Shown here: positions 1 through 64,000 of the stretch, in pieces
How positions within the stretch are numbered: the stretch's first letter is position 1
How the letters are laid out: every line of letters begins with the position of its first letter
Assembly (NCBI GenBank): GCA_017626395.1
Contig: JAGAIU010000011.1
Coordinates: 20,917 to 84,916, forward strand
Source: Clostridia bacterium
Lineage (GTDB): Bacteria > Bacillota > Clostridia > TANB77 > CAG-465
Length of the DNA: 64,000 bases
Direction of reading: 5' to 3'
The notes under the pieces: generated by a model
Seen by the model: only the letters and a program-made list of their open reading frames with translations
Databases searched by the model: none
Told to the model about the DNA's origin: nothing
Position numbers and translations under genes: made by a program

Positions 1-1081
1 CGCTTTTTTCGCAATATTTAATGAATTTACCATCTAATTGAACAGTAATATACTGCTTTCTAGATGTCGGCAAATCATGCTGTAAATCAACAGCAATTTC
101 GTAATCGCTTCGATAATTAATTAAATTATTCTGAAATTCCACATTAATACGTGAATCTGGACCAAAATTAAACCAATAATTCTCAAAAAAGCTATTTCGC
201 ATGTCACGAATGAGTACCTTACTGTTAAAATGTCTTACAGCTTCAATGATTTCACCCCAATTCCAACAAATCAAATAAGGCAAAGACCTCCCACCAGCCG
301 ACAAATAATTAATTCGGTCAGCAAGTGCATAATTACTTAAATTAATACTTCCACAAGCAACCACGTCCACGCACAACCACTCACCATGATAATCACCACA
401 TAAAAAAAAGCCATTATCATTATGAACCCAACGAAAATCAGAAACACTAGGAGAAACAACAACAGGGAAATTGCAACCACTCACAAAATCATCCACCTCA
501 ACAAAAAAATCAACAGGCAAATCATCAATTAATTGCACATTTAAGCAATCAATTCCTTTATTAACATAAAAAATCTGACACAAAATAGAATAAATAGCCC
601 TATCACCTTGCAATCTATACACAGAAATAGCCGAATTTAAATCAAAATTAAGGTTTTCATTACGCCCACAAGCCTCTAAAAAGGCTAAAAAATCAAATTT
701 TTGCTCTAAAAAATCATAAATTTTCTCTTTTAAATGCTTTGGACCCTTTTGATTATCAACAAATCTTGATATACGATTTCTACTGCTACCATCGCAAAAA
801 TCCACTTTATCAACGAATTTTTTGCCAAAAAATAGGAAAATAGCTGGATAAAAGCCTGCAATTTCGTCAAAATTACCCTCATTTGCTAATTTCATAACCT
901 TTTGAACACTAATATCTTTATTAATTGCTTGAATAATAGACCCTCTATTCTCTTTGGATTTACCTTTTTTTGATAATTTAGAGCCCCAACCAGGACCTAA
1001 AACATACGAAAACCAAGGTATTTCATAAGGTTTTTCATCAATTAATTCGCCAATTTTCTTAATATTAATCGTTTTAGCCAT
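1..1081 (-). CDS. hypothetical protein, 3'-truncated at window edge (N-terminal 360 aa present); early/replication-side gene
   Basis: Manual reverse-complement translation from the ATG at 1081..1079 (MAKTINIKKIGELIDEKPYEIPWF...) runs to position 1 with no stop. It is absent from the ORF track only because it is incomplete. A weak Glu-x-Asp (FFVEVDDF) plus GDYHGEW pattern is insufficient to name a family. Confidence 0.5.
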   Translation of the reverse strand, partial: MAKTINIKKIGELIDEKPYEIPWFSYVLGPGWGSKLSKKGKSKENRGSIIQAINKDISVQKVMKLANEGNFDEIAGFYPAIFLFFGKKFVDKVDFCDGSSRNRISRFVDNQKGPKHLKEKIYDFLEQKFDFLAFLEACGRNENLNFDLNSAISVYRLQGDRAIYSILCQIFYVNKGIDCLNVQLIDDLPVDFFVEVDDFVSGCNFPVVVSPSVSDFRWVHNDNGFFLCGDYHGEWLCVDVVACGSINLSNYALADRINYLSAGGRSLPYLICWNWGEIIEAVRHFNSKVLIRDMRNSFFENYWFNFGPDSRINVEFQNNLINYRSDYEIAVDLQHDLPTSRKQYITVQLDGKFIKYCEKS

Positions 1082-1424
1082 TAAACCACCTACTAACAGT
1101 ATCATAAAAATCTTTTATTTTCATTAACTCATCATATTCAGACTTATCAATAGTAATTTTAGTTTTATACCAATCGTCGATATAATTAGGCATGATATTG
1201 TTTAAGTCTGAAATATTGTCTTTATCCCATGAACCTTCAAAAATAGCTATTTTAGAAGCATTTCTTTTGCAATAATCGAGAAATTCTTCTTCTGTGTACT
1301 CATTTTTAAATATATAACATAAATCATTAAATCTGTAGATAAAAGCCAACTCTGTCTCAATAGGAGTATCGCTTGGATACTTCTGTAATTCATTAATTAA
1401 GCTAGTAGTTGTGTATTTAGTCAT
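1074..1424 (-). CDS. hypothetical protein (116 aa)
   Basis: Complete ORF, co-oriented and tightly packed with the neighbouring minus-strand genes. No recognisable motif. Confidence 0.45.
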   Translation of the reverse strand: MTKYTTTSLINELQKYPSDTPIETELAFIYRFNDLCYIFKNEYTEEEFLDYCKRNASKIAIFEGSWDKDNISDLNNIMPNYIDDWYKTKITIDKSEYDELMKIKDFYDTVSRWFNG

Positions 1425-1432
1425 AAAATCAC

Positions 1433-1807
1433 CTAATTTTTATTAAAATTTGTCTTATCTTTTAACCCAATTTCCTTAAAATAGCTATCAACAGTTCTTG
1501 GATTAATACCCATTTCAGAAGCAATTTCTTGCCTTGAAAAGCCCATTTTAACCAATTTTTCACATTGATAGACCCTATTTTTACGATTTTGAGTCCTTTT
1601 ATCGTCATCTCGAGATAAATCATGCTCATTTACATATCTTGATATTTTAGAGCGATGAATGCCAGTTAAATCTTGAATAATTCGGAGAGAATACCCCTCC
1701 TGCCATAAAATAAGTGCTTGCTTAAATGAATCAGTAATTGATTGCGTAATTAAGCGATTAATTACTTGCTCACCTGATTGCTTACGAACGTCATAACTGT
1801 CCATCAC
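1433..1807 (-). CDS. helix-turn-helix DNA-binding protein (putative transcriptional regulator)
   Basis: Two HTH-like segments (LRIIQDLTGIHRSKISRYV and FSRQEIASEMGINPRTVDSYFKEIG). Lies in the early module, divergent from the structural genes. Confidence 0.5.
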   Translation of the reverse strand: MMDSYDVRKQSGEQVINRLITQSITDSFKQALILWQEGYSLRIIQDLTGIHRSKISRYVNEHDLSRDDDKRTQNRKNRVYQCEKLVKMGFSRQEIASEMGINPRTVDSYFKEIGLKDKTNFNKN

Positions 1808-2086
1808 CTACACCTCTTTAAAGAAAATATCCACCTTGGAAAGAATATGGTCAGAGTTAAAAAGTGGATTATAAATGAGTTCATCGAAGATATGCATTTT
1901 ATTATCCAAAACTTCAGGTGTATATCTATCAACAAGAATAGAAATAGTTATATTTAATAAAACACCTTCAGATTCATAATCTGGAGATGGTATGATATGA
2001 GTAACAAACGCATCATCGCCAAAAACAGTCATAACAGCATTATCAATACTAATTAATAGTTTTCCTAAATCTCTTGTCATTGTCAT
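1808..2086 (-). CDS. hypothetical protein (92 aa)
   Basis: Complete ORF. Its stop abuts the start of the downstream ORF 1433..1807 (1807/1808), consistent with the same minus-strand operon. Confidence 0.4.
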   Translation of the reverse strand: MTMTRDLGKLLISIDNAVMTVFGDDAFVTHIIPSPDYESEGVLLNITISILVDRYTPEVLDNKMHIFDELIYNPLFNSDHILSKVDIFFKEV

Positions 2087-2180
2087 AATGTCTCACTATA
2101 ATTTATAAAGTATATAAATGTCTTACTGCAAAAAAATTAAAGTCTTATATATATGTAAATTATTATATATAAATGTTACT
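2087..2180. promoter_or_regulatory. divergent intergenic/switch region between the leftward early genes and the rightward virion genes
   Basis: Short AT-rich spacer with TATA-like tttataaagtatataaa between the minus-strand gene ending at 2086 and the plus-strand gene. A more plausible start for the plus gene is the ATG at 2181 (MTDYY...). Confidence 0.3.
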
Positions 2181-4109
2181 ATGACAGACTATTACATTGG
2201 GTCAGATAATATTACAGGAACAGAGCGAGCAGACATGGAAGCTATCGCAAAAAAATTAGAAGAATGTGGTAATACATGTGAAATAGGCTCTGTAACACCA
2301 GAACAAGAATCTGCGTCATATGGAGTAGATAAAAGTAAAACTTTTATTTTCCTAGTTGGTGGAGTAGCACCAGCAACATATTGGTCATTTAAATGTGCAG
2401 TAGAAGCTGGAAGTAGTCCACATACAATATTCGCACATGCAGGATGGACAGCAAATGACCCTAGTCGTCCTATGATAAGTGAAGACAAGGCATTAAATTA
2501 TGATTTTGTACCAGAACATGATGCTGGTGGTTTTGCCGATGAATCAAGAATGAAACAAGATGCTGGAGATGCAAAAACTGTCGGAGAATATTTTCAAAAA
2601 TATTCACAGTACATTACTTTTTGTTACAGCAAAGAAGGACCTGAACAATTAGCTGAACAGATATGTAATGGAACATGTGCATCTGGTAATAGTGGAAGTA
2701 GTAATGGAAGTGATACATCATCAAATACAGGTGCATCAGCTGTTTTAATTAAAGATGTTACTTTTTATGGGGTTATTAAACAAATTATTGGTGCAATTGA
2801 TGGGATTTTTATTATTGCAAATAATATGGCTTATTTATTAACTTTTCAAGATATGTATAAATATAGAGATAAATTTGAAGATAATATTCCAAAAATTGAG
2901 CCAAAATATATATTATACGATTCTTTTGAAAAAAAATGGACACCAACAGCATGTTATAATGCAGTTGAAGTAACTTATGCAGATGGTACGATTAGATATC
3001 AAAATGATGCATTAGTAAGACAATATGGTGATAATACATTTTATTATGATTTCCCTAGTGATGATGCAGAAACAGCTAAAAGTAAAGCAAGTGCTTTATT
3101 AGCTGCACATATACGTGATTACAGTACAGATATTCAATTAAGTATTTTTTATAACGAAAATATAACTGTAGGTTCATGGGTGAAAATTCCAAAAACTTTA
3201 ACAGAAGTTAAAGGACGAACACGTCAAGATAGAATTGAAGAACTTGCAAAAAAACAAAATAAAGATATAAAAAAGAAAAGAAAAGGCGTTAATATTACTA
3301 ATATGACAGAAGAATTAGTAAAACAAGCTGATAATAGTTATAAAAAAGTACAACATTTGACTGATGAAAAGGGCAAAAAAATTGATATTGAATTAGAAAA
3401 TAAAGATTATGATTTATTTTTTGTACAAGGTTTTACTTGTAGATGGAATAAAAAACATTCATTAATTATGGATTTACACTTAAAATATGGTCCAGATACA
3501 CCTGAAGACCCTATTAACGCTACTATATCAACAGGTGGAGGCACATCATCTACACCATCAAATGGTAATAGTGGTACAGCTTCTTGGGGTAATGATTGTT
3601 TTAGTATTTGTGATATCTGTATTGAAGATTGCAGAAAAGTTTTAGGATATGGTGGTGGTAGGCGACAAGACGCCGAAGAATATATTAGAAAGCATGAACC
3701 TGACTCTAAATATTTACAAGGTAGAGCTAAACAAGATTCACAATACGCAAAAGATGTAGCTGGTAAAACAGCTCAAGAAGCGTATACAATGTTTAGAAAT
3801 AAATTTGATTATGCTTGTTATTCAGATTCATGTGATAGCTCATATCCATGTTGTGATGATTTATGGACAAAAACTAAAGCAGCAAACTGTGGAGACTCAA
3901 CAAGAATGTTAAAAGTACTCATGGATGCTGTTGGAGTACCATGTTATGGTATTCATGTAGATGGTCATTATTTTAATGCAGTACAAGTAGATGGAACATG
4001 GCATACGTTAGATGGAACAAGAGGACCTACTAATAGTTCTTGTAATTTTCCAGATTCTGGTAATTATGGGTATGGGTCAAATAACTGTGGAGGAGGTCCA
4101 TGTCAATGA
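2118..4109 (+). CDS. Pei-like transglutaminase-fold cysteine peptidase domain protein (putative pseudomurein endoisopeptidase/lytic protein); true start may be ATG at 2181
   Basis: C-terminal ANCGDSTRMLKVLMDAVGVPCYGIHVDGHYFNAVQVDGTWHTLDGT has the Cys...His...Asp spacing of the transglutaminase/PeiW-PeiP catalytic core. Gly/Ser/Asn-rich linkers. Sits immediately upstream of terminase, as lysis genes do in lambda-like phages. Confidence 0.55.
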   Translation: MSYCKKIKVLYICKLLYINVTMTDYYIGSDNITGTERADMEAIAKKLEECGNTCEIGSVTPEQESASYGVDKSKTFIFLVGGVAPATYWSFKCAVEAGSSPHTIFAHAGWTANDPSRPMISEDKALNYDFVPEHDAGGFADESRMKQDAGDAKTVGEYFQKYSQYITFCYSKEGPEQLAEQICNGTCASGNSGSSNGSDTSSNTGASAVLIKDVTFYGVIKQIIGAIDGIFIIANNMAYLLTFQDMYKYRDKFEDNIPKIEPKYILYDSFEKKWTPTACYNAVEVTYADGTIRYQNDALVRQYGDNTFYYDFPSDDAETAKSKASALLAAHIRDYSTDIQLSIFYNENITVGSWVKIPKTLTEVKGRTRQDRIEELAKKQNKDIKKKRKGVNITNMTEELVKQADNSYKKVQHLTDEKGKKIDIELENKDYDLFFVQGFTCRWNKKHSLIMDLHLKYGPDTPEDPINATISTGGGTSSTPSNGNSGTASWGNDCFSICDICIEDCRKVLGYGGGRRQDAEEYIRKHEPDSKYLQGRAKQDSQYAKDVAGKTAQEAYTMFRNKFDYACYSDSCDSSYPCCDDLWTKTKAANCGDSTRMLKVLMDAVGVPCYGIHVDGHYFNAVQVDGTWHTLDGTRGPTNSSCNFPDSGNYGYGSNNCGGGPCQ

Positions 4110-5695
4110 ATTATAGTGAAGATGTGGCAAAAAAAATTGCATTTGTAAAAAAATGTAAAGAAGATATCGTATTTTTTGCTGAACATTTATTACGTTCTGA
4201 AGATGGTGGATATTATAAATTAGAACCACATCAAAAAGCTATGGTAACATCAAAAGAAGGACAAGTCGTATATTTTTGTGGAAGAAGGCTTGGTAAATCT
4301 TTCATGTTAGCAACAGAAGCCATTCATCGTGCAATGTTTGAAAAATATCAAAAAGTTTTTGTTTTAAGCCCAACAGAGAACCAAGCTAAAGAATTAGCTG
4401 AAACCATTACTGGTATGATTGAAAGAAGTACTTTAATTGAAAATGAAATAAAATTAAACAATGTTATGGAAAAGAAGTTTAAAAATGGTTCTCGTATCGT
4501 TATAAGAACAGGTGGTGGACGTGGTTCAGTTTCATCTATCATTGGTTCAGGTGCTAATTTATTAATTATTGACGAAATTCAAGACGTAAGTGATGAATTA
4601 ATCAGTAAAATTATTCCAGTTATGCGTGGACAAAGAGGAGCAGCTAAATTTATTGTAGCAGGAACACCAAGGGACAGAAGTGGATTTTTATACGAATCAC
4701 TTGAAAACGCACCAAGAGTATGGGACGATGGTAAATGGTATGAATATCCAGAAAATACTGGTAATTTTACAGTATACAGACAACAAACATGTTATATGGA
4801 TGAAAACGAAAATATTATACGCTCAAGTACACCACGTATTACAATACAAGAATTAAAAGAAGATTACGAAAATATCCCAAGATTACAGTTTTTACAAGAA
4901 TATTGTCTTGACTTTATGAGTAGTGTATCAGATGTATATTCAGAAGACTTAAGAGAATATTGCTTATATAAACCAACTGAAGATTATCCATTTAGTAGTT
5001 TTAATCCAGTTGTAGCTGGTATTGATATTGGAAAAATGCGTAATGAAACTGTTTTATATATAGCTGAAGTTATTCCAAAACCACAACTTGAATACAAAAG
5101 CTATAAAGTATTAGACTTAAAATGGGTTAAAGAATTCCCATTAGGAACTGATTATACAGACATTGAAGATTATTTAAGTTATGAATTACCTAAATTATTC
5201 CCTAATTTATTTAGAATTGTTGTAGATGCTACAGGTGTTGGAGAAGCTATTTGTGAAGTGCTACAAAAGAGAGCACGCAAAAGTAGAGCAAAATATATTG
5301 TAGAACCTTTTAAATTTAGTAAGGAAAAGAAAAAAGATTTAGTAGAAAGTGGTGTAGCTGCTTTAGAAAGAGGACAAGCTAAAGTAGTATGGAGTAAACG
5401 TTTAGAGCATGAAATGCGTGGATATAAACGTGAACTAACTGATTCTAATAATTATGTTTATCAAAAAACTGCTGGTTCAGATGATTATGTCGACTCAATG
5501 AATCTTTGTCTTTATAATATTGTGTTAGGTTTAATGGATAGTGTTCCAGCTGCTATTGAAATTGTACCTAAAACATTACCTAGACAATTTGGACAAAAAA
5601 GTGAAGATAAGACAGTTATCAATCAACCTACAAGACGTGGTCGTAAAAGACGTCCTAATAGAAGAATAGTTAATAGTAAAAGGAGAAGATATTAA
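4100..5695 (+). CDS. terL: terminase large subunit
   Basis: Walker A-like YFCGRRLGKSF. Walker B LLIIDEIQD. Downstream RNase H-like nuclease region (VVAGIDIGK...VVDATGVG). 531 aa. Followed directly by a portal-sized gene. Confidence 0.85.
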   Translation: MSMNYSEDVAKKIAFVKKCKEDIVFFAEHLLRSEDGGYYKLEPHQKAMVTSKEGQVVYFCGRRLGKSFMLATEAIHRAMFEKYQKVFVLSPTENQAKELAETITGMIERSTLIENEIKLNNVMEKKFKNGSRIVIRTGGGRGSVSSIIGSGANLLIIDEIQDVSDELISKIIPVMRGQRGAAKFIVAGTPRDRSGFLYESLENAPRVWDDGKWYEYPENTGNFTVYRQQTCYMDENENIIRSSTPRITIQELKEDYENIPRLQFLQEYCLDFMSSVSDVYSEDLREYCLYKPTEDYPFSSFNPVVAGIDIGKMRNETVLYIAEVIPKPQLEYKSYKVLDLKWVKEFPLGTDYTDIEDYLSYELPKLFPNLFRIVVDATGVGEAICEVLQKRARKSRAKYIVEPFKFSKEKKKDLVESGVAALERGQAKVVWSKRLEHEMRGYKRELTDSNNYVYQKTAGSDDYVDSMNLCLYNIVLGLMDSVPAAIEIVPKTLPRQFGQKSEDKTVINQPTRRGRKRRPNRRIVNSKRRRY

Positions 5696-7053
5696 TGCCC
5701 ATTGTAGCAACACAGCCACATAAACGAAAATTAACAAAAAAAGATTTTATCCTAAATAAAAGACCCATGCCAAATGGCAAAACAACTTATAATTTTGCTG
5801 GCGATGTAAAAAAACATGGTCAAACAAGTTACTCACAAAATTTTGCAACTTATAATGATATTTATGGTGCCGAAGATGTTGATTACGATTTAATTGATGG
5901 TTTATATCATTCTACTATATTAAATCGTGTTATTAAAAAAATTGCATCAGATGCAGTACCTGAAATGTTTAAAGTTCAAATCATTGATTTAAATGGCGAA
6001 CGTATGGATGAACTTGAGCAATTAGTAATGATATATTTAGCTCATTTAAAAAGAAAACACATTAATCAATTATTTAATTATACCATGAGATATGGTACTG
6101 GTTTTTTATATATTGGTAATAAACAAGAAGACCAACTTGTTAATATGTTTTGTTTACATCCTAAAGATTTAAAACCAGAAATGGATGAATCTACAGGAGA
6201 AATTAAAGAATGGAAGTATACAACTCAAGATGGTGAAATATTAATTCCAGACGAAGATTTATTACGTTTTCCATATGACCCAGATATTGGAGAAGTCTAT
6301 GGTATGTCATTTATTGGAAAATTAGTTCAAACATTACATTTAATGTTAAATACTGAATTAAATCTTGCAGAAATTGTAGATAAGTATGCCATTCCAATTT
6401 TACAATGGTTAGTCGAAGTAGGAGACGACGAAGAAGTTGAAGATGACGAATTATATGAAATATTCGATTCCATACAAGAACAATTTACATATCAAAACGA
6501 TGTTATTACAACAAGTAGGATTACAACCGATGTTGTTGGGTTTGCACAAAGTCAATATGATATGGAATCAACATTATCCCAATTAAAAGAATCTTTTGGT
6601 TTATTAACTTTTCCAATGGCAATTATTGGTGGACGTAGTGATAACTTAAGTTCAATTAAAGTACAAGTAGCTCAATACACAAACGACTTACAAGATATAC
6701 AAATGTGTTTTTCTGATGAATTAATCGAGCAAGTAATTGAAGTTTTTTTAAGTCAAGAAGGATATGAACCAGGTCTTGATTACGCAAGTATATCTGTAAT
6801 TTTCCCAGTTCTTACAGCAGAATCAAATGCTGATACATCTATATGGTTATTCCCAGCTATTCGTATGGGACTTATTAGCAGAGATGAAGCACGTGCTCAA
6901 TTAAAATTCAGAGGTAAAGCTATGAAAATTGAAGACCTTGAATTTATTGACCCAACTGCGACATATCTACAAGAAATGGCTTTAGAACAGCAAGCAGCTG
7001 ACCCAGATGAGCCAAGTAATAAAGATGGTAGGGGAGACCCAGGTAGTGATTAA
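5695..7053 (+). CDS. portal protein (candidate)
   Basis: 452 aa with an acidic C-terminus. Start overlaps the terminase stop (taATG). Sits between terminase and the prohead protease. No motif verified. Confidence 0.5.
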   Translation: MPIVATQPHKRKLTKKDFILNKRPMPNGKTTYNFAGDVKKHGQTSYSQNFATYNDIYGAEDVDYDLIDGLYHSTILNRVIKKIASDAVPEMFKVQIIDLNGERMDELEQLVMIYLAHLKRKHINQLFNYTMRYGTGFLYIGNKQEDQLVNMFCLHPKDLKPEMDESTGEIKEWKYTTQDGEILIPDEDLLRFPYDPDIGEVYGMSFIGKLVQTLHLMLNTELNLAEIVDKYAIPILQWLVEVGDDEEVEDDELYEIFDSIQEQFTYQNDVITTSRITTDVVGFAQSQYDMESTLSQLKESFGLLTFPMAIIGGRSDNLSSIKVQVAQYTNDLQDIQMCFSDELIEQVIEVFLSQEGYEPGLDYASISVIFPVLTAESNADTSIWLFPAIRMGLISRDEARAQLKFRGKAMKIEDLEFIDPTATYLQEMALEQQAADPDEPSNKDGRGDPGSD

Positions 7054-7236
7054 ATGGAGATAGATAATAAAACTGTTATTATTGTTGGTGTATTAATTAT
7101 GGGGTATATATCTCTATTTACACACTATAATGATTTAGCATTAGCAGTAACTTCAGGTCTGTTAGGATACCTTACAAAAGAAGCTACAGATTATATTAGC
7201 AACTCTATACACCAAGATAATGAATTCAATAAATAA
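7054..7236 (+). CDS. small membrane protein (60 aa)
   Basis: Hydrophobic stretch VIIVGVLIMGYISLF. Start abuts the stop of the portal candidate (7053/7054). Confidence 0.35.
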   Translation: MEIDNKTVIIVGVLIMGYISLFTHYNDLALAVTSGLLGYLTKEATDYISNSIHQDNEFNK

Positions 7237-7264
7237 TCCCATAATCAAGTAATTAAGTGATTAA

Positions 7265-7495
7265 ATGAAGCCAGGATTAAATACGTATAAAAAAGCATAC
7301 AAAAAATGTGAAGAAGGATTAAAAATAAAAAAACACGCAACAAGTGCTGAATTATTAAATTGGTTGATAGAGAATTATAATCTATATTCATTAAATATAA
7401 CACCAAAAGGTATAACCTATTATTTAAAAACAAAAGGGTACCCCAAGAAACGTAAGTATGACACTAAACCCTATGTTTTTTACTATAAGGAATAA
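7265..7495 (+). CDS. small basic protein, possible DNA-binding (76 aa)
   Basis: Lys/Tyr-rich and co-oriented with the operon. Preferred over the overlapping antisense ORF 7245..7433. Confidence 0.3.
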   Translation: MKPGLNTYKKAYKKCEEGLKIKKHATSAELLNWLIENYNLYSLNITPKGITYYLKTKGYPKKRKYDTKPYVFYYKE

Positions 7496-7593
7496 AATAT
7501 TCCTTAAAAACTTTTTTTCTTTTTATACATTAGAGAAAATATTTACAAACAGCTTACATAAGATAAGCTAAATTTTTGGAGAAAGTGATTTGA

Positions 7594-8703
7594 ATGAAAC
7601 AAACCTTCTCATTAAATTCAAATTTTTCTTTAACGCATAACGATGATGGAAGCACACAACTACAAGGGTACGCTATTCATGGTGGAGAAGATTTTATAGT
7701 CAATGGAATCTTTGAAGTACCAGAATCAGAAATGCAAAATTGTGCACGTAGTTTAAAAGGTGCAAAACTTATGAAAGACCATGACACATTTCATGTAGAC
7801 TCTATTATCGGAAGAGTTAATAAAACTAAAAAACAATTTGATGAGGACGCCGAAATGATGGGTGTTCATTATGATGCATCGTTAGTAGTAGACGATAGTA
7901 GTCTCGCTAAAAAAATAGAAGAAGGACTTATAGATGCAACATCAATAGGATTTAGTTTTGAACCTGAATGCTCAATATGTGGAAATCCTTATTTTAGCGA
8001 AGAATGTGAACACAGTTTATGGTGGGACGATATGCATTTAGTATGTAGGGATATGGAATGCCATGAATTATCTTTAGTTACATTTGGAGCAGACCCACAC
8101 GCTACTGTATCAGGTGCTCTTGACGCTAAAAGTATTGATAAAATTAAAGAAAACTTTGAAAAACAAAAGGAAGAATTACTTATGGCAAACGAAGATAATA
8201 CAGTTGAAACTTTAAAAAGTGAAAACCTTGAGTTATCTCAAAAAGTTTCTGATTTAGAAGCTCAATTAAAGCAAAAAGAAACTGATTTTCAAAAAGAAAA
8301 AGATTCATTAGAAACTCAACATCAAGAAGAAGTTTTAACTTTACAACAAGAAAAAAATGCTTTAGAAGATGAAGTAAAAGAAATGCAAGAAGAATTATCT
8401 GCATTTAGAGCTGAAGCTGAATCAAAAATGGCTGAAGCATTAAAAGCTAAACAAGACGAAATGTTTGAATTAGCTAAAAGACTTGATTTTGAAGAACAAA
8501 TTAATGAGGAAAGAATTTCTGACGAAGAATACGTTGATGACAAACTCGCTATGCTTCACAGAGTAGATGAAAAACTCAATCCACAAAAAGAAACTGTTCC
8601 AAAATATAAAAACGAACAAGTTGACCATCAAGCAGGCGAAAAAGAAACTGAACGTGTTGCATTCGGTTCTGCATCCAAATACTTTACTTATGGGGGCAAC
8701 TAG
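7594..8703 (+). CDS. prohead protease (HK97 S78/U35-like) fused to a coiled-coil scaffolding domain
   Basis: N-terminal GYAIHGGEDF...GAKLMKDHD...IGRV resembles the HK97-family prohead protease signature. Four-Cys cluster CSICGNPYFSEECEH...CRDMECHE. C-terminal 180 aa is heptad-rich and E/K/Q coiled coil (LEAQLKQKETDFQKEKDSLETQHQEE...). RBS ggagaaagtga. Confidence 0.6.
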   Translation: MKQTFSLNSNFSLTHNDDGSTQLQGYAIHGGEDFIVNGIFEVPESEMQNCARSLKGAKLMKDHDTFHVDSIIGRVNKTKKQFDEDAEMMGVHYDASLVVDDSSLAKKIEEGLIDATSIGFSFEPECSICGNPYFSEECEHSLWWDDMHLVCRDMECHELSLVTFGADPHATVSGALDAKSIDKIKENFEKQKEELLMANEDNTVETLKSENLELSQKVSDLEAQLKQKETDFQKEKDSLETQHQEEVLTLQQEKNALEDEVKEMQEELSAFRAEAESKMAEALKAKQDEMFELAKRLDFEEQINEERISDEEYVDDKLAMLHRVDEKLNPQKETVPKYKNEQVDHQAGEKETERVAFGSASKYFTYGGN

Positions 8704-9201
8704 ATGAGTGATATAACAGGTGACGCAATTACTGTACACGCAGCTGAAGATATCGTAAAAGCTATTGAACCAGTTGGAAGAACATCAGCTAAACAACAAC
8801 TTGTAAAAGCAATTGAAATGACAGCTACTGGAGCAAAATTAGCATCTTCTTCTACTAAACCTGAAGACTTTATTGGAGTAGTTAAAGCTGTTTCTGGAGA
8901 AGCAGTTATGTACTACGCTCAATCAAGAAACATTTCTTCACCTATTAGAGGAGCAAGTTTTATTCCTGCACCATTCTTTGAAGGACCAGTAGATGTACCT
9001 GCTGGAGCTGCATTAACAGTCGAAAGACATTGCATCAGTTATGTAATGGGAGCTACTAATATTAAATTTAATGATAATCTTGCATTAGATAATGATGGTA
9101 AATTTAAAGTAGCTAGTGGTAGTGACGCAGTCGTTGCAAAAGCAAAGTCTGACGCAGATGCAAATGGTGTTGTTAGAGCATCCATTTTGAGGACTGTATA
9201 G
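8704..9201 (+). CDS. hypothetical head protein (decoration/accessory candidate)
   Basis: 165 aa, Ala/Gly/Val-rich. Lies between the protease-scaffold and capsid candidates. Confidence 0.4.
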   Translation: MSDITGDAITVHAAEDIVKAIEPVGRTSAKQQLVKAIEMTATGAKLASSSTKPEDFIGVVKAVSGEAVMYYAQSRNISSPIRGASFIPAPFFEGPVDVPAGAALTVERHCISYVMGATNIKFNDNLALDNDGKFKVASGSDAVVAKAKSDADANGVVRASILRTV

Positions 9202-9213
9202 GAGGAATAAAAT

Positions 9214-10404
9214 ATGGCTAAAGATTTAATGAGTTTTACAGGTGTTAAAAACGCTCAATTTGCAGGTGGAGGTGCTGTATCTCACGATAACAGAATGGAC
9301 CCTATTTTATATGAAGATATGATTCAATATATTGAAGTTAATTCTCCATTTAGGGACATGTGTAGGGTTGTAACTACAGACCAATTTGTTATGGTTATAC
9401 CAAGAAAATGGCATGCTGGTATTGCTGTAGAAATTGTAGAAGGTTCTGAAATTCCTAAAGCAAGAGATGTCTACGATACCTTAAGTCTTAATTTAAGACA
9501 AAATGGTACTGGTATTAAAATAACAGATGAAGAGCAAAAATTAATGGGATTCGATTCCAATTACTTTGCTACTGAAGCTCAAAGAGCTACTGATAGGTTA
9601 CTTAAAAAAGAAAACGATGATATTGCTACTGTATTATTAGCAGGAGCAGGATATAATGTTATTGCATCAAGTAATAATACATTAAAATTCGATGATGTTT
9701 TAACTGCTAAAACAGAAATGTTAGAAAACCCATATGGTGTTGAACCTAATGTTATTTTAATGTCACATCGTTCTTACGCTGATTTAGTAAGAGACCCAGA
9801 ATTTAAAGAATACGATAAATCTGGTAAAACAAATGTTGTTAATACTGGAGATATCGGAAAAGAAATTGATGGATTAAGTATTAGAATTATTCCAGAAGTT
9901 GGAGATAACGTTTATTTAATCGACACATCATTACAGCCACTCATTTTAGTACAGATGGATGGTGTACATGTTGAATCTTACAGATTACATGAAACTCGTG
10001 AAGATGTATTAGACTTAACACTTTACGAAAAACCTGCAATCGTAAGACCAGATGCTATTACTAAAATTACTATTACAAGAAATGATGAACGTCCACAAAG
10101 AACCTTCCCAGCTGGATGGGACCCATATGATGGCTATCCTGATTTACCAGCAGATGAAGAAGAAGAAACACCTAAAAGAACCTTAACCTTTACTATTAAT
10201 GATGGTACAGACGCAATTGAAGGTGCTACTGTTACTATTGGTGACAAATCTGCTACTACTGGTGCATTAGGTGGTTGTACATTAGCTGATATCGAAGATG
10301 GTGAACAATCTGTTACTGTAAAAGCAACTGGATATGCCGATAAAACACAGACCATTACAGTATCTGAAAGCAGCACATCATTTACTATTAGTTTATCAGC
10401 ATAA
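9214..10404 (+). CDS. major capsid protein candidate with C-terminal Ig-like domain
   Basis: Strong RBS taggaggaataaaatATG. 396 aa. Positioned after the protease/scaffold. C-terminal TLTFTINDGTDAIEGATVTIGDK...VTVKATGYADKTQTITV is an Ig-like (Big/CarboxypepD-like) module. The HK97 fold itself was not verified. Confidence 0.5.
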   Translation: MAKDLMSFTGVKNAQFAGGGAVSHDNRMDPILYEDMIQYIEVNSPFRDMCRVVTTDQFVMVIPRKWHAGIAVEIVEGSEIPKARDVYDTLSLNLRQNGTGIKITDEEQKLMGFDSNYFATEAQRATDRLLKKENDDIATVLLAGAGYNVIASSNNTLKFDDVLTAKTEMLENPYGVEPNVILMSHRSYADLVRDPEFKEYDKSGKTNVVNTGDIGKEIDGLSIRIIPEVGDNVYLIDTSLQPLILVQMDGVHVESYRLHETREDVLDLTLYEKPAIVRPDAITKITITRNDERPQRTFPAGWDPYDGYPDLPADEEEETPKRTLTFTINDGTDAIEGATVTIGDKSATTGALGGCTLADIEDGEQSVTVKATGYADKTQTITVSESSTSFTISLSA

Positions 10405-10445
10405 TTAATTAAATAATTAGTTAAATATTTAACGAGGTAGATATA

Positions 10446-10856
10446 ATGGCAAGGAAAAAAAGTACAAAAAAAGAAACTAAAACTTCTAATAAAAAAGTAA
10501 ATAAAAAAGTTCAAATCACATACGAACCTAGATTTAGTGCATCTACTAAAAAAACAATAATCTTAAGGGAACCAATTACTGTAGCAGTAGGTAATACCTA
10601 CAAAACAGAATATCAATCAAAAATTCCAGGATTACCACCAGTATTCACTATTGAAGCTGGCGAGAAAAAAGAAGTAACTTTAGAACAATTTAAAGCTTTA
10701 TATGAACTTGGATATATCGATACACCAGAAGATATTGAAAAAAGAGAAAGGGAAAGACTCAAATACAATACTCAACCTGGTGCTGACCCAAGAAGCTTTA
10801 AAGTTGCTGCAAAACGTTCCCACTTATACGAAGATAACTTTATATTAGTTGAATAG
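10446..10856 (+). CDS. hypothetical protein with basic N-terminus
   Basis: MARKKSTKKETKTSNKKVNKK... RBS gaggtag. Confidence 0.45.
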   Translation: MARKKSTKKETKTSNKKVNKKVQITYEPRFSASTKKTIILREPITVAVGNTYKTEYQSKIPGLPPVFTIEAGEKKEVTLEQFKALYELGYIDTPEDIEKRERERLKYNTQPGADPRSFKVAAKRSHLYEDNFILVE

Positions 10857-10858
10857 AC

Positions 10859-11650
10859 ATGATAATTGACCCTACATACATAAAAAGTGTTTTAAACATA
10901 GAAGTAAGTGATGAAATACTTAATTACTTAATTAAACATTTTTTTAATTATGTATGTAAAGAAGTAGGATTAGACTCCACATTAGAAGAGGAAGAAATCG
11001 CTACTATCCCTACAACCCAAAAAGAAAATCCCAATATCTTGGAAGACGACTTAACACTCTTCCAAGAAACAATCATTTATGGTATAGCATGCGAATTAGT
11101 AGAAACAGAATTAATAGATAATGTTATGCCAGAAAACATATATCATTTTTATCAAACTGACATAGAAGAAGTAACTTTTTGTAATATTTTTAATTATTGT
11201 TTAAAAGGATTAGATACCTACCTAAATCATACATCAAAGGTTAAATATGTGAGACAGTTTTTGTTTTTAAAAGAAACAAAAATTTCAGACGAACAATTAG
11301 CTTTTTTAATAGAAGAATTCACTCAAGATATAATAAGTCATTTACCAGAAGATGCTGAAGTTGATACAGAATCTTTCTTATTTAAACAAGCATTAGTGTT
11401 GCAAATCGCATGTCACCTGTATAAATTAAAACCTGGGCTTATGGGACCCCCAAAATCATATAAAGTTGATGAAGTAAGGGTTACATGGACAGTAGGTTTT
11501 GATAAAGAAGGTAATACATGGTGTGATTTAGCCGAAGAAGCACTTGCTGATTTAAAAAAGAAATTCTATGGTCGTTATGGATTTGTTGCATGGGAAAGAC
11601 CTGGTGCACGAACTAAATATGGATATCATGGACCAGGGGGACGTACATGA
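10859..11650 (+). CDS. hypothetical protein (head-tail joining region)
   Basis: 263 aa. Sits in the block between capsid and tail genes. Confidence 0.45.
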   Translation: MIIDPTYIKSVLNIEVSDEILNYLIKHFFNYVCKEVGLDSTLEEEEIATIPTTQKENPNILEDDLTLFQETIIYGIACELVETELIDNVMPENIYHFYQTDIEEVTFCNIFNYCLKGLDTYLNHTSKVKYVRQFLFLKETKISDEQLAFLIEEFTQDIISHLPEDAEVDTESFLFKQALVLQIACHLYKLKPGLMGPPKSYKVDEVRVTWTVGFDKEGNTWCDLAEEALADLKKKFYGRYGFVAWERPGARTKYGYHGPGGRT

Positions 11651-12084
11651 GTTATTTTGATTATTTATTGGATTTTATTGAATCCGAAGATGAATATTAT
11701 TTGCAAAAACTTGTAACATATAAAAAAAGTAATCAAAAGATAAAAGACGAAGTTGGTAATATTATTCGTAAAGACGAAGTTGGTAACATTTCCGAAGAAT
11801 GGGAAGATATTAAACAACTTCATGGAACAATACAACACAGACAAGATGACGATGTTGGATATCAAGGTCAAGAATCTGATATTACATATCATGGATATTT
11901 TAGTCCAACATTTAAATTAGAAACAAATCAACTTTCAAAATATAGAGTAAAATTTGTACGTGACTATGAGACTTTATATTTAAATATCATCCAGTATGAC
12001 CCTAATAATTATTTATTGGGAGAACAGCATCATATTACTCTTGTAATGCAAGAAGATAGGAAATATAAAGGTAGGCAAAAATGA
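11647..12084 (+). CDS. hypothetical protein (head-tail joining region)
   Basis: Start overlaps the upstream stop (ATGA). Contains a tandem duplication, KDEVGNII-R-KDEVGNIS. Confidence 0.45.
   Translation: MSYFDYLLDFIESEDEYYLQKLVTYKKSNQKIKDEVGNIIRKDEVGNISEEWEDIKQLHGTIQHRQDDDVGYQGQESDITYHGYFSPTFKLETNQLSKYRVKFVRDYETLYLNIIQYDPNNYLLGEQHHITLVMQEDRKYKGRQK
11743..11787 (+). repeat. two 18-nt copies of aaagacgaagttggtaaY separated by 9 nt (27-nt period), inside the CDS
   Basis: aaagacgaagttggtaat-attattcgt-aaagacgaagttggtaac, read directly from the sequence. Confidence 0.7.
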
Positions 12085-12521
12085 GCTTTGAAGCAAATTG
12101 GGACGTATCAGGTGTTAATTTTGATAGTGCATCAAATGCTTTTATTAAATCTGCATCAAAATCAATATCAAATTTAAAAAGACACGAATCTGAAATTAAT
12201 GCTGCATTTAAGCGACATATTAGTACTAATATGATGCGTTCAGGTATGGAAGCTGATAATTTTGCCGATGTATTTTTTGCTCAAATAAAAAATGGTAGTA
12301 TTAATTTTGTTAATACTGCACCATTAGTTACTCAAAGATATGAGTATGGATATTATGATGGGTCAAAAGATACTAATGAGGAATATTATGAAGAGTATAT
12401 GGTGTCAACAAGTCCTAAATACTTTATTAGACCTGCCATACAAGAGACTTTAAATGATATTGGTAATATTATATTAGAAGAAGCTAAAAAAGAATATTTA
12501 AATAATCGTCAATGGGAATGA
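12081..12521 (+). CDS. hypothetical protein
   Basis: Overlapping start/stop (ATGA) with the upstream gene. Lies in the neck/tail-completion region. Confidence 0.45.
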   Translation: MSFEANWDVSGVNFDSASNAFIKSASKSISNLKRHESEINAAFKRHISTNMMRSGMEADNFADVFFAQIKNGSINFVNTAPLVTQRYEYGYYDGSKDTNEEYYEEYMVSTSPKYFIRPAIQETLNDIGNIILEEAKKEYLNNRQWE

Positions 12522-13312
12522 AGTCTATGAAAGATAGAAATGAACTTATATTGTTAATTCGTCGTATTATTGGAGACGAAAAAGAAGATGGTTTCTATAC
12601 TACAGTACAATGGAATAATGAAACAATAGAAGTTCCTAATTTCTTATTCAAAGATGGACCTGCTCAATACCCTGAAATACGTATATCACCATTTCTAACT
12701 GAATCACAAGCTTCTCATTCTATTAGAATAAGAAAGCCAAATTATGATAGTAAAACAAAATTTCGTAATACAATATTTCAAATAGACATATATGCTGACA
12801 ATATTGTATTAGCAAATGCAATAGAAAGTGCAGTTAGAAAAAGAATCGATTTATTTTATGATATAGATACTGTGGTATATGGATATGATAATAATTTTAA
12901 TAAAATTGACGAGGAACGAAATATTTACTTTAGCGAAACGCTAAACAAAAAAGATTTTAAAATAATTAGCGTACGTTTTAGTAGGATACCAATGACAAAA
13001 GTTAGTGAAAAATCAGCATTAAAATATAAAAACACATATTATGTTGATGATGGTGGTTTATATGTCAATACAGATTTACCTATTAAATTAATTAATGTTA
13101 ATACTGTATTAAATGGATTAGTTTTTCCAGATGGAGAAACAGCACATCAAAAAGGCATAATTAAAACACGTGTAATGAATAGAAGAAGTTTGAGTGAATT
13201 AGAAAAAAACAATGTTGAAAGAATATCTTTTGAATTAGGTATTTTTTACAGAATGGATGGATTACGTAATCCAGGTCCATTAGCCACACATATGAAAATT
13301 GATAGTGATTAA
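12512..13312 (+). CDS. hypothetical protein
   Basis: 266 aa. Overlaps its neighbours, which suggests translational coupling. Confidence 0.45.
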   Translation: MGMKSMKDRNELILLIRRIIGDEKEDGFYTTVQWNNETIEVPNFLFKDGPAQYPEIRISPFLTESQASHSIRIRKPNYDSKTKFRNTIFQIDIYADNIVLANAIESAVRKRIDLFYDIDTVVYGYDNNFNKIDEERNIYFSETLNKKDFKIISVRFSRIPMTKVSEKSALKYKNTYYVDDGGLYVNTDLPIKLINVNTVLNGLVFPDGETAHQKGIIKTRVMNRRSLSELEKNNVERISFELGIFYRMDGLRNPGPLATHMKIDSD

Positions 13313-13553
13313 AATGGCAGAGAAAAAAACTAAAAAAACCAAAAAAACAAGTACAAGAGTATTTGTTCAGCCAAAAGCTAAAGTTGCTATACGTCAAGAA
13401 GATAGCTTAACTGTAGCTGAAATCGCAGAAATTTTAAAAATTTCAGATTTCGATTTGTTTATGGTTAAACAATATGCAAATATTGATAATGGCACTTTAA
13501 TGACACAAACTAAATTTAAAGAATTATATAAAAAAGCTATAAAAGGTAGATAA
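13299..13553 (+). CDS. small basic hypothetical protein
   Basis: 84 aa with a K/T-rich N-terminus. Confidence 0.4.
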   Translation: MIVIKMAEKKTKKTKKTSTRVFVQPKAKVAIRQEDSLTVAEIAEILKISDFDLFMVKQYANIDNGTLMTQTKFKELYKKAIKGR

Positions 13554-13554
13554 A

Positions 13555-15744
13555 ATGGTAGTTGGAAAACCATATATTCGTTTTAAAGTCAATAATGAAC
13601 CAGTCCAAGCAGAAGTTGATTACAACTACACATGGGCAACTACTGTAGAAACTAATAAAGGACCAGTAAATACTCCTGTTTTTATTAGTAATGCAGCACA
13701 AGCGTATACTATATTTAATGTAGATATGCGTCCATATTTTGCTCAAAATCCTAAATCATTAATTATGATAAGGGTTGCTGCTAAAAGTAGGAATAAAGAA
13801 CCTTCTAAAGGTACATACAGTTTTACATCTGATAAAGATATGCCTGTATTTTTCACAGTTCAAGCAGAACTTAAAAAGACTGTTACTGAAGATGGTGAAT
13901 CAGTAGATTATACACATAAATTATATTATGCTGCTGTTGAAGTTTCAAATGGTACCACAACAAGTACTGAATACATTCCATTAATTGAGCATAGAACTAG
14001 TGCTGGTGTTCTTATTCCAGAATCTTATATTAGTGCATGGACAGATAATGGTCGTTTATCTGAAGCTAACGAAACAGCTATTAAAGCTGATGAAGAAAAA
14101 CCTATTGCTACTCAAGCTATCATTGATAGCATTGGTAAAGAAGATGGTATTACAAAAGCTGAATATGAAGCTACATACAGACAAGGTCTTAAAGATACTT
14201 TAATCTATTCTGCTGATAAAGTACAACCATTATTAATTCCACATAAATATGTTATCCCAGCTGGTACACCATTAATTACATTAACTGGTGACTATGAAGG
14301 AGATTATGGCGTATCTATTAGTTGTTCCGAAGCATTAGTTGGAGAAGGATATACTATTGTTATTACTGAACCTACATTAGGTACTTTAAGAATTCAAAAT
14401 GGATTCGATTTACAAAAAATTGCAAATCGTATTAACGATAAGAAATATAATGTAACTGCTACATTAACAAACGAAGGTCAATTAATTACAGCAGCTATGC
14501 ATGGTTATGCAAAACCAATAGAAACCCATAACGTTACAGTTGATGGACAAGCATTTTCATTAATTACTAGTCACATTACTGAAGATTCATTTATTTCATT
14601 ATCTAAAAATAAACAATCTGGTGCAATCAATTATTTGACTAAAGCAGATGTCGATGCTATTGCTGCTGATGTTAAAAATCAAACTAATTTAGCAACTGTT
14701 GAAGCAATTGATTACGCAATTAGTTTAGCACCTGCTGGACAACAATCTTTAGTAGGTGGTAGTAATGGAGAATGGGATGAAAAAGTTGGTAGAATCCCAG
14801 TTGAATATCAAGCTGATGCTCACGCAGAAGGATTAAAATTATTACAAAGAGTCAGATTAGCTGGTGTCTTTTGTATGTATGGTGAGGACGCAATTCAACG
14901 TGCATACAGGGAACATGGTATTAACTCCATTGAACCTGAAAAAGGTATGAATAATAACGAAACTTGCAAATGGAGAACAATTTTACTTGGTGCTAACGAA
15001 AATGATAGAACAGACGCTAGTAGTTTAGCAGCTAAAGCTGCTGCTTTAAATGATTCCTACACCTTATTATTAGGTCAAGGATTAATTGATTCTGGCTTCT
15101 CTGGTGTAGCATCTACTATGAGTGCTTCTGAAAGAAAAGTACTTGGTTTAATTAATGAACATCATTTATTACCATATGAATGTACTCAATACATTGCAGG
15201 ATTACGTAGTAAACTTGACTATGGTGAATCTATTTTCGGTGGTCAAGGTAGGAAACGTATTAGAAGCATTGGTAATTTAGATATTGCTCCATTATTCGAT
15301 TATGACGACTCATACGCATGGGACCCTAATACTTACACATTCTTAAATGAAAATGGTGTATTAACATTTACCGAAGAATATGGAAATATCACTCTTACTG
15401 ATGGTGTTACTACTATACAAAGTGGTAGTGAAGAAGATGAAGAAGGAGTCATGAATATTCTCAAATATACTCAAAATGCTATCTACGATGCTGTATTACC
15501 ATACATTGGTAGAAACATTAATGCTGATTTAGAAAACAGTATTAATATGGCTGTAGAATCTGTATTATCCACAATGAGAGATACAGACCAAACATTAATT
15601 GATACAGATGAATATTCTGCATATACTGTAGATATTAGTTTAGGCTCAAGGTCTAACCAATTATTAGGTAGAATTTACATTTACTTAACTATAACTCCAG
15701 TACATGCTTTAAGACAAATTGAAGTTGAAATGACAGTACAATAA
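13555..15744 (+). CDS. tail sheath protein (candidate)
   Basis: 729 aa. Lies immediately upstream of a tube-like gene, the chaperone pair and the tape measure protein. A baseplate J-like gene downstream indicates a contractile tail. No sheath motif verified. Confidence 0.45.
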   Translation: MVVGKPYIRFKVNNEPVQAEVDYNYTWATTVETNKGPVNTPVFISNAAQAYTIFNVDMRPYFAQNPKSLIMIRVAAKSRNKEPSKGTYSFTSDKDMPVFFTVQAELKKTVTEDGESVDYTHKLYYAAVEVSNGTTTSTEYIPLIEHRTSAGVLIPESYISAWTDNGRLSEANETAIKADEEKPIATQAIIDSIGKEDGITKAEYEATYRQGLKDTLIYSADKVQPLLIPHKYVIPAGTPLITLTGDYEGDYGVSISCSEALVGEGYTIVITEPTLGTLRIQNGFDLQKIANRINDKKYNVTATLTNEGQLITAAMHGYAKPIETHNVTVDGQAFSLITSHITEDSFISLSKNKQSGAINYLTKADVDAIAADVKNQTNLATVEAIDYAISLAPAGQQSLVGGSNGEWDEKVGRIPVEYQADAHAEGLKLLQRVRLAGVFCMYGEDAIQRAYREHGINSIEPEKGMNNNETCKWRTILLGANENDRTDASSLAAKAAALNDSYTLLLGQGLIDSGFSGVASTMSASERKVLGLINEHHLLPYECTQYIAGLRSKLDYGESIFGGQGRKRIRSIGNLDIAPLFDYDDSYAWDPNTYTFLNENGVLTFTEEYGNITLTDGVTTIQSGSEEDEEGVMNILKYTQNAIYDAVLPYIGRNINADLENSINMAVESVLSTMRDTDQTLIDTDEYSAYTVDISLGSRSNQLLGRIYIYLTITPVHALRQIEVEMTVQ

Positions 15745-15754
15745 GGTGATATGA

Positions 15755-16360
15755 ATGCCACACGCATATAAAAGTACAGACCCAATTAATGATTTTAATT
15801 TCTTTGAAACTGGATATATTATGATTGATGGTAATAGATATGATGTAGAAGAAATATCTATTAACACTTCACGTGATATGACTGAATATCATGTAGCAGC
15901 TCAAAGAGACCCAATCGACCATCGTCCTGGTAAAAACAAAATTGAATTCAGTATGAAAAGAGCATTTTCAGATGCAACATTATCTAATTTATATGATAAA
16001 TGTTGTGTGTTTGACTTACTCTTATTAAATAACGACGACCCAGATTCTGTACAACCTGTATTATTATTACAAGGTTGCAGATTAACTCAAGATAATATCG
16101 GACCTATCAATGGTTCTGATGTTGTATCTCAAGATTTAAGTGGTGTTGCACGTAGAAGAGTATGGAAGATGTGTGATATTAAAAATGCTCTTGAAAAACA
16201 ATGCTCTTACAGATGTCCTGATGCAACAGTATATGGAACCAATACTGGTGTAAGTACTCGTGTAACTCAAGACCCTGTTACAGATGCATACAATTTCGTA
16301 ACCAATACTGCTGGTCAAAAAGTAGACCACGCAAAAAGATTATTAAGAAACTTTATGTAA
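15755..16360 (+). CDS. tail tube protein (candidate)
   Basis: N-terminal YIMIDGNRYDVEEISINTSRDMTEYHVAAQRDPIDHRPGKNKIEFSMKRAF fits the phage tube/Hcp-like pattern (h-x-h-D-G...v-x-x-v...E...pG...h-x-h-KRg). Directly precedes the chaperone genes. RBS aggtga. Confidence 0.5.
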   Translation: MPHAYKSTDPINDFNFFETGYIMIDGNRYDVEEISINTSRDMTEYHVAAQRDPIDHRPGKNKIEFSMKRAFSDATLSNLYDKCCVFDLLLLNNDDPDSVQPVLLLQGCRLTQDNIGPINGSDVVSQDLSGVARRRVWKMCDIKNALEKQCSYRCPDATVYGTNTGVSTRVTQDPVTDAYNFVTNTAGQKVDHAKRLLRNFM

Positions 16361-16390
16361 GTAATTAATTACTTACATACTTTTTTTATT
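16355..16390 (+). terminator. perfect 24-bp palindrome ATGTAAGTAATTAATTACTTACAT plus T-run, overlapping the tube gene stop
   Basis: Palindrome at 16355..16378 followed by tttttttatt. Archaeal termination uses oligo-T tracts. Confidence 0.45.
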
Positions 16391-16465
16391 TAACACAAAA
16401 AATCATTTATATGCTTCAGAACCTAAAACTCTTTTTATAAAAATATTAAATATGAGGTAATATAA

Positions 16466-16978
16466 ATGAGCAAAGAAAAACAAGCTTTAGGAGCTCCAGA
16501 AGGAGAACACAAAATTACTGCAAACAACGCAGACGAATTATTAGCTGAATTACAAGCAGAATCTAAAAAAACTTCACAAAATAAAAAGAAGAAAAAAATC
16601 GAAGATTATAAAGTAGTTCAAGCAACAAGAGAAATGCTCATCAATAGGAAAGGTCAAATATTAAATGTACCAATTATTATTGATAATGAAGAAGCATGGA
16701 ACTTTAAAGTAAGAAGAATTTCTGAAGCAGAAAATTCAGACATTTTAGATAGGACTTTAGCAGTAAAAAACTTCAATGAAATGACTCCTGAAGAACTTGA
16801 AGCTTCAAATGATTATAACTTTAGATTATTAGCATTATCTGTTGTAGAACCAAAAATGTCAGAAGATGAATGGAAAGGTGTAGTAGACGCACCAATGGCA
16901 AGAAAACTTGTACAACAAATCAGTAAAGTAATTACTGACGTAAATGCTGATGGAATCTTTGACGACTTTCAAAGATAA
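16466..16978 (+). CDS. tail assembly chaperone (G-like, candidate)
   Basis: 170-aa acidic protein between tube and tape measure. Its 3' end is overlapped by a second small ORF in another frame. Confidence 0.45.
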   Translation: MSKEKQALGAPEGEHKITANNADELLAELQAESKKTSQNKKKKKIEDYKVVQATREMLINRKGQILNVPIIIDNEEAWNFKVRRISEAENSDILDRTLAVKNFNEMTPEELEASNDYNFRLLALSVVEPKMSEDEWKGVVDAPMARKLVQQISKVITDVNADGIFDDFQR

Positions 16979-17156
16979 AATCACTAATTCAAATGAATTA
17001 AAAGTAGATTTTTTAATTTGTAAGTTTTTACATAAAACCCCTGCTGAAGTGTATGAACTAGAAAAACAAGGGTTATTAACTTTTGAACAAAAAGTTTTTA
17101 TTGCAGCAGGTATTGCATGGGACAATGAAAATAAATTTTGCCCATTTTTACAATAA
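16944..17156 (+). CDS. overlapping ORF, possible frameshift extension of the chaperone (GT-like)
   Basis: Overlaps the last 35 nt of the upstream ORF in the +1 frame. This is the conserved position of the G/GT programmed frameshift. No canonical slippery heptamer seen. Confidence 0.3.
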   Translation: MLMESLTTFKDKITNSNELKVDFLICKFLHKTPAEVYELEKQGLLTFEQKVFIAAGIAWDNENKFCPFLQ

Positions 17157-17175
17157 TACTCATTTCGCTACTTTA

Positions 17176-17212
17176 GGAGAGTTAACTGTTATAGTTGCTC
17201 TCCTTTTTTTTT
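17176..17212 (+). terminator. hairpin GGAGAG-n16-CTCTCC followed by T9
   Basis: ggagagttaactgttatagttgctctcc then ttttttttt, read directly, between the chaperone ORFs and the tape measure gene. Confidence 0.45.
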
Positions 17213-17238
17213 AAAATACACCCATAAAGAGAAAAACA

Positions 17239-20200
17239 ATGACAAGCTATAACACAATAGAAACACCACAGGATTATGTTAATTACACCTTTAATATAAG
17301 TAGTAGAGGTGTAACTGAAGTAATGGGAGAGATGGCTGGACTCTCTAATACTGTTACTACTATTTTAGGACAATTAGCTTTTAAAACATCAGAGTATTTA
17401 ACACATACTGAATCATTAACAATTAGTATGAGTACAGCTGCTATTGCAGCATATGCTTCTGCTACACAGGAAGCAATGAAGTTTGAACAACAAATTGCAA
17501 ATGTCCAAGCTATTGGTGGTGAATCTATTAATGCGATGGATATCGGTCAAGCAGCAATGCAGTATTCTAATCAATTTGGTATGAATATTAGTAACATGAC
17601 AGAAGGATTAGAAGCATTAGCTAGGGCAGGATTAACTGCTACTGATGTAATGTCTGGAGTATTAGAAGAGGGTGTAAAATTATCAAAATTAGAAGGTATT
17701 GATTTAGAAGATTCTATTAATAATTTAATATCTACTACTAACTTATTAGCTGAAGAAGATTATGATATTAATTCTCAAGAATATGCAGATGCAGTCAAAG
17801 CAATGAACCAACATATTGTATCTACTTCAGAAAGTGCACCAATTAACGCTGAAAATATTATACAATCATTACAACATGTAGGGGGATATGCTTCAGCCAA
17901 TAAAATAGACCAAGACGATTTATTTGCTGTTATAGCTCAACTTGGTGCAAAAGGTACAAAAGGAGAAATGGCAGGTACTGCATTAAGGGCATTTATTGCA
18001 GCTGGTCAAAAAGACCAAGCTCAAAGAGCATTAGCACGTATAGGATTAAATGTAAGTGATTTATGGGATGATAATGGAGAAGCAATGCTTCCTGTATCTG
18101 AAATGAAAGATGTTCTTGATAATGCATTAGAAGCTCGTGGATATTCTCAACAAGAAAAACTTGAATTTTATTCTGATTTTGCTGGTTATAAACAAGCTAA
18201 CCAAATTATGAAAATCGATACAGATGAGGTAAAAGAGTACAAAGAAACCATTAAAAACGCTTGGGATTTAGGTACTAAATTAGATACAATTTTAGGAACT
18301 ACTCAATCTAATTTACAAATACTTTTTCAAACTGTAAAGAATTTTATGACTCGTGTAGGGTCAACAATGTTACCAATTCTTAACGCTATTATTATTCCTA
18401 TTAAATTAGGTGTGCAATTACTTGATGCTATGCCTTTTAGTGAAAATATCGTCGGTATTTTATTAGGCGTTACAGCAATTAAAGGTATATTATTATTTAT
18501 TAATAGAGTCGTGCCAACTTTAGCTGGAATGTATACTGGATTATCTACTTCAACTAGTAGAGCTGAAGAAAATATGGGAAAAACACGTAAACATATTGGT
18601 GGAATAGTAGACGATTTGAGACAAGCAAAAGACATTTTTGAGCATATTAATGATAAAACATATTTAAGCCAAATACGTTTACAAAAAGGATTAATGGGAG
18701 AACAATCCCATCAAGTACATAAGGTTATTACAAGAGAAATTTATAATGATATAGCTGCTGGAAATCCTAATGTAGCTGATTTTGATGACTTAAGTTTCAC
18801 AGAAAAAGAAGTAGTCAGTAATATTATGGAAGCGTATAAAGATACAGACATATATCAAAATAAATTACATGCATACGTAAATAGGTTTAGAAATATGGGT
18901 GAATATATTGCAGAAGGTTTAACTAGTAATCAAAATGTTAAAACTAGTACTTCCAAACCTTTCAATGATAGTAATCAAGACATTAATAAAAGAATTAGTG
19001 AGCAAGCAAAAGCTATCGTTGATGGTACTAAAAAAATGTATGAAAAAGGACATACAATAGCTGAAGAAAATATAAAAGTTGACTACACAAATGATAGGCA
19101 AAAAGATATTGTAGATGCAATTTTAAATACAAAAGATTCTTTAGCTGAAGCGATTGGTAGGGCTGTCGTACAAAATTTAAATGTTGAAGAGACTTATGTT
19201 TCTGAAGGATTAGGCAGTTTTCAATTAGATAAAGTTAAATCTTCAAAAATTATTACCCAATTGCAAGAAATAGAAGATAATGTATCTGATAATCTTGGTG
19301 ATATAGGATACTTTTTAGATTATGATTTAGAGAAAATAGATAACTTACTTGCTAATGTAGGTTATGATTTACAAAATAAAATAAGTGCTTTTTCAAATAC
19401 CAATCCATCTTATATGAATAAAATGCAAAAAATGAGAATGGAGAAAATTATTAGTGGTGCTGCTAAAACCAATTTAGGAGCTCAATATTCATTAGAACAA
19501 AATAATATTGATGTTCTTGGTGTATTACGTGATGGTAAATGGAATGACCCAGGTAATGATAGTTTATTAGGTATACATGATAGACAAATGGAAGCTATGG
19601 AAAAAGCTTTAGATATGGATATTCAAAAAGGTGTAGAACGTACACAAAGACTTAATAATATACATACTTATCTACAATCTAAATATGAAGGAAATAAAGA
19701 TGAAAAAATTGCTGAAATCCTTCAAGAGACAGGTAAAATATGGGCGTCAGATATTGCAACACCACGACCAAGTAGAGAAGCAAGTAAATACTTAACAGAT
19801 ACACGAGCAACATTTATTGGTAATACATTAGGATTAAATGGTGTTGATTGGAGTCAAGTTGAAAATCCAGCTCAAGAATTGATAGAGTATTTTGCTGATG
19901 CATCAGAAAATGCTAAAAAAGCTAGACAATTGAAAAAAGCTGATGCATTAATGTTTTCCATTATGGAACAAGCTAAAAGTGAAGATGCTATTTTTAACCA
20001 AGCTGAATCCGACGAGCTTGGATATATTATTAGAAGATATAAACAATTATTATTAGCAAGAAATAAAAAAATAGAAGAAGAACTTGGTGTTAATACTATT
20101 ATTAACCCAAAGCATACCACATCAAATCCAGCAATTAAAAAAGCACTTGAAGGTAGTGCTTCTACATATGCATGGAATAGAATTCCAGAAATTAACAATG

Positions 20201-23200
20201 CTAACGAAAGGGTGTTAGATTTTCTTACTAATAGTGATATTCGTCTTGATAAAAATATTCCATTGTCTGGTTTTAATAGAAAAGGTATTGTTAGAATTAA
20301 TGATAATAGAACATCATCACCTCAATCTTTTGTTAATGTTTTAATGCATGAAATGGGACATGGATTGTTACAACATACATTACGAGGAGATATTGCTAGA
20401 AAAGATTTATCTTTACAAAAAGAATTACAACAACAAGGATTATATATTCCAGAGGCTTTATCAGTTGAAGGTAGTAAATTCGGTAAACCTATTGCAGAAT
20501 ATGAAACCGATTTATTATCAAAAATAGTATTATCAAATATGGGTCTGGATACATCTTTTCATGATAAAAGATTAGAAAAATTAGCATCAATTATTGAAAA
20601 AGATTATGGCTCTTTAGATGCTGTTAATATTGAATTGGTTGAGGCAACAGCAAAGTCTGTTATAGATAATCAAACAATGTTATCTGAAATAATAAGCGAT
20701 TTATTAAAACAATCCGAACATAGAAAAAACTTCCAAATTAGAGATGTTTTAAAAACTATAAATCCTTCTTATGAAGAGGAATATTCTTATTATAATGATT
20801 ATGATTTTGCTCCTAGTTTTGAAGAGATGAAGGAACGAGAAATACAACAACATTCTAAAGCAATGGATTATGATGAGAAAAAAGCAATAGGAAAAAAAGA
20901 ATCATTTTCTTTTAAAAATGTAGACTTATCTATTATTACAGAACCATTAAATGATATAAAAGAAAATATACAAAAAATAGCTGAAAGAATTGTACCATCT
21001 ACTAGTGCTTTAGATTTAGCGTATGGCTCATCATATAGTAATGTTGATAAAGATACACTTGATAGGCATACAGATGCTTTAAATAATCATGCTAAAGAAA
21101 TGCGTGAAACTCGTGAATTTAATGAAAAAGTGTTTAGTTCTTTTATTAATAAAGATGATGATAATACACCAAAATTATCAGAGCCATCAACAGATAATAA
21201 TCAATCATATATTGATGCTAAAGCTGTTGTTGTTGAAGATATAGATAATGATATTAATGATATTATTTATGATGAAATACAAGATATCTTTCCTGAAACT
21301 GACAGTATATATGGTATTGTGTATAATAAAATAAATGAAAGTTTTATTTCACAATTAGTAAAAAGTATAACACAATTTGATGATGTTATACAAAAAACAT
21401 CTTTATATTTAGAAAGTGGTACTAAATTACTTTTAACAAATAATCAATATATTCAAGATGTTATTAATGGTTTTATTATTATGGGGGATATGTTAAAAAA
21501 GAACAATAACATAAAATTGTTACCAGAAAAAATTTATCCTGATTTTACATTAAAAAATAACAGTTATGGTATTGAAGAGCAAGGCTCTTTACTGCAAACG
21601 TTAGATAAATATTCTCCATATGCAGATTTTATAAATTCACAAAATGATTTATTACAAATATCAAAAAATATTACAGATAGTCAATTAAAGCCACCTGTTT
21701 CATCAGCTATTAGAAGTCAAATTATAGGCAGATTATATAGGCAATCTCTTGGAGAAAGACAATTATATTCTGAACCTATTGGTCCTATTCCAGCACAACC
21801 AGTCTCAAAAAATACATATGCATTTGGAGCTACTAAATTAGGGGCATACGAGAAACAATATAGATTATTAGCAAATGGTGGTATATATTCATATCCTATT
21901 GGTCCACAGCAATTAAATAATCCCCCATTATATCCAAATGTAGGTATAACACAATATCAAAAACCGATTGGACCATCACCAGCGATTACAGATTTAGATA
22001 AATATAATCAATATTTAGCTATTGAAGAAGAAAATAAACGTATTAAGAGAGAACAAGAACATCAAGCATATATTAATATGCAGGCAAAAGCTACAGAAGA
22101 ACTTATTGGTATTACTGAACGATATAATAAAAAAATACAAAGACAAAAAGAAGTAAATGATGCCATTGCTAAAGTTCGTAATCAAAGATACCAAGACTAT
22201 AAAAAAGAACGACAAGCATTATTACAATTAGCATTTGCTCATGATATTTTTATTGAAAAACAAAAACCAGTACAGATAAAAAGCCCACAAGGTGTTTTAC
22301 AAGCATCTCCACAATCTGCACCAACAGGTGAATTTACTATCTTAAAACAAGCTCAATTTTTCCCTGGTTTAGATAATAATTATTATCAATTCTTAAATGA
22401 TATTCAAAATCAAAAAGAAATAGAAGAACAAAATAGAAAAAGAGCAGCTGCTTTACGATATGATGCTATCACACAAGCAGAACAATATGCTTCTACATAT
22501 GCTCAATTATATCCTGAATATATTAACCCAGAGTATATAGAAGCATCACAAGTAATGAATCAAAAATTTAATCCTATATCAGCTTTTGTAAAACGTAACC
22601 AACAATATGATACTCCAATTGGACCATTACCTGCGATAGAAACTAATACTCCCTTATTAATTGATAGTCATTTAAATGGACAACATGAAAGAGCACAAAC
22701 AGCATTACAAAGATTACAAGAGAGAAGAAATCAGCAACTTCAAGACAATGCATATACTCCAAGTATGGGTACGTATTATGCACAAATATGGGATTATTTA
22801 CCACATGGTGTTGACCCAGAGCCAATTAAACGAACAGCTTTAGAACAAGCAGCTTTAATAAAGAAGCAAAATGAATCTCTTGAAAATCAGCAAAAAGAAT
22901 TTTTAAATATTGCTAATATTGTATCTGAACAATCTGAATTAGAAGAACAAAAAAAGAAACAACTAAAAGCAGCAAATAAATCTATTGAACAAGCAAAACA
23001 AGCATATGATGATTTACTCGTTATAGCAAATTCAATTACACAAGATATTAAAATACGATATGCACAAGGAGAAACTTTAACTAATGGAGAAGTATTAGCA
23101 TTAGATGATACAGAAAAAACAGTTAATGGTAAAACTTTAAAAGGTGCTCGTAGTACAGAACTTGAAAGGAACCCACAAAGAGTAATGTCTATGATGTTTG

Positions 23201-25737
23201 ATAGATTTGAATTAGAACAATCATCTAATCAAAGATTAAGACAACCATTATCTATAATAGAAAGAAATGCATATGTTGCTACTGCAATGATGTATAATAG
23301 TTTTGAGAGACAAAATCAAAAAATTAATAGTTTCTTAATGATGGTTGTTCAACTGCTTGATAATATTTATAAGGTACAAAGTGGTGCAACATTATTAGAA
23401 TCAGGTGAAAAAGAAGACTTTATAGAAACCAGACTTGCTACAGAAGAAGATATAAAAACAAAACATAGTGCACGTACAACAGTTGATATACGAGGTGGTG
23501 TAGCATATGGTGGTACAGAAGAAGATGTACGTGCACAAAAAGAAGATTGGGAAGAAAATTGGGAACCATTATATAAAGAAAGAATATATTGGCAACAAAA
23601 AGCTCAACAAATTAAAGATAATTTTATTAATGCAGGTAAATCAGTAGATGATTTTATTGATAAAAAACTTGAAAGATTTAGTGATGACCCAGCAAAAATA
23701 GGTGATGCAGCACAAAAAATGTTAACTTTTACTACTAGATTAGAAAATTTTCAAGATGCTATGACAAAAGCAGGTGAAATTTTTCCACCATTTTTAGCAA
23801 TAGCTGCAACTATGCAAGGGATTATAGGAGTACTATCTTTTATAACAAGTGGATTGGCAACTGCTGAAACTATTTTAACAGCAGCAAGAATGATAAACAC
23901 AGAAATAACTCAAGAAGAAGCCAAAGCCGAAGGAAAAGAAGCTGCATGGAATATGGCACAAAAAATTAAAAAATATACAGCAGGTCATGAAAATATACAA
24001 AAAATTATAGATAAAGGTTCTAGATATGCAATAAAAGCTAGTAATGCTATTATGAAAGGAGCTGATAAAGCTATAGGTTTTATAGCAAGTAATATAGAAA
24101 TTTTAGGACCAATTGCAGCAGCAATAGCAGTTACTGTTGGAGCATTATGGTTATCAGAGCAATCACATGCAAAAGCACTTAAAGAAGCAACAGAAGAACA
24201 AGAAAAAGCAATGAGTGCTACTAAAACAAGTTATATAGAATATCAAAATATTCATAATGCACGAAAAGCCGAAACAGATGCAATGAAACGTCAACAATTA
24301 GCACGTAAAGAATCAATTGCATTATATAGACTTGAAGCAGATAGAGCAAGACAATTAAACGCTATCAATAAAAAATCAGAATTACGTAATGATGCATTAT
24401 GGGGTGAATATGGAATAAGAGCTGCAATGCAAAAACAAGGTCTTGGTTTTATTGCTGGTGGCGACTTCCAATCTCAATATGAACAATATGAAGGCTCTAC
24501 TGGTGAAATTAGAAGAATCAGAGAAGATGTATTAGATGGTAGTTATACTAGCAGTCAAATACAAGTTGCTGGATGGTATGATGCACATGTTCAACAATTA
24601 GGACAAATAGAAGCTTTTGCACCTGAATTACAAGAATTATATGATACTGAAAGTCGATTAATAGATAAATATGGCTCTCAAGAAGATGCAAGAAATTCAA
24701 AAGAATTTAAAAAAGCTGTTCAAAAATTTGCTGATGCTACAGGTTTAAATGAAGAAACAGCCAAAAAATATTTAGATTATTTACAAACTGAAGCTAATGT
24801 TGAAAATGCAAGAAAAGCTATGCAAGCACAAGTTAATGTAATTACATCTGAAGCACAAGCAAATGCATATAAGATTATTTATGGCGATGAAGCTGGAATA
24901 GGGGATATGGAAGGTGTTCAAGATGCTATGGTATATGCTACAGCTGACCAAATATTTAAAGATGCATATCAAGAAATGTGGTGGAGTATGTTAATGGAAT
25001 GGCTAGCAGCTATTTGGAATCAATTAACATTAAACTTTGGAGAAGCAGATAAACATGCAAGAGCAGCAGGTGCATATCAAGATGGAATGAAAAAATTAGT
25101 TGAAAATCAAGGACGTATCACCGAAGAAGGTGTAGAAATTGCTCGAGCAGACCAAAGAAAAGATTATGGAAACGAGAAGTATTCATATTATGAAGATACA
25201 CCATTTGGTGGAGCAATTGCAAGTTCAGAAGCTATGAAACAAGATTGGGCAATTGAAGGTGATAGTGGATATTATAATGCTTCAGAATCTAATATTACAG
25301 CATCAAATTTAAATATACAAAAAGATGTTAGTGAATCTTTAGATAATTATTATTCAGAAGTACCATCAACAAAAGAAAATTATAATGATATAAACGAATC
25401 ATTTTCAAAAGCTGATATGAAAACATTTAAAAACTTTGGTAGGTCTTTTGAGAAAGTGTCTAATAAAATACCTATGTATGGAAATAAAACAGAAATTCAT
25501 ATTCATAATTTAAATATTAATACAGAAGATGACCCAGAAAAAATGGCTACAGAATTTAGAAGGCTGCTTGTAGATATGGGAGACCAAATGGTACCACGTC
25601 AAGTATCAAGAACAGTAGGTAAACCATCAGAGACATCAAACACTACACAAGAAGATAACCAAACAAATAATAATAATGCAAATAATAATAATGCAAATAA
25701 TAATAATGTAAATAATAATAATGCAAATCCAAATTGA
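17239..25737 (+). CDS. tail tape measure protein (2832 aa) with an embedded HExxH zincin-like motif
   Basis: Position after the chaperones. Very long, helix-rich and Q/E/K/A-rich. Internal hydrophobic segments at aa 375-435. LMHEMGHGLLQH at 20344..20376. Four PIGP-containing repeats. C-terminal (NNNNA)x4. Confidence 0.7.
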   Translation: MTSYNTIETPQDYVNYTFNISSRGVTEVMGEMAGLSNTVTTILGQLAFKTSEYLTHTESLTISMSTAAIAAYASATQEAMKFEQQIANVQAIGGESINAMDIGQAAMQYSNQFGMNISNMTEGLEALARAGLTATDVMSGVLEEGVKLSKLEGIDLEDSINNLISTTNLLAEEDYDINSQEYADAVKAMNQHIVSTSESAPINAENIIQSLQHVGGYASANKIDQDDLFAVIAQLGAKGTKGEMAGTALRAFIAAGQKDQAQRALARIGLNVSDLWDDNGEAMLPVSEMKDVLDNALEARGYSQQEKLEFYSDFAGYKQANQIMKIDTDEVKEYKETIKNAWDLGTKLDTILGTTQSNLQILFQTVKNFMTRVGSTMLPILNAIIIPIKLGVQLLDAMPFSENIVGILLGVTAIKGILLFINRVVPTLAGMYTGLSTSTSRAEENMGKTRKHIGGIVDDLRQAKDIFEHINDKTYLSQIRLQKGLMGEQSHQVHKVITREIYNDIAAGNPNVADFDDLSFTEKEVVSNIMEAYKDTDIYQNKLHAYVNRFRNMGEYIAEGLTSNQNVKTSTSKPFNDSNQDINKRISEQAKAIVDGTKKMYEKGHTIAEENIKVDYTNDRQKDIVDAILNTKDSLAEAIGRAVVQNLNVEETYVSEGLGSFQLDKVKSSKIITQLQEIEDNVSDNLGDIGYFLDYDLEKIDNLLANVGYDLQNKISAFSNTNPSYMNKMQKMRMEKIISGAAKTNLGAQYSLEQNNIDVLGVLRDGKWNDPGNDSLLGIHDRQMEAMEKALDMDIQKGVERTQRLNNIHTYLQSKYEGNKDEKIAEILQETGKIWASDIATPRPSREASKYLTDTRATFIGNTLGLNGVDWSQVENPAQELIEYFADASENAKKARQLKKADALMFSIMEQAKSEDAIFNQAESDELGYIIRRYKQLLLARNKKIEEELGVNTIINPKHTTSNPAIKKALEGSASTYAWNRIPEINNANERVLDFLTNSDIRLDKNIPLSGFNRKGIVRINDNRTSSPQSFVNVLMHEMGHGLLQHTLRGDIARKDLSLQKELQQQGLYIPEALSVEGSKFGKPIAEYETDLLSKIVLSNMGLDTSFHDKRLEKLASIIEKDYGSLDAVNIELVEATAKSVIDNQTMLSEIISDLLKQSEHRKNFQIRDVLKTINPSYEEEYSYYNDYDFAPSFEEMKEREIQQHSKAMDYDEKKAIGKKESFSFKNVDLSIITEPLNDIKENIQKIAERIVPSTSALDLAYGSSYSNVDKDTLDRHTDALNNHAKEMRETREFNEKVFSSFINKDDDNTPKLSEPSTDNNQSYIDAKAVVVEDIDNDINDIIYDEIQDIFPETDSIYGIVYNKINESFISQLVKSITQFDDVIQKTSLYLESGTKLLLTNNQYIQDVINGFIIMGDMLKKNNNIKLLPEKIYPDFTLKNNSYGIEEQGSLLQTLDKYSPYADFINSQNDLLQISKNITDSQLKPPVSSAIRSQIIGRLYRQSLGERQLYSEPIGPIPAQPVSKNTYAFGATKLGAYEKQYRLLANGGIYSYPIGPQQLNNPPLYPNVGITQYQKPIGPSPAITDLDKYNQYLAIEEENKRIKREQEHQAYINMQAKATEELIGITERYNKKIQRQKEVNDAIAKVRNQRYQDYKKERQALLQLAFAHDIFIEKQKPVQIKSPQGVLQASPQSAPTGEFTILKQAQFFPGLDNNYYQFLNDIQNQKEIEEQNRKRAAALRYDAITQAEQYASTYAQLYPEYINPEYIEASQVMNQKFNPISAFVKRNQQYDTPIGPLPAIETNTPLLIDSHLNGQHERAQTALQRLQERRNQQLQDNAYTPSMGTYYAQIWDYLPHGVDPEPIKRTALEQAALIKKQNESLENQQKEFLNIANIVSEQSELEEQKKKQLKAANKSIEQAKQAYDDLLVIANSITQDIKIRYAQGETLTNGEVLALDDTEKTVNGKTLKGARSTELERNPQRVMSMMFDRFELEQSSNQRLRQPLSIIERNAYVATAMMYNSFERQNQKINSFLMMVVQLLDNIYKVQSGATLLESGEKEDFIETRLATEEDIKTKHSARTTVDIRGGVAYGGTEEDVRAQKEDWEENWEPLYKERIYWQQKAQQIKDNFINAGKSVDDFIDKKLERFSDDPAKIGDAAQKMLTFTTRLENFQDAMTKAGEIFPPFLAIAATMQGIIGVLSFITSGLATAETILTAARMINTEITQEEAKAEGKEAAWNMAQKIKKYTAGHENIQKIIDKGSRYAIKASNAIMKGADKAIGFIASNIEILGPIAAAIAVTVGALWLSEQSHAKALKEATEEQEKAMSATKTSYIEYQNIHNARKAETDAMKRQQLARKESIALYRLEADRARQLNAINKKSELRNDALWGEYGIRAAMQKQGLGFIAGGDFQSQYEQYEGSTGEIRRIREDVLDGSYTSSQIQVAGWYDAHVQQLGQIEAFAPELQELYDTESRLIDKYGSQEDARNSKEFKKAVQKFADATGLNEETAKKYLDYLQTEANVENARKAMQAQVNVITSEAQANAYKIIYGDEAGIGDMEGVQDAMVYATADQIFKDAYQEMWWSMLMEWLAAIWNQLTLNFGEADKHARAAGAYQDGMKKLVENQGRITEEGVEIARADQRKDYGNEKYSYYEDTPFGGAIASSEAMKQDWAIEGDSGYYNASESNITASNLNIQKDVSESLDNYYSEVPSTKENYNDINESFSKADMKTFKNFGRSFEKVSNKIPMYGNKTEIHIHNLNINTEDDPEKMATEFRRLLVDMGDQMVPRQVSRTVGKPSETSNTTQEDNQTNNNNANNNNANNNNVNNNNANPN
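25668..25727 (+). repeat. 15-nt tandem repeat (aataataataatgca) x4 encoding NNNNA at the tape measure C-terminus
   Basis: aataataataatgcaaataataataatgcaaataataataatgtaaataataataatgcaaat. Confidence 0.7.
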
Positions 25738-25747
25738 GGTTATATAA

Positions 25748-26692
25748 ATGTCTAATACTACAGGAAATTATACTGCACCATCACCATCTGATGATTATAG
25801 TGGAGAACCAGTTACAAATGCAAATGATGAAGAATTACAGTCAGAATTAGAAAGTGATGCATCAGCTGATGAAGCTGGAGATAGAGAATTAAATTTAGAT
25901 TCATCTACATGGGATGGAATGCAAAGTGGAGCTATTGAGCCAGGATATAAATCTACACAATCTCATAATTGGTTAGAAACTATACCAGATGCATATAAAG
26001 ACCAAGCTCGTGAATGGAGTGCTCAAAGAGGAGTTATAAAAATTACTCCTATAGAGCAAAGACAAAAATTCACATATGCAACTGTTGCATATATAGCAGA
26101 CAAACAAGAAGAGCCAAAAACCCAAATTTTTCCTATTGTAGATTTGAATAATACTCCACACCAAATTACTTGGGATTTTTACGATAGCACAGAAGGTCGT
26201 ATCGGTGTATCTAATGCAGTTGAAAAATATCAAACATGCACCTTTGATGTTTATTTAACAGAATTATTGGCTACATATTGGGCTTTTGGTGAAAATGATA
26301 AATATGATTATGGTCTACCAACTTATCCTAATATGAAACGTAGATGGTGGCGTGCTGTTGAAAATGGTACATATTTAGATTTTGAAGCAGATATAGAATC
26401 CACTAAAGAATTTATTGATTTCAGAAATACTTTCTTGCAACAGCATTTAGGTTGGGTTTGTAGATTTGCTAGTCATACTTTTGGAGTATTTCAAGGTGTT
26501 ATAAGTGATGTAAAATATACTATTGGTGCTGGTGAATCATTTGCAAAATGGAGCATTGAAATTAAAGAAGCAGTTTTCCTACAAGATGCATACTCAACAA
26601 AAGGAAAAAAAGAAGAAGTAGAGACATCAGGAGGAAGCGAAACAGATTCAGGTGATGCAGCTGCAACAGAAGACGTAGCAACAAGTGGGTAA
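25748..26692 (+). CDS. hypothetical tail/baseplate protein
   Basis: 314 aa with acidic low-complexity N- and C-termini. First gene after the tape measure. Confidence 0.4.
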   Translation: MSNTTGNYTAPSPSDDYSGEPVTNANDEELQSELESDASADEAGDRELNLDSSTWDGMQSGAIEPGYKSTQSHNWLETIPDAYKDQAREWSAQRGVIKITPIEQRQKFTYATVAYIADKQEEPKTQIFPIVDLNNTPHQITWDFYDSTEGRIGVSNAVEKYQTCTFDVYLTELLATYWAFGENDKYDYGLPTYPNMKRRWWRAVENGTYLDFEADIESTKEFIDFRNTFLQQHLGWVCRFASHTFGVFQGVISDVKYTIGAGESFAKWSIEIKEAVFLQDAYSTKGKKEEVETSGGSETDSGDAAATEDVATSG

Positions 26693-26696
26693 TTAA

Positions 26697-28136
26697 ATGA
26701 TTAATCGAAGTCGTAAAAAAACACAATATGTATTTAATTCTAAAACTGGCAATTTAGAAAAATTAAACAATATCAAAGATATACAAGATGCTGCCAATGA
26801 ACAAGAAGATATTAAACCAATAACAAGTATAGCATTAATTACGTCAGAAGATAATTTAATACATAATTATTTTACTGTATACGAAACATCATGGGACGCA
26901 AGTAACGTACTACAAATTGTCACATTAAAAATGCCAAAACTAAATGCAGAAAATGTTAACTACTGGGCAACATATACTGGACAAGTTACCATATATATGG
27001 GTAGTGGATTTACTTATGATTACGTAAATGGAACTGGACATACTAATGAACAAGAAGCTGCTGAATCATTAGTAAAATACTGGGATAATTCTAATATTAA
27101 ACCTTTTTTTAGGGGCGAAGTAGACCATATAAAAGAAAGGCATACTGAAGTTGTTGTTTATATTAAAAATATAGGTAGTAGGTTTCAGCAAAAAATTCCT
27201 GAAGATTTTAGACAACAGTATATATATAATCAAAATGTAAGAGATAGTTTTCAAGCTATATGTGAATTTTTAGGAGTTCCTTATATATGTCCACCAAAAA
27301 CTGTAGTTGATGCAGCAGGCGAAGAAACAACTGAAAATAACCCATCTGGTGATGGTAATGAAAACGATGTAGGTTCACAAGTAGGTAGTGAAGCTCAATT
27401 AGCTAATACAGCTAAAAATATTGTTAAAAATGCCAATAATCAATTATATAATAAAGATAAAAATACTATAGCTAATAAATCAAATAATGACGAAAATACT
27501 GATGAAAGTACTGAAGTAACAAATGAAAATGGTAATATTAGCGATAATGTAGTTAATGATATCATAAATGGATATGATGATATTAGTTTTGATGCTAATG
27601 GTGCTATTATACATGGCTCTACTCTAATAGAAACAAGTCCAGATATGGCTCATACATTAGTAGCTATGGAAGAACACCCATTTGAAAAATATTTAGATGA
27701 TGAGACTGGAATCATTGAGAAAGTAAATAATTTCTTAAATGGTGAAATATTTGAAGAATTACATAATAACGTAATGGATTATGGAGCAATAACAATAGAA
27801 CCGAAAAGCACAACAACATCAACACCAACAACCGATTCATCTCCAACAAATAGTCAAAATGGAACAAGTGAAAATAATAATAATTCAAATTCACAATCAG
27901 GTTCTAGCAATTCATCTGCAAAAGCAAAATCATCATTACAAGCAAGAGATAGAAATGGTTGGCACAATGGACAATATTATATTAATGGAAAAATTTATTT
28001 ATCAAAAGAATACATTAATTCCTTAAGTCCTGAACAAGCAAGACAAAAAAGAACTGGAGCTTATGCAAATCATACATACACCGATGATACAATGCAAAAA
28101 TTGTTATGGAGAAGTTTAGGTTCAACATTGAGGTGA
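26697..28136 (+). CDS. hypothetical baseplate protein; paralog of 29886..30800
   Basis: Shares NIGSRFQQKIPEDFRQ...DSFQAICEFLGVPY versus NLGWKFLQKMPMDFRK...DAFQDICSFMGVEC, and EDNLIHNYF versus EDNLAHTYM, with ORF 29886. N/S/T-rich linker. Confidence 0.4.
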   Translation: MINRSRKKTQYVFNSKTGNLEKLNNIKDIQDAANEQEDIKPITSIALITSEDNLIHNYFTVYETSWDASNVLQIVTLKMPKLNAENVNYWATYTGQVTIYMGSGFTYDYVNGTGHTNEQEAAESLVKYWDNSNIKPFFRGEVDHIKERHTEVVVYIKNIGSRFQQKIPEDFRQQYIYNQNVRDSFQAICEFLGVPYICPPKTVVDAAGEETTENNPSGDGNENDVGSQVGSEAQLANTAKNIVKNANNQLYNKDKNTIANKSNNDENTDESTEVTNENGNISDNVVNDIINGYDDISFDANGAIIHGSTLIETSPDMAHTLVAMEEHPFEKYLDDETGIIEKVNNFLNGEIFEELHNNVMDYGAITIEPKSTTTSTPTTDSSPTNSQNGTSENNNNSNSQSGSSNSSAKAKSSLQARDRNGWHNGQYYINGKIYLSKEYINSLSPEQARQKRTGAYANHTYTDDTMQKLLWRSLGSTLR

Positions 28137-28140
28137 TATC

Positions 28141-29889
28141 ATGACAGATGACAATAAAAATGAAGAAGATGAAAATCAAGATAATCAACAAAACAATAAC
28201 CAATCAGTTAGTAATTCAAAAAACGTTGTTATTGGATGCGATAAGAATAATGGTGATGACAGTAAATGTCAAGACACAGTTAAGCAAGTATTAGAACAAG
28301 CAGGTTATAAAACAGAAACATTAGCAATTGACCCAAATGCTTATGCAAGTTATTCTTACACAGGTGATGCTAAAGGAAAAATTGGCGTTTATTTAATGGC
28401 TGGTAGTTTAATATCTTTTTTAGATGGGGCAAGTGATAATTTTGATTATAATATTTTCGGTATCAGAGGAGATGTATCAGATAGTTTAGGTAAAAAAGCA
28501 GGTTTTGAAAAAAATGGAGTACCAAAAGACCATCATGGTGATTGTACCATAGCCGAATGTGATAAATATCAAGGTAAAACATATCCAGAATTGAATGAAA
28601 TATATAAAGATAGATGTCAAGCAGTTCCTGGTGATACTATCGATGAATTGGCACAAAATATATTAGCTGCAATTCAAGGAAAAGGTTTTACTGGTGGTGG
28701 AGCTGGAAATACTGTAAGTTCTGGTGGTGGAGCACAAATAAAAGATAAAACATTTGAAAAATGTATTCGTCGAATATGTGCTGCAACAGATTCTGTTTTT
28801 CTTGTTGAAAATAATGCTGCTGTATTATTTCCTTATACAGATTGGTTAGCTTTTACATTAAGAGAAAAAATTAGTATTATTACACCAAAAGAAATAGACC
28901 CTGATGTATTCTCTATGGAATATCATAATGAAGGGACATATAATAAGGTTAGTATTGCTTGGGGTGGAGCTACATTACCAAATCGTTTTCCAGATAATCC
29001 ATTAATGCAAGAAAAATATAATGAAAAAATAAAAGCACAAACTGAAACTATTAAAAAGAATGGAACAACACAAAAGAATAAAACAGCTGAAGATGGAACA
29101 AATATTCTTTCTGAACAGTACGATATATTAGTAGATAAATATGGTGAACTTGAAAAAAGAATAGAATCACCAGTAGACAACTATGAAACAGCACAATATT
29201 TAGTAAATGCATTATTAATTCAGTACGTACGTGATTTTAATAATAGTTGCGAATGCAGAGCATTAGGGAACAGAAGATACATAGGTGGAACATTTTACAT
29301 AGTAACCAATCCTTTTACTTACGAACAAGAAATGCTATACCTAAATGGATACACAGTAAGAACACAAAAAGACGAACCAATATATTTTGATTTAGACTTT
29401 AGATATGGACCAGAATCAGCCGAAGAATTATTAGACTATCAACTATATACAGGTGGTAGTGGAGCTTCTGGTGGTGGTTCATCGTCAGCAGGAATGGGCA
29501 CATCAACAGAAGCAGAGATATGGGAACATGCAAGTAAATTCTGTCATTTCTGGTCATGTGGTGAATTACGTGAAGCCGAATCAGATACAAACGACCCACA
29601 AGTAGCAGCAGATTATGTAAAGAAAAAAGAAGAGGCTAATACGCCAAAAATCTGTTTATCATGTTATGGTATGAGTGCATGGTTATACTATTACTTTAAT
29701 AACCAAGCTAATATTCCATGTCGAGTTATTTTTGGAGGAGGGCATAAAGTAGTAGAGCTTTACAAAGATAATAAATGGTATAAGCCTATTGACGAATATA
29801 GAAAATTAGATGAAGGTTTTCGATATAACGATGCATGTAAATCTGACAACGTAGAAGTTACATTGCAGCCACCAGGAGGTCCTAAATGA
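28141..29889 (+). CDS. baseplate-associated protein with C-terminal Pei-like transglutaminase-fold cysteine peptidase domain
   Basis: CLSCYGMSAWLYYYFNNQANIPCRVIFGGGHKVVELYKDNKWYKPIDEY has the Cys-His-Asp arrangement. Q/N-rich N-terminus. Lies in the baseplate block. Confidence 0.5.
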   Translation: MTDDNKNEEDENQDNQQNNNQSVSNSKNVVIGCDKNNGDDSKCQDTVKQVLEQAGYKTETLAIDPNAYASYSYTGDAKGKIGVYLMAGSLISFLDGASDNFDYNIFGIRGDVSDSLGKKAGFEKNGVPKDHHGDCTIAECDKYQGKTYPELNEIYKDRCQAVPGDTIDELAQNILAAIQGKGFTGGGAGNTVSSGGGAQIKDKTFEKCIRRICAATDSVFLVENNAAVLFPYTDWLAFTLREKISIITPKEIDPDVFSMEYHNEGTYNKVSIAWGGATLPNRFPDNPLMQEKYNEKIKAQTETIKKNGTTQKNKTAEDGTNILSEQYDILVDKYGELEKRIESPVDNYETAQYLVNALLIQYVRDFNNSCECRALGNRRYIGGTFYIVTNPFTYEQEMLYLNGYTVRTQKDEPIYFDLDFRYGPESAEELLDYQLYTGGSGASGGGSSSAGMGTSTEAEIWEHASKFCHFWSCGELREAESDTNDPQVAADYVKKKEEANTPKICLSCYGMSAWLYYYFNNQANIPCRVIFGGGHKVVELYKDNKWYKPIDEYRKLDEGFRYNDACKSDNVEVTLQPPGGPK

Positions 29890-30800
29890 TTAATTTATCA
29901 AGTATTTCATTACATAATTCAGTAGGCATTATAACACTTGAAGACAATCTTGCACACACATACATGATAGATACATACGTTGATGTAGATAATAGCTTAC
30001 CAGTTGGATATGCTCAAGTAATATTCCCATATAATAGGGATATTTTAAAATATTGGACTACTTATAATGGCATTGTTATTATTCACAGTAAATTATTACC
30101 TAAAGACACAAATAATCAAGCAATTAATAACTTACCTAATAGTTCACTTAAAAGTAAAAGTATAGAGCAGATTAAAACTCATAAAGATAAAAATAAGATT
30201 GTTATTGAGCAAGATTATAATTATTCTTTTATTGGACGTATACACAAAGTTAAACATGCTGGTAAGAAAATTATCGTTAAATTAGAAAATTTAGGATGGA
30301 AATTTTTACAAAAAATGCCAATGGATTTTCGTAAAGCATATGTAGCATCTAAACCAGTTGGAGATGCTTTTCAAGATATATGTAGTTTTATGGGAGTTGA
30401 ATGTGCATATAATAAAGAAGAATTAAATAAATATTCTTTTGCAGCTGATGGGTATTCAATTGAACTAAATGGAGAAATTATTGAAGAAACACCAAGTTAT
30501 CTTGCTGAAGTAAAAAGTCTTGACCAAGATTTAGCAGATGGATTAAGTGATGGGACCAACGAGTCAGGTGATTTACCAAATATGAAAAAAAACAACAATG
30601 ACGCCCAACAACAAAATACACAAAATAATCAACAAAATAATACTTTAAAATCTACAGAAAATAAGGATACAATAGATGAAGACTTTGAAGAAAAAGTACA
30701 AAATTTATTCCAAGGAAATACCATTTATAATTCTGATTTAATTTCAAATGTATTAAATTATGGTAATATTACTTCACATACAACGACAAACGAGGAATAA
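29886..30800 (+). CDS. hypothetical baseplate protein; paralog of 26697..28136
   Basis: See the paralog motifs above. C-terminal Q/N-rich tract NNNDAQQQNTQNNQQNN. Confidence 0.4.
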   Translation: MINLSSISLHNSVGIITLEDNLAHTYMIDTYVDVDNSLPVGYAQVIFPYNRDILKYWTTYNGIVIIHSKLLPKDTNNQAINNLPNSSLKSKSIEQIKTHKDKNKIVIEQDYNYSFIGRIHKVKHAGKKIIVKLENLGWKFLQKMPMDFRKAYVASKPVGDAFQDICSFMGVECAYNKEELNKYSFAADGYSIELNGEIIEETPSYLAEVKSLDQDLADGLSDGTNESGDLPNMKKNNNDAQQQNTQNNQQNNTLKSTENKDTIDEDFEEKVQNLFQGNTIYNSDLISNVLNYGNITSHTTTNEE

Positions 30801-30802
30801 TC

Positions 30803-32281
30803 ATGGGTAAAAAAGGTTTTAGATATACACAAGGTCGTGTGCAAAAAGCCACACAAATTATCAATGGTACACGTACTAATGCTACTATTAGAGATTTAGA
30901 AGAGGAAGAAGGTGAATTAGAAGAAAAAGAAGGTACTGTTGTATCCATTAAAGAAGATAATATTAATGGGAATGGTTGGACAGTAAAAGATAAAGATGGT
31001 CAAACATATGTCTGTTCCTGTGCTAATTCAATGTATGAACTACCAGAAACAAAACAACGTGGTGGATTACTTTATCCAACTGAAACAGTAACAGTTAAAT
31101 TTCAAATTAATCCAGTTTTAAGATTAAATACTATTACAGAAATTACATCATTAGGTAAAGAAACTGATAAATTAGATATTAATAAATGGAAGCATGGAGA
31201 TGAATCAACAACAGTAATAGCTAAACCAAGGTCTGCAATTTCTATATCTAATGGTTTCATTACTATGAATTATGACAACAATAATAAAGTAATCGCAAAT
31301 GACCAAGGCATATCAACAGAAGGCGATAACACAAATATTAACACAGAAACATTAAATATTAACAGTAATAATATTAATGTAGCAGGTAAATTACTTACTT
31401 CTATTATTGACGAACAAGCACTAAATGTTAGCAATGAATATGCATCATATAATGTTAATACTATTAATAAAGCCAATTTATACGTTGATAGAAGTAATAA
31501 TATGACACAAGTTCATATAGATACAGGTGATAATAAAATATCTGGATATGGTGTTATTGGTGAAATAAAAGACCAAAAAGCAATACCATTAAGAGAACAA
31601 ACACAACAATTAGTTACAGATGGTAATTGTGTAGATATTGTAGTTATTGATGAAGATGGTATTATTAGAGTAAAATCATTTGAAAATGACTGCACAGAAG
31701 AAAGATTAATATCTTCAACTAACAATTGGATTACACCACAAATTGAATCACGTAATTATATTAAAGTTATCGTTAAGCAAACATGTGACTCATGTGATGA
31801 AGGTACAAATACAAAGTCAGAATTTATAAATTATTGCCCTTCATGTCAAAATTTCAATACTTTAATTGATACATCTACATCAGTTAAATGCAATACATGT
31901 GGAACAACATATTGTCAAAATTGTGGTCATAACATAAATAATCCATCATCAGAAAAATTAAAAAAATATCAAGATAATTTCATTTCAGCATATGGTACAA
32001 CATGTAAATATTGCAATACACAGTTACAACCTAATACAAATAAGCAATATGTAAATTATTGCCCAGAATGTCAACAATGGAATTGGTTAAGGCAATCAGA
32101 GATGGAACAAGATGGCAATACAATTAATATTTTAGAATGTGGATATTGTAATAGTAAGTTTTGCAGTACATGTGGTATAGACCAAGATAAGCATGGTATT
32201 GTTCTTCGAGATGATTTAGTTTCATATACAGCATATAAAAATGCCTTTCGTAAATTAAAATACATAAAAGATGGTGTTTAA
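30803..32281 (+). CDS. zinc-ribbon-rich baseplate protein (possible central spike/tip protein)
   Basis: N-terminal beta-rich GRVQKATQIINGT...GTVVSIKEDNINGNGWTVKDKDGQTYVC. At least three CxxC...CxxC clusters (CPSCQNF...CNTCGTTYCQNCGH; CKYCNTQ...CPECQQWNW; CGYCNSKFCSTCG). Confidence 0.35.
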   Translation: MGKKGFRYTQGRVQKATQIINGTRTNATIRDLEEEEGELEEKEGTVVSIKEDNINGNGWTVKDKDGQTYVCSCANSMYELPETKQRGGLLYPTETVTVKFQINPVLRLNTITEITSLGKETDKLDINKWKHGDESTTVIAKPRSAISISNGFITMNYDNNNKVIANDQGISTEGDNTNINTETLNINSNNINVAGKLLTSIIDEQALNVSNEYASYNVNTINKANLYVDRSNNMTQVHIDTGDNKISGYGVIGEIKDQKAIPLREQTQQLVTDGNCVDIVVIDEDGIIRVKSFENDCTEERLISSTNNWITPQIESRNYIKVIVKQTCDSCDEGTNTKSEFINYCPSCQNFNTLIDTSTSVKCNTCGTTYCQNCGHNINNPSSEKLKKYQDNFISAYGTTCKYCNTQLQPNTNKQYVNYCPECQQWNWLRQSEMEQDGNTINILECGYCNSKFCSTCGIDQDKHGIVLRDDLVSYTAYKNAFRKLKYIKDGV

Positions 32282-33409
32282 ATGGTAGAATTAATAATTA
32301 ATGATGGTACTAATATATTAGATAATTTATGGCAAAATTTAATTAGCGTAGGTGCTAGAACTCGTCGACATGATAGTTCACATACAGGACTTTTATTTTC
32401 AGCAATTGCAACTGAAATAAATGTTGCAATTAGTTTATTACAGTCATACTCTAATCAATACTCATTAGATACTATGACAGATAAAGTATTGATTGAAAAT
32501 ATGTCCAGTCAATACGCTATTCGTAGATTAGCAAGTAAATCAAAAGCTATATTAACTTTTTATCGTATGGAAGGATATACAGAAGGGATTAGAATACCTG
32601 CTGGTTTTGCAGTAAAAGCTTCTGTTCCTGGTAATATTATATTTAAAACAGTATCAGATGTATATTTAAATAAAGGTACACAATCAGTCTCTGTTATGGC
32701 ATATTCATTAAATTCAGGTACACAAAATAATGTTGATGCATATACATTAACTATATGTGCTGACCCAAATTTTAATACAATGTTTGGTGTAACCAATAAA
32801 GAACCATCATTTGGTGCTTATAATGATGAATCCATATCCCATTTACAAGAAAGAGCTAAATCTTTTAGATGGGCTACAGAATACACTCAAAGAGATATAG
32901 AAAACCATATGTATCAAGTTGGTTTAACTGGTAGTGATTTCATGTTAGAAGAGTATATTGATGGTCCTGGTACTTATATGATTTGTGTAGATACAGATTC
33001 AGATTATGCTTTTGATGATGTTGTTAGCAGAATATCATATTATCATAATCGTGGAATACAACCTGTATATGTACGTGCTACAAGATTATATATTGATATG
33101 TACATTACAGTACAAACAGCACATGAAGTGGATTATACTCCAACAGAAAAAAATTCAATTTATAATAATATTAATAATGCGATACAAAGATTCTTTGCAG
33201 CATATTGTGCTATTGGAACTGATATTCGTATTAACGCATTAAAAGCAGCTATTAATAATGCATTAAGTGGTTATGATATTGCTGATGTTGAAGTAGACAT
33301 AGCAAATTCTGTTGTCGTAAATAAACGTAATGTTGTAGAAATTGGTAATACAACAAAAGCATATCCTAATAAAATTTTAACATCATTAGAATACGTAGGG
33401 GGAGAATAA
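32282..33409 (+). CDS. baseplate J-like protein
   Basis: KSKAILTFYRMEGYTEGIRIPAGFAVKASVPGNIIFKTVSDVYLNKGTQSVSVMAYSLNSGTQNNV resembles the gpJ/gp6 pattern (A-G-x-V-x-F...IPaGt-x-V...F-x-t...V-x-A-x-x-G-x-x-gNV). 375 aa. Confidence 0.5.
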   Translation: MVELIINDGTNILDNLWQNLISVGARTRRHDSSHTGLLFSAIATEINVAISLLQSYSNQYSLDTMTDKVLIENMSSQYAIRRLASKSKAILTFYRMEGYTEGIRIPAGFAVKASVPGNIIFKTVSDVYLNKGTQSVSVMAYSLNSGTQNNVDAYTLTICADPNFNTMFGVTNKEPSFGAYNDESISHLQERAKSFRWATEYTQRDIENHMYQVGLTGSDFMLEEYIDGPGTYMICVDTDSDYAFDDVVSRISYYHNRGIQPVYVRATRLYIDMYITVQTAHEVDYTPTEKNSIYNNINNAIQRFFAAYCAIGTDIRINALKAAINNALSGYDIADVEVDIANSVVVNKRNVVEIGNTTKAYPNKILTSLEYVGGE

Positions 33410-33957
33410 TGGTTAAATGTAATATAGAAAGATTAAAAACAGTTGAATCTGATTTTATTGCTATATCTGACATGAATACATCTACTCAATGTGAGCAAAA
33501 TCTTTCTAATGCAGATATGTTGGATTTTCGTTCTGATATGGATAATCGTTCTTTTTATGAAAAAACTGCTTGGAATGCATGTGAAGATTTAATATACACA
33601 AAAAACGAAGAAACACTTTGGCAATGTATTGTAGGTGAAATAAAAACACCTAAAGGAGCATTAAGTAATTCAATAGGTCAATCATCATATGGTTGCTTAA
33701 TCTGGGACTTCATTGGAGAAAATTTAGACTCATTAGATATAAAAGAAATAGAATACGAAATCATACAAGTATGCCTAAAATATCCAGAAGTTAATAATGT
33801 TATTGGAATAGAAACATATACAGCAGATAATACAATGCTATTGATGGAAATATCAATAGATTCAATATATGGTACCTTTGATGGAACATTAAGAATACCA
33901 ACAGCCCACATAAGTAAAAAAGACTGGAGAAAATACGATAACAGAATACTTAATTAA
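33409..33957 (+). CDS. small baseplate protein (gp25/GPW-like candidate)
   Basis: 182 aa. ATGG overlap with the J-like gene. LSNSIGQSSYGCLIWDF...IEYEIIQVCLKYPEVNNV is loosely gp25-like. Confidence 0.3.
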   Translation: MVKCNIERLKTVESDFIAISDMNTSTQCEQNLSNADMLDFRSDMDNRSFYEKTAWNACEDLIYTKNEETLWQCIVGEIKTPKGALSNSIGQSSYGCLIWDFIGENLDSLDIKEIEYEIIQVCLKYPEVNNVIGIETYTADNTMLLMEISIDSIYGTFDGTLRIPTAHISKKDWRKYDNRILN

Positions 33958-34008
33958 ATACATTAGAAAAGAAAAAAAGAAATAATATTATTTTTTTGAG
34001 GCAATAAA

Positions 34009-37000
34009 ATGGATTATCAAGAATTAGAGGACGTATACGAATTCCATAGAAATATGAGGAAAACTCCATGGTTGCAGTTGTTTCCACATTGGTGGGATGA
34101 AAATGACGCTTTATTAAACGCCATTGGTAATGAAGTAGAACGTGTCAAAGCACAAGCTGTTTTTGTTCTATTAAACGCAGGTATTAAACCACCAGTATTA
34201 TTATGGCAAGAATCAATTAATCATGAAACTTTTAATGCTCATTTCAACGCAAAACAATTACCAAAAACTGTAACAATTCAAGCACCACTTTATGAAACTT
34301 GGGGTAAGATTACGCTTACTAATAATACAGAGAAAGACATAGATGGTTTAATATTAAAACTTGATAATTCACATGGATATGCAATTAATCAATTAATTAC
34401 TCAAGAAGATATTTTAGTAATTAATTTAACAGAAAATAAAGTTCTTTTAAATAAAAAACAAATTGAGCCTCAAACCATAGGCGAAGGAATGCCATATTTC
34501 GTTACACAACAAAATAATGAAGTATACGATACAAACACACCATTACATAATGAAGTTATTAGATTAGAAATATCTACAAATGATACTGAAAATATTGAAT
34601 GTGATATTGACATTGACATTGAATTAGAAAATGCTGTCTTTACTAATGAACAAAATATCGAAATTACAGGTTTAGAAGCTGTACCAATTGATAGAGTAGA
34701 ATTATATGTTAAATATGATTTTTCATTTAACTCTAAATATAATGGATGGCAAAAAGCATGGGAAAAAGAATATGAGAAAAATACTAACGTAGTATACGAT
34801 AGAATTACTACACAGATATATACAAAAGAATTCTATGTCGATGTATACTTTAAAACACTTCAATACCCATATACTGTAGGATTCCCTTGTTACAAGGAAG
34901 CCACATCAAAGTCACCATATCATGTTAATAGCAGATTAGATAAATGGGGAGAGCAATTAGGTCTTCCAAGAAGATTATATAAAACTGAAATACCAACCAA
35001 TGAATATTATAGAACTTTTCCTATTTTTTATCCTTTCGACATTGAACAAGATTATTGGTATTATAAACGTTTAACTAGTGAATACTCTTGGGTAGAATCA
35101 CCTGTTAATGATGTAGACATTAAAGATACAGATGGTAATAATGTAATTAGATTGTATTCAATTAATCCATTTACAGAAGATTTCGCTGTCCATGCTAAAT
35201 CAAGATATCCAGTTGATAAAGAATTTATTAATTATAATGATTATCATCCAATTGCTATATCTCAACAAACAGCAAAAGATATAGGTGTGCAAACTCCTTA
35301 TAAAGATATAATTAATTTATTATCTGATAACAATAAAAAAGCATCAATTACATTAAACAACTATACAGACAACAACGATGTAGTCTATAAAAGAAATAAA
35401 TATTATCAAAAATACGATTACATTACAGAACTAGGTGAAGGAGTATATAGAGAGGGCTGGAAAGAGCCAGATAGTTATAAAAAAGATATATCATATATTA
35501 AAAGCAGTACACATCAATCTACAGAACTTATAACTTATTTTGATTTATCTAGTTTACCACAAGATGTTAATATTGAAAATATTGAATTTATTGTAGAAGC
35601 TGAATCTACTGATAATAAAAAAAATAAATATGCTACTGAAAATACTGGGGTATTAATTCCTAATTATAATGACTCTGAAAGATTTTTCATACCATTAACT
35701 GCCGATAAAAGTTATCAGTTAAAAAAGCAAGAAATTACTTATTCAAATGATGAAGTAATTGATTACTTAAATAACATTAAAATTGCAGATGAGAATATTA
35801 GGCAAAGTTTTACTATAGGTGAATTTCAAGGTAAGATTACTGATTTCGTAAAAATACCTTTTGAATTAGAAGAAAATAGTGAAAATGTTGATGATATTAC
35901 TGATGTATGGATATATTATAATGGAAACATTAGGCAAGCATCTTATAAGAATGATGAAAATGGTAAATATATTTATGCATACGTACCTAATTTACCAATA
36001 ATAAATACACTTACTATTATATGTAAATCACAAACACATAAGCCTTTTTCATACACTATTAATGTTAATAAGTATAATCAATACTCTGAAGATGGAACTA
36101 CAATAGAATATCAATACATACAAGGACCTATTGTTAATGATGAGCATAATGAAATATCTGACTACGTCGAATGGCACACAGATAACTTACGTAATTTAAT
36201 GCAAAAGCAAGGAATTTATTTCAGACATATATTAAAAAATACTGACGAACAAAGTTCAACAACAGTATTTTTATATAATATTCAAGCAAAAATTACATAT
36301 TCACCTAAAAAATCAAATTTTAAAATAACAACTAATATCACTAAAAAATCTGATTTCCCAAAAATAGGTACATTAAATATAAAAGTTGAAAATACTGGAG
36401 AAAAGAACTTTAGTAGTAATGTAGATATTATTACACCATCTAATATAGTATTATCACAAAATAATATACCAATAGATTTAAAAGTCGGTCAATCACTTGA
36501 AAAAGATATCGATATTACTGCTACATATCCAATTGATGATGGCTTTTATGATATTGTAACTATTTGTGAAGATTCTATAAAAAAAGATAGCATAGAAATT
36601 TTCTCTGATGGTTTAATAGCAACAGGTGTTAATCTTAAATCACATCATGGAAAATATAACGATACTATTAATTTAAAAGCTGAAGTATATGCTATTGATG
36701 GTGGTAAAATTAATGGGACAGATAGCCAAGTACAATTTTATATTAATGGATTTGCAGTTGGTAATAAAGTGCAAGTTGTAGATGGGTTAGTTGAAGCTTC
36801 AATTTCACCTAAAGATTACTATTTTACTGGTACTGGTAATTTAACATTAGAAGCAAAATTTTTAGGTACTACAAAATATGCTTCATCATCTAATAAATCA
36901 ACTATTTTTATTAGTAAAGATACAACACGTATAGAATTAATTTCTGATAATGTAGCACCATATAAGGGAGCTTTTGAATTAAAAGCTAAAGTAGAATATT

Positions 37001-40000
37001 ATAATGGTCAAGGATATGTTCCAGTAGATGCTGGAACTGTAGAATTTTATATAGATGATGAAATATTAAGTAGCAATACAACATTAGTAGATGGAGTATT
37101 TCTATCTTCTATTAATTCAATAGAAAACCCAGCAGGTAGTTATACATTATGGGCTAAATATTCAGGTACAGAATCTTATGTAGCTGTAGAAACATCACAA
37201 CCTTTTGAAATTATTGGTGGAAAAAGTAAAATATCTGTATTCGATATACAAGCAAAACCATATTCTATAATACAATTAAAAGCAAAAGTAACAGATGTAA
37301 ATAATAAAAATATAATTAGTGGATATGTAGATTTTAATATAAAAAATATACATGGCGAAGATGTAAATTTTAACACTAATATTACTAATATACCTGTTAA
37401 AAATGGTTTAGCAATATCTGATGATATATTATTAAGCGTTGAATTAGAATCAGATTTTAATACAGAAAGATACACTATTGAAGCAAAATACCATAATACT
37501 TTAGATTCAAATAACGATGAGTTATATGGGTCTAGTACAGCACAAGGTTATATTTTTGTAGCTAAAACAGATGTTATTTTAGATTATCAATCATTCTATG
37601 GTACACAATATGAACCTTTAGGTTTTTATGTTAGAGCAAGAGACGCAGAAACAGGTGCACCAGTATCTAATGGTAAAATAGCTATTACTTTAGAAACAGA
37701 AGGAGTAACTATTGAAGAAGAAGTAGATGATAAAGGAGTAGCTCGTTTAATTCATAATCCTTTAGATTTTAATGCAAAAGATTGGAGTGAATTAGAGAAA
37801 TTTTCTTTTGACGTTGTAGATGATGATTTACATAGATATTACAATGGAACAGAATTTATAGCTGATTTTGATTTCTTTTACAATGAACAAGATGGTACAT
37901 TACATTATATCAAAGGAAAACAAAATAATGAAAATAATGAAGTATCATTCATATATAATGCAGAAACTGGTAAATATGACATTATTGATACTGATACAAA
38001 TGATGTAATTGATGATTACGATAATGAACATTTATATATAACAAATGGTCATTTGTACGCAAGAACAACAAAAGATATATTGCGACAATATACAATTGGC
38101 ACACAAAATTTAAAAATCGAATACATTTCAAGTGGACAATATAGAAGTAAAACTGAATATTTTGATGATGGATTGCAAATTTCACAATCTAATATTGATT
38201 TAGATATACATTCATATGATTTAAAATATACAGATAACGATAGTATTATATGTTATGCAACAAAATACACTTTTACTGACGATATCAATACAGAAAATAT
38301 TAATAGTGGAAGTGTACAATTTATTGTAGACAATCAAGTATTAGATACAGTAAATATTGCTAATGGTAAAGCTATATTAAAAAATAGTCTTTTAACCAAT
38401 ATTAATGGTGGACAACATTTAATGTGCGTTAAATATGCTAATAATAATGATACTTCTTATTCTTATTCATTATTGAAGCTGACAAAAATGGAGCCATCAT
38501 TAAATATTTTAGTCGACCAAGAGATTAAAAATAAAAAATCTAATGTTATTGTTACTTTATCAGCTTCTGATAATTTAAATATACCTTTAAATGGATTGAT
38601 ATCATTATATTTAGATGATGAATTAATTGGCACACAATATCTTAATGGAAACGAGATGTTGCCTGGAATAATTGATGAATATAATATCGAAAGGTTAAAA
38701 GAAGAAATGCAATTATACTCTGAATCAGAACGTAACATATATATTCCTGGTGTTATTTTTAGTGTGTTAATGCCATATGATATAGATAATCATCAATTAG
38801 TAGCTAAATATGAGGGTAATGAGTTTTTGATGCCTAAAACTCAAACATATCAATTATCTCAAATACCTGCTGAAATACAAATTAATATAAAAAATAATAT
38901 TTATGTCGCTAGAAATGAGCCTTGTTTTATTGATGTTGATGTTACATATGAAGACGATATCATAAATGAAGGTAAAATAGTATTAACATATGGAGACGAA
39001 GAAATAGCATCATCAAATGTCCTTGACAATAAAGCTAGATTAACATGGACTCCATCATCAAATAATTTATTAAATACTTATGTAATTACTTACACAGGTT
39101 CAACAAATTACAAAGACAAACATATTACTGCAAATATAAATGTAATTGACCCACTTAAAACAATTACAATACCAAATGAACAACAACATACATTAGAAGA
39201 TGCATTAATGTGCTTACAATCAAATGGAACAATATACATTACAGACGATATTATATTAGAAAAAAGCATTGAAATCACAAAAGATTGTTCAATTATTGGT
39301 GAAAATGGTGTATCTATTATTAAGGATATTAAAGAGTTACCAATTGACTTTAATATTTTACAAAATATAAGCACAGAACAAATGCAACATATGTATAAGC
39401 TTGATTTATCTTTTGAAGATATTAATGCAACAGATTTTACTTTTATAGATAATCAGTTATATATAAAAGGTAAAACAGAAATGATACCTATATATTTAGC
39501 AGAGAATGGAGTATTTTATTCTGAAACACCATTATCAAAAATATTATCTGATTTAAATATTATTATAAAAGCAAATGTACATTTCGATAATTTAACCTTT
39601 AAATCTAATGACAGCAAAATATTAAATAATTTTGTAATTTATAACGAAAGCAATTGCTTAATTACTTATTCAATTATTGAAAAGACAGCTAAATTATATA
39701 ATAAAGGAAACATGACAGCCCATAGAAATCTAATCTATGGATTATGTCAAAATGTTACAGATTTAGATAATAATTGGTGGGGGTCAAATACACCACCATA
39801 CAACGTTAATAACCATATAATCATTGATGTTAAAGCAGTTAATACACCAGCAGTTATTAGCGAAGAAGTTGAAATAGAAGGAGAAATGATAGGTGCAAAT
39901 GGTCAATACTACACCATACCACAAACAGATTTTAGTTTTACTGCTGATAGTGGATATTTCTCTGTGGATACAGGTAAAGTAACAAATCAAAAAGCACATA

Positions 40001-43000
40001 CAACATATTTAGACGCTATTAAAGAAGGTAATGTTTACTTTACAGTTGATAATGAGACAGTAAAATGTCCAGTATATGATTATGAAAGAAAAACAGAAGT
40101 TATTATTGATGACATTGATGAAGTACTAATTAATTATCAAATGCCAATCACAGCAAAAGTACAAAGTTGTGCCGATGTATATTATGAATTTGACAATAAT
40201 AATAATATTACTGAAAGTACAAAAACAATCAATGAAGGATATATTGACTTCTATATCGATAACAAACAAGTAGGACATGAAGCTGTAAGAAAAGGTAAAG
40301 CTCAAGCAAAAATATTCTTTAAAGATGCAATTTATGAGGAAAACACAAAATACGAATTAAAAGCAATTTATCATTCATCTGATAATTATTTTGATTCTCA
40401 ATCATCAATTAATATAACAACTATTACAGATGAAGATGTTTGCTTTGTATCTACTTCAGGAAGTGATAATGGAAATGGTAATTATAGTAATCCTTTCTTA
40501 ACATTATCAAAAGCAATTGCATCTAATAATAAAAAAATATTTTTACTTGAAGGAGATTATTATGCTGAAAATATTATAGTCACACATAATGTATCTATTA
40601 AAAAATACAATGGAGAAGTGAATTTTTCAAATAATACAGGCAATATTTTATTTAATATACAACCTAATGTAAAATTAAATATTTCAAAAATTAATTTTAT
40701 AGAAAATCAAACAACAATATTATTTGACAATTCTGGTAGTTTAAATATAGAACAATGTATTTTTTATAAAAATAAAAGTACATTATTTAAAAATAACTTA
40801 ACATCAACTTTATTTTCAGTATCATTATGTGCTATAGTAGATAATTATTTAATATCTTCTAATATTAATCCTAATCATTATTCATATTGTTGGTTTGGAA
40901 CTAATTCCCCTTCAGATGATTTTAATGATTATATAGTAATGACTACTAAAGTATCAAAAGATAAAATATATATAGGTAGTTTAGCTCATATTACAGCAGA
41001 ATTGAAACATTATAGTCATAATGGAGTACAATATAATTTAGATAATCCATTACCATTAAGAATAGCTAAATTTGCCTCTGATATTGGTGAACTTAAACCT
41101 GTTAAAGATTACACTTATCATAATAGTAGTACAAGTTTAATTAATACATTAAAAGATAACAATACATCACAATATATTATTAAATTAAAAAATAGAGTAT
41201 ATTATGATTCAGAAAAAATTAATCTGTTATTTAATGTTACTAATGTATTTGACGAACCAGTAGAATCTGGAATTTTAAAAGTTGTGATTACAAGCGAGAA
41301 TAATAAATTAGAAAACACTATTGATATCATTAATGGTCAAGCTACTTATAATCTACCAACATTACCAATAGACGAATATAATGTTAGTTGCACATATATA
41401 AAAGAGCAAATATACAATTTAAATACAACTTTTGTTGTTAAACCATTAGATATTATATTGCAAAATATACAATTAGATGAGTTTTCACACTTATATTATA
41501 CTCATATTACTGGAACTGCTGTAGATAATTTAGGTCAAAATATTAACGATGAAATATTAGACATTAAAATTAATGATGACAATGTAGGGACATTAATAAT
41601 AAACGATGGCGTCATAAATCAACAAATATCCTATAATCTACTCAAACCAGGTCAATATGAAATTATTTTAACAAATGAAGATAGACGCACAAAATATGAT
41701 ACATTACACTATACAATACCTTTAATAGTTAAACCACAAAAAACATCCATTGCTTTTGATTATAATACTATTGAAAAAGATATTAGTAATAATCTTATTA
41801 TTGAAATATACGACAGCGAAGGTAGAGAAGTACAATCAGGAACAGTTAGAGTAGATTTTAATAACGTCATTTATGAAGAAAGTATATCAGTTAATAATGG
41901 TATCGCAATGTTAAATAACTTTAATATTGATAATAGTGGGCAATATCCAATTGCTATATATTATACCGATAATGATGGGTATTATAAAGACTCTGTTTAC
42001 ATCAATAATAACTTTGGTGTTGGCATATATGGCGTAACTTTTTCATTATCTGATACAGATATTATTACAGCAGATATAGGAAAACAATTTGCTTTAAATA
42101 CAACTATTAAAGATGTAGGTAATCAATTAGTGAATATAGGATATGTAAATGTTTACATTGATGACAGCTTGTACGTTCAAAACGTAGGAATCAATAATGG
42201 AAACGTAAGTATTATTTCAGAATTACCAGAAAATATATCTGCTGGACTACATAGACTTACTCTTGAATATATAGGCGATGATATATATTTAGATACTTAT
42301 TTAGATATTTATTTAAAAATAGGTCAAATTCAAACAGAAATAGGTATTATTAGTACTTCAGGTAAAAGTGGGCAAAAATCAACAATTAATTACACAATTA
42401 ATTCAATATATGGAAACGTTAATACTGGAACATTAACAGCTGTTTTCAACGAACAAATTATAGGTCAATCTATTGTTACTGATAATATTACTAATCAAAT
42501 AACATTTAATACACCATTTTTACCAGCAAATAATAACTATGAAATTACCTTTAAATATCACGACAGTAATAATAATTATGCAGATAGTAGTATTACAACA
42601 AAATTAATCATTGAAAGAAGTAATGTTATTATTACACCACAAAAAACATGGTATTATCCTCAAAAAGATTTTAATTTTATATTAGATGTAAGAGATGCCG
42701 AAGAAAAAATTATTGATAATGGTAAAATCGATTTATATGTTAATAATGTAAAAGAATATGAAGACATATCTATTGTTAATGGTCAAGCTGTTATTCCAAT
42801 GATTTTTAATAAGGCATCAACATATACTTTTGATATTGTATATCAAGAAGATGAATACTATTTACAAACTAAAAAAACAATTGACTTTAATGTTGATAGC
42901 GTTGTTATAGATGATATTAACTTTAAAGATGAATTGTCAAGCTTGCCAAATAGAATGTTTTCAACTGAATTAATCTTCACAACATTAGATGATTACATTG

Positions 43001-45456
43001 TAAAAGATGGTGTTGTCGATATTTTATTTGATAATAATGTCATAGCAAATTATTATATGGCTGAAAACAATAAATATGTTGATTTTAATATTGGAAATGA
43101 AACCAAAGGATTACATAAAATTACAATTAAATATTATAATTCATCATTATTTAAAGACTTTGAAAAAACATATGATTTCAATATAGAAGCTAAATCTATT
43201 GATTTACGTATTAACACAAATAGTGAATATCAAAGCCAAAACATTGAAGCTATTAGTAGCGATATTATCAGTATTCAAACTGATTTTATACTTGATAATA
43301 ATTATACTCCAATGTCTGGAATTGTTAATTATTACATAGGTATTCCACAATATAAGATTAACAGCAACAATGAAGAGTATATCGATAGTTACTACGATAG
43401 ACTTATTGGTCAAGAAGAGTTTATTAATGAGACATCTAAAACACATGAATATATTCTTACTAATGATTTATTAGCATATACTGCTGATAATTTAGAAACT
43501 CATTATAGAATTAAAGCACATTTCATAGGCAACGATGAATATGAAGAATCCATAGAAACAGTTGATTTAAATATATATAAGCAAAATACACATATTATTT
43601 TGCCTTCAGATATGCAATTTGAATATCAGAGCAAAATGAATGTTAATATAGATATTATTAATAATAATAATGAAAATATAATTGGCGTAGAAAATGTTGA
43701 TATATATTTAGACGATGTTTTAGTATCATCATGTAAAACTATAGATGGAAAAGGTACTTTTACTTATCAGTTAAAGAATAAACATGTTATAGGTACATAT
43801 GACTTACGTGCAGTATTTAATGGTTCAGCTGTTAATAATCCATCTGAAACTACTGTTAGTTTTACAGTAACACCATTTACACCAATACTTAAAACAAAAG
43901 ATATAGACATGTATATACATGGTCAAAATACTTTAGATAATATTATTTATGATAAAAATGGAGTTATTATAGAAAGTGGTACCCTTAAATATGATACTCA
44001 TAATGGCGTTTTAGAATCCAAACCTAATGTGCCAGATGTAGTATGGTTTGATTCTGCTTTCAGAGATGATTGGGAATTAGATGTAGAATATATTAGTGAT
44101 GATTTAACAAAATACAATAACTTTCATGATACAATTCATGTTCATATGCATAAAAACCCTATTGAATTATCAATATATGCACCAGAACAAATATATCGTG
44201 GCGTACCTTTTGATGTAACCTTAAAAGCAAAAGCCCCAACTACAGCATATGATGTGAATTTAGACTTTTATAAAGAAGATGATGAAAGATATGTCATGCT
44301 TAATGGCTCTACTACTATATCTTTAATTTACCCTACTACATTGGAAGATAATTCTATTATTGAGGATTATATTAAAACAGATGGTAATGATATTTTTGAA
44401 GCTAATGAAATTTTATTAAAATTAAAAGTTAAAAACCAAGATAATATTACTGTAAATACTTCAATACCAGAATCAGCAACTAACACACATTCAATTCAAA
44501 AAGCAATTGATTTAGTAAGTGATTATGGTAGTATAGAAATAAGTACGCCAATAAGTAATCAAACAATTAATTTAACTAAAAATCTTACAATCAAAGGCGA
44601 TGCTACACTAACAAATTGTGTAATTAATAACGAAAGCAATAAAATACGTATTGATGGACTTACCTTTGAAAATGGAGAAGACACATGTATCAATAACAAT
44701 GCAAACATGACCATAATGAATTGTACATTTAAAAACAATCAAAATTCAGCAATAAAAACAAATGGAGAATTAAACGTTACACAATGTACATTTATAGGCA
44801 ATAATGCAGAAAAAGGTGCATGTATAAAAATCGGCAATAAAAATTATAAAACTAGCATTACATACTGTACTTTTAATGGAAATAATGCATCATTATATGG
44901 TGGATGTATTTATTCTGATAAAGTAAATGACATGGAAATATATAATAATGAATTCTCAAATAATAACAATGCTGGTGTTGGTGGTTCATCTATATGTGCT
45001 TATGGAGATATAGCAATTTCATTTAATACATTTTTCAATAATGCAGGAACTAGCGATATTTACTTATTACGTGGAACAACAGTATTAGAAAATAATTTAT
45101 TTGATGGTGCTATTACATCATTAAAAACACTTGATGGTAATGATATAGATTGTGATTTAAATTACTGGGGTTATAATGATATTAATGATATTTATAGTAA
45201 TAACCCTAATATTGAAATAAATAACTTTTTAATATCTGATTGCGAAATCATAGAAAAAGAAACTGGAAATTATATTATAGGTAGGATTAATAAATATATA
45301 AATCGTTTAGAAAGTGAAATTACTACTATAAATATATTAGAAAAACATTTCCCAGTTAAATTAAATGAAGAGCAATTTTATTTAAATGATGAGATAGCTA
45401 TTGAAATGAATGATACCTTTATGATAGGTCAAGATATAATTCATATTGAACATTGA
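34009..45456 (+). CDS. giant adhesin-like tail fibre/receptor-binding protein (3815 aa): Ig-like repeat arrays plus three parallel beta-helix modules
   Basis: Many about 90-aa repeats with the G-x-V-x-F-x-I(N/D)...A-x-Y-x-G...Y signature. Three right-handed beta-helix (PbH1-like) blocks rich in N-x-(A/S/G) rungs, each ending in an N-x-W(W/F)G-x-N-(S/T)-P-like motif (39769..39795, 40884..40910, 45161..45181). Follows the baseplate genes. Confidence 0.7.
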   Translation: MDYQELEDVYEFHRNMRKTPWLQLFPHWWDENDALLNAIGNEVERVKAQAVFVLLNAGIKPPVLLWQESINHETFNAHFNAKQLPKTVTIQAPLYETWGKITLTNNTEKDIDGLILKLDNSHGYAINQLITQEDILVINLTENKVLLNKKQIEPQTIGEGMPYFVTQQNNEVYDTNTPLHNEVIRLEISTNDTENIECDIDIDIELENAVFTNEQNIEITGLEAVPIDRVELYVKYDFSFNSKYNGWQKAWEKEYEKNTNVVYDRITTQIYTKEFYVDVYFKTLQYPYTVGFPCYKEATSKSPYHVNSRLDKWGEQLGLPRRLYKTEIPTNEYYRTFPIFYPFDIEQDYWYYKRLTSEYSWVESPVNDVDIKDTDGNNVIRLYSINPFTEDFAVHAKSRYPVDKEFINYNDYHPIAISQQTAKDIGVQTPYKDIINLLSDNNKKASITLNNYTDNNDVVYKRNKYYQKYDYITELGEGVYREGWKEPDSYKKDISYIKSSTHQSTELITYFDLSSLPQDVNIENIEFIVEAESTDNKKNKYATENTGVLIPNYNDSERFFIPLTADKSYQLKKQEITYSNDEVIDYLNNIKIADENIRQSFTIGEFQGKITDFVKIPFELEENSENVDDITDVWIYYNGNIRQASYKNDENGKYIYAYVPNLPIINTLTIICKSQTHKPFSYTINVNKYNQYSEDGTTIEYQYIQGPIVNDEHNEISDYVEWHTDNLRNLMQKQGIYFRHILKNTDEQSSTTVFLYNIQAKITYSPKKSNFKITTNITKKSDFPKIGTLNIKVENTGEKNFSSNVDIITPSNIVLSQNNIPIDLKVGQSLEKDIDITATYPIDDGFYDIVTICEDSIKKDSIEIFSDGLIATGVNLKSHHGKYNDTINLKAEVYAIDGGKINGTDSQVQFYINGFAVGNKVQVVDGLVEASISPKDYYFTGTGNLTLEAKFLGTTKYASSSNKSTIFISKDTTRIELISDNVAPYKGAFELKAKVEYYNGQGYVPVDAGTVEFYIDDEILSSNTTLVDGVFLSSINSIENPAGSYTLWAKYSGTESYVAVETSQPFEIIGGKSKISVFDIQAKPYSIIQLKAKVTDVNNKNIISGYVDFNIKNIHGEDVNFNTNITNIPVKNGLAISDDILLSVELESDFNTERYTIEAKYHNTLDSNNDELYGSSTAQGYIFVAKTDVILDYQSFYGTQYEPLGFYVRARDAETGAPVSNGKIAITLETEGVTIEEEVDDKGVARLIHNPLDFNAKDWSELEKFSFDVVDDDLHRYYNGTEFIADFDFFYNEQDGTLHYIKGKQNNENNEVSFIYNAETGKYDIIDTDTNDVIDDYDNEHLYITNGHLYARTTKDILRQYTIGTQNLKIEYISSGQYRSKTEYFDDGLQISQSNIDLDIHSYDLKYTDNDSIICYATKYTFTDDINTENINSGSVQFIVDNQVLDTVNIANGKAILKNSLLTNINGGQHLMCVKYANNNDTSYSYSLLKLTKMEPSLNILVDQEIKNKKSNVIVTLSASDNLNIPLNGLISLYLDDELIGTQYLNGNEMLPGIIDEYNIERLKEEMQLYSESERNIYIPGVIFSVLMPYDIDNHQLVAKYEGNEFLMPKTQTYQLSQIPAEIQINIKNNIYVARNEPCFIDVDVTYEDDIINEGKIVLTYGDEEIASSNVLDNKARLTWTPSSNNLLNTYVITYTGSTNYKDKHITANINVIDPLKTITIPNEQQHTLEDALMCLQSNGTIYITDDIILEKSIEITKDCSIIGENGVSIIKDIKELPIDFNILQNISTEQMQHMYKLDLSFEDINATDFTFIDNQLYIKGKTEMIPIYLAENGVFYSETPLSKILSDLNIIIKANVHFDNLTFKSNDSKILNNFVIYNESNCLITYSIIEKTAKLYNKGNMTAHRNLIYGLCQNVTDLDNNWWGSNTPPYNVNNHIIIDVKAVNTPAVISEEVEIEGEMIGANGQYYTIPQTDFSFTADSGYFSVDTGKVTNQKAHTTYLDAIKEGNVYFTVDNETVKCPVYDYERKTEVIIDDIDEVLINYQMPITAKVQSCADVYYEFDNNNNITESTKTINEGYIDFYIDNKQVGHEAVRKGKAQAKIFFKDAIYEENTKYELKAIYHSSDNYFDSQSSINITTITDEDVCFVSTSGSDNGNGNYSNPFLTLSKAIASNNKKIFLLEGDYYAENIIVTHNVSIKKYNGEVNFSNNTGNILFNIQPNVKLNISKINFIENQTTILFDNSGSLNIEQCIFYKNKSTLFKNNLTSTLFSVSLCAIVDNYLISSNINPNHYSYCWFGTNSPSDDFNDYIVMTTKVSKDKIYIGSLAHITAELKHYSHNGVQYNLDNPLPLRIAKFASDIGELKPVKDYTYHNSSTSLINTLKDNNTSQYIIKLKNRVYYDSEKINLLFNVTNVFDEPVESGILKVVITSENNKLENTIDIINGQATYNLPTLPIDEYNVSCTYIKEQIYNLNTTFVVKPLDIILQNIQLDEFSHLYYTHITGTAVDNLGQNINDEILDIKINDDNVGTLIINDGVINQQISYNLLKPGQYEIILTNEDRRTKYDTLHYTIPLIVKPQKTSIAFDYNTIEKDISNNLIIEIYDSEGREVQSGTVRVDFNNVIYEESISVNNGIAMLNNFNIDNSGQYPIAIYYTDNDGYYKDSVYINNNFGVGIYGVTFSLSDTDIITADIGKQFALNTTIKDVGNQLVNIGYVNVYIDDSLYVQNVGINNGNVSIISELPENISAGLHRLTLEYIGDDIYLDTYLDIYLKIGQIQTEIGIISTSGKSGQKSTINYTINSIYGNVNTGTLTAVFNEQIIGQSIVTDNITNQITFNTPFLPANNNYEITFKYHDSNNNYADSSITTKLIIERSNVIITPQKTWYYPQKDFNFILDVRDAEEKIIDNGKIDLYVNNVKEYEDISIVNGQAVIPMIFNKASTYTFDIVYQEDEYYLQTKKTIDFNVDSVVIDDINFKDELSSLPNRMFSTELIFTTLDDYIVKDGVVDILFDNNVIANYYMAENNKYVDFNIGNETKGLHKITIKYYNSSLFKDFEKTYDFNIEAKSIDLRINTNSEYQSQNIEAISSDIISIQTDFILDNNYTPMSGIVNYYIGIPQYKINSNNEEYIDSYYDRLIGQEEFINETSKTHEYILTNDLLAYTADNLETHYRIKAHFIGNDEYEESIETVDLNIYKQNTHIILPSDMQFEYQSKMNVNIDIINNNNENIIGVENVDIYLDDVLVSSCKTIDGKGTFTYQLKNKHVIGTYDLRAVFNGSAVNNPSETTVSFTVTPFTPILKTKDIDMYIHGQNTLDNIIYDKNGVIIESGTLKYDTHNGVLESKPNVPDVVWFDSAFRDDWELDVEYISDDLTKYNNFHDTIHVHMHKNPIELSIYAPEQIYRGVPFDVTLKAKAPTTAYDVNLDFYKEDDERYVMLNGSTTISLIYPTTLEDNSIIEDYIKTDGNDIFEANEILLKLKVKNQDNITVNTSIPESATNTHSIQKAIDLVSDYGSIEISTPISNQTINLTKNLTIKGDATLTNCVINNESNKIRIDGLTFENGEDTCINNNANMTIMNCTFKNNQNSAIKTNGELNVTQCTFIGNNAEKGACIKIGNKNYKTSITYCTFNGNNASLYGGCIYSDKVNDMEIYNNEFSNNNNAGVGGSSICAYGDIAISFNTFFNNAGTSDIYLLRGTTVLENNLFDGAITSLKTLDGNDIDCDLNYWGYNDINDIYSNNPNIEINNFLISDCEIIEKETGNYIIGRINKYINRLESEITTINILEKHFPVKLNEEQFYLNDEIAIEMNDTFMIGQDIIHIEH

Positions 45457-45564
45457 TATAATAACGAAGAAATAGACTCTTTATTTAATAATAAATCCGA
45501 TGTTAATCACAACCATGATGATTACGAAAACGATATCAATGATTTATTTAATAGAATTGGATAA
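45457..45564 (+). other. 35-codon in-frame extension after the TGA stop of the giant fibre gene, homologous to a module found twice more (no start codon of its own)
   Basis: In frame with 34009..45456. YNNEEIDSLFNNKSDVNHNHDDYENDINDLFNRIG then TAA at 45562..45564. No in-frame ATG/GTG/TTG. Confidence 0.3.
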
Positions 45565-45572
45565 GAGATATA

Positions 45573-46916
45573 ATGATAGATAATATTAGATTTTATGATT
45601 CTGAACATACAGTAAAAATTTCTATTGATAATGAGACTCAAGAAGAGCCTATTTACGAAATAGAAAAAATGGCATCTTATATAATATCAAATAATGCTAT
45701 TGATGTATCATTAAATGAAGATATCCATATTGATGCATCATTATGTTATGTTCCATATGATAAAACAATAGAAAAGGAAATAGACTCACCTAAAATAATA
45801 GATTTAGATGGAACAGTTACTATAACAATATCTGATGATAATAAAATTTTTTATCAAAATAATGTTCTCTTTAAAAGAGGTAATATAAAAGATGTTATAC
45901 CTAATAAGTTACCTTTAGGCGAATATAATGCTATTATTGAATTTGATGGCAATAAATATTTATCTTATACAAGATTAAATATTAATTTCAATGTTACTAA
46001 ACGAAAAACAAATTTTATATTTGATGAAAATAATTATTATGGATATCCAGACACATCTATTCAAATATCAGGTAAATTAAAAGATACATTAACAAATAAG
46101 CCAGTAAAAAATTGTATTATTAATTTTGACTATAATGGAGACACATATTCTACTACCACTAATAATATGGGAGAGGCTTTTATAAAGCTAAATATACCAG
46201 ATGTAGATATATCACATTGTTTTAATGATGAAAACGTTCCAAATATGTCTTATCCAATAACTTTATCTTTAGATAGTGAATCATATGAAATCTATAATAG
46301 TATGACAAATATCATCACTATGAAATTACCTACAGATGTAACAATTAATCAACAAACAGATATAATAAATAATAACGTTACTATTGGTGGATATGTAACA
46401 GCTCAATATCCTACTGAATCTAAAAATGCTCAATATGGAAAAGTAGTGGTATCTTTTCAAGATACAGATTATGTGAGTTCGCCAGTTAATATCGGTTCAG
46501 ATGGTAATTTTTCATTAAGTATAAATTTTGCTGATGTAAATGAATTTAACAATAAATCTAATATTACAGAATTAGTAATGTATCAAAAAGCTACAGAACA
46601 AATTACATCTATTAATTTAGAAGTTGAAGATACAACTATTCAAAAAGGGGAGCTAATAACTGCCATTGCAAATGTATTTTCACAAGAATCATCTGATTAT
46701 GTAAAAGATGGTATGGTAGTATTTATTTTAGAAAATAACAATCATAAAGAAATCTATAGATATGCTACACAAATAGATAGTATTGGACAATCAGTTTTTT
46801 TATTTAATACGTCTATGTCAGGTAAATATTATGTTAAAGCATATTATTATGGTATTTTTGGTTTTTTAAATTCAGAAAGTAAAACAATAGAAGTAGAGGT
46901 AGAAAATGTCATATAA
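45573..46916 (+). CDS. Ig-like repeat fibre-associated protein (447 aa)
   Basis: Big-like repeats (ITISDDNKIFYQNNVLF..., VKNCIINFDYNGDTYSTTTNNMGEAFIKLNIP). RBS and start at 45573. Confidence 0.5.
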   Translation: MIDNIRFYDSEHTVKISIDNETQEEPIYEIEKMASYIISNNAIDVSLNEDIHIDASLCYVPYDKTIEKEIDSPKIIDLDGTVTITISDDNKIFYQNNVLFKRGNIKDVIPNKLPLGEYNAIIEFDGNKYLSYTRLNINFNVTKRKTNFIFDENNYYGYPDTSIQISGKLKDTLTNKPVKNCIINFDYNGDTYSTTTNNMGEAFIKLNIPDVDISHCFNDENVPNMSYPITLSLDSESYEIYNSMTNIITMKLPTDVTINQQTDIINNNVTIGGYVTAQYPTESKNAQYGKVVVSFQDTDYVSSPVNIGSDGNFSLSINFADVNEFNNKSNITELVMYQKATEQITSINLEVEDTTIQKGELITAIANVFSQESSDYVKDGMVVFILENNNHKEIYRYATQIDSIGQSVFLFNTSMSGKYYVKAYYYGIFGFLNSESKTIEVEVENVI

Positions 46917-47511
46917 TACAGATTTAGGTAGAGTAAAAGGAGATAAGGGAACTACATATATTCCTAAAATTACTCTTGAAAATGGAAAACAATATATATC
47001 TTACGAATCAGATGATGGAACACCAATTCCTAGTGCTTTACAAAAAAAAGAATTTACTTCATTTGTATATAAACCATCATTAGATGAAAATGGTAACTTA
47101 TCTTTTGTATTAAGTAGTGATTTAACTGCTATTTTAAATTTAGGTAATATTAAAGGTCCAGTTGGAGAGTCTACAATTGGAATTAGAGTTGTCGACGCAG
47201 AACCAGAGTATAACAATTTATCTGATGCAGAAAAAACTTTAATTACAAATGGAAACAGTCATATTTATGTAATTGACACCGATGAAGCATATCTCGGTGC
47301 TGGTGTATTCAAAAAAGATGGTTCTTTTAAATATTTAGAGAGCAAGCTTCGTTTTGATAATTATTATCTTAAAACAGAAACTTATCATAAAGATGATGTA
47401 TATAATAAACAAGAAATAGCCACTCAATTAGGAAGTATTATCGAACAGCAAAATGCTATAACTGCTATGCTTGGAGATACTGATGCTATTATTATTCCAG
47501 ACGATGAATAG
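46906..47511 (+). CDS. hypothetical fibre-associated protein with collagen-like G-x-K-G start and C-terminal coiled coil
   Basis: MSYNTDLGRVKGDKGTTYIPKI...; C-terminal KQEIATQLGSIIEQQNAITAMLG. ATG overlaps the upstream gene end. Confidence 0.4.
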   Translation: MSYNTDLGRVKGDKGTTYIPKITLENGKQYISYESDDGTPIPSALQKKEFTSFVYKPSLDENGNLSFVLSSDLTAILNLGNIKGPVGESTIGIRVVDAEPEYNNLSDAEKTLITNGNSHIYVIDTDEAYLGAGVFKKDGSFKYLESKLRFDNYYLKTETYHKDDVYNKQEIATQLGSIIEQQNAITAMLGDTDAIIIPDDE

Positions 47512-47519
47512 GTGATTCA

Positions 47520-50159
47520 ATGGCTTCTTACAATGATGTATTAGAAAATTATCAATCAATTAATCAATCAATTAATAAATTACGTAAATACTTAATTAAT
47601 CAATTAAAAAAATGTTATATTACTGATATAGATGATTATAACTTTACAGAATTAATAGAAGCAGTTGGAACAATAAAAGCAACCGAATATCATAATAGTA
47701 ATAATAAGAAACCATTAAATGAGCCAAAAATTAATAGTAGTAATTTAACAACATATAATCAAACATTATATCAAAAAATACGTTATTATATGAGAACATT
47801 GGCTTATTTTTTAGTGCTCAAAGGAGTGTCAAATGCACAAGTTGCACAACAAAAAGATTTAAAAGGATTAATATCTTTAATTGACCAAATTAATGTCAGA
47901 GTGCCATCATCATTAATAATACAAAATATTACAGAAGATTATTATTATGGGTCATTAATTACATTAGATTATTCATTAACAGATATTAATGGTTATGATA
48001 TTCAAGAAGGTGAAATTATAATTGAATCTAATGGTATTGTTTATGATTCAATTAAAGTTGGAGAGCAGTTATCTTTCTTGCCAATAGCTATTAGTGATAA
48101 AGATAGCAATGGATATATACCAACTACTTTTACTTTTACATACCATGGGTCAGACAATTATGACGATTCATATCCTATTACAAGAGATATTATTATTAAA
48201 CCAAGTAAAGTTAATATAGAAATTTCACCTTTCAATGTAAATGAAAAAAGTAAATATTATCTACAAACAGACATAGGATATCAGACAGATGAATGGGAAA
48301 TATATATATGGGCTAGTAATTTTCAAGGTGGTTTAGAAGACGTACCACTTCAAATAACAATTAATAATGAAACATTTGAAGAGATTACTGACGAAGATGG
48401 TGGTTTTCTTTTAAAAACTACAATTAATAACGTAGGTATACAAAAAATTATAGTTGAAAGTATTTATGAAAATACTGACGATATTACAAACACAACAGCA
48501 GAATTTACTTTTAATATTAAGTATTACCCATTGTATCAAGCTAAAGACTCTTATAACGATTATTTAGGAAAAGCATCATATACATATGAGCTTACTATTA
48601 TTAATGAGGATACAGGCAAAAATAACGATTTATTAATAACCAATAAAGATGTATCAATATCATTAGATGGGCAAATTATAGGCACAACACGTATAATAAA
48701 TAACAAAGCTATATATACAATTCCAACACCTTATATTACACAAGGAGAACATATTTTATATTGGAATAATGAAGGCAATCAAGCACAAACTTTTATTAAT
48801 TTATATTCCAATTTTATATTACCTGATACTGATAAATTTTACATTGATAATACTCCAGATGTAATATATGCTCCATTACAGACAGAATACTATAATACAA
48901 GTGATTGGAATCCAATAGCTGGAAAAGAAGTCAATGCTTCTATTAAATATAATAAAATTATTAACGTAGAACATGATGACGATACAGATACAGACATTGT
49001 TGAAAAAGAAACTACCAATTATAATGTTACTTTGACTACAGATAGCAATGGTGTACTAACTGGATTAAAAGATTATGTAGATATTGGTGAATATGAAGTT
49101 GTTTTGACATCTAATTCAGATTCTTTATCTGAAACTATTACATATAAGTATGAAGAAACAGAACCATATGTAATAACTACAAATCAATATTCTAAAAGAA
49201 ATCCTTTTGAACTTGAAATACAAGTTGAAATATATGATAATGATTTTTTAAATGTACAATCTTATCTTACCAATAATACAAATACCATAGAAGGCATAAA
49301 GAGAATTGAAAACGATAATATTTTAACATTTTATTATGGTCAAAATATAACAGAAGGTCAATATACTCATTATTTAAAATTAAATGATAAAATTATCAAT
49401 GATGATTTAAATTTTAGTTTTATATCAAATCCTCTAGCATTATTAACAAATGTCGTAACTATTGGGACAAACCATATATCATTAAGTTGTACAGACGATA
49501 GTATTGAAGCAATTACTTTAGAAAGTGATTATATAATTGCTAATGAAATTACCAAAGAAAATGGCGTATTTGATATTGATGCTACATTTTTAAAAGTTGG
49601 TGAAAATACTTTCACTATACATACAGAAGATGAAGAATTTGAATTTTCTATTACTGTAGAAAAAAGTGACCTTTTACCAAGTATTGTAGTACAAAAAGTT
49701 ACACCTAATGGACAAACACAAATAATTTATGATGAAGATACTGGCGAAGAGCAAACTATCGTAATGGATTTAATTGAAGAAGTTGATGAAATTGATTCAG
49801 AAGATTTAAACAATATTGATGTTTTATTATTATTTGAAAACGAATTAATTGAAGATATTGATGTTACATTCTTCTTTGATGATGTAAGCGTTGAAACATA
49901 TACTATAACAGCCGAAGAAGATGAAAATAAAGTATTTAAAATACCTAATACAAATACAGGAAATCATACATTATCTTTTATTTATACTGCAAGTGTTGAT
50001 GACAGCTATAATTCTTTTAGTGTAGAAAAAGAAATTTCTATTATTACAATTTCATACTCTAAAGAAGAATTTAATAATATGCTATTAGAATATGCAGATA
50101 CCAATCATACTCATGCACAATATGAAGAAGCCATCAATGATATATGGGAGAGATTATAA
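47520..50159 (+). CDS. Ig-like repeat fibre protein (879 aa) ending in the conserved EE-x-N...HxH...YE...IND module
   Basis: Repeats of the Y-x-G-S-D-N-Y-D-D-S / G-x-Y-E-V-V-L-T-S type. C-terminus KEEFNNMLLEYADTNHTHAQYEEAINDIWERL. Confidence 0.5.
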   Translation: MASYNDVLENYQSINQSINKLRKYLINQLKKCYITDIDDYNFTELIEAVGTIKATEYHNSNNKKPLNEPKINSSNLTTYNQTLYQKIRYYMRTLAYFLVLKGVSNAQVAQQKDLKGLISLIDQINVRVPSSLIIQNITEDYYYGSLITLDYSLTDINGYDIQEGEIIIESNGIVYDSIKVGEQLSFLPIAISDKDSNGYIPTTFTFTYHGSDNYDDSYPITRDIIIKPSKVNIEISPFNVNEKSKYYLQTDIGYQTDEWEIYIWASNFQGGLEDVPLQITINNETFEEITDEDGGFLLKTTINNVGIQKIIVESIYENTDDITNTTAEFTFNIKYYPLYQAKDSYNDYLGKASYTYELTIINEDTGKNNDLLITNKDVSISLDGQIIGTTRIINNKAIYTIPTPYITQGEHILYWNNEGNQAQTFINLYSNFILPDTDKFYIDNTPDVIYAPLQTEYYNTSDWNPIAGKEVNASIKYNKIINVEHDDDTDTDIVEKETTNYNVTLTTDSNGVLTGLKDYVDIGEYEVVLTSNSDSLSETITYKYEETEPYVITTNQYSKRNPFELEIQVEIYDNDFLNVQSYLTNNTNTIEGIKRIENDNILTFYYGQNITEGQYTHYLKLNDKIINDDLNFSFISNPLALLTNVVTIGTNHISLSCTDDSIEAITLESDYIIANEITKENGVFDIDATFLKVGENTFTIHTEDEEFEFSITVEKSDLLPSIVVQKVTPNGQTQIIYDEDTGEEQTIVMDLIEEVDEIDSEDLNNIDVLLLFENELIEDIDVTFFFDDVSVETYTITAEEDENKVFKIPNTNTGNHTLSFIYTASVDDSYNSFSVEKEISIITISYSKEEFNNMLLEYADTNHTHAQYEEAINDIWERL

Positions 50160-50302
50160 TGACAGAATACTATACTAAAGAAGAAATCAACGAATTATTA
50201 GAAGGGAAAAGTAATATTGACCATAGACATACCATTTATGAACAGCAAATTCAAGAAATCAATGATTTACTTGATGATTTAGAAGCAGAAGTACTTGGTT
50301 AA
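50159..50302 (+). CDS. small ORF (47 aa) that is a stand-alone copy of the fibre C-terminal module
   Basis: taATG overlap with the upstream stop. MTEYYTKEEINELLEGKSNIDHRHTIYEQQIQEINDLLDDLEAEVLG. Below the 60-aa track threshold, found by hand. Confidence 0.4.
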   Translation: MTEYYTKEEINELLEGKSNIDHRHTIYEQQIQEINDLLDDLEAEVLG

Positions 50303-50455
50303 TTATATAGATTAGATAAGAAAGATTACAATATTAATATTTTTGTTTAAAAGGTAATAAAAATGTTGTTTGAGTTTAAAATTTATGATAGAGAAATAAT
50401 CAAATCAAATAGCATTGGAAAATGAACTGTTAGATTTAGAGGAGGATTTATTATC

Positions 50456-52306
50456 ATGAGTTTTAGGGAATCTTTTTATCAAACAAAACAATTATTAGTA
50501 AACAGACTTAATGATTTTGGTATTTTAAGTGCTAATATGAATATGGGGTGGACAACATTATTAACAATCAAACAGAATACTAGAATAACAATTGATGTTC
50601 CATTAAATTTAATATATAGTGATGAATTTTTAATTACAGGAACATTAGAGACATCAACATATTCAAGATTAAATGGTAAAACAGTTAAATTAAAAGTGGG
50701 AGATACAGTTGTTGATACTACAACAACAAATGTTAATGGTGAATATTCATTTACACACACTCCTGTTTCAACAGGTACTCATTCATTTCAGGTTATTTTT
50801 GAAGAAACAAATGTTCATGCAGCTTCAGAAAGTTCAATTGTTACTCGTGAAGTTGGAAAAGAAACAAGTGTTATGAATTTAGATGCTGTATCAACACAAC
50901 ATTATGGTGATACTTTAATAACTGGTGGACAATTGCTAGATAATGATGGACAATATATAGCAGATGCTTCAGTAGTATATAAATTAAATGGAACAACAGT
51001 AAGCACTTTAACAACAGATTCGTATGGTACTTTTTCTGTAACAAGAACAATTAATAGTTTTGCAACCACAAAAATGACATTTGAATATGCTGGTGATTCT
51101 AATTACACAAACACTAGTGCAAACGTAGATGTTAATGTATATCAACCACAATTAAGCTTAACAAGTAATAAAAATATTTTATCACATGCCGATAATGATA
51201 ATGCCACATTGACTGTACAAGTACAAGATAATGCACCTGTTCCACAAAATTTAGCTATTTCAAATCATTTAGTTACATTATTAGGTTATGATGATTATTC
51301 AGGTGAAACAGCATCAGATTTTACTGATACAAATAATATAGCATCCATTTCTGATGATAATCAAACTATTGTAATGTACAGTAATAGTTCTACTAGTGAC
51401 TCTAATATTGTACATAATACTACATTTGGGTCAAAACCTATGCTAATGAGTTTTAATGTTGACTCTGCAACAATTTCAGATGCAGGATATATTGCTGTAT
51501 TTAATGATGCTGGAACTTCAATGATTAGTTATTTAGAGTTAAGTACAGGGCAATATAACATATATAGTTATAATGATACTGATGCTGTTGTTGTGACAAA
51601 AAATGGGTCAACATTAGGTACTATAAAATTAAATGGACCTTTATCATATAAAATAGGTTTCTATCTGTCAGAAACAAGGATTGTTTTAAGCGATGTACAA
51701 GTTCATGAAATTATAGGTTCAGGATACACAAACTCTTCTGGTGCATGTACATTAACTTATGATTCTCAAGGTATTGGTGATATTGTTTTAACTGCTCAAG
51801 CGAATATTAACAGTAGTTTATCATCAGAAATATGCATTATAGAAGATTGTTTCAATGCACTTCTTACTGAACAATCCATATCAAATAGTAGTGGTACTAA
51901 AATCTCATCTGTTGGATTGGATACCATCTATAATATTCGTAATGAGAGTTTTAGTCTTGAATTCACTCATACTGGGAATGGTGTACTGAACATTGGTAGA
52001 AAATCAAGTTGGAGCAGTAGTACTGCAAACTATCGTGCCACAATCGGTTATGCCGATGGCAAACATTACTATGCGACAAGGACAACCAGTTCCGATGAAT
52101 CTTATGGAGATACTGCCTCCACCAGTACCGAATACCAGTATAAACTAACAAGAAACGGTTCAACACTCAATTTCTATGTTGATGATGCCCTAATCGGTAC
52201 TAAATCGTTCAGTACATTTGCCAGTTATGATGATTGGAGTATCTACTCAATTATATGGGGAAGTGGAACATCAACCATTAGCAATATTAAATTAAAACCA
52301 TTATAA
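50456..52306 (+). CDS. Ig-like repeat fibre protein with GC-elevated C-terminal ConA/LamG-like lectin domain
   Basis: RBS gaggagga. Big-like repeats (GKTVKLKVGDTVVDTTTTNVNGEYSFTHTPVSTGTHSFQV...). C-terminal SFSLEFTHTGNGVLNIG...YQYKLTRNGSTLNFYVDDALIGTKSFS is jelly-roll lectin-like. Codon usage shifts to GCC/ACC/CCG from about 51950. Confidence 0.5.
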   Translation: MSFRESFYQTKQLLVNRLNDFGILSANMNMGWTTLLTIKQNTRITIDVPLNLIYSDEFLITGTLETSTYSRLNGKTVKLKVGDTVVDTTTTNVNGEYSFTHTPVSTGTHSFQVIFEETNVHAASESSIVTREVGKETSVMNLDAVSTQHYGDTLITGGQLLDNDGQYIADASVVYKLNGTTVSTLTTDSYGTFSVTRTINSFATTKMTFEYAGDSNYTNTSANVDVNVYQPQLSLTSNKNILSHADNDNATLTVQVQDNAPVPQNLAISNHLVTLLGYDDYSGETASDFTDTNNIASISDDNQTIVMYSNSSTSDSNIVHNTTFGSKPMLMSFNVDSATISDAGYIAVFNDAGTSMISYLELSTGQYNIYSYNDTDAVVVTKNGSTLGTIKLNGPLSYKIGFYLSETRIVLSDVQVHEIIGSGYTNSSGACTLTYDSQGIGDIVLTAQANINSSLSSEICIIEDCFNALLTEQSISNSSGTKISSVGLDTIYNIRNESFSLEFTHTGNGVLNIGRKSSWSSSTANYRATIGYADGKHYYATRTTSSDESYGDTASTSTEYQYKLTRNGSTLNFYVDDALIGTKSFSTFASYDDWSIYSIIWGSGTSTISNIKLKPL

Positions 52307-52312
52307 TGGTTT
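52295..52312 (+). repeat. perfect 18-bp palindrome AAACCATTATAATGGTTT spanning the stop codon of the fibre gene
   Basis: Read directly. Stop TAA at 52304..52306 lies in the centre. Confidence 0.6.
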
Positions 52313-52404
52313 AATCTTGATGTCTTTTGAAGTTCGTATGTTTTGACTTGAAACATGCATAATAATATATTATATTACTTTTTTTTATTTTTTTATTACT
52401 TCTA

Positions 52405-52467
52405 TCAAAAACTTTATATAATTAAATAAATAAACTCTTACATAATCATATATAGGAGGATGAAAAA
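52405..52467 (+). promoter_or_regulatory. candidate archaeal promoter (A-rich BRE plus TTTATATA box) and RBS for the integrase
   Basis: caaaaactTTATATAattaaa at 52405..52425. aggagga at 52454..52460, 7 nt before the ATG at 52468. Preceded by T-runs and a weak hairpin atgttt-tgacttg-aaacat (52338..52356). Confidence 0.35.
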
Positions 52468-53547
52468 ATGCTTACAATATATGAATTAAGAGATTATTTA
52501 GAAGAATTTATTGAAGAAAAAAAAGAAGTAAAAAATATCACAAATGCTACGATGAAAAAGCAAACCATTAATATAAAAAATTTTATAAAATGGCTAGAAA
52601 AAGAAAACATACAACAAATAGACAACAGAAATATAAAGAGATGCTTAAGAAAATATCGTAGCTACTGCTTAAATGAAAGGAATAATAAAAGAACCACAGT
52701 CAAGACATACCTGCTAAATGTGATAGATTTTTTAAATTACGAAGAAATCAGAATAATAACAGGACATGAAAAAATACACATCAAAGAAATAATAGAAGTC
52801 AAAAGCGAAAATCCTGATACAGCAAGAAAACGTATTGAAAAAATATCACTAACAAGAAAACAAACTGATTTCTTTTTAGACACAGTAAAAAGAACTGGCA
52901 ACATTAAAAACTATGCAATATGCAGAACTTTTATTGAAACTGGCATGAGATTAAAAGAACTTGTACTATTAGATAAAACAGATATAAAAGTACCATTAAA
53001 TAAACAAGGACTTTATATACTACCAAACGATAAATATGAAATAATTGAAGTACATTTAAGAGCAGAAAACACAAAAGGACAATACAAAAGCAGAACCACA
53101 TTTATAACATATGACACACTTGTTGCTATCAATCAAATGATAATGTCACGCATAATCGACTACCAAAAAAAGAAATATCAACGTGATATAATTAAAGTCA
53201 GAAAAAAAAGAGTAGAAAACGAAATAAATCGTCAAGAACTATTTACAGCAGAAGGAGATAGAAGATTCACCAGACGTGGAGTACAAAGTTTAATTAAGCA
53301 ACAAACAAAAAACTGCGATACAAGAATAGAAGAAGAAAATATAAAATGCCCAATCAATTACTTTAAAAATGTTAGCACACATATATTAAGACACACAGCA
53401 TTATCTCGTTACGCTGAAATATTAACAGTAGCAGAAGTGCAAACAATAGCTGGACATGCTAGTAGTTCTACAACAGATAGATACATACATATTGACCATA
53501 GTAAAATAAAAGAAAAAATTAGAATGAGTATGGAGGAAGATAAATGA
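52468..53547 (+). CDS. int: tyrosine recombinase / phage integrase
   Basis: Arg I in ETGMRLKEL. H-x-x-R in HILRHTALSRYAE. Catalytic Tyr context GHASSSTTDRYIHI. N-terminal SAM-like domain. 359 aa. Confidence 0.85.
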   Translation: MLTIYELRDYLEEFIEEKKEVKNITNATMKKQTINIKNFIKWLEKENIQQIDNRNIKRCLRKYRSYCLNERNNKRTTVKTYLLNVIDFLNYEEIRIITGHEKIHIKEIIEVKSENPDTARKRIEKISLTRKQTDFFLDTVKRTGNIKNYAICRTFIETGMRLKELVLLDKTDIKVPLNKQGLYILPNDKYEIIEVHLRAENTKGQYKSRTTFITYDTLVAINQMIMSRIIDYQKKKYQRDIIKVRKKRVENEINRQELFTAEGDRRFTRRGVQSLIKQQTKNCDTRIEEENIKCPINYFKNVSTHILRHTALSRYAEILTVAEVQTIAGHASSSTTDRYIHIDHSKIKEKIRMSMEEDK

Positions 53548-53903
53548 TATATACAATTAATGGAGAAGAAGTAGACTATATACATATAGATAAAGTCTCA
53601 AACAGAATTGATATTCAATATTATGAAAAATTTGATGTCGTAACAGCTCATACAAACAGAATAGTTAATAAACTAAAAGATAAACAAATCAATGCTATAG
53701 TATGTAAAAACTTATATCGTGGCTATATAGGATTCTTTTTAGAACATATCGAAGATTACATCGGTGTTATTCACATACTTGAAATGCCAATGAACGCATG
53801 CCAAGTAGACAGAGACAATAACTTCTTACTCTTACGCATAGATGAAATACCAAAATACCACAACAAAAGCTTTGAAGAAATATTAGAAAAAGCAGAGGAA
53901 TAA
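53544..53903 (+). CDS. hypothetical protein (119 aa) downstream of the integrase
   Basis: ATGA overlap with the int stop. No motif. Confidence 0.4.
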   Translation: MIYTINGEEVDYIHIDKVSNRIDIQYYEKFDVVTAHTNRIVNKLKDKQINAIVCKNLYRGYIGFFLEHIEDYIGVIHILEMPMNACQVDRDNNFLLLRIDEIPKYHNKSFEEILEKAEE

Positions 53904-53904
53904 A

Positions 53905-54681
53905 ATGAATAAAAAATTAATTATTTTATTAATTATTTTCGCAATTGCTTCATTAAATACTGTAAGTGCTGGAAACAATACAACAGTAGTTGATAATCCT
54001 ATAGTGGTTGTAGAAGATGGTCCTACAGTAGAAGCATTAGAAAGTGGTGATTCTAACATATCCTTTAGTAATGGATACAAAGGATACTGTATTGAATGGG
54101 GAGAACATTCAGCAGAAGCTGGAGATAAATTTTACATTCATGAAGACGTAGATAACAATATAAAAGTATTCTTTACATACTTCTACAAAGAATCACAAAA
54201 AGACACCATAGCAACACAACATATGATTTGGAAATTTACAGATAACAAAGAGTTCAGCAGATTTAATCAAACATTATATAATCAAATTATAAATGTATCA
54301 AAAAATATAAAAGTACCTAATGAAGGTACATTAAAAATAGACAATACAACAGAAATGGTATTCAGTTTCAAAAATTTTGTCTCACCAATATCACAACATC
54401 AAAATTATTTCGGCTATAAGATTTTTTTCAGAAATATTACCCATCAAATAAATGAATCTTCGACCAATAATATTACACTTATATTACCACAACTATATAA
54501 TTATGAAAGCAACTTTACATTTAATGAAGTGATTATTAATAAAAGTAATAATTCAACTCATACATCTACATCAAGTAGTGAAAAAATATTATTCTCTAAA
54601 CATGTTACTGGAGTCAACCTCCCATGGTATTTCATTTGCGTCATATTCATGATATTCGGGATTATAATAATAAGAACGTAA
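53905..54681 (+). CDS. secreted, C-terminally membrane-anchored protein (possible lysogenic-conversion/exclusion protein)
   Basis: Signal-peptide-like MNKKLIILLIIFAIASLNTVSAGNNTT. N-glycosylation sequons (NxS/T) are frequent. C-terminal LPWYFICVIFMIFGIIIIRT anchor. Confidence 0.45.
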   Translation: MNKKLIILLIIFAIASLNTVSAGNNTTVVDNPIVVVEDGPTVEALESGDSNISFSNGYKGYCIEWGEHSAEAGDKFYIHEDVDNNIKVFFTYFYKESQKDTIATQHMIWKFTDNKEFSRFNQTLYNQIINVSKNIKVPNEGTLKIDNTTEMVFSFKNFVSPISQHQNYFGYKIFFRNITHQINESSTNNITLILPQLYNYESNFTFNEVIINKSNNSTHTSTSSSEKILFSKHVTGVNLPWYFICVIFMIFGIIIIRT

Positions 54682-55002
54682 CTCATCAGCTGTTGTTGTT
54701 GGTGTATAAGCTATAATTTTTTGTTTTTTATTTTTTATTTTTAAACGCTTATCTAAAAAATTTTTTGCTCTCCAGAAGTCTGGGTCATAAAAAATACTTA
54801 ATGGATTATCAGGATGTAAAGATATTAACTTCCAAACCCATTCATTCGGATTTAAACCTTTAGGTTTTGTATAAGTTGCTGGATGAATAATTCTTATTCT
54901 ATAATTCATATCAATTTTCTTCTTCACCATTCCAAACCCACGCATCACATACTTTAACCTTACCTGCATCACATGACATATAAGGATGAGAACAATTATC
55001 AC
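54589..55002 (-). CDS. hypothetical protein; likely real start at internal Met (MVKKK, about 54930)
   Basis: The first 24 codons overlap the upstream gene and are hydrophobic junk-like. Basic and W-rich protein. Last gene of the leftward accessory operon. Convergent 3' overlap with 53905..54681. Confidence 0.35.
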   Translation of the reverse strand: MIIVLILICHVMQVRLKYVMRGFGMVKKKIDMNYRIRIIHPATYTKPKGLNPNEWVWKLISLHPDNPLSIFYDPDFWRAKNFLDKRLKIKNKKQKIIAYTPTTTADELRSYYYNPEYHEYDANEIPWEVDSSNMFRE

Positions 55003-55540
55003 AACTTTTATTTTGAACTCTTTTACCTTTACGACAACGTATTAAACAATCTTCTCTACAATAACGCTTTTCTATATTTAATTCTTCTTCAGAGTCAGCA
55101 TGATATTCTTTATCTAAAATAGAACAATTATTATCCCAACATGATTCATCTATTGGTAAATTATTTATAATTTCTTCTGCCCTTTTATTATATGAATCAT
55201 CTATATCACGATAAACCTTCTCATAAAAATTATCACAAGTCATATCAAAAAACATATAAGCAGTAAGTTGTTTATTAAGTTCATAAAAACCTTTTTCAGC
55301 CATTTTATTTGCAAAAACTTTCTCATAATCCCAAAAAATATCATCAAAAGTAAAATTAATTCTAGGATAACAAACAGAAATAGGGTCGTTATCAATTTTA
55401 TACTGACAACATTCCTTAAACAATTGAAAGACTATATCTTCAAATTCTTCTTGAGTATATTTATCATTTGAATAATATATAGTTTCATAATGTTCTTCAT
55501 ATCCACCAGCTAAAAGTTTATAAAAATATATCATTTCCAT
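54911..55540 (-). CDS. Cys-rich hypothetical protein (209 aa), putative metal-binding C-terminal domain
   Basis: CWDNNC...CREDCLIRC...CDNCSHPYMSCDAGKVKVCDAW. Lies in the leftward accessory operon. Confidence 0.45.
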   Translation of the reverse strand: MEMIYFYKLLAGGYEEHYETIYYSNDKYTQEEFEDIVFQLFKECCQYKIDNDPISVCYPRINFTFDDIFWDYEKVFANKMAEKGFYELNKQLTAYMFFDMTCDNFYEKVYRDIDDSYNKRAEEIINNLPIDESCWDNNCSILDKEYHADSEEELNIEKRYCREDCLIRCRKGKRVQNKSCDNCSHPYMSCDAGKVKVCDAWVWNGEEEN

Positions 55541-55713
55541 GCCTCCTGTAATAATGTTATAGTTTGTATAGTAAAACTAAAAAATATCATTCCAAATAAA
55601 AAAGAAGGTAAATTTAAAGGATATTGTGTATTAATAACACCTGCAAATATTAATATAATTGGTGCTATAACAGCACAATATATTATTAAAATAAATATAG
55701 GTTTCCATTTCAT
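55531..55713 (-). CDS. small membrane protein (60 aa)
   Basis: Two hydrophobic helices (IFILIIYCAVIAPIILIFAGV; FLFGMIFFSFTIQTITLL). Overlapping start/stop with its neighbours. Confidence 0.35.
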   Translation of the reverse strand: MKWKPIFILIIYCAVIAPIILIFAGVINTQYPLNLPSFLFGMIFFSFTIQTITLLQEAWK

Positions 55714-56141
55714 AATAATCTTAAATCTCCAGTAATATTATCTATATCTTCCCTAGTAAAAGGACCAATACCTAAACAAGTAATTGAGCCATTAGTTACT
55801 TCAGTACGTCCTTCATCAATTACTAAAGCATTAGGAATCTTTTGTTCATCAGCTGCTCTTTTTAACTCTAATAAATCTGAAGTTGTCTCAACTTGTAAAA
55901 CAATTTTAGGATAAGAATTATCCAACCAACCAGCAGCTACAGACTCATTAGCTTCTAATAAAGATAATACTGATGCATGAGCTACTTGTGCAGCAATCTT
56001 ACCAACTGACATTCCTAAACTTTTATTAACCACTATAACTTGTTTGAAGTCTCCATCTTTGAAATTTTTATTAAATTTAATTGCTCTTAAAAAACCATTT
56101 GCTTTTAAAACATCTATTTTAACATTGTTTGTATCTTTCAT
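55710..56141 (-). CDS. pth2: peptidyl-tRNA hydrolase, archaeal/eukaryotic type (Pth2)
   Basis: GMSVGKIAAQVAHASV and DEGRTEVTNGSITCLGIGPFTREDIDNITGDLRLL align closely with the PTRH2/Pth2 family (KMGKGKVAAQCSHAAV ... [35 protein letters not shown]). 143 aa. Confidence 0.85.
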   Translation of the reverse strand: MKDTNNVKIDVLKANGFLRAIKFNKNFKDGDFKQVIVVNKSLGMSVGKIAAQVAHASVLSLLEANESVAAGWLDNSYPKIVLQVETTSDLLELKRAADEQKIPNALVIDEGRTEVTNGSITCLGIGPFTREDIDNITGDLRLL

Positions 56142-56145
56142 AATA

Positions 56146-56988
56146 TCACTCTTCCATTTCTTCTAAAATTTGACGAAATCTAGTATTATAAATTTCTATA
56201 TCTGGTAACTCTTGCTTTTTACCTTGAGCAGTTTTAGCAACCTGTAAAAAAGTATGTATCCAATTACTTAAGTTCATAATTGCTCGCTCACTTAAGCGAT
56301 TAAGTTTGCAATTACTTTTGTAATAATCTATGCAATCACGCATATCTTGTAATAATTGGTCGGAAAATTGTAACCCATCAATTTCAAGGTCTTTGAATTT
56401 ATCTAAAAGCTCATCGATTTTAATTGGAGCATTGATGTCGTCGAACTCATCAATTAATAACCAAGCAAGTATTTGACGAATACAGTAGCAATATGTTTTG
56501 ACAACACGTGGGGAGAAATCATCTGTACGTGTGCCTTTAATATACTTCATGTAGTTGTTATAAGTCATACTACCATATGCATGTTTTAATGTGGTTAAAT
56601 CAAAATCAGGCAATCCTTTTAAGAAATTACAATCACCACGATAAATCATAGTGTGTAATATGTGCTCTCGTAAGTTAGGGTTACTTTTTCTGTATTGAGA
56701 AAGAACTTTAGTAATATCCCATCCAGAAAAATCTAAATCATATAAATACTCTTTTTCTTCTAAATCATGATTATCAATAACATCTCTCATTGTATCTATA
56801 CGTAAGTAATCTTTTACAGGTCTTATATAGAAAAAACGTATATCATAATCAGAATCTTCATTAGAAAAGCCCCAGCCACGAGAACCAGTTTCAACAGCAT
56901 ATAAAACTTTTACATTAAATTCCTCTTCAATGTTATCAAGCTCTTGATTTACATAGTCGTAAATATCTTTATCAATACCATTAATCAT
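56146..56988 (-). CDS. Pol-beta-superfamily nucleotidyltransferase with C-terminal helical domain (predicted NTase)
   Basis: N-terminal LYAVETGSRGWGFSNEDSDYDIRF matches h-G-S-x(9-13)-D-h-D-h. A further acidic strand YDLDFSG. 280 aa. Lies immediately upstream (in operon order) of pth2. Confidence 0.6.
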   Translation of the reverse strand: MINGIDKDIYDYVNQELDNIEEEFNVKVLYAVETGSRGWGFSNEDSDYDIRFFYIRPVKDYLRIDTMRDVIDNHDLEEKEYLYDLDFSGWDITKVLSQYRKSNPNLREHILHTMIYRGDCNFLKGLPDFDLTTLKHAYGSMTYNNYMKYIKGTRTDDFSPRVVKTYCYCIRQILAWLLIDEFDDINAPIKIDELLDKFKDLEIDGLQFSDQLLQDMRDCIDYYKSNCKLNRLSERAIMNLSNWIHTFLQVAKTAQGKKQELPDIEIYNTRFRQILEEMEE

Positions 56989-57190
56989 TAAAAAACCTCC
57001 ATAATCGTCTTATAACCCTATTATTATGTTGCCAATGGTTGCATAAATTATCAGGATTTTTAAATAACATATCTTTATCACATACAAAAGTTCTTAAGCC
57101 CATACCCTTTCTAATAATACCATCAGGTGATATATATTCATCATTTTTAAGAATTGTACAATATTGACAGTTTTCACAAGAAGGTATCAT
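56981..57190 (-). CDS. small zinc-ribbon protein (69 aa)
   Basis: CENCQYC...VCDKDMLFKNPDNLCNHW. Confidence 0.4.
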   Translation of the reverse strand: MIPSCENCQYCTILKNDEYISPDGIIRKGMGLRTFVCDKDMLFKNPDNLCNHWQHNNRVIRRLWRFFND

Positions 57191-57600
57191 TCCTCATCAC
57201 CTTCAAGGATAACATCAAATACTGCTCCTAAAAATTTCTTTTGCCCCATTAAATCATATGCTTTTTTAATTAAATTTTTCCCTTTACCATCAAACATATC
57301 CTTAAAATCAACTGGCATATTACCTTCTTGTATATAAAGTATAGGGTTTCCAACTTGTGGAATTAACATATTATAACTTCCATCTTTACTTGTAAAAATT
57401 TCACACACTTTTCCAGTATCACAATCATCTGGAAACGCATTAGAAAAAGATTCATTATCTTCTATAGTAGTATGAATATATAAATCACTATGAATTGGTG
57501 TCCCTTCTGGAAACATACTTAAAAATTCTATAAATTCATCAGTTGTCCATTTATATGCATTATCCCATCTATCTTTTCCTACTTGCTTGTACATCAACAT
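57187..57600 (-). CDS. hypothetical protein (137 aa)
   Basis: Overlapping start/stop within the leftward operon. No motif. Confidence 0.4.
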   Translation of the reverse strand: MLMYKQVGKDRWDNAYKWTTDEFIEFLSMFPEGTPIHSDLYIHTTIEDNESFSNAFPDDCDTGKVCEIFTSKDGSYNMLIPQVGNPILYIQEGNMPVDFKDMFDGKGKNLIKKAYDLMGQKKFLGAVFDVILEGDEE

Positions 57601-57883
57601 CTATATCTACCTCAATACTTCTTAACGCTTGAATAGGTGTAATACTTACTAAACCTGTCTTATAATCAATTAAAAAATTTTTTAAAAACCCACCATTCCA
57701 CATGGGCTTAATCTCGTTTTCATATATATAATCAAGTACACAAGGAATTACTACAGTAGTCTTGGTTCCTTTAAGGGTGTTAAAATCCTTAAAATCTGCT
57801 CTTGAAAAATCAGCTTGACACTCTTTTATTCTTTCTGATGCGTACTTAATAATCTCGTAAATATCTTCCTTCATATAAAACAC
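57569..57883 (-). CDS. hypothetical protein (104 aa)
   Basis: Within the leftward operon. No motif. Confidence 0.4.
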   Translation of the reverse strand: MFYMKEDIYEIIKYASERIKECQADFSRADFKDFNTLKGTKTTVVIPCVLDYIYENEIKPMWNGGFLKNFLIDYKTGLVSITPIQALRSIEVDIDVDVQASRKR

Positions 57884-57948
57884 AAATTATCCATAAAATA
57901 CAAGCTGTACACTCTTTAGGTACAGGAGCGTTTACATAATCAATTACG

Positions 57949-58500
57949 CTATTCATTAAATCGTCTGACACTATATCTATCCTCTGTAACTGTACACAAA
58001 TCTGTAAAATCTGTTTTTGGCACAAAACTCATTTCATCAACTTCAAAAGTTGTATCGCCAATAGTCATAGTTCCCCCACCACATTTAATGCTATGTTTAT
58101 CATAAAAATCTTGTACAGGACCTATAATAATACCTTTAACTTCTTCACGATATTCACCATCGAATAAATCTAATACTCGTCCATTGCCAGAATAATACTG
58201 CCTACCATCAGTATAATAGAAAGTATTAGCATCTAATATATCATTAGGATAGTTTTCATAATTAGGAAAGGGCTCAAAAAGATATTTGCCACCACATAAA
58301 TGTAAAACATTTTCATAATTTTCGGCAGGCATAATATATGCTGGTGGCTCAATGCAATGGATAAAAGTAAAAGTCATTGTTGTATAAAGACTTACATTAT
58401 ATTCATCATACAATTTTTTAATCTTATCAGCTGTAGCAAACCATGGGTTTTCATAATAGAATATTGCACTTTCACAGGCACTATAATCTTCAGGTTTCAT
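57949..58500 (-). CDS. hypothetical protein (183 aa), first gene of the leftward accessory operon
   Basis: Aromatic-rich (Y/F/N). Starts right at the divergent promoter region. Confidence 0.4.
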   Translation of the reverse strand: MKPEDYSACESAIFYYENPWFATADKIKKLYDEYNVSLYTTMTFTFIHCIEPPAYIMPAENYENVLHLCGGKYLFEPFPNYENYPNDILDANTFYYTDGRQYYSGNGRVLDLFDGEYREEVKGIIIGPVQDFYDKHSIKCGGGTMTIGDTTFEVDEMSFVPKTDFTDLCTVTEDRYSVRRFNE

Positions 58501-58612
58501 TTAAAATCACCATATAGTATTCGATATAATTAATCATATAATTAATTATGCAATTAATCATTTAAATACTTAACTACTTTAGAAATTACAGTATTAATTT
58601 AAGGTGATAGTC
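58501..58612. promoter_or_regulatory. divergent promoter/operator region with three contiguous 12-bp direct repeats (ATAATTAATCAT / ATAATTAATTAT / GCAATTAATCAT at 58526..58561)
   Basis: Read directly. Lies between the leftward accessory operon and the rightward endolysin gene. RBS aaggtga at 58601..58607. Confidence 0.4.
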
Positions 58613-59491
58613 ATGACTAAAAAAGAAAACGTTGCTAAAATAGCAAAAGAAGTTAAAACAAGCGTGGAAAAAAAATATAAAATTCCAAGCAAAACAGATG
58701 CAGGAATAGGATATACCTATCCTGAATATGCATATATATTAGCAAAAGCAGTTATAACACCAGGTAAAGATGTTGCACATAAAAAGAACATAGGTGAGGC
58801 ACCTAAACCTTCTGGAAGTACAATATCAAGAACAGTTAAAAAAGGAGACTATGTAAAATTAGCTAAAAATTTAATATCTTTTGTAGACAATAACAAAAGA
58901 CTACCAAATTATCTTACATATGGTGGATACAAAATTAGAACTAGAGTATATATTGATGCTTTTGCCAGAATAGTTAATTATTATTACACTAATAAAAGAA
59001 TGCCTGCTTATGTAAATGTAAACAGTAAAGCATTTACCAAACCATCAACAGCAGCACAAAGTAAAGACGAAGTATTTAATTACTTTGTTAAAAAATTCGG
59101 TAATGTTAAAACTATCGATGAAGCCTTTAATAAGGTAAAAGAACGGGGATATGGATATTATTACGACGACGTCTACTCTAACAAGACTTCTATCGATAGA
59201 ATGTATTCTAAATCAGGTATTAACTGTACAGACAGTTGTCAAGTATTTTGGCACATAGGTAAAGCATTAGGATATTCCGTTCGTTGTTTACACGTTAGAT
59301 GTTCAGGTGGAGATGGACACGTAAGATTACAGTTTAAACATCCTAAAAATACAGAAGGAAATTGGATTAATCGTGACCCAGCTGCAATTTTATCAGCTAA
59401 TGGTCGTCCATTAACTTATAATTGGTGTACTTCCAATTACACATTATTAGCGACTAATCCGAGCTGGTTTACTGCTAATCTCAACAGATAA
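58613..59491 (+). CDS. PeiW/PeiP-like pseudomurein endoisopeptidase (endolysin) with pseudomurein-binding repeat; ORF-track start 58604 is a GTG, and the ATG at 58613 is preferred
   Basis: N-terminal KGDYVKLAKNLISFVDNNKRLPNYLTYGGYKI plus a second partial copy (...NKRMPAYVNV) resembles the PMBR. C-terminal NCTDSCQVFWHIGKALGYSVRCLHVRCSGGDGHVRLQF...NWINRDPA is the Cys-His-Asp core. Confidence 0.7.
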   Translation: MTKKENVAKIAKEVKTSVEKKYKIPSKTDAGIGYTYPEYAYILAKAVITPGKDVAHKKNIGEAPKPSGSTISRTVKKGDYVKLAKNLISFVDNNKRLPNYLTYGGYKIRTRVYIDAFARIVNYYYTNKRMPAYVNVNSKAFTKPSTAAQSKDEVFNYFVKKFGNVKTIDEAFNKVKERGYGYYYDDVYSNKTSIDRMYSKSGINCTDSCQVFWHIGKALGYSVRCLHVRCSGGDGHVRLQFKHPKNTEGNWINRDPAAILSANGRPLTYNWCTSNYTLLATNPSWFTANLNR

Positions 59492-59554
59492 AATATTTAA
59501 ATACTTAAGAAATTAATAAATTAATTGCCCAACAAGGCAATCACCTCCATTCCT

Positions 59555-59577
59555 AAAGGGCATTTTTATGCCCTTTT
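59555..59577 (+). terminator. hairpin AAAGGGCAT-tttt-ATGCCCTTT followed by T-rich tract, downstream of the endolysin
   Basis: Read directly. A 9-bp perfect stem. A second small inverted repeat ATTGCC-caacaa-GGCAAT lies at 59524..59541. Confidence 0.5.
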
Positions 59578-59659
59578 AATTATAACTTTTTCTTATTTTC
59601 AAATTTTATATACATTAGAAATGTGAAATAATATTTAAATAAACGATTATTTAGGTATT

Positions 59660-60871
59660 ATGATATTAAAGAACGCTGATACTATTTTTATTGAAGGAAA
59701 AGATGTACAACGTATTAAAATCTTAAACGATGTTGTATGGGAGAAAATTAAAGCCACCACTTTAACATTAACATCATCAACAACATCAACCAGTTTTATT
59801 AATAGTTTTACGCTGACAGCCACATTAAAAGAAACTAATAGTGGAGCCCCTGTAGCAGGAAGTATAGATTTTTACGATGGCAATACAAAAATAGGTACAA
59901 GTAATATTACCATTAATAATAATGTTGCAACAGCTACTTTTAGTACAAGTAGCAATAAAATTGGACAACATAATTATTATGCAAAATACAATGGGACAAA
60001 AAAACATAAAGCTTCTCAAAGCTCTAATAGAACTATTAGTATCAATAAAGACACACCAAAATTATCAAGATTAGGTAGTACTACAAATATATATAATACT
60101 TGGGATATCGGCGTAAAAATGGTAGACAGTAAAGGTAATGCTATTGCAAATCGTAACATTGCTTTTTCTTCTGGGGGTAGCGATAAAACAGATAACAAAG
60201 GAAAAGCTATCAAAACTATTAGTGGAAAAACAGAAGGTAAAACAATGTCAGTAACTTTTAGTTTTGCTGGAGATAGTTATTATAATGCAGTATCATTAAA
60301 ACAATCATATAAAATATTAGCACACACAAGTAAATCATCTGCAATTACTCATTTATCTGGAGGAAGTGGTGGACCTAGTAATAGCTCTTGTAGTAGCTGT
60401 AAAAATGATAACCATACTTCACCACGTCAAGCATGGGATTCTATTAACAAAAGTGGAACATCAAGATGTGGAAGACAAAATTGTTACTGTAAAATGATTG
60501 GTACAGCTTCAGGAACATGGAAACGTCCAGCTATATTAACAGCAAGCTTTACAAAAATTAGTGGTACAATTAAAAAGATTGAATGTTCATATTCAGACCA
60601 ATATGATAAAGGATATTCTAGTGGTGGATATCCATCAATCGGTGCTCCAACTTTGACATCAAATACATATGGTAGCTCTAAAACTAGTGGGAAACCTAAA
60701 AAAGCATCATATGGTAGTCACACAGTAACATGGTCAGGCAATGAAACAATGTCATCAACTCCAACAATTAAATTTGATTATCCTGCTAATACAGCAGGTG
60801 AAACAGGTCTGTTATATATAAAAAATATTAAACTTACAGTATATTATATTCCACCAAAAGAATCATTATAG
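59660..60871 (+). CDS. Ig-like repeat protein with Cys-rich C-terminal half (fibre-like)
   Basis: ATLKETNSGAPVAGSIDFYDGNTKIGTSNITINNNVATATF...YYAKYNGTKKHKASQS is a Big-like repeat. The C-terminal half has many Cys/Ser/Gly residues. Confidence 0.45.
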   Translation: MILKNADTIFIEGKDVQRIKILNDVVWEKIKATTLTLTSSTTSTSFINSFTLTATLKETNSGAPVAGSIDFYDGNTKIGTSNITINNNVATATFSTSSNKIGQHNYYAKYNGTKKHKASQSSNRTISINKDTPKLSRLGSTTNIYNTWDIGVKMVDSKGNAIANRNIAFSSGGSDKTDNKGKAIKTISGKTEGKTMSVTFSFAGDSYYNAVSLKQSYKILAHTSKSSAITHLSGGSGGPSNSSCSSCKNDNHTSPRQAWDSINKSGTSRCGRQNCYCKMIGTASGTWKRPAILTASFTKISGTIKKIECSYSDQYDKGYSSGGYPSIGAPTLTSNTYGSSKTSGKPKKASYGSHTVTWSGNETMSSTPTIKFDYPANTAGETGLLYIKNIKLTVYYIPPKESL

Positions 60872-60879
60872 GTGCTACA

Positions 60880-61659
60880 ATGAAAATTTCAGAAACTTTA
60901 GAGGATTTAAGTAAACGATTTGAAGAATGGCATGAAAAAAAATATAATGCATTACATTCAAGAACAATAGATACTATACAATCTTTATCAAATAATAATG
61001 ATGATGAACTTAATAACATCAAATCAAAAATGGTAGATTTAATTACTTTATTTGCAAAAAAAACCGATGGAGAAGCAAATAATATTACAGATATTAATGA
61101 TATAAATATATTATTAAATAAATATGAATCTAACAATAATAATATTAATTTAAAAACTTTTAATGAAAAAATAAATGAAATACAAAATATTAAAACATTA
61201 ATAGGTCAAAATACATCTTCATCTGCATTAAGTATTTTTGAAAGGCTAACAAATTTGGAGAATATTAATTTATCAAGCGAAAACGTACGTAATTTGATTT
61301 CATCAGCTTTTAAAGGTGAATCTATATCAGCTAATGATGATTTAAATAACTATATTACTCCTGGTATATACGTATGTAACACTAATACTACAGCTAGAAC
61401 CTTATCTAATTGTCCAACTGAATTAGCTTTTAATTTAATTGTATTAGAACATGCAACTGATAGTGTACGTCAATTTTTATCTGTTTATAATACAAATGAA
61501 AATGGTAATCAAATATGGACAAGAAATTTCTATGATTATACTAATAGTTGGAGTAATTGGACACAGATATATGGCGAACATAATACGACAAAATTACAAA
61601 TGGATGTAGAATTTTCTGATGGAACACAAAAAACATATATAATATTAACTACTCAATAG
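60880..61659 (+). CDS. fibre-like protein: N-terminal coiled coil plus C-terminal globular knob
   Basis: N/I/L-rich heptads, then NNYITPGIYVCNTNTTARTLSNCPTELAFNLIVLEH...IWTRNFYDYTNSWSNWTQIYG. Confidence 0.45.
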   Translation: MKISETLEDLSKRFEEWHEKKYNALHSRTIDTIQSLSNNNDDELNNIKSKMVDLITLFAKKTDGEANNITDINDINILLNKYESNNNNINLKTFNEKINEIQNIKTLIGQNTSSSALSIFERLTNLENINLSSENVRNLISSAFKGESISANDDLNNYITPGIYVCNTNTTARTLSNCPTELAFNLIVLEHATDSVRQFLSVYNTNENGNQIWTRNFYDYTNSWSNWTQIYGEHNTTKLQMDVEFSDGTQKTYIILTTQ

Positions 61660-61668
61660 GTGAATTAA

Positions 61669-62766
61669 ATGACTGATACAGGATTAGATGAACATATTTT
61701 ATATGTAAAAGAACAAACACTTCGTTTTGCACCACCTAAAAATCATACATCAACTAATGATGAATATGGAAAAGGTAGCGAAACCCATTATGGTCATGTT
61801 AAAGTAGAAAATACAGTAAAAGAATCAGAAAACCCAGTAAAAAGTTCAGCAATTATATCTTTTGTTGAAAATAAAATTACTACCTTAAGTGATACTTTAA
61901 CCAATAATTTACAAGAAAAACTTAATATTATTAATGATATTGACGATGACACCACAGAAAGTAGCGATAACAGATATAACATTCCCACAGCTAAAGCAAT
62001 ATGGGATAATTTACAGCCTCGTTTAAATATTTTAAATTCAATTACTTCTGAAACTACAGATGAGACTGATGGTAAAAGTAATATACCAACAGCTAAAGCA
62101 GTATGGAATGCATTATCCAGTTATAAAGATTTATTAGTTGGTGTTGATTTATCTATGCCAAAATCATATAAGCAATCAATTGATACTTTAGATACAGCTG
62201 GATACTATATATTAGACCATGATGATACAGCCCCAAAATATTTCATATATGGTGGTAGCACTATATATTATACAAATGGTTTGGCAACAATTAAAACACA
62301 ATCTGACTATATTATACAAGAAATACAAACAACTAAAAAAGAAAATGGAACTTATAAGATTAGTGGTGCTAAATATATTAGACGTGGTAAGAAAAAAACA
62401 GATAATCCAATTACATGGGAACCATGGCATGCTTTATTTATTCCTAAAACAGAAACAAGTCGTCCACAAAATTTAAAAAACGTCGATAGTATAAAAGTAT
62501 TTGAAAATACAAATGGATTTATTATCCAATGGACTCAAACAAATGGTAATCAAAATAGTTATTCAGTAAGTGCACCATTATATGAATACACAAATCTATG
62601 CGAATTTAATCCACCATTACCAATATCAGGTCCTTATATCTTTAGTAATCTAATTGGAAGAATGGATATTAAAATTACAGCAGACAAAATGCAAATACGT
62701 TCCAATATAGCACCTGGTGGTCGTATTGTAGAAGTAAATGAAACATTCTTTGTACCTCGTGATTAG
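61669..62766 (+). CDS. tail-fibre-like protein with internal repeats (NIPTAKAIWDNL / NIPTAKAVWNAL)
   Basis: Two near-identical approximately 16-aa repeats about 40 aa apart, plus a degenerate third (NPVKSSAIISFVENKI). RBS aggtga. Confidence 0.45.
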   Translation: MTDTGLDEHILYVKEQTLRFAPPKNHTSTNDEYGKGSETHYGHVKVENTVKESENPVKSSAIISFVENKITTLSDTLTNNLQEKLNIINDIDDDTTESSDNRYNIPTAKAIWDNLQPRLNILNSITSETTDETDGKSNIPTAKAVWNALSSYKDLLVGVDLSMPKSYKQSIDTLDTAGYYILDHDDTAPKYFIYGGSTIYYTNGLATIKTQSDYIIQEIQTTKKENGTYKISGAKYIRRGKKKTDNPITWEPWHALFIPKTETSRPQNLKNVDSIKVFENTNGFIIQWTQTNGNQNSYSVSAPLYEYTNLCEFNPPLPISGPYIFSNLIGRMDIKITADKMQIRSNIAPGGRIVEVNETFFVPRD

Positions 62767-62773
62767 TGATAAT

Positions 62774-64000
62774 ATGACAAAAGAAGTTAATGCACAGATT
62801 AATTTTCAAAAAAATTGTGAATACGAATCATCCACAGCTAATAGAACTATCTTTATAGAACCTCAAAGTGTTGAAATTGAAATCACAATTGTTAATCCAA
62901 ATAATGAATTATATAATAAAGAAAAAAATTATTATGATGAAGTTTTAGAAATTACAGCATCTGTTTTTCAAACTCAATCTAATGGATTAAGGAAAACTAT
63001 ACAAACAGGACGTATTGAATTTTATTATCAAGCAGATGACTCTAATAATATTAAATTAATAAATAAAGATTCAAATTCATGTGTATTAACAACTAATGGT
63101 ACAGCAGGTGTAATATATAGACCTGAAAAATCTGGTAAAATTATTGCAAAATATATAGATGATAAAGAATGGTATAAAACCACAGAACAATCTGCTACTT
63201 TTAAATTATACCCAATACCAATTGATATTAAATTTATTAAAAAACCACCCTATTTAACTCATCTAGAAGACAGCGTAGAGTTACAAGTACAAGTAACAAA
63301 AAGATACCCAAAAAATGAAAACGATGTGTTAAATTATGGTGTTGTAACTTTTTTACATTATTTAGAGCATTATGATATGGATAGCCCAAATAAACGTATT
63401 GAACGTGTTATTGGAAATCCAGTAATTGTTAAAGATGGTATTGCTACAATCAAATATATTCCTATACAGGAATATAGTGATATTGAACCTACACAATTAA
63501 TAGACAATATAGAATATATTAGAGCTATTTATAATTACGATAATGATTTATATTATGCATCTGAAAATGATACTTATAGCTATGAAGTATATTATTATGA
63601 AGAAGAATTACAAACAAATAAATGGCAATATTATGGCTCTGCAAATACATATACTAATATAGCTATTTATAAACCTAATTCTGTAACTATAGGTGTGTCT
63701 AATAAAACATTATCAGTAGATAAAATGTATCATTATGCAGAAGATGAAAATATAATTTTAAGAGCTATATTATATGATGACGATGAGCAAATTATATTAC
63801 AACAAGATGATGTTAAAACATTAACTTTTCATGTAATAGGAACATATTCAACTTTTAATAATAATTTAATCGAAAACTACAATCAAGATAATTTTATATA
63901 CCATCCATATGAATTAGATGTTAATTATGATAATTATAATAATGGTATATTTACAGCAACACTTCCTAAACTTAAACCTGGTGTATATACAGTACAAGCA
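62774..64000 (+). CDS. Ig-like repeat fibre/adhesin-like protein, 3'-truncated at window edge
   Basis: Manual translation from the ATG at 62774 (MTKEVNAQINFQKNCEYESS...) is open for 409 codons to the window end. Big-like repeat signatures (TGRIEFYYQAD...GTAGVIYRPEKSGKIIAKYIDD). Confidence 0.45.
   Translation, partial: MTKEVNAQINFQKNCEYESSTANRTIFIEPQSVEIEITIVNPNNELYNKEKNYYDEVLEITASVFQTQSNGLRKTIQTGRIEFYYQADDSNNIKLINKDSNSCVLTTNGTAGVIYRPEKSGKIIAKYIDDKEWYKTTEQSATFKLYPIPIDIKFIKKPPYLTHLEDSVELQVQVTKRYPKNENDVLNYGVVTFLHYLEHYDMDSPNKRIERVIGNPVIVKDGIATIKYIPIQEYSDIEPTQLIDNIEYIRAIYNYDNDLYYASENDTYSYEVYYYEEELQTNKWQYYGSANTYTNIAIYKPNSVTIGVSNKTLSVDKMYHYAEDENIILRAILYDDDEQIILQQDDVKTLTFHVIGTYSTFNNNLIENYNQDNFIYHPYELDVNYDNYNNGIFTATLPKLKPGVYTVQA

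Follow-up and report, generated by a model that had tools for sequence, protein, structure and literature searches.

A mosaic tail-fiber-like gene with a foreign lectin-fold tip, next to what appear to be the leftovers of a DNA-flipping switch

Where did the end of a putative tail-fiber gene come from, and what are the palindrome and hairpin that close it? The gene lies in a 64-kb stretch of DNA (the window). [quoted passage not shown] It favored a swapped receptor-binding domain and raised a diversity-generating retroelement (DGR) target as an alternative. The gene is as follows.

50456..52306, plus strand: tail-fiber-like receptor-binding protein gene (ORF, 616 aa), a constant body and then an exchangeable tip

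The ORF closes the tail module, with baseplate J upstream at 32282..33409. It has weak matches to the Ig-like Pfam families Big_3_5 and CarboxypepD_reg. Its position and the fold described below suggest a tail-fiber role. The likely host comes from another gene. The segment 58604..59491 encodes Peptidase_C71 (55.1 bits; cutoff, 22) and PMBR (46.4; cutoff, 24.9) domains. Pseudomurein endoisopeptidase enzymes have been described for MSTV1-like viruses (PMC11375127); the MSTV1 paper does not mention an invertible fiber cassette. A pseudomurein endoisopeptidase gene points to a virus of Methanobacteriales, not Clostridia. This one endolysin family and a weak match to a Methanosphaera MAG suggest a methanogen with a pseudomurein wall as the host of this tailed virus or provirus.

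The composition of the window is not uniform, and sliding-window G+C and third-position (GC3) profiles show the contrast that the earlier note had described. In 200-nt windows, the G+C content was 0.395 to 0.42 at 51900..52199 and 0.25 to 0.33 on both sides. The segment 51972..52271 (G+C, 0.41; z, 3.15) was the top 300-nt window of the 64 kb, and the fiber-tip region ranked second at 150, 200, and 360 nt. When 100-codon windows were ranked across all tested ORFs (mean GC3, 0.127; SD, 0.044), codons 511 to 610 came first with a GC3 of 0.34. The last ~158 codons have the highest third-position G+C among gene stretches in the window. The shift in codon usage is synonymous. GCC makes up 5 of 8 alanine codons in the tip versus 2 of 23 in the body. 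The corresponding counts are 5 of 19 versus 1 of 62 for threonine ACC, 5 of 15 versus 1 of 29 for isoleucine ATC, and 4 of 6 versus 1 of 15 for phenylalanine TTC. The foreign 3' part had been set at about 120 codons from 51950. The part itself is real; its start lies at about 51818 to 51830, and it covers 158 codons.

Comparison with related loci divides the gene into two parts.

50456..51812, plus strand: constant fiber body, residues 1 to ~452, from the DNA match to L001 and L002
51818..52315, plus strand: acquired tip cassette with a ConA-like lectin fold and elevated G+C; coding part 51830..52303, 158 codons

One set of relatives matches in the body and the downstream flank, and others match in the tip, as the favored reading of the earlier note would have it. 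From 50408 to 51833 or 51850, the DNA is 97 to 98% identical to that of L001 and L002, whose tips are unrelated. The flank 52333..52616 is 96 to 97% identical to the same two loci. Proteins P0002 and P0003 are 95 to 96% identical to the fiber across the first 75% only. The segment 51818..52315 has 87.8% DNA identity to L003 to L008, and the tip DNA is 88 to 96% identical to tips in unrelated viral backbones (33% and 39% G+C). The mosaic boundaries are placed to ~20 nt. The tip family has a G+C content of 0.35 to 0.37 across backbones of 0.29, 0.33, and 0.39. It is the expressed end of unrelated bodies in P0012 (1,057 aa) and L011 (open frame, >1,800 aa). It is a silent reverse cassette in L003 to L008, L015, and L016. 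Some searches returned little. Megablast of 45000..55000 against a phage database and a search of IMG/VR with the fiber body alone gave no match. Alignment-based IMG/VR queries returned one locus each, a scan of representative genomes returned one relative only, and JGI metagenomes returned two only.

The tip is a two-sheet beta-sandwich that matches solved members of the Concanavalin A-like lectin/glucanase group. This confirms the lectin-like fold proposed earlier. The tip may bind a host surface glycan, and its identification as a putative, horizontally swapped receptor-binding module is well supported by the alignments. The source of the tip is another methanogen-virus lineage, and the transfer was recent. 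Its foreign codon usage follows from this origin.

The end of the gene contains four further features.

52295..52312, no strand: 18-bp perfect palindrome AAACCATTATAATGGTTT, the junction of two tail-to-tail cassettes
52301..52332, minus strand: stub of a second (reverse) tip cassette, ...K-D-I-K-I-K-P-L-stop in minus-strand translation
52336..52358, minus strand: right core site, in cassette direction GCATGTTT / CAAGTCA / AAACATAC, with arms as in L001 and L002
52379..52397, plus strand: T-runs (T8-A-T7-A-TT) read from the sequence; candidate stop of archaeal type for transcription of the fiber gene

The palindrome is present as first described, and the stop codon at 52304..52306 sits inside it. 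Both cassettes at the junction end with AAA CCA TTA TAA (K-P-L-stop). The two endings overlap by the common TTATAA, and this overlap makes the palindrome. We rejected the palindrome as statistically unusual by itself. The window has 3 perfect palindromes of at least 18 nt versus 0.96 expected, and 60% of dinucleotide shuffles contain at least one, which places it within chance. Its meaning lies in its recurrence at this position in the relatives. The tail-to-tail junction with a full reverse cassette is also present in L001, L002, L003, and L014. The exact 18-mer was found on 15 IMG/VR contigs, and ~11 of these hits are cassette junctions. The stub in the window is 24 nt long and is out of frame with the right site. 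In the alignment with L001, L002, and L003, ~500 nt of cassette interior is gone from the window. Some contigs end near the junction, L013 31 nt past the stop and L030 apparently at the palindrome; this is a hint of population heterogeneity, not evidence of it.

The dyad at 52336..52358 folds as a 9-pair hairpin in an RNA fold. A bacterial-type intrinsic terminator was rejected at both the palindrome and the hairpin, where none was scored. Of the hairpin/terminator in the earlier note, the dyad and the T-runs stand and the bacterial-type terminator does not. Oligo-T tracts end archaeal transcription. The palindrome is where two convergent cassettes join, and the dyad is what remains of a recombination site; neither is a terminator or DGR feature. 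The flagged composition anomaly and the palindrome are fully explained without an exotic mechanism.

A second dyad lies where the body meets the tip.

51813..51835, plus strand: left core site, GTAGTTTA / TCATCAG / AAATATGC (two arms around a 7-nt spacer; 8-7-8 layout)

The left core site has the layout of the sites that open the tip cassettes examined in the relatives. The homology to L001 and L002 and the homology to L003 overlap at this site. With up to one mismatch allowed, the pattern GTATGTTT-N7-AAACATAC fits no place in the window except the right core site. Its spacer differs from that of L001 and L002 at 6 of 7 positions, and the two spacers of the window do not match (left TCATCAG versus right CAAGTCA). 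The spacer is common to both sites in 5 of the 8 loci compared and varies from locus to locus. It is GTATCCA in L001, TCATCAG in L003, TTGCAAG in L016 and L019, and CTACGGA in L031. The two spacers of a locus differ at one position in L002 and at two or more positions in both L020 and L025, which counts against the main reading given below. Spacers that are equal within loci and different between them are as seen at tyrosine-recombinase sites. The silent-side left arm is never translated. In several lineages, 7 to 8 of its 8 positions mirror the right arm as a reverse complement. This symmetry accounts for the conserved ATG three codons ahead of the Glu/Lys-Thr-Tyr (E/K-T-Y) linker motif in most silent cassettes. 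The Tyr codon in the core site is TAC in most sites examined, versus 18.5% TAC genome-wide. Inverted repeats surround the cassette pair in L001 (30 nt, 90%), L002 (21 nt, 90%), and L003 (22 nt, 82%). The repeats partly encode a conserved linker peptide, another point against that reading.

Two genes follow the right core site.

52468..53547, plus strand: Xer-like tyrosine recombinase, 359 aa, candidate invertase; Pfam Phage_integrase plus an N-terminal SAM-like domain
53544..53903, plus strand: small ORF, 119 aa, overlapping the recombinase stop; it co-occurs with the recombinase (L014 conserves both, L037 lacks both)

The recombinase matches Phage_integrase with 43.6 bits (cutoff, 27.1). Residues 13 to 349 cover the archaeal XerA model over its whole length, with a score below the cutoff, and this alignment leaves no room for an extra arm-binding domain. 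The putative catalytic tyrosine lies in the C-terminal motif TTDRYIH. A sequence search of solved structures with the recombinase gave no match, and the 119-aa ORF had no family match. No scanned ORF matched a resolvase/invertase family of serine recombinases; the neighboring gene is a tyrosine recombinase. A homologue of the recombinase adjoins the cassettes in L001 and L014 (67% identity), and a distant homologue is adjacent in L027. L035 to L038 are without the recombinase, the second cassette, and the right site. L003, L019, L020, L023/L033, and L025 have a silent cassette without an adjoining recombinase gene, which counts against the main reading. In other loci, silent cassettes have endolysins of the C39 or PMBR type as neighbors. 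A further point against the main reading is that the recombinase may be no more than the viral integrase.

A constant body with an inverted, start-less second cassette is present in L001, L002, L003, L014, and L019; the window retains the stub only. The silent cassettes have intact frames of ~160 to 200 codons without a start or a ribosome-binding site. The silent cassette of L014 has no ATG at all.

Our main reading, which we consider probable, is a mosaic fiber with a foreign lectin tip and a decayed Xer-type inversion switch in a methanogen virus or provirus. In close relatives, two cassettes lie tail to tail, one fused to the body and the other start-less on the opposite strand. Each opens with two 8-nt arms around a 7-nt spacer, and the two sites of a locus are mutually inverted. 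The recombinase encoded just downstream would flip the ~1-kb segment. The flip would join the other tip to the body and change receptor specificity. We infer that inversion occurs and that the product of 52468..53547 catalyzes it. The relatives probably alternate between two tips by DNA flipping, and such a switch appears to have left behind the palindrome and hairpin of the window. The window has a decayed form, with one complete foreign tip in the expressed position, a stub, a mismatched right site, and an apparently intact recombinase gene. Because of the stub and the nonmatching spacers, its fiber is probably locked on the present tip. Boundaries at domain edges would also be given by selection on recombinants, which counts against this reading.

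Both orientations were sought by comparing assembled loci and proteins, for which sampling is sparse. The predicted inverted products of L001, L002, and L003 (six proteins) were not found by exact look-up among ~15 billion proteins. No reciprocal pair of active and silent cassettes was found among all of the proteins and loci collected. A homologue search with the L019 fiber did not recover its body joined to another tip. The L003 lineage had a single orientation in 17 of 17 contigs. These results count against the main reading.

Ordinary modular mosaicism is unlikely, though it deserves serious weight. Coinfecting viruses would trade tips through homologous or illegitimate recombination at short conserved stretches, namely the linker codons and the K-P-L-stop end. 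The reverse cassettes would be passive leftovers or a reservoir, there would be no programmed inversion, and the recombinase would be just an integrase. This agrees with the failure to recover opposite orientations, with the several lineages in which no recombinase lies beside the silent cassette, and with the window, which is itself a recombinant with decayed sites. Cassette homology between lineages ends exactly at the linker site and the palindrome, and microhomology plus selection could produce this. However, mosaicism does not account well for an untranslated arm kept as the mirror of its partner, for spacers that covary within loci, or for the intact frames of the silent cassettes. Within one virus group, the recombinase and the second cassette are present or absent together, and between L016 and L019 the unit boundaries are at the outer edge of the noncoding arm; both also speak against it. 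The palindrome may instead have a function of its own, for instance as a hairpin at the 3' end of the mRNA, in protein binding, or in the exchange of cassettes. This idea is compatible with the main reading, and we regard it as rather improbable. The palindrome is intact where the reverse cassette has been lost (the window, L011, L027, and L037), and homology between lineages breaks there. Its 6-bp arms and 6-bp center resemble a recombinase core in form. Yet chance alone would give a window of such composition about one 18-bp palindrome, and the A+T-rich stem is weak, with no terminator scored. Endings other than KPL (KAL, RRL, DLL, and RSL) occur without a perfect palindrome.

It is very improbable that the small convergent ORFs of the relatives are genes for free lectin-like proteins, with the palindrome as two overlapping stops and the gene lost in the window. 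Most have an ATG start at a fixed position, and gene callers annotate proteins of 163 to 182 aa. But this ATG belongs to the dyad site (CGTATG mirrors CATACG), and the L014 copy does without it. The ORFs have no Shine-Dalgarno-like sequence upstream, whereas the genes of the window have GGAGG. Each begins exactly at the tip-body linker of the fiber, and the same cassette family is fused to fiber bodies elsewhere. The DGR alternative was rejected, and we give it next to no credence. The tip would be the variable region, the reverse transcriptase and template would lie outside the window, and the hairpin would be the DGR-associated stem-loop. The tip is a compositionally distinct, C-terminal ligand-binding domain with dyads after it, it is the varying part as in DGRs, and the window is 64 kb out of a 126- to 147-kb contig. 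Against this, Pfam detected no reverse transcriptase in the nonoverlapping ORFs of at least 80 aa in the window, the 84-aa ORF 13299..13553 excepted, in agreement with the earlier note. With 51801..52420 as the query, blastn (word size, 7) returned no template repeat from the window, the self-match and noise aside. DGR targets typically have a C-type lectin fold, and the fold here is ConA-like. The earlier note had suggested a comparison of tips for adenine-specific variation. Adenine-directed changes were not found. The differences from L003, L011, and L015 are ordinary substitutions, spread over the cassette, mainly transitions, and mostly synonymous (28, 11, and 19 synonymous and 18, 8, and 15 nonsynonymous codons, respectively). 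The identical full fiber protein is encoded on 16 contigs from several samples, and no near-identical full-length variant was recovered. The cassette architecture accounts for the dyads.

Known switches share parts of this layout. In the Mu G segment, the P1 C segment (Gin/Cin), and p15B Min, a constant fiber part lies outside an invertible segment with opposed C-terminal alternatives, and the recombinase is adjacent. These systems use serine invertases, an enhancer, and Fis, and they have a chaperone gene per variable part. The locus described here differs in its tyrosine enzyme and has no chaperone gene. In the R64 shufflon, the tyrosine recombinase Rci swaps C-terminal segments of the PilV adhesin in a plasmid pilus system with multiple segments. 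At the R64 sites, the spacer is 7 bp long and one arm is well conserved. The fiber-side sites here likewise conserve mainly the spacer and the right arm, a likeness of layout.

The Rin shufflon of Bifidobacterium prophages has a receptor-binding-protein gene with a constant N-terminal part, then variable C-terminal cassettes, and then a XerD-like recombinase without an arm-binding domain (PMC6109161). A short crossover site precedes every cassette, and host-range switching has been proposed (PMC6109161). The order of body gene, C-terminal cassettes, and Xer-type recombinase, with a site before each cassette, is the same here. The Rin system comprises several cassettes with asymmetric sites of 11 bp, and sequence data revealed its inversions (PMC6109161). 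The present locus has two tail-to-tail cassettes with overlapping stops, 8-7-8 dyads, and an archaeal host; its orientation switch is inferred, and the copy in the window is decayed. In the haloarchaeal myoviruses phiCh1 and phiH1, the XerD-type Int1 and inverted repeats switch two C-terminal variants of a tail fiber (PMC6210493). These also are archaeal tailed viruses with a tyrosine recombinase, inverted repeats, and two fiber C termini. Their recombinase gene lies within the invertible segment between the fiber genes, and repeat clusters inside the genes are used (PMC6210493). Here the recombinase gene is outside, the cassettes abut, and there is one site per cassette. The likeness drawn here is one of layout.

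Only one virus of gut or rumen methanogens has been cultured (PMC11375127), and very little is known of host recognition by these viruses. The locus points to the lectin-fold tip as the virion part that sets host specificity, and tips are shown to move between virus lineages that differ in base composition. It suggests that a spare tip and a simple switch with two sites are present in many such viruses. It also provides a candidate enzyme and concrete sites for host-range switching in archaeal viruses, which is relevant to methanogen ecology and targeting. A broader proposal, which we hold as speculative and unlikely, is that tips are self-contained mobile modules in Methanobacteriales viruses of the gut and rumen, each with a dyad core site, a lectin domain, and a half-palindrome. 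Such modules would be flipped within a genome by Xer-like recombinases, which would also capture them across genomes that differ in base composition, with the K-P-L-stop palindrome as a second exchange point. If the modules are mobile in this way, these viruses would have an integron-like economy of receptor-binding domains.

The fibre gene is the last of the tail module, after those for a terminase, a portal, a tape-measure-like protein, baseplate J and an Ig-repeat protein. Because it closes this module, and from the fold of its tip, we infer that it encodes a receptor-binding fibre. The Ig-repeat protein is unusually large as tail components go.

Features of the window
4100 to 5695, terminase
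5695 to 7053, portal
17239 to 25737, plus strand, giant gene for a tape-measure-like protein of 2,832 aa
32282 to 33409, baseplate J
34009 to 45456, plus strand, giant gene for a protein of 3,815 aa with repeated Big_3_5 Ig-like domains
50456 to 52306, plus strand, fibre gene (616 aa) with its stop inside the palindrome
51813 to 51835, left dyad site, GTAGTTTA-TCATCAG-AAATATGC
52295 to 52312, perfect 18-bp palindrome AAACCATTATAATGGTTT at the fibre gene end
52336 to 52358, right dyad site, GCATGTTT-CAAGTCA-AAACATAC in the cassette direction
52468 to 53547, plus strand, Xer-like tyrosine recombinase
58604 to 59491, plus strand, pseudomurein endoisopeptidase (Peptidase_C71) with pseudomurein-binding repeats

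The G+C content in 200-nt windows was 0.395 to 0.42 over 51900 to 52199, against 0.25 to 0.33 upstream and about 0.19 to 0.27 downstream. The top 300-nt window of the 64 kb was 51972 to 52271 (0.41, z 3.15). The fibre GC3 was 0.03 to 0.15 over the first 480 codons and 0.28 to 0.38 beyond; among all ORFs tested, no 100-codon window exceeded that of codons 511 to 610 (0.34; mean 0.127, SD 0.044). GCC made up 5 of 8 Ala codons in the tip (the C-terminal cassette) versus 2 of 23 in the body (the constant part); ACC made up 5 of 19 and 1 of 62 Thr codons, respectively. The composition shift sits in synonymous positions. The G+C rise and abrupt codon-usage switch claimed in the earlier note are thus real, and appear in both the sliding-window G+C and the codon profile. 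A peak equal in strength to that of the tip lies at 29410 to 29609, inside an ORF (28141 to 29889) without a Pfam match; it is the window's top 150- and 200-nt peak (0.445 to 0.47).

The closest whole-protein relatives (P0002 and P0003) were 95 to 96% identical across the first 75% only, and their C-termini were unrelated. At the DNA level, 50408 to 51833 or 51850 was 97 to 98% identical to the related loci L001 and L002. The tip (51818 to 52315) was 87.8% identical to a cassette in L003 to L008, which represent a different virus with a G+C of 0.38 to 0.40. From 52333 to 52616, identity with L001 and L002 returned to 96 to 97%. The same tip terminates an open frame of >1,800 aa in L011, an IMG/VR contig of about 0.33 G+C (95.6% DNA identity), and is carried on yet another body by the homologue P0012 (1,057 aa). 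A tip-only search retrieved stand-alone "ORFs" of about 163 aa with 55 to 91% identity. Nearly all fibre family members end in ...K-x-K-P-L. The middle domain of the fibre (residues about 270 to 440) is also mosaic: relatives sharing the N-terminus have it in two or more unrelated versions (P0004 versus P0007 and P0006, P0008, and P0010). With the exchangeable tip, the fibre therefore comprises three modules with two exchange points.

In every backbone examined, the tip cassette had a G+C of 0.35 to 0.37 and a GC3 of 0.25 to 0.32. It is G+C rich against this 29% genome and slightly G+C poor against the 39% genome. Such a constant composition is the mark of a recent spread among lineages. The horizontal tip swap preferred earlier is upheld, as the tip is about 88 to 96% identical across unrelated backbones and the body matches other relatives. 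The alternative, a target of a diversity-generating retroelement, is rejected for this window. The scanned ORFs of the 64-kb window contained no reverse transcriptase, and the window contained no template repeat. The tip fold differs from the usual target fold of these elements. Substitutions relative to homologous tips were ordinary, being dispersed along all 158 codons, mostly synonymous and predominantly transitions. No variants were found among near-identical genomes.

The fibre gene ends inside the palindrome, as had been noted. The window contained three perfect palindromes of at least 18 bp, against about one expected per shuffle at this A+T-rich composition; the palindrome has no significance on its own. 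A 26-bp perfect palindrome, TATGTAAGTAATTAATTACTTACATA, lies in the tail region at 16354 to 16379, across the end of ORF 15755 to 16360 and the gap ahead of ORF 16466 to 16978; its length was attained in just 2 of 200 shuffles. Of the hairpin or terminator proposed earlier, the dyad at 52336 to 52358 and the T-runs after it stand, but no bacterial-type terminator was scored at the palindrome or the downstream dyad.

Relatives point to the origin of the palindrome. On the minus strand of L001 and L002, an open frame (174 or 168 codons long) overlaps the fibre stop by six bases, and the same overlap occurs in L003 to L008, L014, L016, and L019. These frames begin with the body-tip linker peptide (...V-S-K-T-Y-x-I-E-D-C...) and end in K-P-L-stop. 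They are reverse-oriented ("silent") tip cassettes. Two AAA CCA TTA TAA ends that share TTATAA yield exactly the palindrome. The 18-mer was present in 15 IMG/VR contigs, and in about 11 of these, ...K-x-K-P-L frames converge on both strands or one frame faces a stub. The minus strand of the window encodes ...K-D-I-K-I-K-P-L-stop, eight codons, before the frame is lost, and the alignment lacks the second cassette's interior of about 500 nt. The second cassette is reduced to a stub, and the palindrome is therefore left over from a pair of convergent cassettes. An intact palindrome without a reverse cassette was retained in the window, L011 (5470 to 5510), L037 (5900 to 5960), and L027 (6690 to 6720), in L037 even though the right site and recombinase are lost as well. 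Between-lineage homology always ends at the palindrome. We have little doubt that the tip was acquired horizontally and that the palindrome is a relic.

Inverted repeats surround the cassette pair in L001 (30 nt, 90%), L002 (21 nt, 90%), and L003 (22 nt, 82%). The cassette starts examined share one layout of two 8-nt arms around a 7-nt spacer, in which the right arm is AAA(C/T)ATAC. The silent-side left arm lies outside any fibre yet mirrors the right arm. It is GTATGTTT in L003, GCATGTTT in L001 and L002, and GTATGGTT in L016 and L019, with similar arms in L020 and L031. Because of this symmetry, most silent cassettes have an ATG "start" three codons ahead of the E/K-T-Y linker; the L014 cassette has no ATG. 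The Tyr codon of the sites examined is mostly TAC, versus 18.5% TAC among Tyr codons of the window's genes. Tyrosine recombinases (lambda Int, Cre, Xer, Rci) act on matching spacers between inverted arms. Spacers vary from locus to locus, and both sites have the same spacer in L001 (GTATCCA), L003 (TCATCAG), L016 and L019 (TTGCAAG), and L031 (CTACGGA). The two sites differ by one spacer mismatch in L002 and by at least two in L020 and L025.

The archaeal XerA model aligns over its full length with residues 13 to 349 of the recombinase, scoring below the cutoff. This makes the protein a two-domain Xer-like enzyme that lacks an arm-binding domain. L001 and L014 have a homologue 3' of their cassettes, of which just the start can be seen in L001 and which is 67% identical in L014; a distant recombinase follows a stub and a right-site remnant in L027. 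L035 to L038, from the same virus group, lack the second cassette, right site, recombinase, and small companion ORF. In L003, L019, L020, L023/L033, and L025, an endolysin gene adjoins the silent cassette with no adjacent recombinase; the L003 integrase is 8 kb away. A 258-aa ORF follows the recombinase (53905 to 54681, plus strand); it has a weak thioester-domain (TED) match (E 7e-4, below cutoff) and is kept in L014 and missing from L037. Genes for peptidyl-tRNA hydrolase PTH2 and an RlaP-type nucleotidyltransferase (55710 to 56988, minus strand), in a viral early/accessory block, are conserved in both L014 and L037. The RlaP gene, with the window's second-highest GC3 stretch (0.33), could therefore be a recent arrival too.

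Within the window, the site consensus is matched at no more than one mismatch by the right site alone. Its arms are those of L001 and L002, but its spacer departs from theirs at 6 of 7 positions and from that of the left site throughout. As comparison with L003 and L020 shows, the spacer and right arm of the left site arrived with the foreign tip. Because the spacers mismatch and inversion could bring in no more than a stub, the switch has most likely become fixed on its current tip. Consistent with this, an identical fibre protein was found on 16 contigs of several samples (14 with lengths of 50 to 200 kb), which assembled straight through the locus.

Where both cassettes are intact, the segment with the tail-to-tail pair would invert at the dyad sites and join the alternative tip to the body. 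Anatomy and precedent make such inversion somewhat probable. The protein collection searched contained none of the inverted products predicted for L001, L002, and L003, and the 17 L003-lineage contigs all had the same orientation. The loci collected included no reciprocal active/silent pairs, and the last homologue search, with the L019 fibre, did not show one body joined to different tips; the great diversity of the cassettes kept sampling thin. L013 (a 73-kb contig) stops 31 nt past the fibre stop and L030 apparently stops at the palindrome, which is a hint of heterogeneity and nothing more. L016 (JGI 3300031760, 1,152 nt) is an orphan tail-to-tail pair of silent-type cassettes, in which each cassette has a complete dyad site and a T-rich noncoding leader. 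One is 99% identical to the L019 silent cassette (5875 to 6393, facing the fibre) from a sister sample, and the homology stops at the core site's outer edge. This suggests that a virus can carry three or more cassettes, or that cassettes are re-paired. Palindrome retention, the homology breaks at the palindrome, and the L016/L019 pair allow, but do not show, that cassettes travel between genomes as site-bounded modules.

The endolysins of related loci were C39-type or PMBR-containing; both types have been described for viruses of gut Methanobrevibacter (PMC11375127). Among representative genomes, only a Methanosphaera stadtmanae MAG matched, and weakly. From the window's own pseudomurein endoisopeptidase, the endolysin types and this match, we assign the element to the viruses of Methanobacteriales. 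The identical fibre protein carries the NCBI label "Clostridia bacterium" MAG, which is probably a binning error.

The switching scheme matches Mu G and P1 C, with a tyrosine-type enzyme here instead. One of the two closest layouts is the Rin shufflon of Bifidobacterium prophages, with a constant gene, cassettes, and an XerD-like recombinase in that order (PMC6109161); its inversions were observed, whereas here they are proposed from anatomy. The other is found in the haloarchaeal viruses phiCh1 and phiH1, whose Int1 system places the recombinase within the segment (PMC6210493). A systematic survey of programmed inversions explicitly excluded archaea and viruses (PMC9881135). No such switch was found described for methanogen viruses in the literature searched, a scope outside which the 2023 methanogen-virus compendium fell. 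By its anatomy, the cassette family would join the known class of fibre-tip switches, and we file the copy in the window as a decayed example.

Follow-up and report, generated by a model that had tools for sequence, protein, structure and literature searches.

RlaP proteins are RNA-ligase-associated nucleotidyltransferases (NTases) of RNA-repair systems, with T4 NrdC.11 and phiKZ gp237 as phage examples (Burroughs & Aravind 2016). RlaP adds one or two NMPs to an RNA 3'-OH with a preference for tRNA-break mimics, and restores the aminoacylation of over-damaged tRNA (2025 preprint, PMC12776372). RlaP and PTH2 have already been listed as phage counter-defence genes for RNA repair and ribosome rescue, and phage PTH2 (mycobacteriophage, phiM12-type) is proposed to release peptides from damaged tRNAs under host RNase attack (Iyer et al. 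2021, PMC7824862); in jumbo phages the two genes share a genome but are generally non-adjacent. In the nanohaloarchaeal virus DNTV-1, Pth2 adjoins a T4-like RNA ligase 2 (Rnl2), an arrangement its authors read as auxiliary translation genes (bioRxiv 10.1101/2025.02.15.638363).

In the locus described here, an RlaP gene (g5) and a Pth2 gene (g4) abut and move together. They lie in the window, the whole 64-kb stretch of DNA analysed, among nine tightly packed minus-strand ORFs (54589-58500) that form part of a variable accessory region between the integrase and the Pei endolysin of a tailed Methanobrevibacter-type virus, which infects gut methanogens. The features of this region are as follows.

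Integrase, 52468-53547: PF00589
Two genes in the gap between integrase and cluster, 53544-53903 and 53905-54681, plus strand
g1, 54589-54909, minus strand: ORFan of ~106 aa
g2, 54911-55540, minus strand: Cys-rich 209-aa protein, the third gene of the network to recur
g3, 55531-55713, minus strand: 60-aa peptide with hydrophobic segments at about residues 5-26 and 37-55
g4, 55710-56141, minus strand: Pth2, 143 aa, with an N-terminal extension of ~31 aa; starts 4 nt past the RlaP stop
g5, 56146-56988, minus strand: RlaP-family (PF10127) Pol-beta NTase of 280 aa, at the core of the cassette
g6, 56981-57190, minus strand: 69-aa zinc-ribbon-like protein (CxxCxxC...C...CxH, a pattern read off the sequence)
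g7, 57187-57600, minus strand: 137-aa ORFan
g8, 57569-57874, minus strand: ORFan of ~101 aa
g9, 57949-58500, minus strand: ORFan of 183 aa that opens the leftward block
Intergenic stretch separating the divergent g9 and Pei genes, 58501-58603: AT-rich, presumed to hold promoters in both directions
Pei endolysin, 58604-59491: Peptidase_C71 and PMBR

The block is on the strand opposite to nearly all remaining genes of the window. Its ORF junctions overlap or almost abut (-32, -4, -8, +4, -4, and -10 nt along the block), GGAGG- or GGTGA-like ribosome-binding sites precede most starts, and GC skew is negative across 54-59 kb, as expected with a minus-strand block. The region belongs to the virus, with TerL, portal, and Baseplate_J genes upstream and Big_3_5 fibre-like genes on either side, and the data support its assignment to a variable, accessory part of an archaeal virus genome. 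The initial annotation had placed a compact opposite-strand block here, within a viral element and flanked by an integrase and a Pei endolysin, and had named a minimal Pol-beta NTase and an archaeal Pth2 among its members. All of this was borne out, the NTase being specifically an RlaP, with the small correction that two plus-strand genes separate the integrase from the cluster, the second of which (53905-54681) is convergent with g1 and overlaps its 3' end. Near-identical relatives differ by insertion/deletion of the integrase, which is absent in one of them (L204), so its adjacency to the block is not conserved. An opposite-strand, integrase-adjacent site is typical of genes expressed in lysogeny and not of early lytic counter-defence genes, which counts against the reading that we favor below.

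The g5 protein matches the Pfam RlaP family (PF10127) at E=1.4e-39, and its catalytic motifs are intact: G35/S36, D47, D49, and D86 are invariant across g5, phiKZ gp237, and the Pseudomonas RtcB-operon RlaPs. Its AF2 fold, an NTase domain with a C-terminal helical domain, agrees with that described for PfRlaP (PMC12776372). PF10127, the hGS, DxD, and third-Asp residues, and the two-domain fold are thus shared with T4 NrdC.11, phiKZ gp237, and the RlaP of the Pseudomonas RtcB-RlaP-RtcA operon, and g5, as with the T4 and jumbo-phage proteins, is carried by a virus. A cellular sister clade in Methanobrevibacter, 48% identical, keeps the RNA-ligase neighbour that defines these systems, with the ligase (PF09414 + PF21189) directly downstream of RlaP in five loci (L007, L008, L179, L180, and L181). 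The locus departs from these systems in its archaeal host, in its carrier, a 60-kb-class temperate-looking virus and no jumbo phage, and in the lack of RNA ligase, Pnkp, and RtcA/B, whether adjacent or anywhere in the 64 kb. In 13 related viral lineages, too, RNA ligase, Pnkp, and RtcA/B are missing within 8 kb of RlaP. The slot directly downstream of RlaP, taken by the ligase in cells, is filled by Pth2 in roughly half of these lineages.

The g4 protein matches PF01981 (E=7.7e-35) and TIGR00283 (110.8 bits, cut-off 82) and aligns over its full length with the solved archaeal Pth2 structures 1rlk, 1wn2, 1rzw, and 1xty. The GKIAAQVAHA and D-x-G-x-T-x-V motifs are kept, and the protein is an intact Pth2. 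It falls within a clade of viral Pth2 proteins (137-143 aa, 61-99% identical to it), matches phrog_1866, and shares 33-42% identity with phage Pth2 proteins, which belong to the same family. Unlike in bacteriophages, Pth2 is the native hydrolase type for the archaeal host of this virus, so the "foreign enzyme" reasoning put forward for bacteriophages does not carry over. DNTV-1 is likewise an archaeal virus with Pth2 beside a tRNA-repair enzyme, but there the partner is an RNA ligase and no RlaP NTase, and the virus and host lineages are different.

The NTase/Pth2 neighbourhood picked out in the initial annotation recurs. RlaP is followed by Pth2 in the same order and on the same strand in 6 of the 13 related viral lineages (window/L204, L004, L171, L172, L190, and L197-200), and the junction measures -10 to +4 nt in six of seven loci compared, the window and L204 being counted separately. 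Across the six paired lineages the RlaPs are 70-78% and the Pth2s 42-67% identical, and the pairwise identities of the two proteins correlate (r=0.77). These data support RlaP and Pth2 as a genuine, recurrent, and tightly coupled pair. The functional coupling is facultative, because only around half of the related viruses have the pair and each gene can stand alone: RlaP occurs without Pth2 in seven related viral lineages, and Pth2, accompanied by g2, occurs without RlaP in two. A shared accessory-gene hotspot inflates the apparent linkage, a point against the favored reading.

The nine genes had been put forward as one system, but only RlaP, Pth2, g2, and g6 recur beyond near-identical relatives. 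Selection was gauged by a crude pN/pS between the window and one ~95% identical relative (L204), in which RlaP (0.07) shows the strongest constraint within the block; the values are 0.20 for g2 and 0.21 for both Pth2 and g6. Four ORFans have matches only in L204: g9 (95% identity, pN/pS 0.11), g8 (95%, 0.24), g7 (82%, 0.52), and g1 (83%, 0.71), the last two under weak constraint. On this measure the ORFs of the block look like real genes, weakly so for g7 and g1. The g3 peptide, probably a small membrane protein, is conserved only in L204 (93%), with too few differences for pN/pS to be informative. Profile and PDB searches gave no family or PDB match for g9; g7 and g1 also lack either, g8 has no family match in profile searches, and g3 has none except a sub-threshold DUF423. 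The g6 protein has no match in Pfam, PHROG, or PADLOC, and its gene is conserved immediately or a short way upstream of RlaP in L004/L005 (74% identity), L171 (54%), and L204 (93%); in the window its stop and the RlaP start share 8 nt, and the L171 homologue overlaps the RlaP start as well.

Taken together, the family memberships, the catalytic motifs, the tight recurrent linkage, the pairing of RlaP with a ligase in cells, and the lack of any virus-encoded ligase lead us to favor, with slightly better than even confidence, a small mobile RlaP-Pth2 cassette for tRNA repair and ribosome rescue, acting in counter-defence and relying on a host ligase. The functional unit would be RlaP plus Pth2, often with g6 and g2, rather than the nine-gene block, and its site is an accessory-gene hotspot beside the lysis gene in Methanobrevibacter-type tailed viruses. 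With enzyme chemistry taken from the literature, a tRNA-directed nuclease of host defence or of a competing element would cut or trim tRNAs, and ribosomes would stall with damaged peptidyl-tRNA. Pth2 would cleave the ester bond to the peptide (or to an N-blocked aminoacyl group), which would release the tRNA, whole or in fragments, and ease the translation block; RlaP would restore the one or two nucleotides lost at the exposed 3'-OH end; and a host ligase would reseal the tRNA, none being virus-encoded. Because the window holds no RNA ligase, polynucleotide kinase, or tRNA, the viral pathway would be incomplete without a host enzyme, and in related methanogens the cellular RlaP has an ATP-dependent RNA ligase as its neighbour. 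We infer the substrate, the trigger, the timing (lytic infection or lysogeny), and any role of g2, g6, and the five ORFans. To our knowledge, Methanobrevibacter has no demonstrated tRNA-targeting defence, which counts against this proposal.

A tRNA repair or recycling module with an anti-defence role had been raised in the initial annotation as an alternative, and it fits an RNA-repair family member that restores tRNA 3' ends (PMC12776372) and is listed with PTH2 in counter-defence (PMC7824862). The components and their proposed roles are already known, while the RlaP-Pth2 pairing in an archaeal virus is apparently undescribed in the literature searched, consistent with what had been claimed. 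Rather than a new toxin system, the cassette would represent a modest broadening of phage RNA repair to include archaeal viruses. As to the resealing step, RtcB is the universal archaeal ligase, yet it requires a 3'-phosphate that is missing from the RlaP product; this difficulty, which weighs against the proposal, is raised in the preprint too (PMC12776372).

The same chemistry could instead benefit the lysogen, as a lysogenic-conversion module with which an integrated provirus would shield the host tRNA pool and translation from ribotoxins of competitors or superinfecting elements, with no service to the virus in lytic growth. An opposite-strand block adjoining integrase and lysis genes is in the classic moron position, many relatives lie on 100-170-kb contigs consistent with integrated proviruses, and the retention of an RlaP-ligase pair in the chromosomes of cellular Methanobrevibacter shows that cells benefit from the function. 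We nevertheless consider this unlikely, given that the adjacency of the integrase is not conserved and that RlaP is also found inside long same-strand small-gene arrays of seemingly large non-integrated viruses (L192, L205), which fit early lytic expression better.

It is quite unlikely that RlaP, Pth2, g2, g6, and the ORFans are functionally unlinked, independent cargo in an endolysin-side recombination hotspot, with Pth2 perhaps just boosting translation capacity. Such a reading would accommodate the finding of each gene without the rest in related viruses, the hotspot gene content that differs greatly from relative to relative, and the confinement of five of the nine genes to near-identical genomes. 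It sits poorly with the fixed order and orientation of RlaP and Pth2 and their overlapping or abutting stop and start in six lineages at the identities given above, and with the pig-gut viruses L197-200, in which the two genes form the whole opposite-strand cassette and whose Pth2 appears in 49 assembly-index blocks. Long and short Pth2 subtypes are both found behind RlaP, and g2-family genes show linkage to RlaP as well as to Pth2. Pth2 also lies near RlaP independently in bacterial jumbo-phage contigs, within 8 kb in 3 of 80 IMG/VR RlaP loci (large bacterial phages L082, L069, and weakly L048), as against none of 80 cellular RlaP loci.

Bacterial NTase toxins that act on tRNA acceptor ends exist (MenT, AbiEii), and in the context of GNAT toxins Pth detoxifies N-acetyl-aminoacyl-tRNA. 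The initial annotation had suggested a toxin of this kind blocking tRNA 3' ends, with Pth2 or another small gene as antidote, in abortive infection or superinfection exclusion; despite the shared Pol-beta superfamily fold and tRNA-end arena, the moron position, and a nucleotide addition to RNA 3'-OH that could in principle block aminoacylation, we regard this as very improbable, since g5 belongs to another NTase family (no AbiEii, DUF1814, or NTP_transf_2 match at E<=0.1, no PADLOC match, and no sequence or top-ranking structural match to MenT/AbiEii), a search of the block for PADLOC or AbiEii/MenT-type defence systems found nothing, the block has no GNAT gene, neither RlaP nor Pth2 has an obligate partner, and bacterial RlaPs have been over-expressed in and purified from E. 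coli. Toxin and antidote would not part as these two do, with RlaP lacking Pth2 in seven viral lineages and having an RNA ligase neighbour in cells, and Pth2 lacking RlaP in two.

The intergenic region at 58501-58603 contains TATA-like runs and scored no better than shuffled sequence in a consensus scan, so that promoters there are only inferred. The g8 gene is listed to a GTG at 57883, and the ATG at 57874 is the likelier start. The g1 gene is listed with a GTG start at 55002 (54589-55002, 137 aa); its likelier start is the ATG at 54909, 1 nt past the g2 stop and with a purine-rich stretch upstream. At the head of the block, g9 has the ribosome-binding site GGTGAT 8 nt upstream of its start.

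The window encodes a tailed archaeal virus or provirus with nearly all of its genes in plus orientation. Only one block of any size runs on the minus strand; it consists of nine ORFs, g1 to g9, with g9 first and g1 last in the leftward direction. The features referred to below are as follows.

4100–5695, TerL
5695–7053, portal
32282–33409, Baseplate_J protein
52468–53547, tyrosine integrase
54589–54909, minus strand, g1
54911–55540, minus strand, g2, cysteine-rich protein
55531–55713, minus strand, g3
55710–56141, minus strand, g4, Pth2 (143 aa)
56146–56988, minus strand, g5, RlaP nucleotidyltransferase (280 aa)
56981–57190, minus strand, g6, Zn-ribbon-like protein
57187–57600, minus strand, g7
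57569–57874, minus strand, g8
57949–58500, minus strand, g9
58604–59491, pseudomurein endoisopeptidase (Pei) lysin (Peptidase_C71 and PMBR domains)

The nine-ORF leftward block that the initial annotation had placed at 54589–58612 is present at 54589–58500, with ORFs that overlap or abut (junctions of -32, -4, -8, +4, -4 and -10 nt). Its location between the integrase and the endolysin was confirmed on both flanks, but two plus-strand genes intervene on the integrase side. Motifs resembling ribosome-binding sites (GGAGG/GGTGA) precede most starts in the block, and the GTG starts listed for g8 and g1 are probably to be replaced by likelier internal ATGs at 57874 and 54909, respectively, the latter 1 nt past the g2 stop. 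Ig-like fibre proteins are encoded on both sides of the block. The Pei lysin and the G+C content of the window (25–33%) point to a Methanobrevibacter-type host, and the source names of homologues are concordant with this.

The block was compared with L204, a relative about 95% identical to the window virus. Crude pN/pS values against L204 were low for RlaP (0.07), g9 (0.11), g2 (0.20), Pth2 (0.21), g6 (0.21) and g8 (0.24), and for this reason these look like genuine constrained genes; g7 (0.52) and g1 (0.71) appear weakly constrained, and g3 differs at too few sites for an estimate. L204 lacks the integrase and its adjoining 119-aa gene (window 52468–53903 versus L204 7854–10625), and there a 258-aa gene is followed directly by a 621-aa fibre-like gene. 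Because it is missing from so close a relative, the integrase module is an insertion or deletion difference between near-identical viruses. Turnover of small genes reaches even the core of the block, where L204 carries an additional 73-aa gene (5333–5554) between g6 and RlaP. The plus-strand gene at window 53905–54681 (258 aa) has hydrophobic N- and C-termini and a weak thioester-domain (TED) match (E=7e-4); it converges on the 3' end of g1 with a 93-nt overlap that is also present in L204.

The g5 product, initially described as a minimal Pol-beta nucleotidyltransferase, is one, and specifically a member of the RlaP family. It matched PF10127 ("RNA repair pathway DNA polymerase beta family") over residues 12–201 at 136.8 bits (gathering score 23, E=1.4e-39) and phrog_14344 at E=1.1e-41, and tblastn identity to phiKZ gp237 and the BcepSauron and Eowyn nucleotidyltransferases was 30–38%. 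The protein carries the Pol-beta signature, hG[GS] followed by three strictly conserved aspartates; three such aspartates have been named for RlaP (PMC12776372). Residues G35-S36-R37, D47, D49 and D86 in window numbering are invariant among the RlaPs of archaeal viruses, cells, the jumbo phages phiKZ (gp237), BcepSauron and Eowyn, and Pseudomonas RtcB operons. An AF2 model of g5 (pLDDT 92.4) shows the RlaP architecture of an N-terminal nucleotidyltransferase domain followed by a C-terminal helical domain, with a terminal helix packed back on the former. Its nearest solved folds, in a PDB set without PfRlaP, were ANT(3'')(9), AAD(9), GlnE, KNTase and HEPN-like helical domains. We rejected assignment of the block to a defence or toxin-antitoxin category: none of its nine proteins matched a PADLOC defence model, Pfam gave no AbiEii- or MenT-type match in the block, and the nucleotidyltransferase does not belong to AbiEii/DUF1814, related toxin nucleotidyltransferase families or catalogued defence systems.

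The initial call of g4 as Pth2 was likewise upheld, with matches to PF01981 (E=7.7e-35, 120 bits, threshold 23) and TIGR00283 (110.8 bits, cut-off 82); its score against NF003314 fell narrowly under the cut-off (122.3 versus 126 bits). The protein aligns over its full length with solved archaeal Pth2, and the motifs G-K-x-x-A-Q-x-x-H-A and D-x-G-x-T are aligned and identical with those of 1rlk and 1wn2. The Lys of the first motif and the Asp and Thr of the second are presumably the active-site residues, as in the S. solfataricus enzyme. Judged by its sequence, g4 is a complete Pth2, and it bears an N-terminal extension of about 31 residues.

To place the two genes in context, we assembled 205 loci holding RlaP or Pth2 relatives (designated by L numbers) from assemblies, IMG/VR, GTDB genomes and JGI metagenomes and scanned them by tblastn and with a purpose-built Pth2 HMM. 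RlaP homologues fell into 177 clusters at E<=1e-10, and in about 90 of these identity reached 60% or more. In IMG/VR, a single-protein pattern scan gave no relatives, whereas alignment-based scans did find loci; among the matches listed from the GTDB genome scan the closest locus was 38% identical, which tells little about provirus frequency in Methanobrevibacter genomes. The lineage comparison took in viral-type RlaPs with an identity of 53% or more and sufficient flanking sequence. The claimed adjacency of nucleotidyltransferase and Pth2 recurs among these relatives, with Pth2 directly downstream of RlaP on the same strand in six lineages (window/L204, L004/L005, L171, L172, L190/L191 and L197–200). 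RlaP occurs without Pth2 in seven lineages (L006, L009/L173, L176, L177, L192–194, L195/L196 and L205), and Pth2 without RlaP in the same hotspot, the accessory-gene region beside the lysis gene, in L201 and L202/L203. Of seven paired loci compared, six had an RlaP/Pth2 junction of -10 to +4 nt, and pairwise identities of RlaP and Pth2 correlated across pairs (r=0.77). Both Pth2 subtypes, of 137–143 aa with the extension and 118–132 aa without it, were found behind RlaP, which hints at two or more independent pairings. In the pig-gut viruses L197–200, RlaP and Pth2 make up the whole opposite-strand cassette, placed between lysin and fibre genes, and the assembly index lists this Pth2 sequence in 49 of its blocks.

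Pth2 lay within 8 kb of RlaP in 3 of 160 bacterial and phage loci, all large IMG/VR phage contigs, and in none of the 80 cellular ones. In both L082 (226 kb; 6264–8605; confirmed by Pfam) and L069 (156 kb; 5403–8477) it shares the strand of RlaP and lies upstream of it, by 0.9 kb and 2.2 kb, respectively; these two are independent cases of proximity outside archaeal viruses. The Pth2 match in L048 is weak. No PTH2 was matched among the neighbours of RlaP in phiKZ, BcepSauron or Eowyn, and in BcepSauron RnlA lies 0.7 kb upstream of RlaP. In L205 (52-kb contig, RlaP 53% identical; 5387–6840) an ASCH-domain gene (PF04266) sits immediately upstream of RlaP, and its product may be another partner for viral RlaP. 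L192 (170-kb contig with small same-strand genes; 3706–4413 and 8001–8834) has an RlaP 72% identical to that of the window, a TFIIB-like gene and an ERCC4 nuclease, and may be a large archaeal virus.

The initial view of the nine genes as one system was not supported: only RlaP, Pth2, g2 and g6 recur beyond near-identical relatives. Relatives of g1, g3, g7, g8 and g9 were found only in L204, with no family match; for g1, g7, g8 and g9, searches of Pfam, PHROG, NCBIfam, PADLOC and PDB sequences were negative, and the 205 loci held no homologue beyond L204. Given these five genes, the absence of the integrase and 119-aa gene from L204 and its additional 73-aa gene, we regard the block as a cargo mosaic around a small recurrent core. 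The g2 family is small and unannotated (11 matches in a 5.8-billion-protein search, 42 representatives in a 1.84-billion library), with invariant residues that include Cys 45, 57, 134 and 139 and a D-E-S-C-W-D motif; its C-terminal Cys cluster is found in most members and missing from shorter homologues. As g2 homologues directly follow Pth2 in L201 and L202, both without RlaP, and RlaP in L176 and L183, both without Pth2, g2 is a candidate partner linked to either enzyme. The g6 gene lies upstream of RlaP in L004, L171 and L204.

The RlaP family takes its name from RNA ligases, with which it is associated in RNA-repair systems, and T4 NrdC.11 is a member (PMC12776372); this association is a contextual feature behind the family name and not a sequence criterion. 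No RNA ligase was found in the window by tblastn or Pfam, tblastn of the related viral loci likewise found none within 8 kb, and the 64-kb window yielded no kinase gene and, in tRNA/RNA searches, no tRNA or structured RNA. A sister clade of RlaPs, 48% identical, occurs in cellular Methanobrevibacter-type contexts (TatD, TauE, glycosyltransferases), and in five loci (L007, L008, L179, L180 and L181) RlaP is directly followed by an ATP-dependent RNA ligase (PF09414 and PF21189). The RlaP and 398-aa ligase of L007 (6001–7995) represent a canonical RlaP-ligase repair pair in methanogens. In a December 2025 preprint, Pseudomonas RlaPs extend an RNA 3'-OH by one or two NMPs, an activity demonstrated for the RlaPs of P. 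fluorescens and P. aeruginosa alone; they favour the 3' end left by a colicin-E5-type tRNA break and are required for recovery of aminoacylatable tRNA after over-damage (PMC12776372). The 3'-OH product is incompatible with the 3'-phosphate ligase RtcB, a mismatch flagged by the preprint authors (PMC12776372). The obvious compatible partner for viral RlaP is the 3'-OH/5'-P ligase encoded beside RlaP in related methanogens, and this PF09414 enzyme could supply the ligase absent from the virus.

The best-supported reading, towards which we lean slightly, is that of a virus-borne tRNA-repair and ribosome-rescue cassette. Pth2 would release peptides from tRNAs or tRNA fragments after nuclease attack or stalling, RlaP would add back one or two missing 3' nucleotides, and a host ligase would finish the repair. 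Of this scheme, the analysis itself established the family assignments, the preserved catalytic residues, the repeated close linkage, the lack of a ligase in the virus and the pairing of RlaP with a ligase in cells; the chemistry of both enzymes comes from the literature, and we infer the substrate, the trigger and the phase, lytic or lysogenic, in which the block acts. The tRNA repair or recycling (anti-defence) role that the initial annotation offered as an alternative fits the membership of RlaP in a repair family and its tight linkage to Pth2. Jumbo phages provide a precedent, in that RlaP and PTH2 are both among their counter-defence genes, RlaP being proposed to restore lost nucleotides before ligation and PTH2 to release peptides from cleaved tRNAs on jammed ribosomes (Iyer et al. 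2021, PMC7824862).

The same chemistry could instead benefit the lysogen as a conversion function, which is possible if doubtful. That RlaP and Pth2 are merely co-located cargo is unlikely, as gene order is constant and junctions abut across diverged pairs, and the two-gene cassette stands alone in L197–200. A more speculative proposal, which we rate as quite improbable, is that RlaP, Pth2, g2 and g6 form a previously unrecognised, ligase-independent pathway of tRNA acceptor-end repair in archaeal viruses. Here a methanogen defence would trim or modify tRNA 3' ends; Pth2 would remove the peptidyl or blocked aminoacyl group from the affected tRNAs and RlaP would then directly rebuild the missing 3' nucleotides, with g2 and g6 as specificity factors or nuclease inhibitors. 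On this view methanogens would have a so far unrecognised antiviral defence directed at tRNA 3' ends. A toxin/antidote or abortive-infection module, initially suggested as a MenT/AbiEii-like toxin with a Pth antidote, is very improbable, since g5 lies outside the toxin nucleotidyltransferase families, no defence model was matched, and RlaP and Pth2 are separable across lineages and do not show the obligate co-occurrence of toxin and antidote.

We found no description of an RlaP-Pth2 pair in methanogen viruses in the literature searched, which did not include the founding RlaP paper (Burroughs & Aravind 2016), in agreement with the initial view that such a pairing in an archaeal virus is undescribed. 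Phage records with an annotated Pth2 number 33, among them those of mycobacteriophages and the phiM12 group, and in the nanohaloarchaeal virus DNTV-1 Pth2 adjoins a T4-like RNA ligase 2 (bioRxiv 10.1101/2025.02.15.638363). Because the phage literature already covers both enzymes and the counter-defence roles proposed for them, the system is not new in kind, and the gain is incremental. What appears to be new is the physical coupling of RlaP and Pth2 as a mobile unit, the occupation by Pth2 of the slot directly downstream of RlaP that is held by the RNA ligase in cellular homologues, and the presence of the cassette, accompanied by two unannotated partner families, in methanogen viruses. Gut and rumen methanogen viruses are poorly understood, the more so in how they deal with host defences; the recurrence of RlaP with Pth2 in a cassette would be the first indication of a methanogen-virus conflict over tRNA damage and repair such as that of T4 and jumbo phages. 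It also offers a compact two-gene system to probe the in vivo role of RlaP enzymes, which is still speculative, and a way to test the proposed viral Pth2 rescue of ribosomes stalled on cleaved tRNA, and it nominates g2 and g6 as small, unannotated candidate partner families.

Several further features of the window were recorded. Megablast of window 40000–64000 against INPHARED gave no match. Neither strand of the last 1.2 kb (62767–64000) has an ORF of at least 85 aa, and tRNA and Rfam searches gave no match there; this stretch may be a non-coding region or the virus end. The structural module contains two giant plus-strand ORFs, 17239–25737 (2832 aa) and 34009–45456 (3815 aa), the former ending in a 15-nt tandem repeat (25655–25729) that encodes an Asn-rich tail. 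A sigma-70 promoter scan did no better than on shuffled sequence, and the sigma-70 model is not applicable to archaea. An AT-rich motif, ATTTAAATACTTAA..., occurs twice, upstream of the Pei gene (58553–58588) and of the next fibre-like gene (59488–59523), and may mark a TATA-containing late promoter common to both genes.

Follow-up and report, generated by a model that had tools for sequence, protein, structure and literature searches.

Profile matches, structural modeling, and gene neighborhoods lead us to read a Pth2-family peptidyl-tRNA hydrolase and the RlaP-family nucleotidyltransferase encoded beside it as a module for tRNA and translation salvage or counter-defense, an interpretation to which we assign a probability of roughly 0.55. 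Their genes form part of a small accessory cassette, divergent from a lysin gene, within the 64,000-nucleotide stretch of DNA analyzed here (the window). The relevant features are as follows.

52468..53547, plus strand: tyrosine integrase (PF00589, E 3.5e-11)
54589..54909, minus strand: last cassette gene, ∼106 aa, with its ATG 1 nt past the stop codon of the 209-aa gene
54911..55540, minus strand: 209-aa Cys-rich protein, the second recurrent neighbor of viral Pth2
55531..55713, minus strand: 60-aa hydrophobic protein, its start overlapping the Pth2 stop codon (ATGA)
55710..56141, minus strand: Pth2-family peptidyl-tRNA hydrolase, 143 aa, ATG-to-stop ORF
56049..56141, minus strand: basic N-terminal extension (Pth2 codons 1-31), clade specific, with a predicted helix at residues 11-29
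56146..56988, minus strand: RlaP-family Pol-beta nucleotidyltransferase, 280 aa, ending 4 nt ahead of the Pth2 start
56981..58500, minus strand: four upstream cassette genes (183, 104, 137, and 69 aa) in overlapping or abutting frames
58501..58612, no strand: intergenic region separating the cassette from the divergent Pei lysin gene, read from sequence
58604..59491, plus strand: pseudomurein endoisopeptidase (Pei) with PMBR repeats (PF12386, E 9.4e-15; PF09373, E 2.9e-12)

Large terminase, portal, and baseplate J genes, together with the integrase and the PMBR-bearing Pei, bear out the viral setting that an earlier sequence-only reading of this DNA had proposed, and the virus is probably temperate. 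To judge from their sequences, the carriers of the cassette are tailed viruses or proviruses of pseudomurein-walled, AT-rich, Methanobrevibacter-like methanogens. The Pei gene is predicted to set the host range, namely, pseudomurein-walled methanogens, and it marks a conserved position of the Pth2 island. In the longer related loci (L001-L002, L004-L006, L031-L034, and L130-L131), a Pei- or PMBR-type gene lies on the opposite strand, next to the RlaP/Pth2 unit or not far from it, with PMBR matches that are mostly weak or faint. The intergenic region between the window cassette and Pei contains two TGATTAATT repeats (approximately 58528-58560) and, on both of its sides, a GGTGAT ribosome-binding site; it may function as a promoter region.

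The assignment of the gene at 55710..56141 to the archaeal type of Pth2, already made from sequence alone, is supported at several levels. The protein matches PF01981 (PTH2) over the entire profile (positions 1 to 115 of 115) with an E value of 7.7e-35 and 120 bits against a cutoff of 23, scores 110.8 bits against the NCBIfam model TIGR00283 (arch_pth2; cutoff, 82) and 122.3 bits against NF003314, slightly short of the cutoff of 126, and matches the PHROG family phrog_1866. Its closest solved relatives are the archaeal Pth2 structures 1rlk, 1wn2, 1rzw, and 1xty (E 1e-21 to 1e-23). An AlphaFold (AF2) model with a pLDDT of 92 was searched against the PDB with Foldseek and superimposed on 3erj, 1wn2, and 1xty with target-normalized TM scores of 0.87 to 0.91 and rmsd values of 1.2 to 1.8 Å; including 1q7s widens these ranges to 0.87 to 0.92 and 1.2 to 2.3 Å. 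The modeled protein thus shows the Pth2 alpha/beta fold with a predicted canonical core, a TM score of ∼0.9 being in keeping with the family assignment, and the agreement among profiles, solved structures, and fold is far beyond chance.

The catalytic site also appears to be intact. Alignment with 1xty places Lys18, Asp86, and Thr90 of Sulfolobus solfataricus Pth2, which are reportedly the catalytic residues (Fromant et al. 2005), at K48, D109, and T113 of the window protein. Alignments of 22 and 92 sequences show K48, H55, D109, and G111 as invariant and T113 as nearly so. Across the 68 clusters of the viral clade, the K...H motif is kept in 65 and the D..T motif in 63. The window protein is therefore apparently an intact enzyme, predicted to be catalytically competent, and the sequence-only reading's concern that it might be catalytically dead is not borne out.

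That reading had also asked whether the viral gene is a recent capture from the host or belongs to a long-standing viral lineage. The window copy is 50% identical to the housekeeping Pth2 of Methanobrevibacter (locus L056, recovered in a GTDB scan, where its neighbors encode ABCE1, RadB, and aEF-1beta) and 39 to 50% identical to cellular archaeal Pth2 proteins. Over 112 core columns, mean identity is 65% among viral copies (minimum, 42%), 43% between viral and host Methanobacteriales copies, and 64% among host Methanobacteriales copies. A clade uniting viral and host Pth2 was recovered in 0 of 300 neighbor-joining (NJ) bootstraps, in trees that, built on 112 columns, have limited resolution and do not fix the true sister group. 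The 50% identity to the L056 copy and these trees rule out recent host capture, and the absence of any grouping with Methanobacteriales copies points to an old, virus-borne lineage that is independent of the host lineage. This lineage is diverse (42 to 99% identity). All inspected contexts of homologs at 52 to 99% identity are viral, most of them adjoining a Pei- or PMBR-type lysin, and the conservation of Pth2 across related viruses speaks against a random recent pickup. Values of dN/dS among viral copies range from 0.03 to 0.31, consistent with purifying selection on the lineage, and are higher (0.27 to 0.68) for pairs that involve L034. Three sister lineages (L006, L031, and L034) have Pth2 without RlaP; L031 and L034 have Glu in place of the catalytic Lys, and one of the two also lacks the D..T motif. 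The gene is therefore dispensable in some viruses. Scans of GTDB genomes and JGI metagenomes with Pth2 alignments returned cellular or distant Pth2 (≤53% identity) and no provirus copies among the matches listed. A scan of IMG/VR returned distant phage Pth2 alone; because these matches are all at ≤43% identity, the virus group seems to be absent from that database.

Pth2 proteins of known structure and those of hosts, in the comparison made here, begin at the position of window residue 32 or 33, so that the viral protein carries an extension of ∼30 residues. This extension is conserved in a subclade of viral Pth2 proteins of 137 to 155 aa that includes the window copy (NJ bootstrap, 0.93), and its helix is modeled by AF2 with a pLDDT of ∼84. 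The Pth2 ATG is preceded, at a distance of 4 nt, by a Shine-Dalgarno-like GAGTGAT. At some cellular loci N-terminal extensions seemed to be present as well, but there tblastn had read through into sequence ahead of the true start codon.

The sequence-only reading had placed a nucleotidyltransferase next to Pth2, and this neighbor can now be assigned specifically to the RlaP family: it matches PF10127 with an E value of 1.4e-39 and 136.8 bits (cutoff, 23) and the nucleotidyltransferase family phrog_14344 with an E value of 1.1e-41. The hG[GS], DxD, and third-Asp motifs of nucleotidyltransferases are present, with G35-S36...G40, D47-x-D49, and D86/D91 invariant among 41 homologs. A PDB sequence search, with the single protein and with a profile, gave no match. 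RlaP enzymes add one or two nucleoside monophosphates to RNA 3'-OH ends and help to restore damaged tRNA (PMC12776372).

In five viral lineages, RlaP is the immediate upstream neighbor of Pth2; in four of these, the two genes are separated by 4 to 5 nt or have overlapping frames. The two genes are probably cotranscribed and possibly translationally coupled. RlaP also occurs without Pth2, in L124 (60% identity), L127-129 (72%), and L133 (71%, found in IMG/VR). Outside this virus group, hmmsearch detected Pth2 within 6 kb in 2 of 80 RlaP-bearing IMG/VR loci and RlaP in 0 of 184 Pth2-bearing loci; the pairing is rare there and is no general rule. The association with RNA ligase from which the RlaP family takes its name is seen for a cellular Methanobrevibacter homolog (L125), 48% identical to the window RlaP, which adjoins a PF09414 RNA ligase, and is not seen in the window. 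Queried by tblastn, the L125 ligase found nothing in the window or the related viral loci, and Pfam scans of the other window ORFs of at least 100 aa, a set that leaves aside the two giant ORFs and some small ORFs, found no ligase family.

The remaining cassette genes vary in how far they accompany Pth2. In L006, L031, and L034, the gene immediately downstream of Pth2 encodes a homolog of the 209-aa Cys-rich protein (33% identity). Its family has seven invariant Cys residues and 25 representatives among 1.84 billion proteins in an exhaustive search; it received no Pfam, PHROG, NCBIfam, or PADLOC assignment, and a single-sequence AF2 model was unusable (pLDDT, 38). The 60-aa hydrophobic protein, without a match in Pfam or PHROG, recurs only in the near-identical contig L005, and the four upstream genes, without a family match in Pfam, PHROG, NCBIfam, or PADLOC, are likewise conserved in L005 only. 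For the last cassette gene, PADLOC gave no match and a PHROGs scan of the longer ORF 54589-55002 was empty.

A Pth2 gene in a virus had been called unexpected, a view contradicted by the phrog_1866 family and by Pth2 matches at 30 to 43% core identity in 48 phage records (tblastn), as well as by the literature. PTH2 in jumbo phages has been discussed and read as ribosome rescue or RNA-repair counter-defense (PMC7824862). The archaeal virus DNTV-1, whose genome has 29 tRNAs, carries Pth2 as ORF50 beside ORF51, a T4-like RNA ligase 2 (bioRxiv 10.1101/2025.02.15.638363). Compared with cellular archaeal Pth2 (S. solfataricus 1XTY, A. fulgidus 3ERJ, P. horikoshii 1WN2, and L056), the window protein belongs to the same family and shares the fold, the Lys/Asp/Thr positions, and a full-length core, but it is 39 to 50% identical to them, has a basic N-terminal helix of ∼31 residues, and is encoded in a viral accessory cassette. 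It shares a virus-borne Pth2 core with phage PTH2 proteins (mycobacteriophages Myrna, Phabba, and prophi86-1; the Sinorhizobium phiM12 group; jumbo phages; PHROG 1866), and differs from them in having an archaeal host that already uses Pth2, a tight two-gene operon with RlaP, and its own N-terminal helix. The Pth2 gene of prophi86-1 lies near RtcB, RF-1, and a tRNA array, and that of Phabba near a CCA-adding enzyme. However, RNA-related genes are sporadic in phage Pth2 neighborhoods in general: among 78 neighboring proteins, 4 of the 25 commonest Pfam families are RNA or translation related (RNA_ligase, RF-1, PP-loop, and PhoH), with one member each. DNTV-1, likened here by its published description rather than by sequence, is also an archaeal tailed virus with an archaeal-type Pth2 beside an RNA-repair enzyme; its partner is an RNA ligase and it has 29 tRNAs, whereas the window partner is RlaP, with no ligase detected and no tRNA genes. 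RlaP-RNA ligase modules (RtcB-RlaP-RtcA of Pseudomonas, T4 NrdC.11, and Methanobrevibacter RlaP-Rnl at L125) share a genuine PF10127 RlaP with the window, where the position beside RlaP is held by Pth2 and not by a ligase. What is new is a clade of viral Pth2 and an operon of RlaP and Pth2 without a ligase; we found no published description of the latter. The novelty is modest, because viral Pth2 is known from mycobacteriophages, rhizobiophages, jumbo phages, and DNTV-1.

In the salvage or counter-defense interpretation, Pth2 would free tRNAs released by stalled or aborted ribosomes of their peptidyl or N-blocked aminoacyl groups, and RlaP would restore one or two nucleotides at damaged RNA 3' ends, the pair thereby maintaining a usable tRNA pool under abortive translation. 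Such translation might be provoked by ribotoxins (host abortive-infection or toxin-antitoxin nucleases, or competitor toxins) or by heavy viral translation. The substrates, trigger, and timing of expression, and the functional coupling of Pth2 to RlaP, are presumed in this scheme, and because the host has a Pth2 of its own (L056), the need for a second copy is likewise something that we infer. The scheme is favored by the identity and integrity of the enzyme, the purifying selection on it, and its old viral lineage, by the recurrent position of RlaP upstream of Pth2 and the repair activity of RlaP enzymes, by the ligase partner of the cellular Methanobrevibacter RlaP, and by the viral precedents for Pth2 near repair or translation genes (prophi86-1, Phabba, DNTV-1, and jumbo phages); the rarity of the RlaP-Pth2 linkage elsewhere, the only sporadically RNA-related neighborhoods, the RlaP-less sister lineages, and the failure to detect a ligase count against it. 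That no viral ligase was detected would agree with repair at the 3' acceptor end of tRNA, which calls for no ligation, or with reliance on host ligases. A more specific and rather speculative version, to which we give a low probability, is ligase-independent acceptor-end repair, with Pth2 first deacylating damaged or trapped tRNAs, RlaP then rebuilding their missing 3'-terminal nucleotides, and the N-terminal helix recruiting tRNA or ribosomes, all to counter a methanogen defense or toxin that hits charged tRNA 3' ends.

The sequence-only reading had offered three functions for Pth2: aid to the translation of giant proteins, counter-defense against toxins that modify tRNA, and antidote to the adjacent nucleotidyltransferase. 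Because the partner RlaP is an RNA-repair enzyme, counter-defense or tRNA detoxification appears to be the most compatible of these. The first would make Pth2 a general booster, raising peptidyl-tRNA recycling for late, giant, AT-rich structural genes (2832 and 3815 aa) independently of any toxin or defense, with RlaP an unrelated neighbor. Phage growth is known to be sensitive to Pth activity, as lambda bar minigenes and pth(rap) mutants illustrate. A study reportedly on this subject, Garcia-Villegas 1991, is cited in PMC6514570. The window does have the giant ORFs and has no tRNA genes of its own. In phage papers, the usual annotation of Pth is that of an auxiliary gene in support of translation (PMC9127768). 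However, the premise of poly-Asn and low-complexity tracts is weak, the giant ORFs holding seven NNNN runs and no long tracts; the cassette lies on the strand opposite the structural operon, beside the integrase and the lysin, and resembles an accessory island rather than a late gene; of the sister viruses whose proteins are equally large, L124 has no Pth2 and L031 and L034 have a copy without the catalytic Lys; and the repeated tight operon with an RNA-repair enzyme would be unaccounted for. We consider a booster role unlikely. A decaying or moonlighting passenger, in which the Pth2 domain is being lost or is kept for a noncatalytic purpose such as tRNA or ribosome binding through the basic helix, seems to us improbable. 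The Lys-to-Glu changes in L031 and L034, the missing D..T motif in one of them, the dN/dS values of 0.27 to 0.68 in pairs with L034, and the novelty of the basic helix in this clade would suit it, but the catalytic residues are kept in the window copy and in 65 of 68 clade clusters, dN/dS is otherwise 0.03 to 0.31, and the predicted core fold is canonical.

Two narrower antidote roles can be weighed against the same data. Pth2 might deacylate N-acetylated aminoacyl-tRNA produced by GNAT toxins of the TacT, AtaT, or ItaT type from the host or rival elements. N-blocked aminoacyl-tRNA is the usual Pth2 substrate, and the catalytic site appears to be intact. Bacterial Pth1, moreover, detoxifies TacT-acetylated Gly-tRNA (PMC9241777). 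On the other hand, neither the window nor the examined loci yielded a GNAT toxin, the host Pth2 should already cover the task, and RlaP would be left without a role; we give this proposal little credence. The remaining possibility is a toxin-antitoxin or abortive-infection pair for provirus stabilization or virus exclusion, in which RlaP would be a MenT-like tRNA-modifying toxin and Pth2 its antidote. Nucleotidyltransferase toxins that act on tRNA 3' ends exist (MenT), and two small, adjacent, possibly coupled genes in the accessory island of a probably temperate virus would suit such a pair. Yet each gene occurs alone (RlaP in L124, L127-129, and L133; Pth2 in L006, L031, and L034), the cellular Methanobrevibacter RlaP is partnered by an RNA ligase, neither protein matched a PADLOC defense model, and hydrolysis of a peptidyl ester would not undo nucleotide addition. 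Characterized RlaP enzymes, furthermore, repair RNA and restore tRNA function (PMC12776372). We regard this pairing as highly improbable, and the independent occurrence of the genes together with the biochemical repair role of RlaP led us to reject it.

The practical gain from these findings is mainly in annotation: an ordinary enzyme family has a new viral clade, and no new kind of system is involved. With RlaP biochemistry itself recent, the conserved RlaP-Pth2 operon provides a testable genetic context for an RlaP without a dedicated ligase. Should the cassette function in the proposed manner, methanogens of the gut and rumen would have viruses that bring their own genes for tRNA and translation salvage, and the tRNA- and translation-directed conflicts that are well documented in bacteria and their phages would also shape the interactions of methanogens with their viruses.

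We examined the small minus-strand ORF at 55710-56141, which the sequence-only reading had called a virus-encoded Pth2, together with its two recurrent neighbours:

54911-55540, minus strand: Cys-rich protein, 209 aa, the second recurrent neighbour of viral Pth2
55710-56141, minus strand: Pth2-family peptidyl-tRNA hydrolase, 143 aa (PF01981, TIGR00283, structure matches)
56146-56988, minus strand: RlaP-family nucleotidyltransferase, 280 aa, immediately upstream of Pth2 across a 4-nt gap (PF10127, E 1.4e-39; phrog_14344)

Independent lines of profile and structural evidence confirm the Pth2 assignment. The Pfam profile PF01981 (PTH2) is matched over its full length (positions 1-115 of 115; E 7.7e-35), and the score on the NCBIfam equivalog TIGR00283, 110.8 bits, exceeds the cut-off of 82. 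The nearest solved structures are the archaeal Pth2 proteins 1rlk, 1wn2, 1rzw, and 1xty, and an AlphaFold model built from a 92-sequence alignment (pLDDT 92) matched 3erj, 1wn2, and 1xty with a TM score of ∼0.9 and an rmsd of 1.2 to 1.8 Å.

We take the catalytic residues of Sulfolobus solfataricus Pth2 to be Lys18, Asp86, and Thr90, reportedly described by Fromant et al. in 2005. Alignment with 1xty gives K48, D109, and T113 as their counterparts in the window protein. In alignments of 22 and 92 sequences, both including cellular archaeal Pth2 and the larger also including host (Methanobacteriales) Pth2, K48, H55, D109, and G111 were invariant and T113 nearly so. The GK...H motif is kept in 65 of 68 viral-clade clusters and the D..T motif in 63 of 68. 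Nei-Gojobori dN/dS values for viral pairs were 0.13 to 0.31, with dS near saturation for many pairs; the closest pair gave 0.03 at a dS of 0.10. Viral Pth2 is under purifying selection. The conserved catalytic positions and low dN/dS argue against a catalytically dead window copy.

Departures from the catalytic pattern occur elsewhere. In the sister-virus Pth2 proteins at L031 (8001-8360) and L034 (8001-8405), the catalytic Lys is replaced by Glu (GE or SE versus GK). The L031 protein is truncated at its N terminus; that of L034 has an additional His-to-Asn change, a deleted D-G-x-T motif, and dN/dS raised to 0.27 to 0.68. Both loci lack RlaP and retain a 195-aa Cys-rich neighbour, and the changes could represent independent decay or a move to a non-catalytic role. 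The RlaP-linked subclade of L036 to L038 and L130 (10843-11241) has Asn at the T90-aligned position (DEGLNE or DEGMNE), with Lys, His, and Asp all retained.

A large protein search returned ∼67 clusters at 52 to 99% identity to the window Pth2, and every homologue context inspected was viral (L001 to L006, L031 to L038, and L130 to L132). At these loci, a Pei- or PMBR/DUF4015-type lysin gene on the opposite strand adjoins Pth2 or sits a few short genes away, and large Ig-like and tail-fibre proteins surround it. A genuine host Pth2 of 112 aa came from Methanobrevibacter sp. OttesenSCG-928-I08 (L056) and shares 50% identity with the window protein. Its gene (region 8114-10339) adjoins that for the ribosome-recycling ATPase ABCE1 divergently, with RadB and aEF-1beta also flanking it close by, a neighbourhood that fits a ribosome-rescue role for host Pth2. 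A search with this protein yielded 120 Methanobacteriales orthologues. Over 112 core alignment columns, mean identity was 65% among viral sequences (minimum, 42%), 64% among Methanobacteriales hosts, 43% between viral and host sequences, 46% between viral and other archaeal sequences, and 48% between viral Pth2 and Pth2 from bacterial genomes. In 300 neighbor-joining (NJ) bootstraps, the host clade appeared in 65% and the whole viral clade in a weak 36%; no replicate joined viral and host sequences in one clade, and the window Pth2 never grouped with host sequences alone. Given these identities and trees, we conclude that the window Pth2 belongs to a long-standing, diverse viral lineage with an evolutionary origin apart from host Pth2. 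The viral contexts, viral-host identity, and NJ trees together rule out recent, random pickup of a host gene.

The window protein and a subclade of 137- to 155-aa viral relatives (NJ bootstrap, 0.93) share an N-terminal extension of ∼31 residues, rich in Lys and Arg, in which residues 11 to 29 are predicted to form a helix (AlphaFold pLDDT, ∼84). The other viral subclade (112 to 117 aa) lacks it, and the cellular proteins examined start at window residue 32; apparent extensions in some cellular genome matches were tblastn read-through 5′ of the true start codon. Among viral Pth2 proteins, presence of the extension did not track with that of RlaP.

The RlaP partner has invariant nucleotidyltransferase motifs (GS...G, DxD, and a third Asp). 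RlaP precedes Pth2 in five lineages (the window with L005; L001 to L004; L032 and L033; L036 to L038; and L130 to L132), four of which have a 4- to 5-nt gap or overlapping frames. Elsewhere, only two of 80 RlaP-bearing IMG/VR loci had Pth2 within 6 kb, and none of 184 Pth2-bearing loci outside the group had RlaP; the tight, conserved operon is specific to the methanogen-virus group of the window. In the two exceptions, L199 (3403-3819, 6001-6477) and L212 (4445-4921, 6001-6612), Pth2 is ∼1 to 2 kb from RlaP, and the viral contigs are large (156 and 226 kb). No RNA ligase was found in the window (Pfam, on ORFs of at least 100 aa other than the two giant ones; tblastn) or in related loci (tblastn). 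In contrast, the presumed host genus has a classical RlaP-ligase repair pair: in an uncultured Methanobrevibacter sp. (L125, 7001-8995), an RlaP 48% identical to that of the window is directly followed by a PF09414/PF21189 RNA ligase.

Pth2 lies in a nine-gene minus-strand cassette (58500 to 54589) flanked by the integrase and Pei genes. Homologues of the Cys-rich protein directly follow Pth2 in all three RlaP-less loci (L006, L031, and L034). The final cassette ORF overlaps convergently by ∼90 nt (54589-54681) with the 3′ end of a plus-strand 258-aa ORF (53905-54681), whose product begins with a signal-like segment and weakly matches a thioester domain (TED). A ∼100-nt AT-rich spacer with a GGTGAT ribosome-binding site on either side parts the cassette from the divergent Pei gene. 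Within this spacer, at 58528-58560, TGATTAATT is present as two direct copies around AATTAATT palindromes; judging from sequence, this arrangement could act as an operator or promoter in a divergent control region. The listed GTG start of Pei (58604) is probably incorrect; the GGTGAT at ∼58601-58606 precedes an ATG at 58613 (M-T-K-K-E-N).

The window (G+C, 24 to 34%) is a tailed virus or provirus whose methanogen host has a pseudomurein wall; it encodes a large terminase, a portal, baseplate J, a tyrosine integrase, and a Pei endoisopeptidase bearing PMBR repeats. It contains no tRNA genes. The GenBank phage set holds essentially nothing related to it, the sole match (3%) being to Pei in a Methanobacteriales virus. 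ORF 7594-8703 (369 aa) matches prohead protease/major capsid fusion model NF045541 (E 6.8e-14) and probably represents the part of the structural module that encodes the prohead protease or scaffold. Contigs with related Pth2 and RlaP genes cluster at ∼145 to 170 kb. RlaP-only relatives include L127 (2706-3413; 170 kb) and L133 (IMG/VR, 168.5 kb), and one such relative has a long series of small same-strand ORFs including a TFIIB-family gene, which suggests a large (∼150 kb) methanogen virus group encoding a transcription factor B homologue.

The Pth2 family, its fold, and its carriage by viruses, including one archaeal virus, are already known. Pth2 was found in 48 GenBank phage records and 24 IMG/VR loci and is widespread among bacterial phages. 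It lies near a tRNA array, RtcB, and an RF-1-like gene in prophi86-1, a CCA-adding enzyme in Phabba, and a RelA/SpoT gene in phiM12; across 78 neighbours of phage Pth2 (Pfam census), RNA- or translation-related genes were only sporadic. In the nanohaloarchaeal virus DNTV-1, Pth2 adjoins RNA ligase 2 (bioRxiv 10.1101/2025.02.15.638363), and a jumbo phage comparison named both RlaP and PTH2 as RNA-repair/ribosome-rescue counter-defence genes (PMC7824862).

A generic translation booster for giant proteins is an unlikely role for Pth2. The two giant ORFs (17239-25737, 2832 aa; 34009-45456, 3815 aa) had been described as poly-Asn and low in complexity, an overstatement that weakens the premise: their Asn runs are short, the first having four NNNN runs at its very C terminus and the second three dispersed ones. 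Service as a specific antidote to tRNA-acetylating toxins is improbable, since no such toxin was identified in the window or the loci examined. We consider a non-catalytic or decaying passenger equally improbable here; that description holds for L031 and L034, with their Lys-to-Glu change, but not for the window copy. The proposal that Pth2 is the antidote of the adjacent nucleotidyltransferase fared worst and is highly improbable: each gene occurs independently (Pth2 without RlaP in L006, L031, and L034; RlaP without Pth2 in L124, L127 to L129, and L133), neither has a PADLOC match, and RlaP biochemistry contradicts it. Enzymes of the RlaP family extend RNA 3′-OH ends by one or two NMPs, prefer damaged RNA, and contribute to restoring the aminoacylation of repaired tRNA (PMC12776372).

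We favour, at a probability of roughly 0.55, a working Pth2 co-expressed with RlaP as a cassette in which the two would jointly salvage tRNA and translation or counter host defence; its substrates, trigger, and expression timing, and the cooperation of the two enzymes, we infer. That no viral ligase was detected would fit either repair at the tRNA 3′ acceptor end, where ligation would be unneeded, or use of host ligases. A dedicated acceptor-end repair pathway, the most novel of the readings, seems distinctly unlikely. New here, with no description found in the literature searched, are a distinct methanogen-virus Pth2 clade, its basic N-terminal helix, and a recurrent ligase-less RlaP-Pth2 operon that may serve these viruses in tRNA salvage or counter-defence.

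Follow-up and report, generated by a model that had tools for sequence, protein, structure and literature searches.

An RlaP-family nucleotidyltransferase gene coupled to a peptidyl-tRNA hydrolase gene in large viruses of Methanobacteriales

T4 repairs tRNA damaged by host nucleases with Pnkp and Rnl1 and so keeps translating. The same repair logic appears in the introduction of a preprint on the RlaP nucleotidyltransferases of Pseudomonas, enzymes that add one or two NMPs to the 3′-OH of RNA and do not act on DNA or protein (PMC12776372). These enzymes favor a cleaved-tRNA mimic and Mn2+. Offered that mimic, PfRlaP extends the 3′ end of the anticodon loop in preference to the acceptor end and discriminates little between NTPs, and RlaP labels full-length tRNA in total RNA (PMC12776372). 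Pseudomonas RlaP partly restored aminoacylation of over-trimmed tRNA after ligation, its structure comprises a nucleotidyltransferase (NTase) domain and a C-terminal helical domain, with three strictly conserved Asp residues, and the preprint flags incompatibility of RlaP with RtcB (PMC12776372). Iyer, Anantharaman, Krishnan, Burroughs and Aravind (2021) placed both RlaP and PTH2 among the RNA-repair and ribosome-rescue genes of jumbo phages, counting them as counter-measures to tRNA-cleaving effectors, and proposed that PTH2 frees cleaved peptidyl-tRNA (PMC7824862). A further NTase, HalB, forms the Hailong system together with the membrane channel HalA (PMC13434031). In the literature searched, neither RlaP nor Pth2 nor RNA repair was mentioned for viruses of methanogens, which is weak negative evidence only.

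The stretch of DNA analyzed here (the window, 64 kb in length) is, judging from a pseudomurein endoisopeptidase and a Methanobrevibacter-like integrase, part of a tailed virus of Methanobacteriales of ∼147–152 kb, about 83 kb of which lies outside the window. A cassette of genes sits between a tyrosine recombinase gene and a lysin gene and is transcribed opposite to the late genes (Table 1). It includes an ATG-to-TGA ORF of 280 aa that occupies its tabulated span exactly, with GGAGG 8 nt 5′ of the ATG. The start of this ORF overlaps the preceding 69-aa ORF by 8 nt, and a pth2 gene begins 4 nt past its stop.

Table 1. Features of the RlaP–Pth2 cassette and its surroundings, in window coordinates
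Feature	Position	Strand	Basis or remark
RlaP-family (PF10127) Pol-beta nucleotidyltransferase, 280 aa	56146..56988	(-)	Pfam, PHROG, homologs, AF2
Catalytic G35-S36-x10-D47-x-D49 motif, NTase domain	56842..56886	(-)	Read from sequence; invariant in homolog alignment
Strand 85–91 with invariant D86 and D91	56716..56733	(-)	Alignment columns and AF2 model
RlaP C-terminal six-helix domain, aa 131–280, HEPN-like fold	56149..56598	(-)	
Pth2 peptidyl-tRNA hydrolase, 143 aa	55710..56141	(-)	PF01981, TIGR00283, structure alignments
69-aa Cys/His-rich ORF overlapping RlaP start by 8 nt	56981..57190	(-)	No family match
60-aa ORF, two hydrophobic stretches	55531..55713	(-)	Overlaps Pth2 stop
Three upstream same-strand ORFs (137, 104, 183 aa), tightly packed with cassette	57187..58500	(-)	No family matches
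Two downstream same-strand ORFs: 209 aa, Cys-rich C terminus; 137 aa (118 aa as called on L172)	54589..55540	(-)	
Tyrosine recombinase	52468-53547		

A sequence-only reading had described the 280-aa protein as a Pol-beta NTase with a helical C-terminal domain but had left its family unassigned among the MenT/AbiEii toxin, PF10127/RlaP-like, CD-NTase and MNT types. The family can now be named. The Pfam RlaP profile PF10127 matched at E = 1.4e-39 (136.8 bits, cutoff 23), in an alignment confined to profile positions 4–184 of 249, and PHROG 14344 matched at 1e-41. Full-length homology to RlaPs of Bacillus and Dyadobacter was found by tblastn. Single-protein scans of viral and genome collections were empty, and it was the alignment-based scans that gave RlaP matches. 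With 178 homologs reaching E ≤ 1e-3, a top identity of 98% and the identical protein on 16 metagenome contigs, the ORF far exceeds what chance would produce. PF10127 was present in 120/120 homologs among the matches listed, and phage proteins in GenBank reached no more than 38% identity. On the strength of these matches, we assign the 280-aa NTase to the known RlaP family of RNA 3′-end repair enzymes. This is not a housekeeping NTase family free of any defense association, because RlaP is regarded in the literature as an RNA-repair family associated with conflict.

The G-S-x10-D-x-D motif and downstream acidic strand picked out from the sequence alone also held up: they correspond to G35-S36-x10-D47-x-D49 and to a strand carrying D86 and D91, and all six residues (G35, S36, D47, D49, D86 and D91) are invariant in a 42-sequence RlaP alignment. 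D86 and D91 are candidates for the third catalytic carboxylate, and the family's catalytic set of GS loop, DxD and third conserved Asp is present across the 42 sequences. In the AlphaFold2 model (mean pLDDT 92.3, pTM 0.89), the NTase domain is alpha/beta, with strands at residues 27–33, 48–55, 85–91 and 115–118, and is followed by six helices spanning residues 131–279, which is the two-domain architecture of the RlaP family. The Rx4-6H motif is absent from the HEPN-like C-terminal domain. The model matched the PF10127-type NTase of Klebsiella phage Eowyn over its full length (TMq 0.76, TMt 0.81). Searched by sequence against a PDB set that evidently lacked the PfRlaP crystal structure, neither the protein alone nor the 42-sequence profile found a relative.

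Profile support was lacking for the other three candidate families. For MenT/AbiEii toxin NTases, there was no PF08843-type match at E ≤ 0.1 in Pfam, NCBIfam or PADLOC; the type was absent from the top fold matches, and no cognate antitoxin was found, Pth2 being the sole conserved partner. For the CD-NTases of CBASS, we found no Pfam match at E ≤ 0.1, no PADLOC match, no effector-like neighbor with a nucleotide sensor and a single Foldseek entry (E = 0.42, probability 0.12). The MntA profile for the MNT of HEPN-MNT scored 13.5 bits against a cutoff of 60, and no separate HEPN toxin gene was found. HalB showed likeness in fold only (E = 2.4e-4, TM about 0.45–0.54, 12% identity), with no profile-level sequence match; no HalA membrane channel was present, and the nearby ORF with hydrophobic stretches is only 60 aa and is not conserved throughout. 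The cognate HEPN, antitoxin or effector gene that the sequence-only reading had proposed to look for among the neighbors was not found. Of the three functions it had considered for the operon, repair is supported, and toxin-antitoxin and signaling are not.

The partner gene, which the sequence-only reading had left unrecognized, is a Pth2. It matched PF01981 (E = 7.7e-35, 120 bits against a cutoff of 23) and TIGR00283 (110.8 bits against 82) and fell slightly below the cutoff for NF003314 (122.3 against 126). The protein can be aligned over its whole length to archaeal Pth2 enzymes of solved structure, 1rlk (E = 9e-24), 1wn2, 1rzw and 1xty, and conserves the GK-AAQVAHA and D-G motifs, so that, from its sequence, the enzyme appears intact. 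The PTH2 core comprises residues 32–143, preceded by an N-terminal extension of about 30 aa that is specific to the virus clade. The other neighbors are less constant. A homolog of the 69-aa ORF with 74% identity lies upstream of RlaP in two related loci (L169/L170). The hydrophobic stretches of the 60-aa ORF are possible transmembrane segments; in L169, Pth2 is followed by a counterpart of 64 aa (29% identity; E = 2.7e-11, not corrected for composition), and none is present in L174 or L180. Among the three upstream ORFs, only the 137-aa one recurs, in L171 at 44% identity, and the two downstream ORFs had no significant family matches and no counterparts in related loci. No tRNA genes or Rfam families were detected in the window, and the repeats around the cassette were weak AT-rich matches with no convincing inversion or att repeats. 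A sigma-70 promoter scan gave background level, this model not being applicable to archaea.

RlaP and Pth2 stand side by side on one strand in four diverged lineages, the window virus and L169, L174 and L180–182, whose RlaPs are 78%, 74% and 71% identical, respectively, to that of the window. The surrounding genes differ between the four lineages, and the pair is a conserved two-gene module. In L180–182, the two genes are the only ones on their strand and form an opposite-strand island inside the structural block. In L176, an integrase gene directly follows RlaP, and in L001 and L178, RlaP lies inside long same-strand arrays of small early-type genes. RlaP recurs as an accessory gene in large viruses of gut and rumen methanogens. 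It occurs without Pth2 in five related virus lineages; therefore, Pth2 is not obligatory beside RlaP. Independently of these lineages, Pth2 lies 1–2 kb from RlaP on two jumbo IMG/VR contigs and 1.1 kb from an Rnl-type ligase on four other IMG/VR contigs.

The nearest cellular homologs of the viral protein come from Methanobrevibacter, the presumed host genus (L005, L089; 48% identity over the full length), and lack a 7-residue insertion that the viral RlaP has between strands 2 and 3. There, RlaP lies 13 nt upstream of an ATP-dependent, Rnl-type RNA ligase gene (PF09414/PF21189), whereas the viral gene is followed by Pth2; in one Methanobrevibacter species, a stand-alone Csm6 HEPN RNase adjoins the RlaP-ligase pair. 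A scan of 50 ORFs of the 64-kb window, all but the two largest (2832 and 3815 aa) and a few shorter than 55 aa, detected no family of RNA ligase, polynucleotide kinase/phosphatase or RtcB, and tblastn gave no match in the window to the Methanobrevibacter Rnl. Nor was any of these families detected within 10 kb in related viruses. Homologs of the Rnl ligase are abundant on IMG/VR contigs of 100–200 kb, but none of these ligase-bearing contigs carried RlaP within 3 kb, and their ligase flanks showed no tblastx similarity to the window or to the RlaP-virus loci. For the top 120 ligase matches, the contigs also differed in length from the virus contigs bearing RlaP or Pth2. RtcB was found at 14/173 RlaP loci. 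Association with a ligase is a frequent context of the RlaP family and not a requirement for it, and it was not found in the window.

Set against the described systems, the viral protein shares with the RlaP family, common in large phages, its profile match, GS…DxD plus third Asp and two-domain build; it differs in standing beside Pth2 instead of an RNA ligase or RtcB and in being carried by an archaeal (Methanobacteriales) virus. The combination of RlaP with an archaeo-eukaryotic-type PTH2 recalls the jumbo-phage set (PMC7824862), but in that set the genes co-occur genome-wide with RNA ligases, whereas here they form an adjacent, conserved pair in a methanogen virus, and a ligase was not detected. 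The best solved-structure matches were Hailong HalB, ANT(9), AadA and KNTase, which also join a Pol-beta NTase to a HEPN-like helical domain. At 10–13% identity and TM-scores of 0.4–0.5, these show no sequence-level kinship with RlaP; the window has no HalA partner, and their substrates differ, with self-primed dA synthesis in HalB and antibiotics in the ANTs. The proposed logic of viral repair of damaged tRNA is that of T4 Pnkp/Rnl1, but the window holds only a nucleotide-adding enzyme and a peptidyl-tRNA hydrolase, and neither a kinase/phosphatase nor a ligase was found.

Since a peptidyl-tRNA hydrolase here takes the place of the RNA ligase that usually neighbors RlaP, the most likely role of the pair is salvage of damaged tRNA. 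We lean towards the view that the virus-borne pair is a tRNA/RNA 3′-end salvage or counter-defense module in which RlaP serves as an RNA 3′-terminal nucleotidyltransferase. If the protein works like its homologs from Pseudomonas, NTP and a divalent metal would be bound by G35-S36 together with the carboxylates D47, D49 and D86 or D91, and one or two NMPs would be added to the 3′-OH of an RNA lodged in a cleft that separates the NTase and HEPN-like domains. Family, motifs, fold, operon structure and conservation of the pair are established by the data; substrate, sequence of events, origin of a ligase and beneficiary are inferred, the module-level steps from gene linkage. Host or competitor ribonucleases would damage tRNA and stall translation; Pth2 would strip the peptide from dropped-off peptidyl-tRNA or its fragments, and RlaP would next restore the nucleotides missing from the exposed 3′ end. 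Any sealing would fall to a ligase from outside the window, probably a host RNA ligase; an Rnl-type enzyme adjoins the cellular RlaP, and another candidate for this step is archaeal RtcB. The tRNA pool would stay usable for viral protein synthesis, and the pair would therefore act as a counter-defense or salvage module. The lack of an RNA ligase among the window ORFs scanned and within 10 kb in related viruses speaks against salvage, as do the lineages that have RlaP without Pth2. Most ribotoxins leave 2′,3′-cyclic phosphate ends, which RlaP cannot extend, and this too goes against a salvage role.

The same enzymology might instead benefit the host. An opposite-strand, integrase-proximal position would suit a lysogen-expressed gene equally well, and a provirus could express RlaP–Pth2 as a lysogenic conversion trait that shields the tRNA and translation of the lysogen from ribotoxins of competitors or superinfecting viruses instead of serving lytic growth. 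The placement of the cassette between recombinase and lysin genes, opposite to the late genes, is consistent with this, as are the isolated island in L180–182 and the integrase gene directly after RlaP in L176. In L001 and L178, however, RlaP lies in early-type arrays and not in islands, and we consider lysogenic conversion a possible but rather unlikely account.

Sealing would not be needed if the two enzymes acted in turn on the acceptor end of one tRNA, with Pth2 removing a peptidyl or N-blocked aminoacyl group and RlaP re-adding the one or two trimmed terminal nucleotides, which would offset toxins acting on the CCA end by blocking or trimming it. Bacterial Pth is known to detoxify the N-acetyl-aminoacyl-tRNA that GNAT toxins produce, and in the ribosome quality control of eukaryotes, cleavage of peptidyl-tRNA is coupled to CCA re-addition by a Pol-beta NTase. 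Archaea, however, already own a CCA-adding enzyme. RlaP and Pth2 both work on the 3′ termini of RNA, a ligase turned up neither among the window ORFs scanned nor beside the viral RlaPs, and RlaP adds just 1–2 nt and labels full-length tRNA in total RNA (PMC12776372). Against these points, PfRlaP prefers the anticodon-loop 3′ end and has little NTP specificity (PMC12776372), and the cellular Methanobrevibacter homolog is ligase-linked, so acceptor-end rescue seems to us improbable.

A MenT/AbiEii-type toxin or host-shutoff NTase, or a toxin-antitoxin pair in which extra 3′ nucleotides block tRNAs and a neighbor is the antidote, is very improbable despite the chemical similarity of untemplated 1–2 nt addition at a tRNA 3′-OH to MenT activity and the several small uncharacterized ORFs that flank RlaP. 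A signaling or small-molecule NTase (a HalB-like oligo-dA synthase, CD-NTase-like cyclic nucleotide synthase or ANT-like adenylyltransferase) is likewise very improbable given the low TM-scores and identities above, a profile that finds no PDB relative by sequence at E ≤ 10, not even HalB or ANT, the lack of a large HalA-like membrane effector or nucleotide-sensor effector nearby, and a strong PF10127 assignment to a family shown to act on RNA (PMC12776372).

These results settle the family question: the gene belongs to RNA repair, not to toxin-antitoxin systems or nucleotide signaling. RlaP has so far been discussed for bacteria and their phages and is now found to recur in large methanogen viruses, where it is repeatedly coupled to a peptidyl-tRNA hydrolase and not to a ligase, a pairing that is mildly new. 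A more far-reaching form of the salvage reading, which we regard as unlikely, is that in large Methanobrevibacter viruses the pair is a self-sufficient, ligase-independent tRNA 3′-end rescue system that defeats a host RNA-targeting immune effector, with the N-terminal extension of viral Pth2 adapted to this role. Candidate effectors would be a cyclic-oligoadenylate-activated Csm6 HEPN RNase, like that beside the host RlaP-ligase pair, or an acceptor-end toxin. If so, it would to our knowledge be the first account of RNA-repair counter-defense in an archaeal virus, and the RlaP and Pth2 families would each gain a new functional partner. If the pair protects tRNA during infection, immunity directed at RNA or tRNA would count as a real selective force in Methanobrevibacter, and what RlaP does in vivo, which is poorly understood, would become testable through a two-gene handle.

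The nucleotidyltransferase (NTase) gene of the window belongs to the RlaP family of RNA 3'-end nucleotidyltransferases. Its product matches Pfam PF10127 (RlaP, "RNA repair pathway DNA polymerase beta family") with an E value of 1.4e-39 and 136.8 bits, where the gathering score is 23, and PHROG 14344 ("nucleotidyltransferase") at 1.1e-41; PF10127 is present in 120/120 homologs among the matches listed from a collection of 5.8 billion proteins. The sequence-only reading had left the family unassigned, which no longer holds, but its observation of an NTase ORF is confirmed, and the ORF lies exactly where it had been placed. The G-S-x10-D-x-D motif it described is present as G35-S36-x10-D47-x-D49, and the catalytic set G35, S36, D47, D49, D86, and D91 is invariant in an alignment of 42 homologs with 37–98% identity. 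An AlphaFold2 model that took this alignment as input (mean pLDDT 92.3, pTM 0.89) has the two domains expected by that reading, an alpha/beta NTase domain followed by a helical C-terminal domain of six helices (residues 131–279). The Pfam alignment spans only profile positions 4–184 of 249; tblastn alignments to RlaPs of Bacillus, Dyadobacter, and other bacteria reach residues 275–279.

The other families that had been considered (AbiEii/MenT, CD-NTase, and MNT) all failed in profile and Foldseek comparisons. No Pfam profile for AbiEii/MenT or CD-NTase matched at E ≤ 0.1, PADLOC returned no match, the MntA score was 13.5 bits (cutoff 60), and the sole CD-NTase in the Foldseek list had a probability of 0.12. 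Phage NTases superpose full-length on the predicted RlaP, for example, the Klebsiella phage vB_KvM-Eowyn protein (TMq 0.76, TMt 0.81), and giant-virus NTases and baculovirus HE65 appear in the same list. No PDB structure was related to the protein by sequence, including in a family profile search; therefore, the PfRlaP crystal structure (preprint, December 2025) was evidently absent from the PDB set searched. The nearest solved proteins by fold include the DrrA and GlnE adenylyltransferase domains, with TM scores of 0.4–0.5 and 10–13% identity, a likeness of architectural class and not of family membership.

The window, with a GC content of 26–33%, is from a tailed virus or provirus of Methanobacteriales, as indicated by three features: a long plus-strand block that encodes terminase, portal, baseplate, and Ig-like adhesin-type proteins and two giant ORFs; a pseudomurein endoisopeptidase with a pseudomurein-binding repeat; and a tyrosine recombinase resembling one in a Methanobrevibacter MAG. 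The RlaP protein is identical on 16 contigs, and its cluster members occur on contigs up to 146,842–151,553 bp. The NCBI entries (RlaP, MBO5476292.1; Pth2, MBO5476291.1) are labelled "MAG: Clostridia bacterium"; since the lysin is a pseudomurein one and the relatives are archaeal, the label most likely reflects mis-binning of a viral contig of about 147–152 kb. A related 170-kb viral contig (L001) has a gene for a TFIIB-like transcription factor, which fits an archaeal host and suggests that viruses of this group bring such a factor of their own. In two relatives (L169 and L176), RlaP is likewise accompanied by the recombinase together with a conserved ORF of 119 aa, and a repeat search found no convincing repeats flanking this region.

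Coordinates of features in the window and in related loci
Feature	Sequence	Position	Strand	Remarks
ORF of at least 360 aa	Window	2-1081	-	Runs off the window start; divergent from terminase block; no Pfam match
Giant ORF, 2832 aa	Window	17239-25737	+	Structural block; presumably tape measure or similar
Giant ORF, 3815 aa	Window	34009-45456	+	Structural block; presumably adhesin-like protein
Tyrosine recombinase	Window	52468-53547	+	56% identity to one in a Methanobrevibacter MAG
Recombinase plus 119-aa ORF	Window	52468-53903	+	Amid late, adhesin-like gene block
Cassette	Window	54589-58500	-	Nine tightly packed ORFs between recombinase and lysin
ORF with two hydrophobic stretches, 60 aa	Window	55531-55713	-	Overlaps Pth2 stop codon
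Pth2-type peptidyl-tRNA hydrolase	Window	55710-56141	-	PF01981 7.7e-35; TIGR00283 110.8 bits vs cutoff 82
RlaP	Window	56146-56988	-	ATG to TGA, 280 aa
Pseudomurein endoisopeptidase with pseudomurein-binding repeat (lysin)	Window	58604-59491	+	Peptidase_C71 9.4e-15; PMBR 2.9e-12
64-aa hydrophobic ORF	L169 (related virus)	11263-11457		29% identity to the 60-aa ORF
TFIIB-like transcription factor	L001 (related virus)	3706-4413
RlaP-RNA ligase pair, stand-alone Csm6 (CARF-6H-HEPN), and TPR gene	L089 (uncultured Methanobrevibacter sp. RUG344)	10001-13698		Csm6 and TPR gene directly after the pair
Pth2, PF15891 nucleoside 2-deoxyribosyltransferase-like protein, RlaP	L069 (jumbo IMG/VR contig)	7403-10840		Within about 3 kb
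Pth2, PF15891 nucleoside 2-deoxyribosyltransferase-like protein, RlaP	L082 (jumbo IMG/VR contig)	6210-9268		Within about 3 kb
Pth2 near Rnl-type ligase	L248 (IMG/VR contig)	5252-5677
Pth2 near Rnl-type ligase	L253 (IMG/VR contig)	5244-5684
Second RlaP paralog	L112 (tandem-RlaP locus)	8985-10007		PF10127, 67.6 bits; its RlaP at about 10001

RlaP lies in an operon: GGAGG stands 8 nt upstream of its ATG, its start shares 8 nt with a preceding 69-aa ORF, and 4 nt separate it from the next ORF. Among the nine cassette ORFs, only RlaP and the gene directly downstream, which encodes Pth2, could be assigned to a family. Pth2 residues 32–143 can be aligned over their whole length with archaeal Pth2 enzymes of solved structure (1rlk, 9e-24; also 1wn2, 1rzw, and 1xty), and the GK-AAQVAHA and D-x-G motifs are retained across 25 viral and cellular sequences; the enzyme appears intact. 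The viral proteins (137–143 aa) form their own clade and share an N-terminal extension of about 25–30 residues (residues 1–31 in the window; consensus MK.DI.K..N...A.K..N..RKG.F) that is absent in cellular Pth2; cellular proteins reach at most 55% identity at only about 78% query coverage. The small hydrophobic ORF after Pth2 has a counterpart in L169, where it likewise overlaps the Pth2 stop codon, but no equivalent in the two remaining lineages with Pth2; being near the lysin, it could be unrelated, e.g., holin-like.

The pair recurs in diverged viruses. Ten virus lineages were sampled, with RlaPs 60–78% identical to that of the window virus (L172/L173, 100%). Pth2 is directly downstream on the same strand in the window virus, L169/L170 (78%), L174/L175 (74%), and the pig gut lineage L180–L182 (71%), but not in L001–4, L009, L176/177, L178/179, or L008 (60–72%); the L171 contig (75%) stops at RlaP, with the downstream side beyond it. 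The remaining cassette genes are not conserved alongside the pair, and in L180–L182, RlaP and Pth2 are the sole genes on their strand, within the structural block. Several RlaP and Pth2 clusters have longest contigs of equal size (147,925; 64,441; 62,294; 44,397; 10,609; and 9,150), consistent with the two occurring on the same contigs.

For Pth2, 173 RlaP loci were searched iteratively. Outside the virus clade above, two jumbo IMG/VR contigs (L069 and L082) had it 1–2 kb upstream of RlaP, and it occurred within 10 kb of cellular RlaP in 0/80 loci. On four other IMG/VR contigs of 88–157 kb (L227, L245, L248, and L253), an Rnl-type RNA ligase (PF09414 family) has Pth2 about 1.1 kb downstream of it, an independent link of Pth2 to RNA-repair genes. 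The commonest RlaP neighbours overall were a second RlaP paralog (23/173 loci) and RtcB (14/173); the paralog, a divergent one, sits directly upstream of RlaP and shares its strand, and 16 of these loci are viral and 7 bacterial. Because RlaP is found beside Pth2 and beside ligase or RtcB, and Pth2 near Rnl ligases, the three are linked pairwise: RlaP–ligase, ligase–Pth2, and RlaP–Pth2.

The nearest cellular RlaPs, from uncultured Methanobrevibacter (48% identity), are followed after 13 nt by an RNA ligase (PF09414/PF21189), whereas in the window virus RlaP is followed by Pth2. No RNA ligase, RtcB, or polynucleotide kinase family was detected at E ≤ 1e-3 in the window ORFs scanned, nine in the cassette and 41 elsewhere, the two giant ORFs apart, and the Methanobrevibacter ligase as tblastn query found nothing in the window; about 83 kb of the viral genome lies beyond it. 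Other IMG/VR contigs of 100–200 kb often carry ligase homologs (the family is on 494 IMG/VR stretches), but none could be tied to the window virus group. In one of two syntenic cellular loci (L089, not L005), Csm6 and TPR genes are inserted; this lone, suggestive case hints at the kind of RNase damage that such modules might counter and at a possible link to collateral damage by type III CRISPR RNases.

RlaP was named for its frequent place beside RNA ligases and was predicted to replace nucleotides lost from cleaved RNA ahead of ligation (PMC6514570, PMC7824862). Carruthers, Fatma and Huang (bioRxiv, December 2025; PMC12776372) studied two Pseudomonas RlaPs, which add one or two NMPs to RNA 3'-OH ends but not to DNA or protein, prefer Mn2+, and show slight NTP specificity. 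On a cleaved-tRNA mimic they favour the anticodon-loop 3' end, and a tRNA short of one extra nucleotide partly regained aminoacylation via RlaP once ligated. In the structure, an N-terminal NTase domain is joined to a C-terminal helical domain, and a cleft holds three aspartates that are strictly conserved; T4 NrdC.11 is a family member. For the role in vivo the authors use the word "potential", and they flag end-chemistry incompatible with RtcB (PMC12776372). Iyer et al. (2021; PMC7824862) placed RlaP and PTH2 together in a jumbo-phage RNA-repair and ribosome-rescue repertoire and proposed that PTH2 acts on cleaved tRNAs by hydrolysing their peptidyl linkage. Because the family is known and recently characterised, the question of what this NTase is has an ordinary answer. 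Mildly new is the recurrent adjoining RlaP–Pth2 pair with no detected ligase in large Methanobrevibacter viruses; GenBank phage records held no close relative (best 38% identity), and no mention of RlaP or Pth2 was found in the methanogen-virus literature searched.

In the mechanism we propose, translation stalling on damaged tRNA would cause peptidyl-tRNA to build up, and Pth2 would free tRNA or tRNA fragments. RlaP would next rebuild trimmed 3' ends, although 2',3'-cyclic phosphate ends would first have to become extendable, and a ligase from elsewhere, probably the host, would seal where needed. There is some chance, albeit a small one, that a lysogen rather than a lytic virus benefits from the pair, and it is doubtful that the two enzymes form a distinct, ligase-independent tRNA-end rescue as counter-defence. 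A target at the acceptor end rather than an anticodon-loop break seems improbable. Toxin and signalling roles for the NTase are each very unlikely because of the profile results, the absent partner genes, and the finding that half of the related lineages have RlaP by itself. From the gene linkage, we lean toward release by Pth2, end rebuilding by RlaP, and ligation from elsewhere as a way of preserving translation for the virus, which may keep protein synthesis going by the combined action of RlaP and Pth2.
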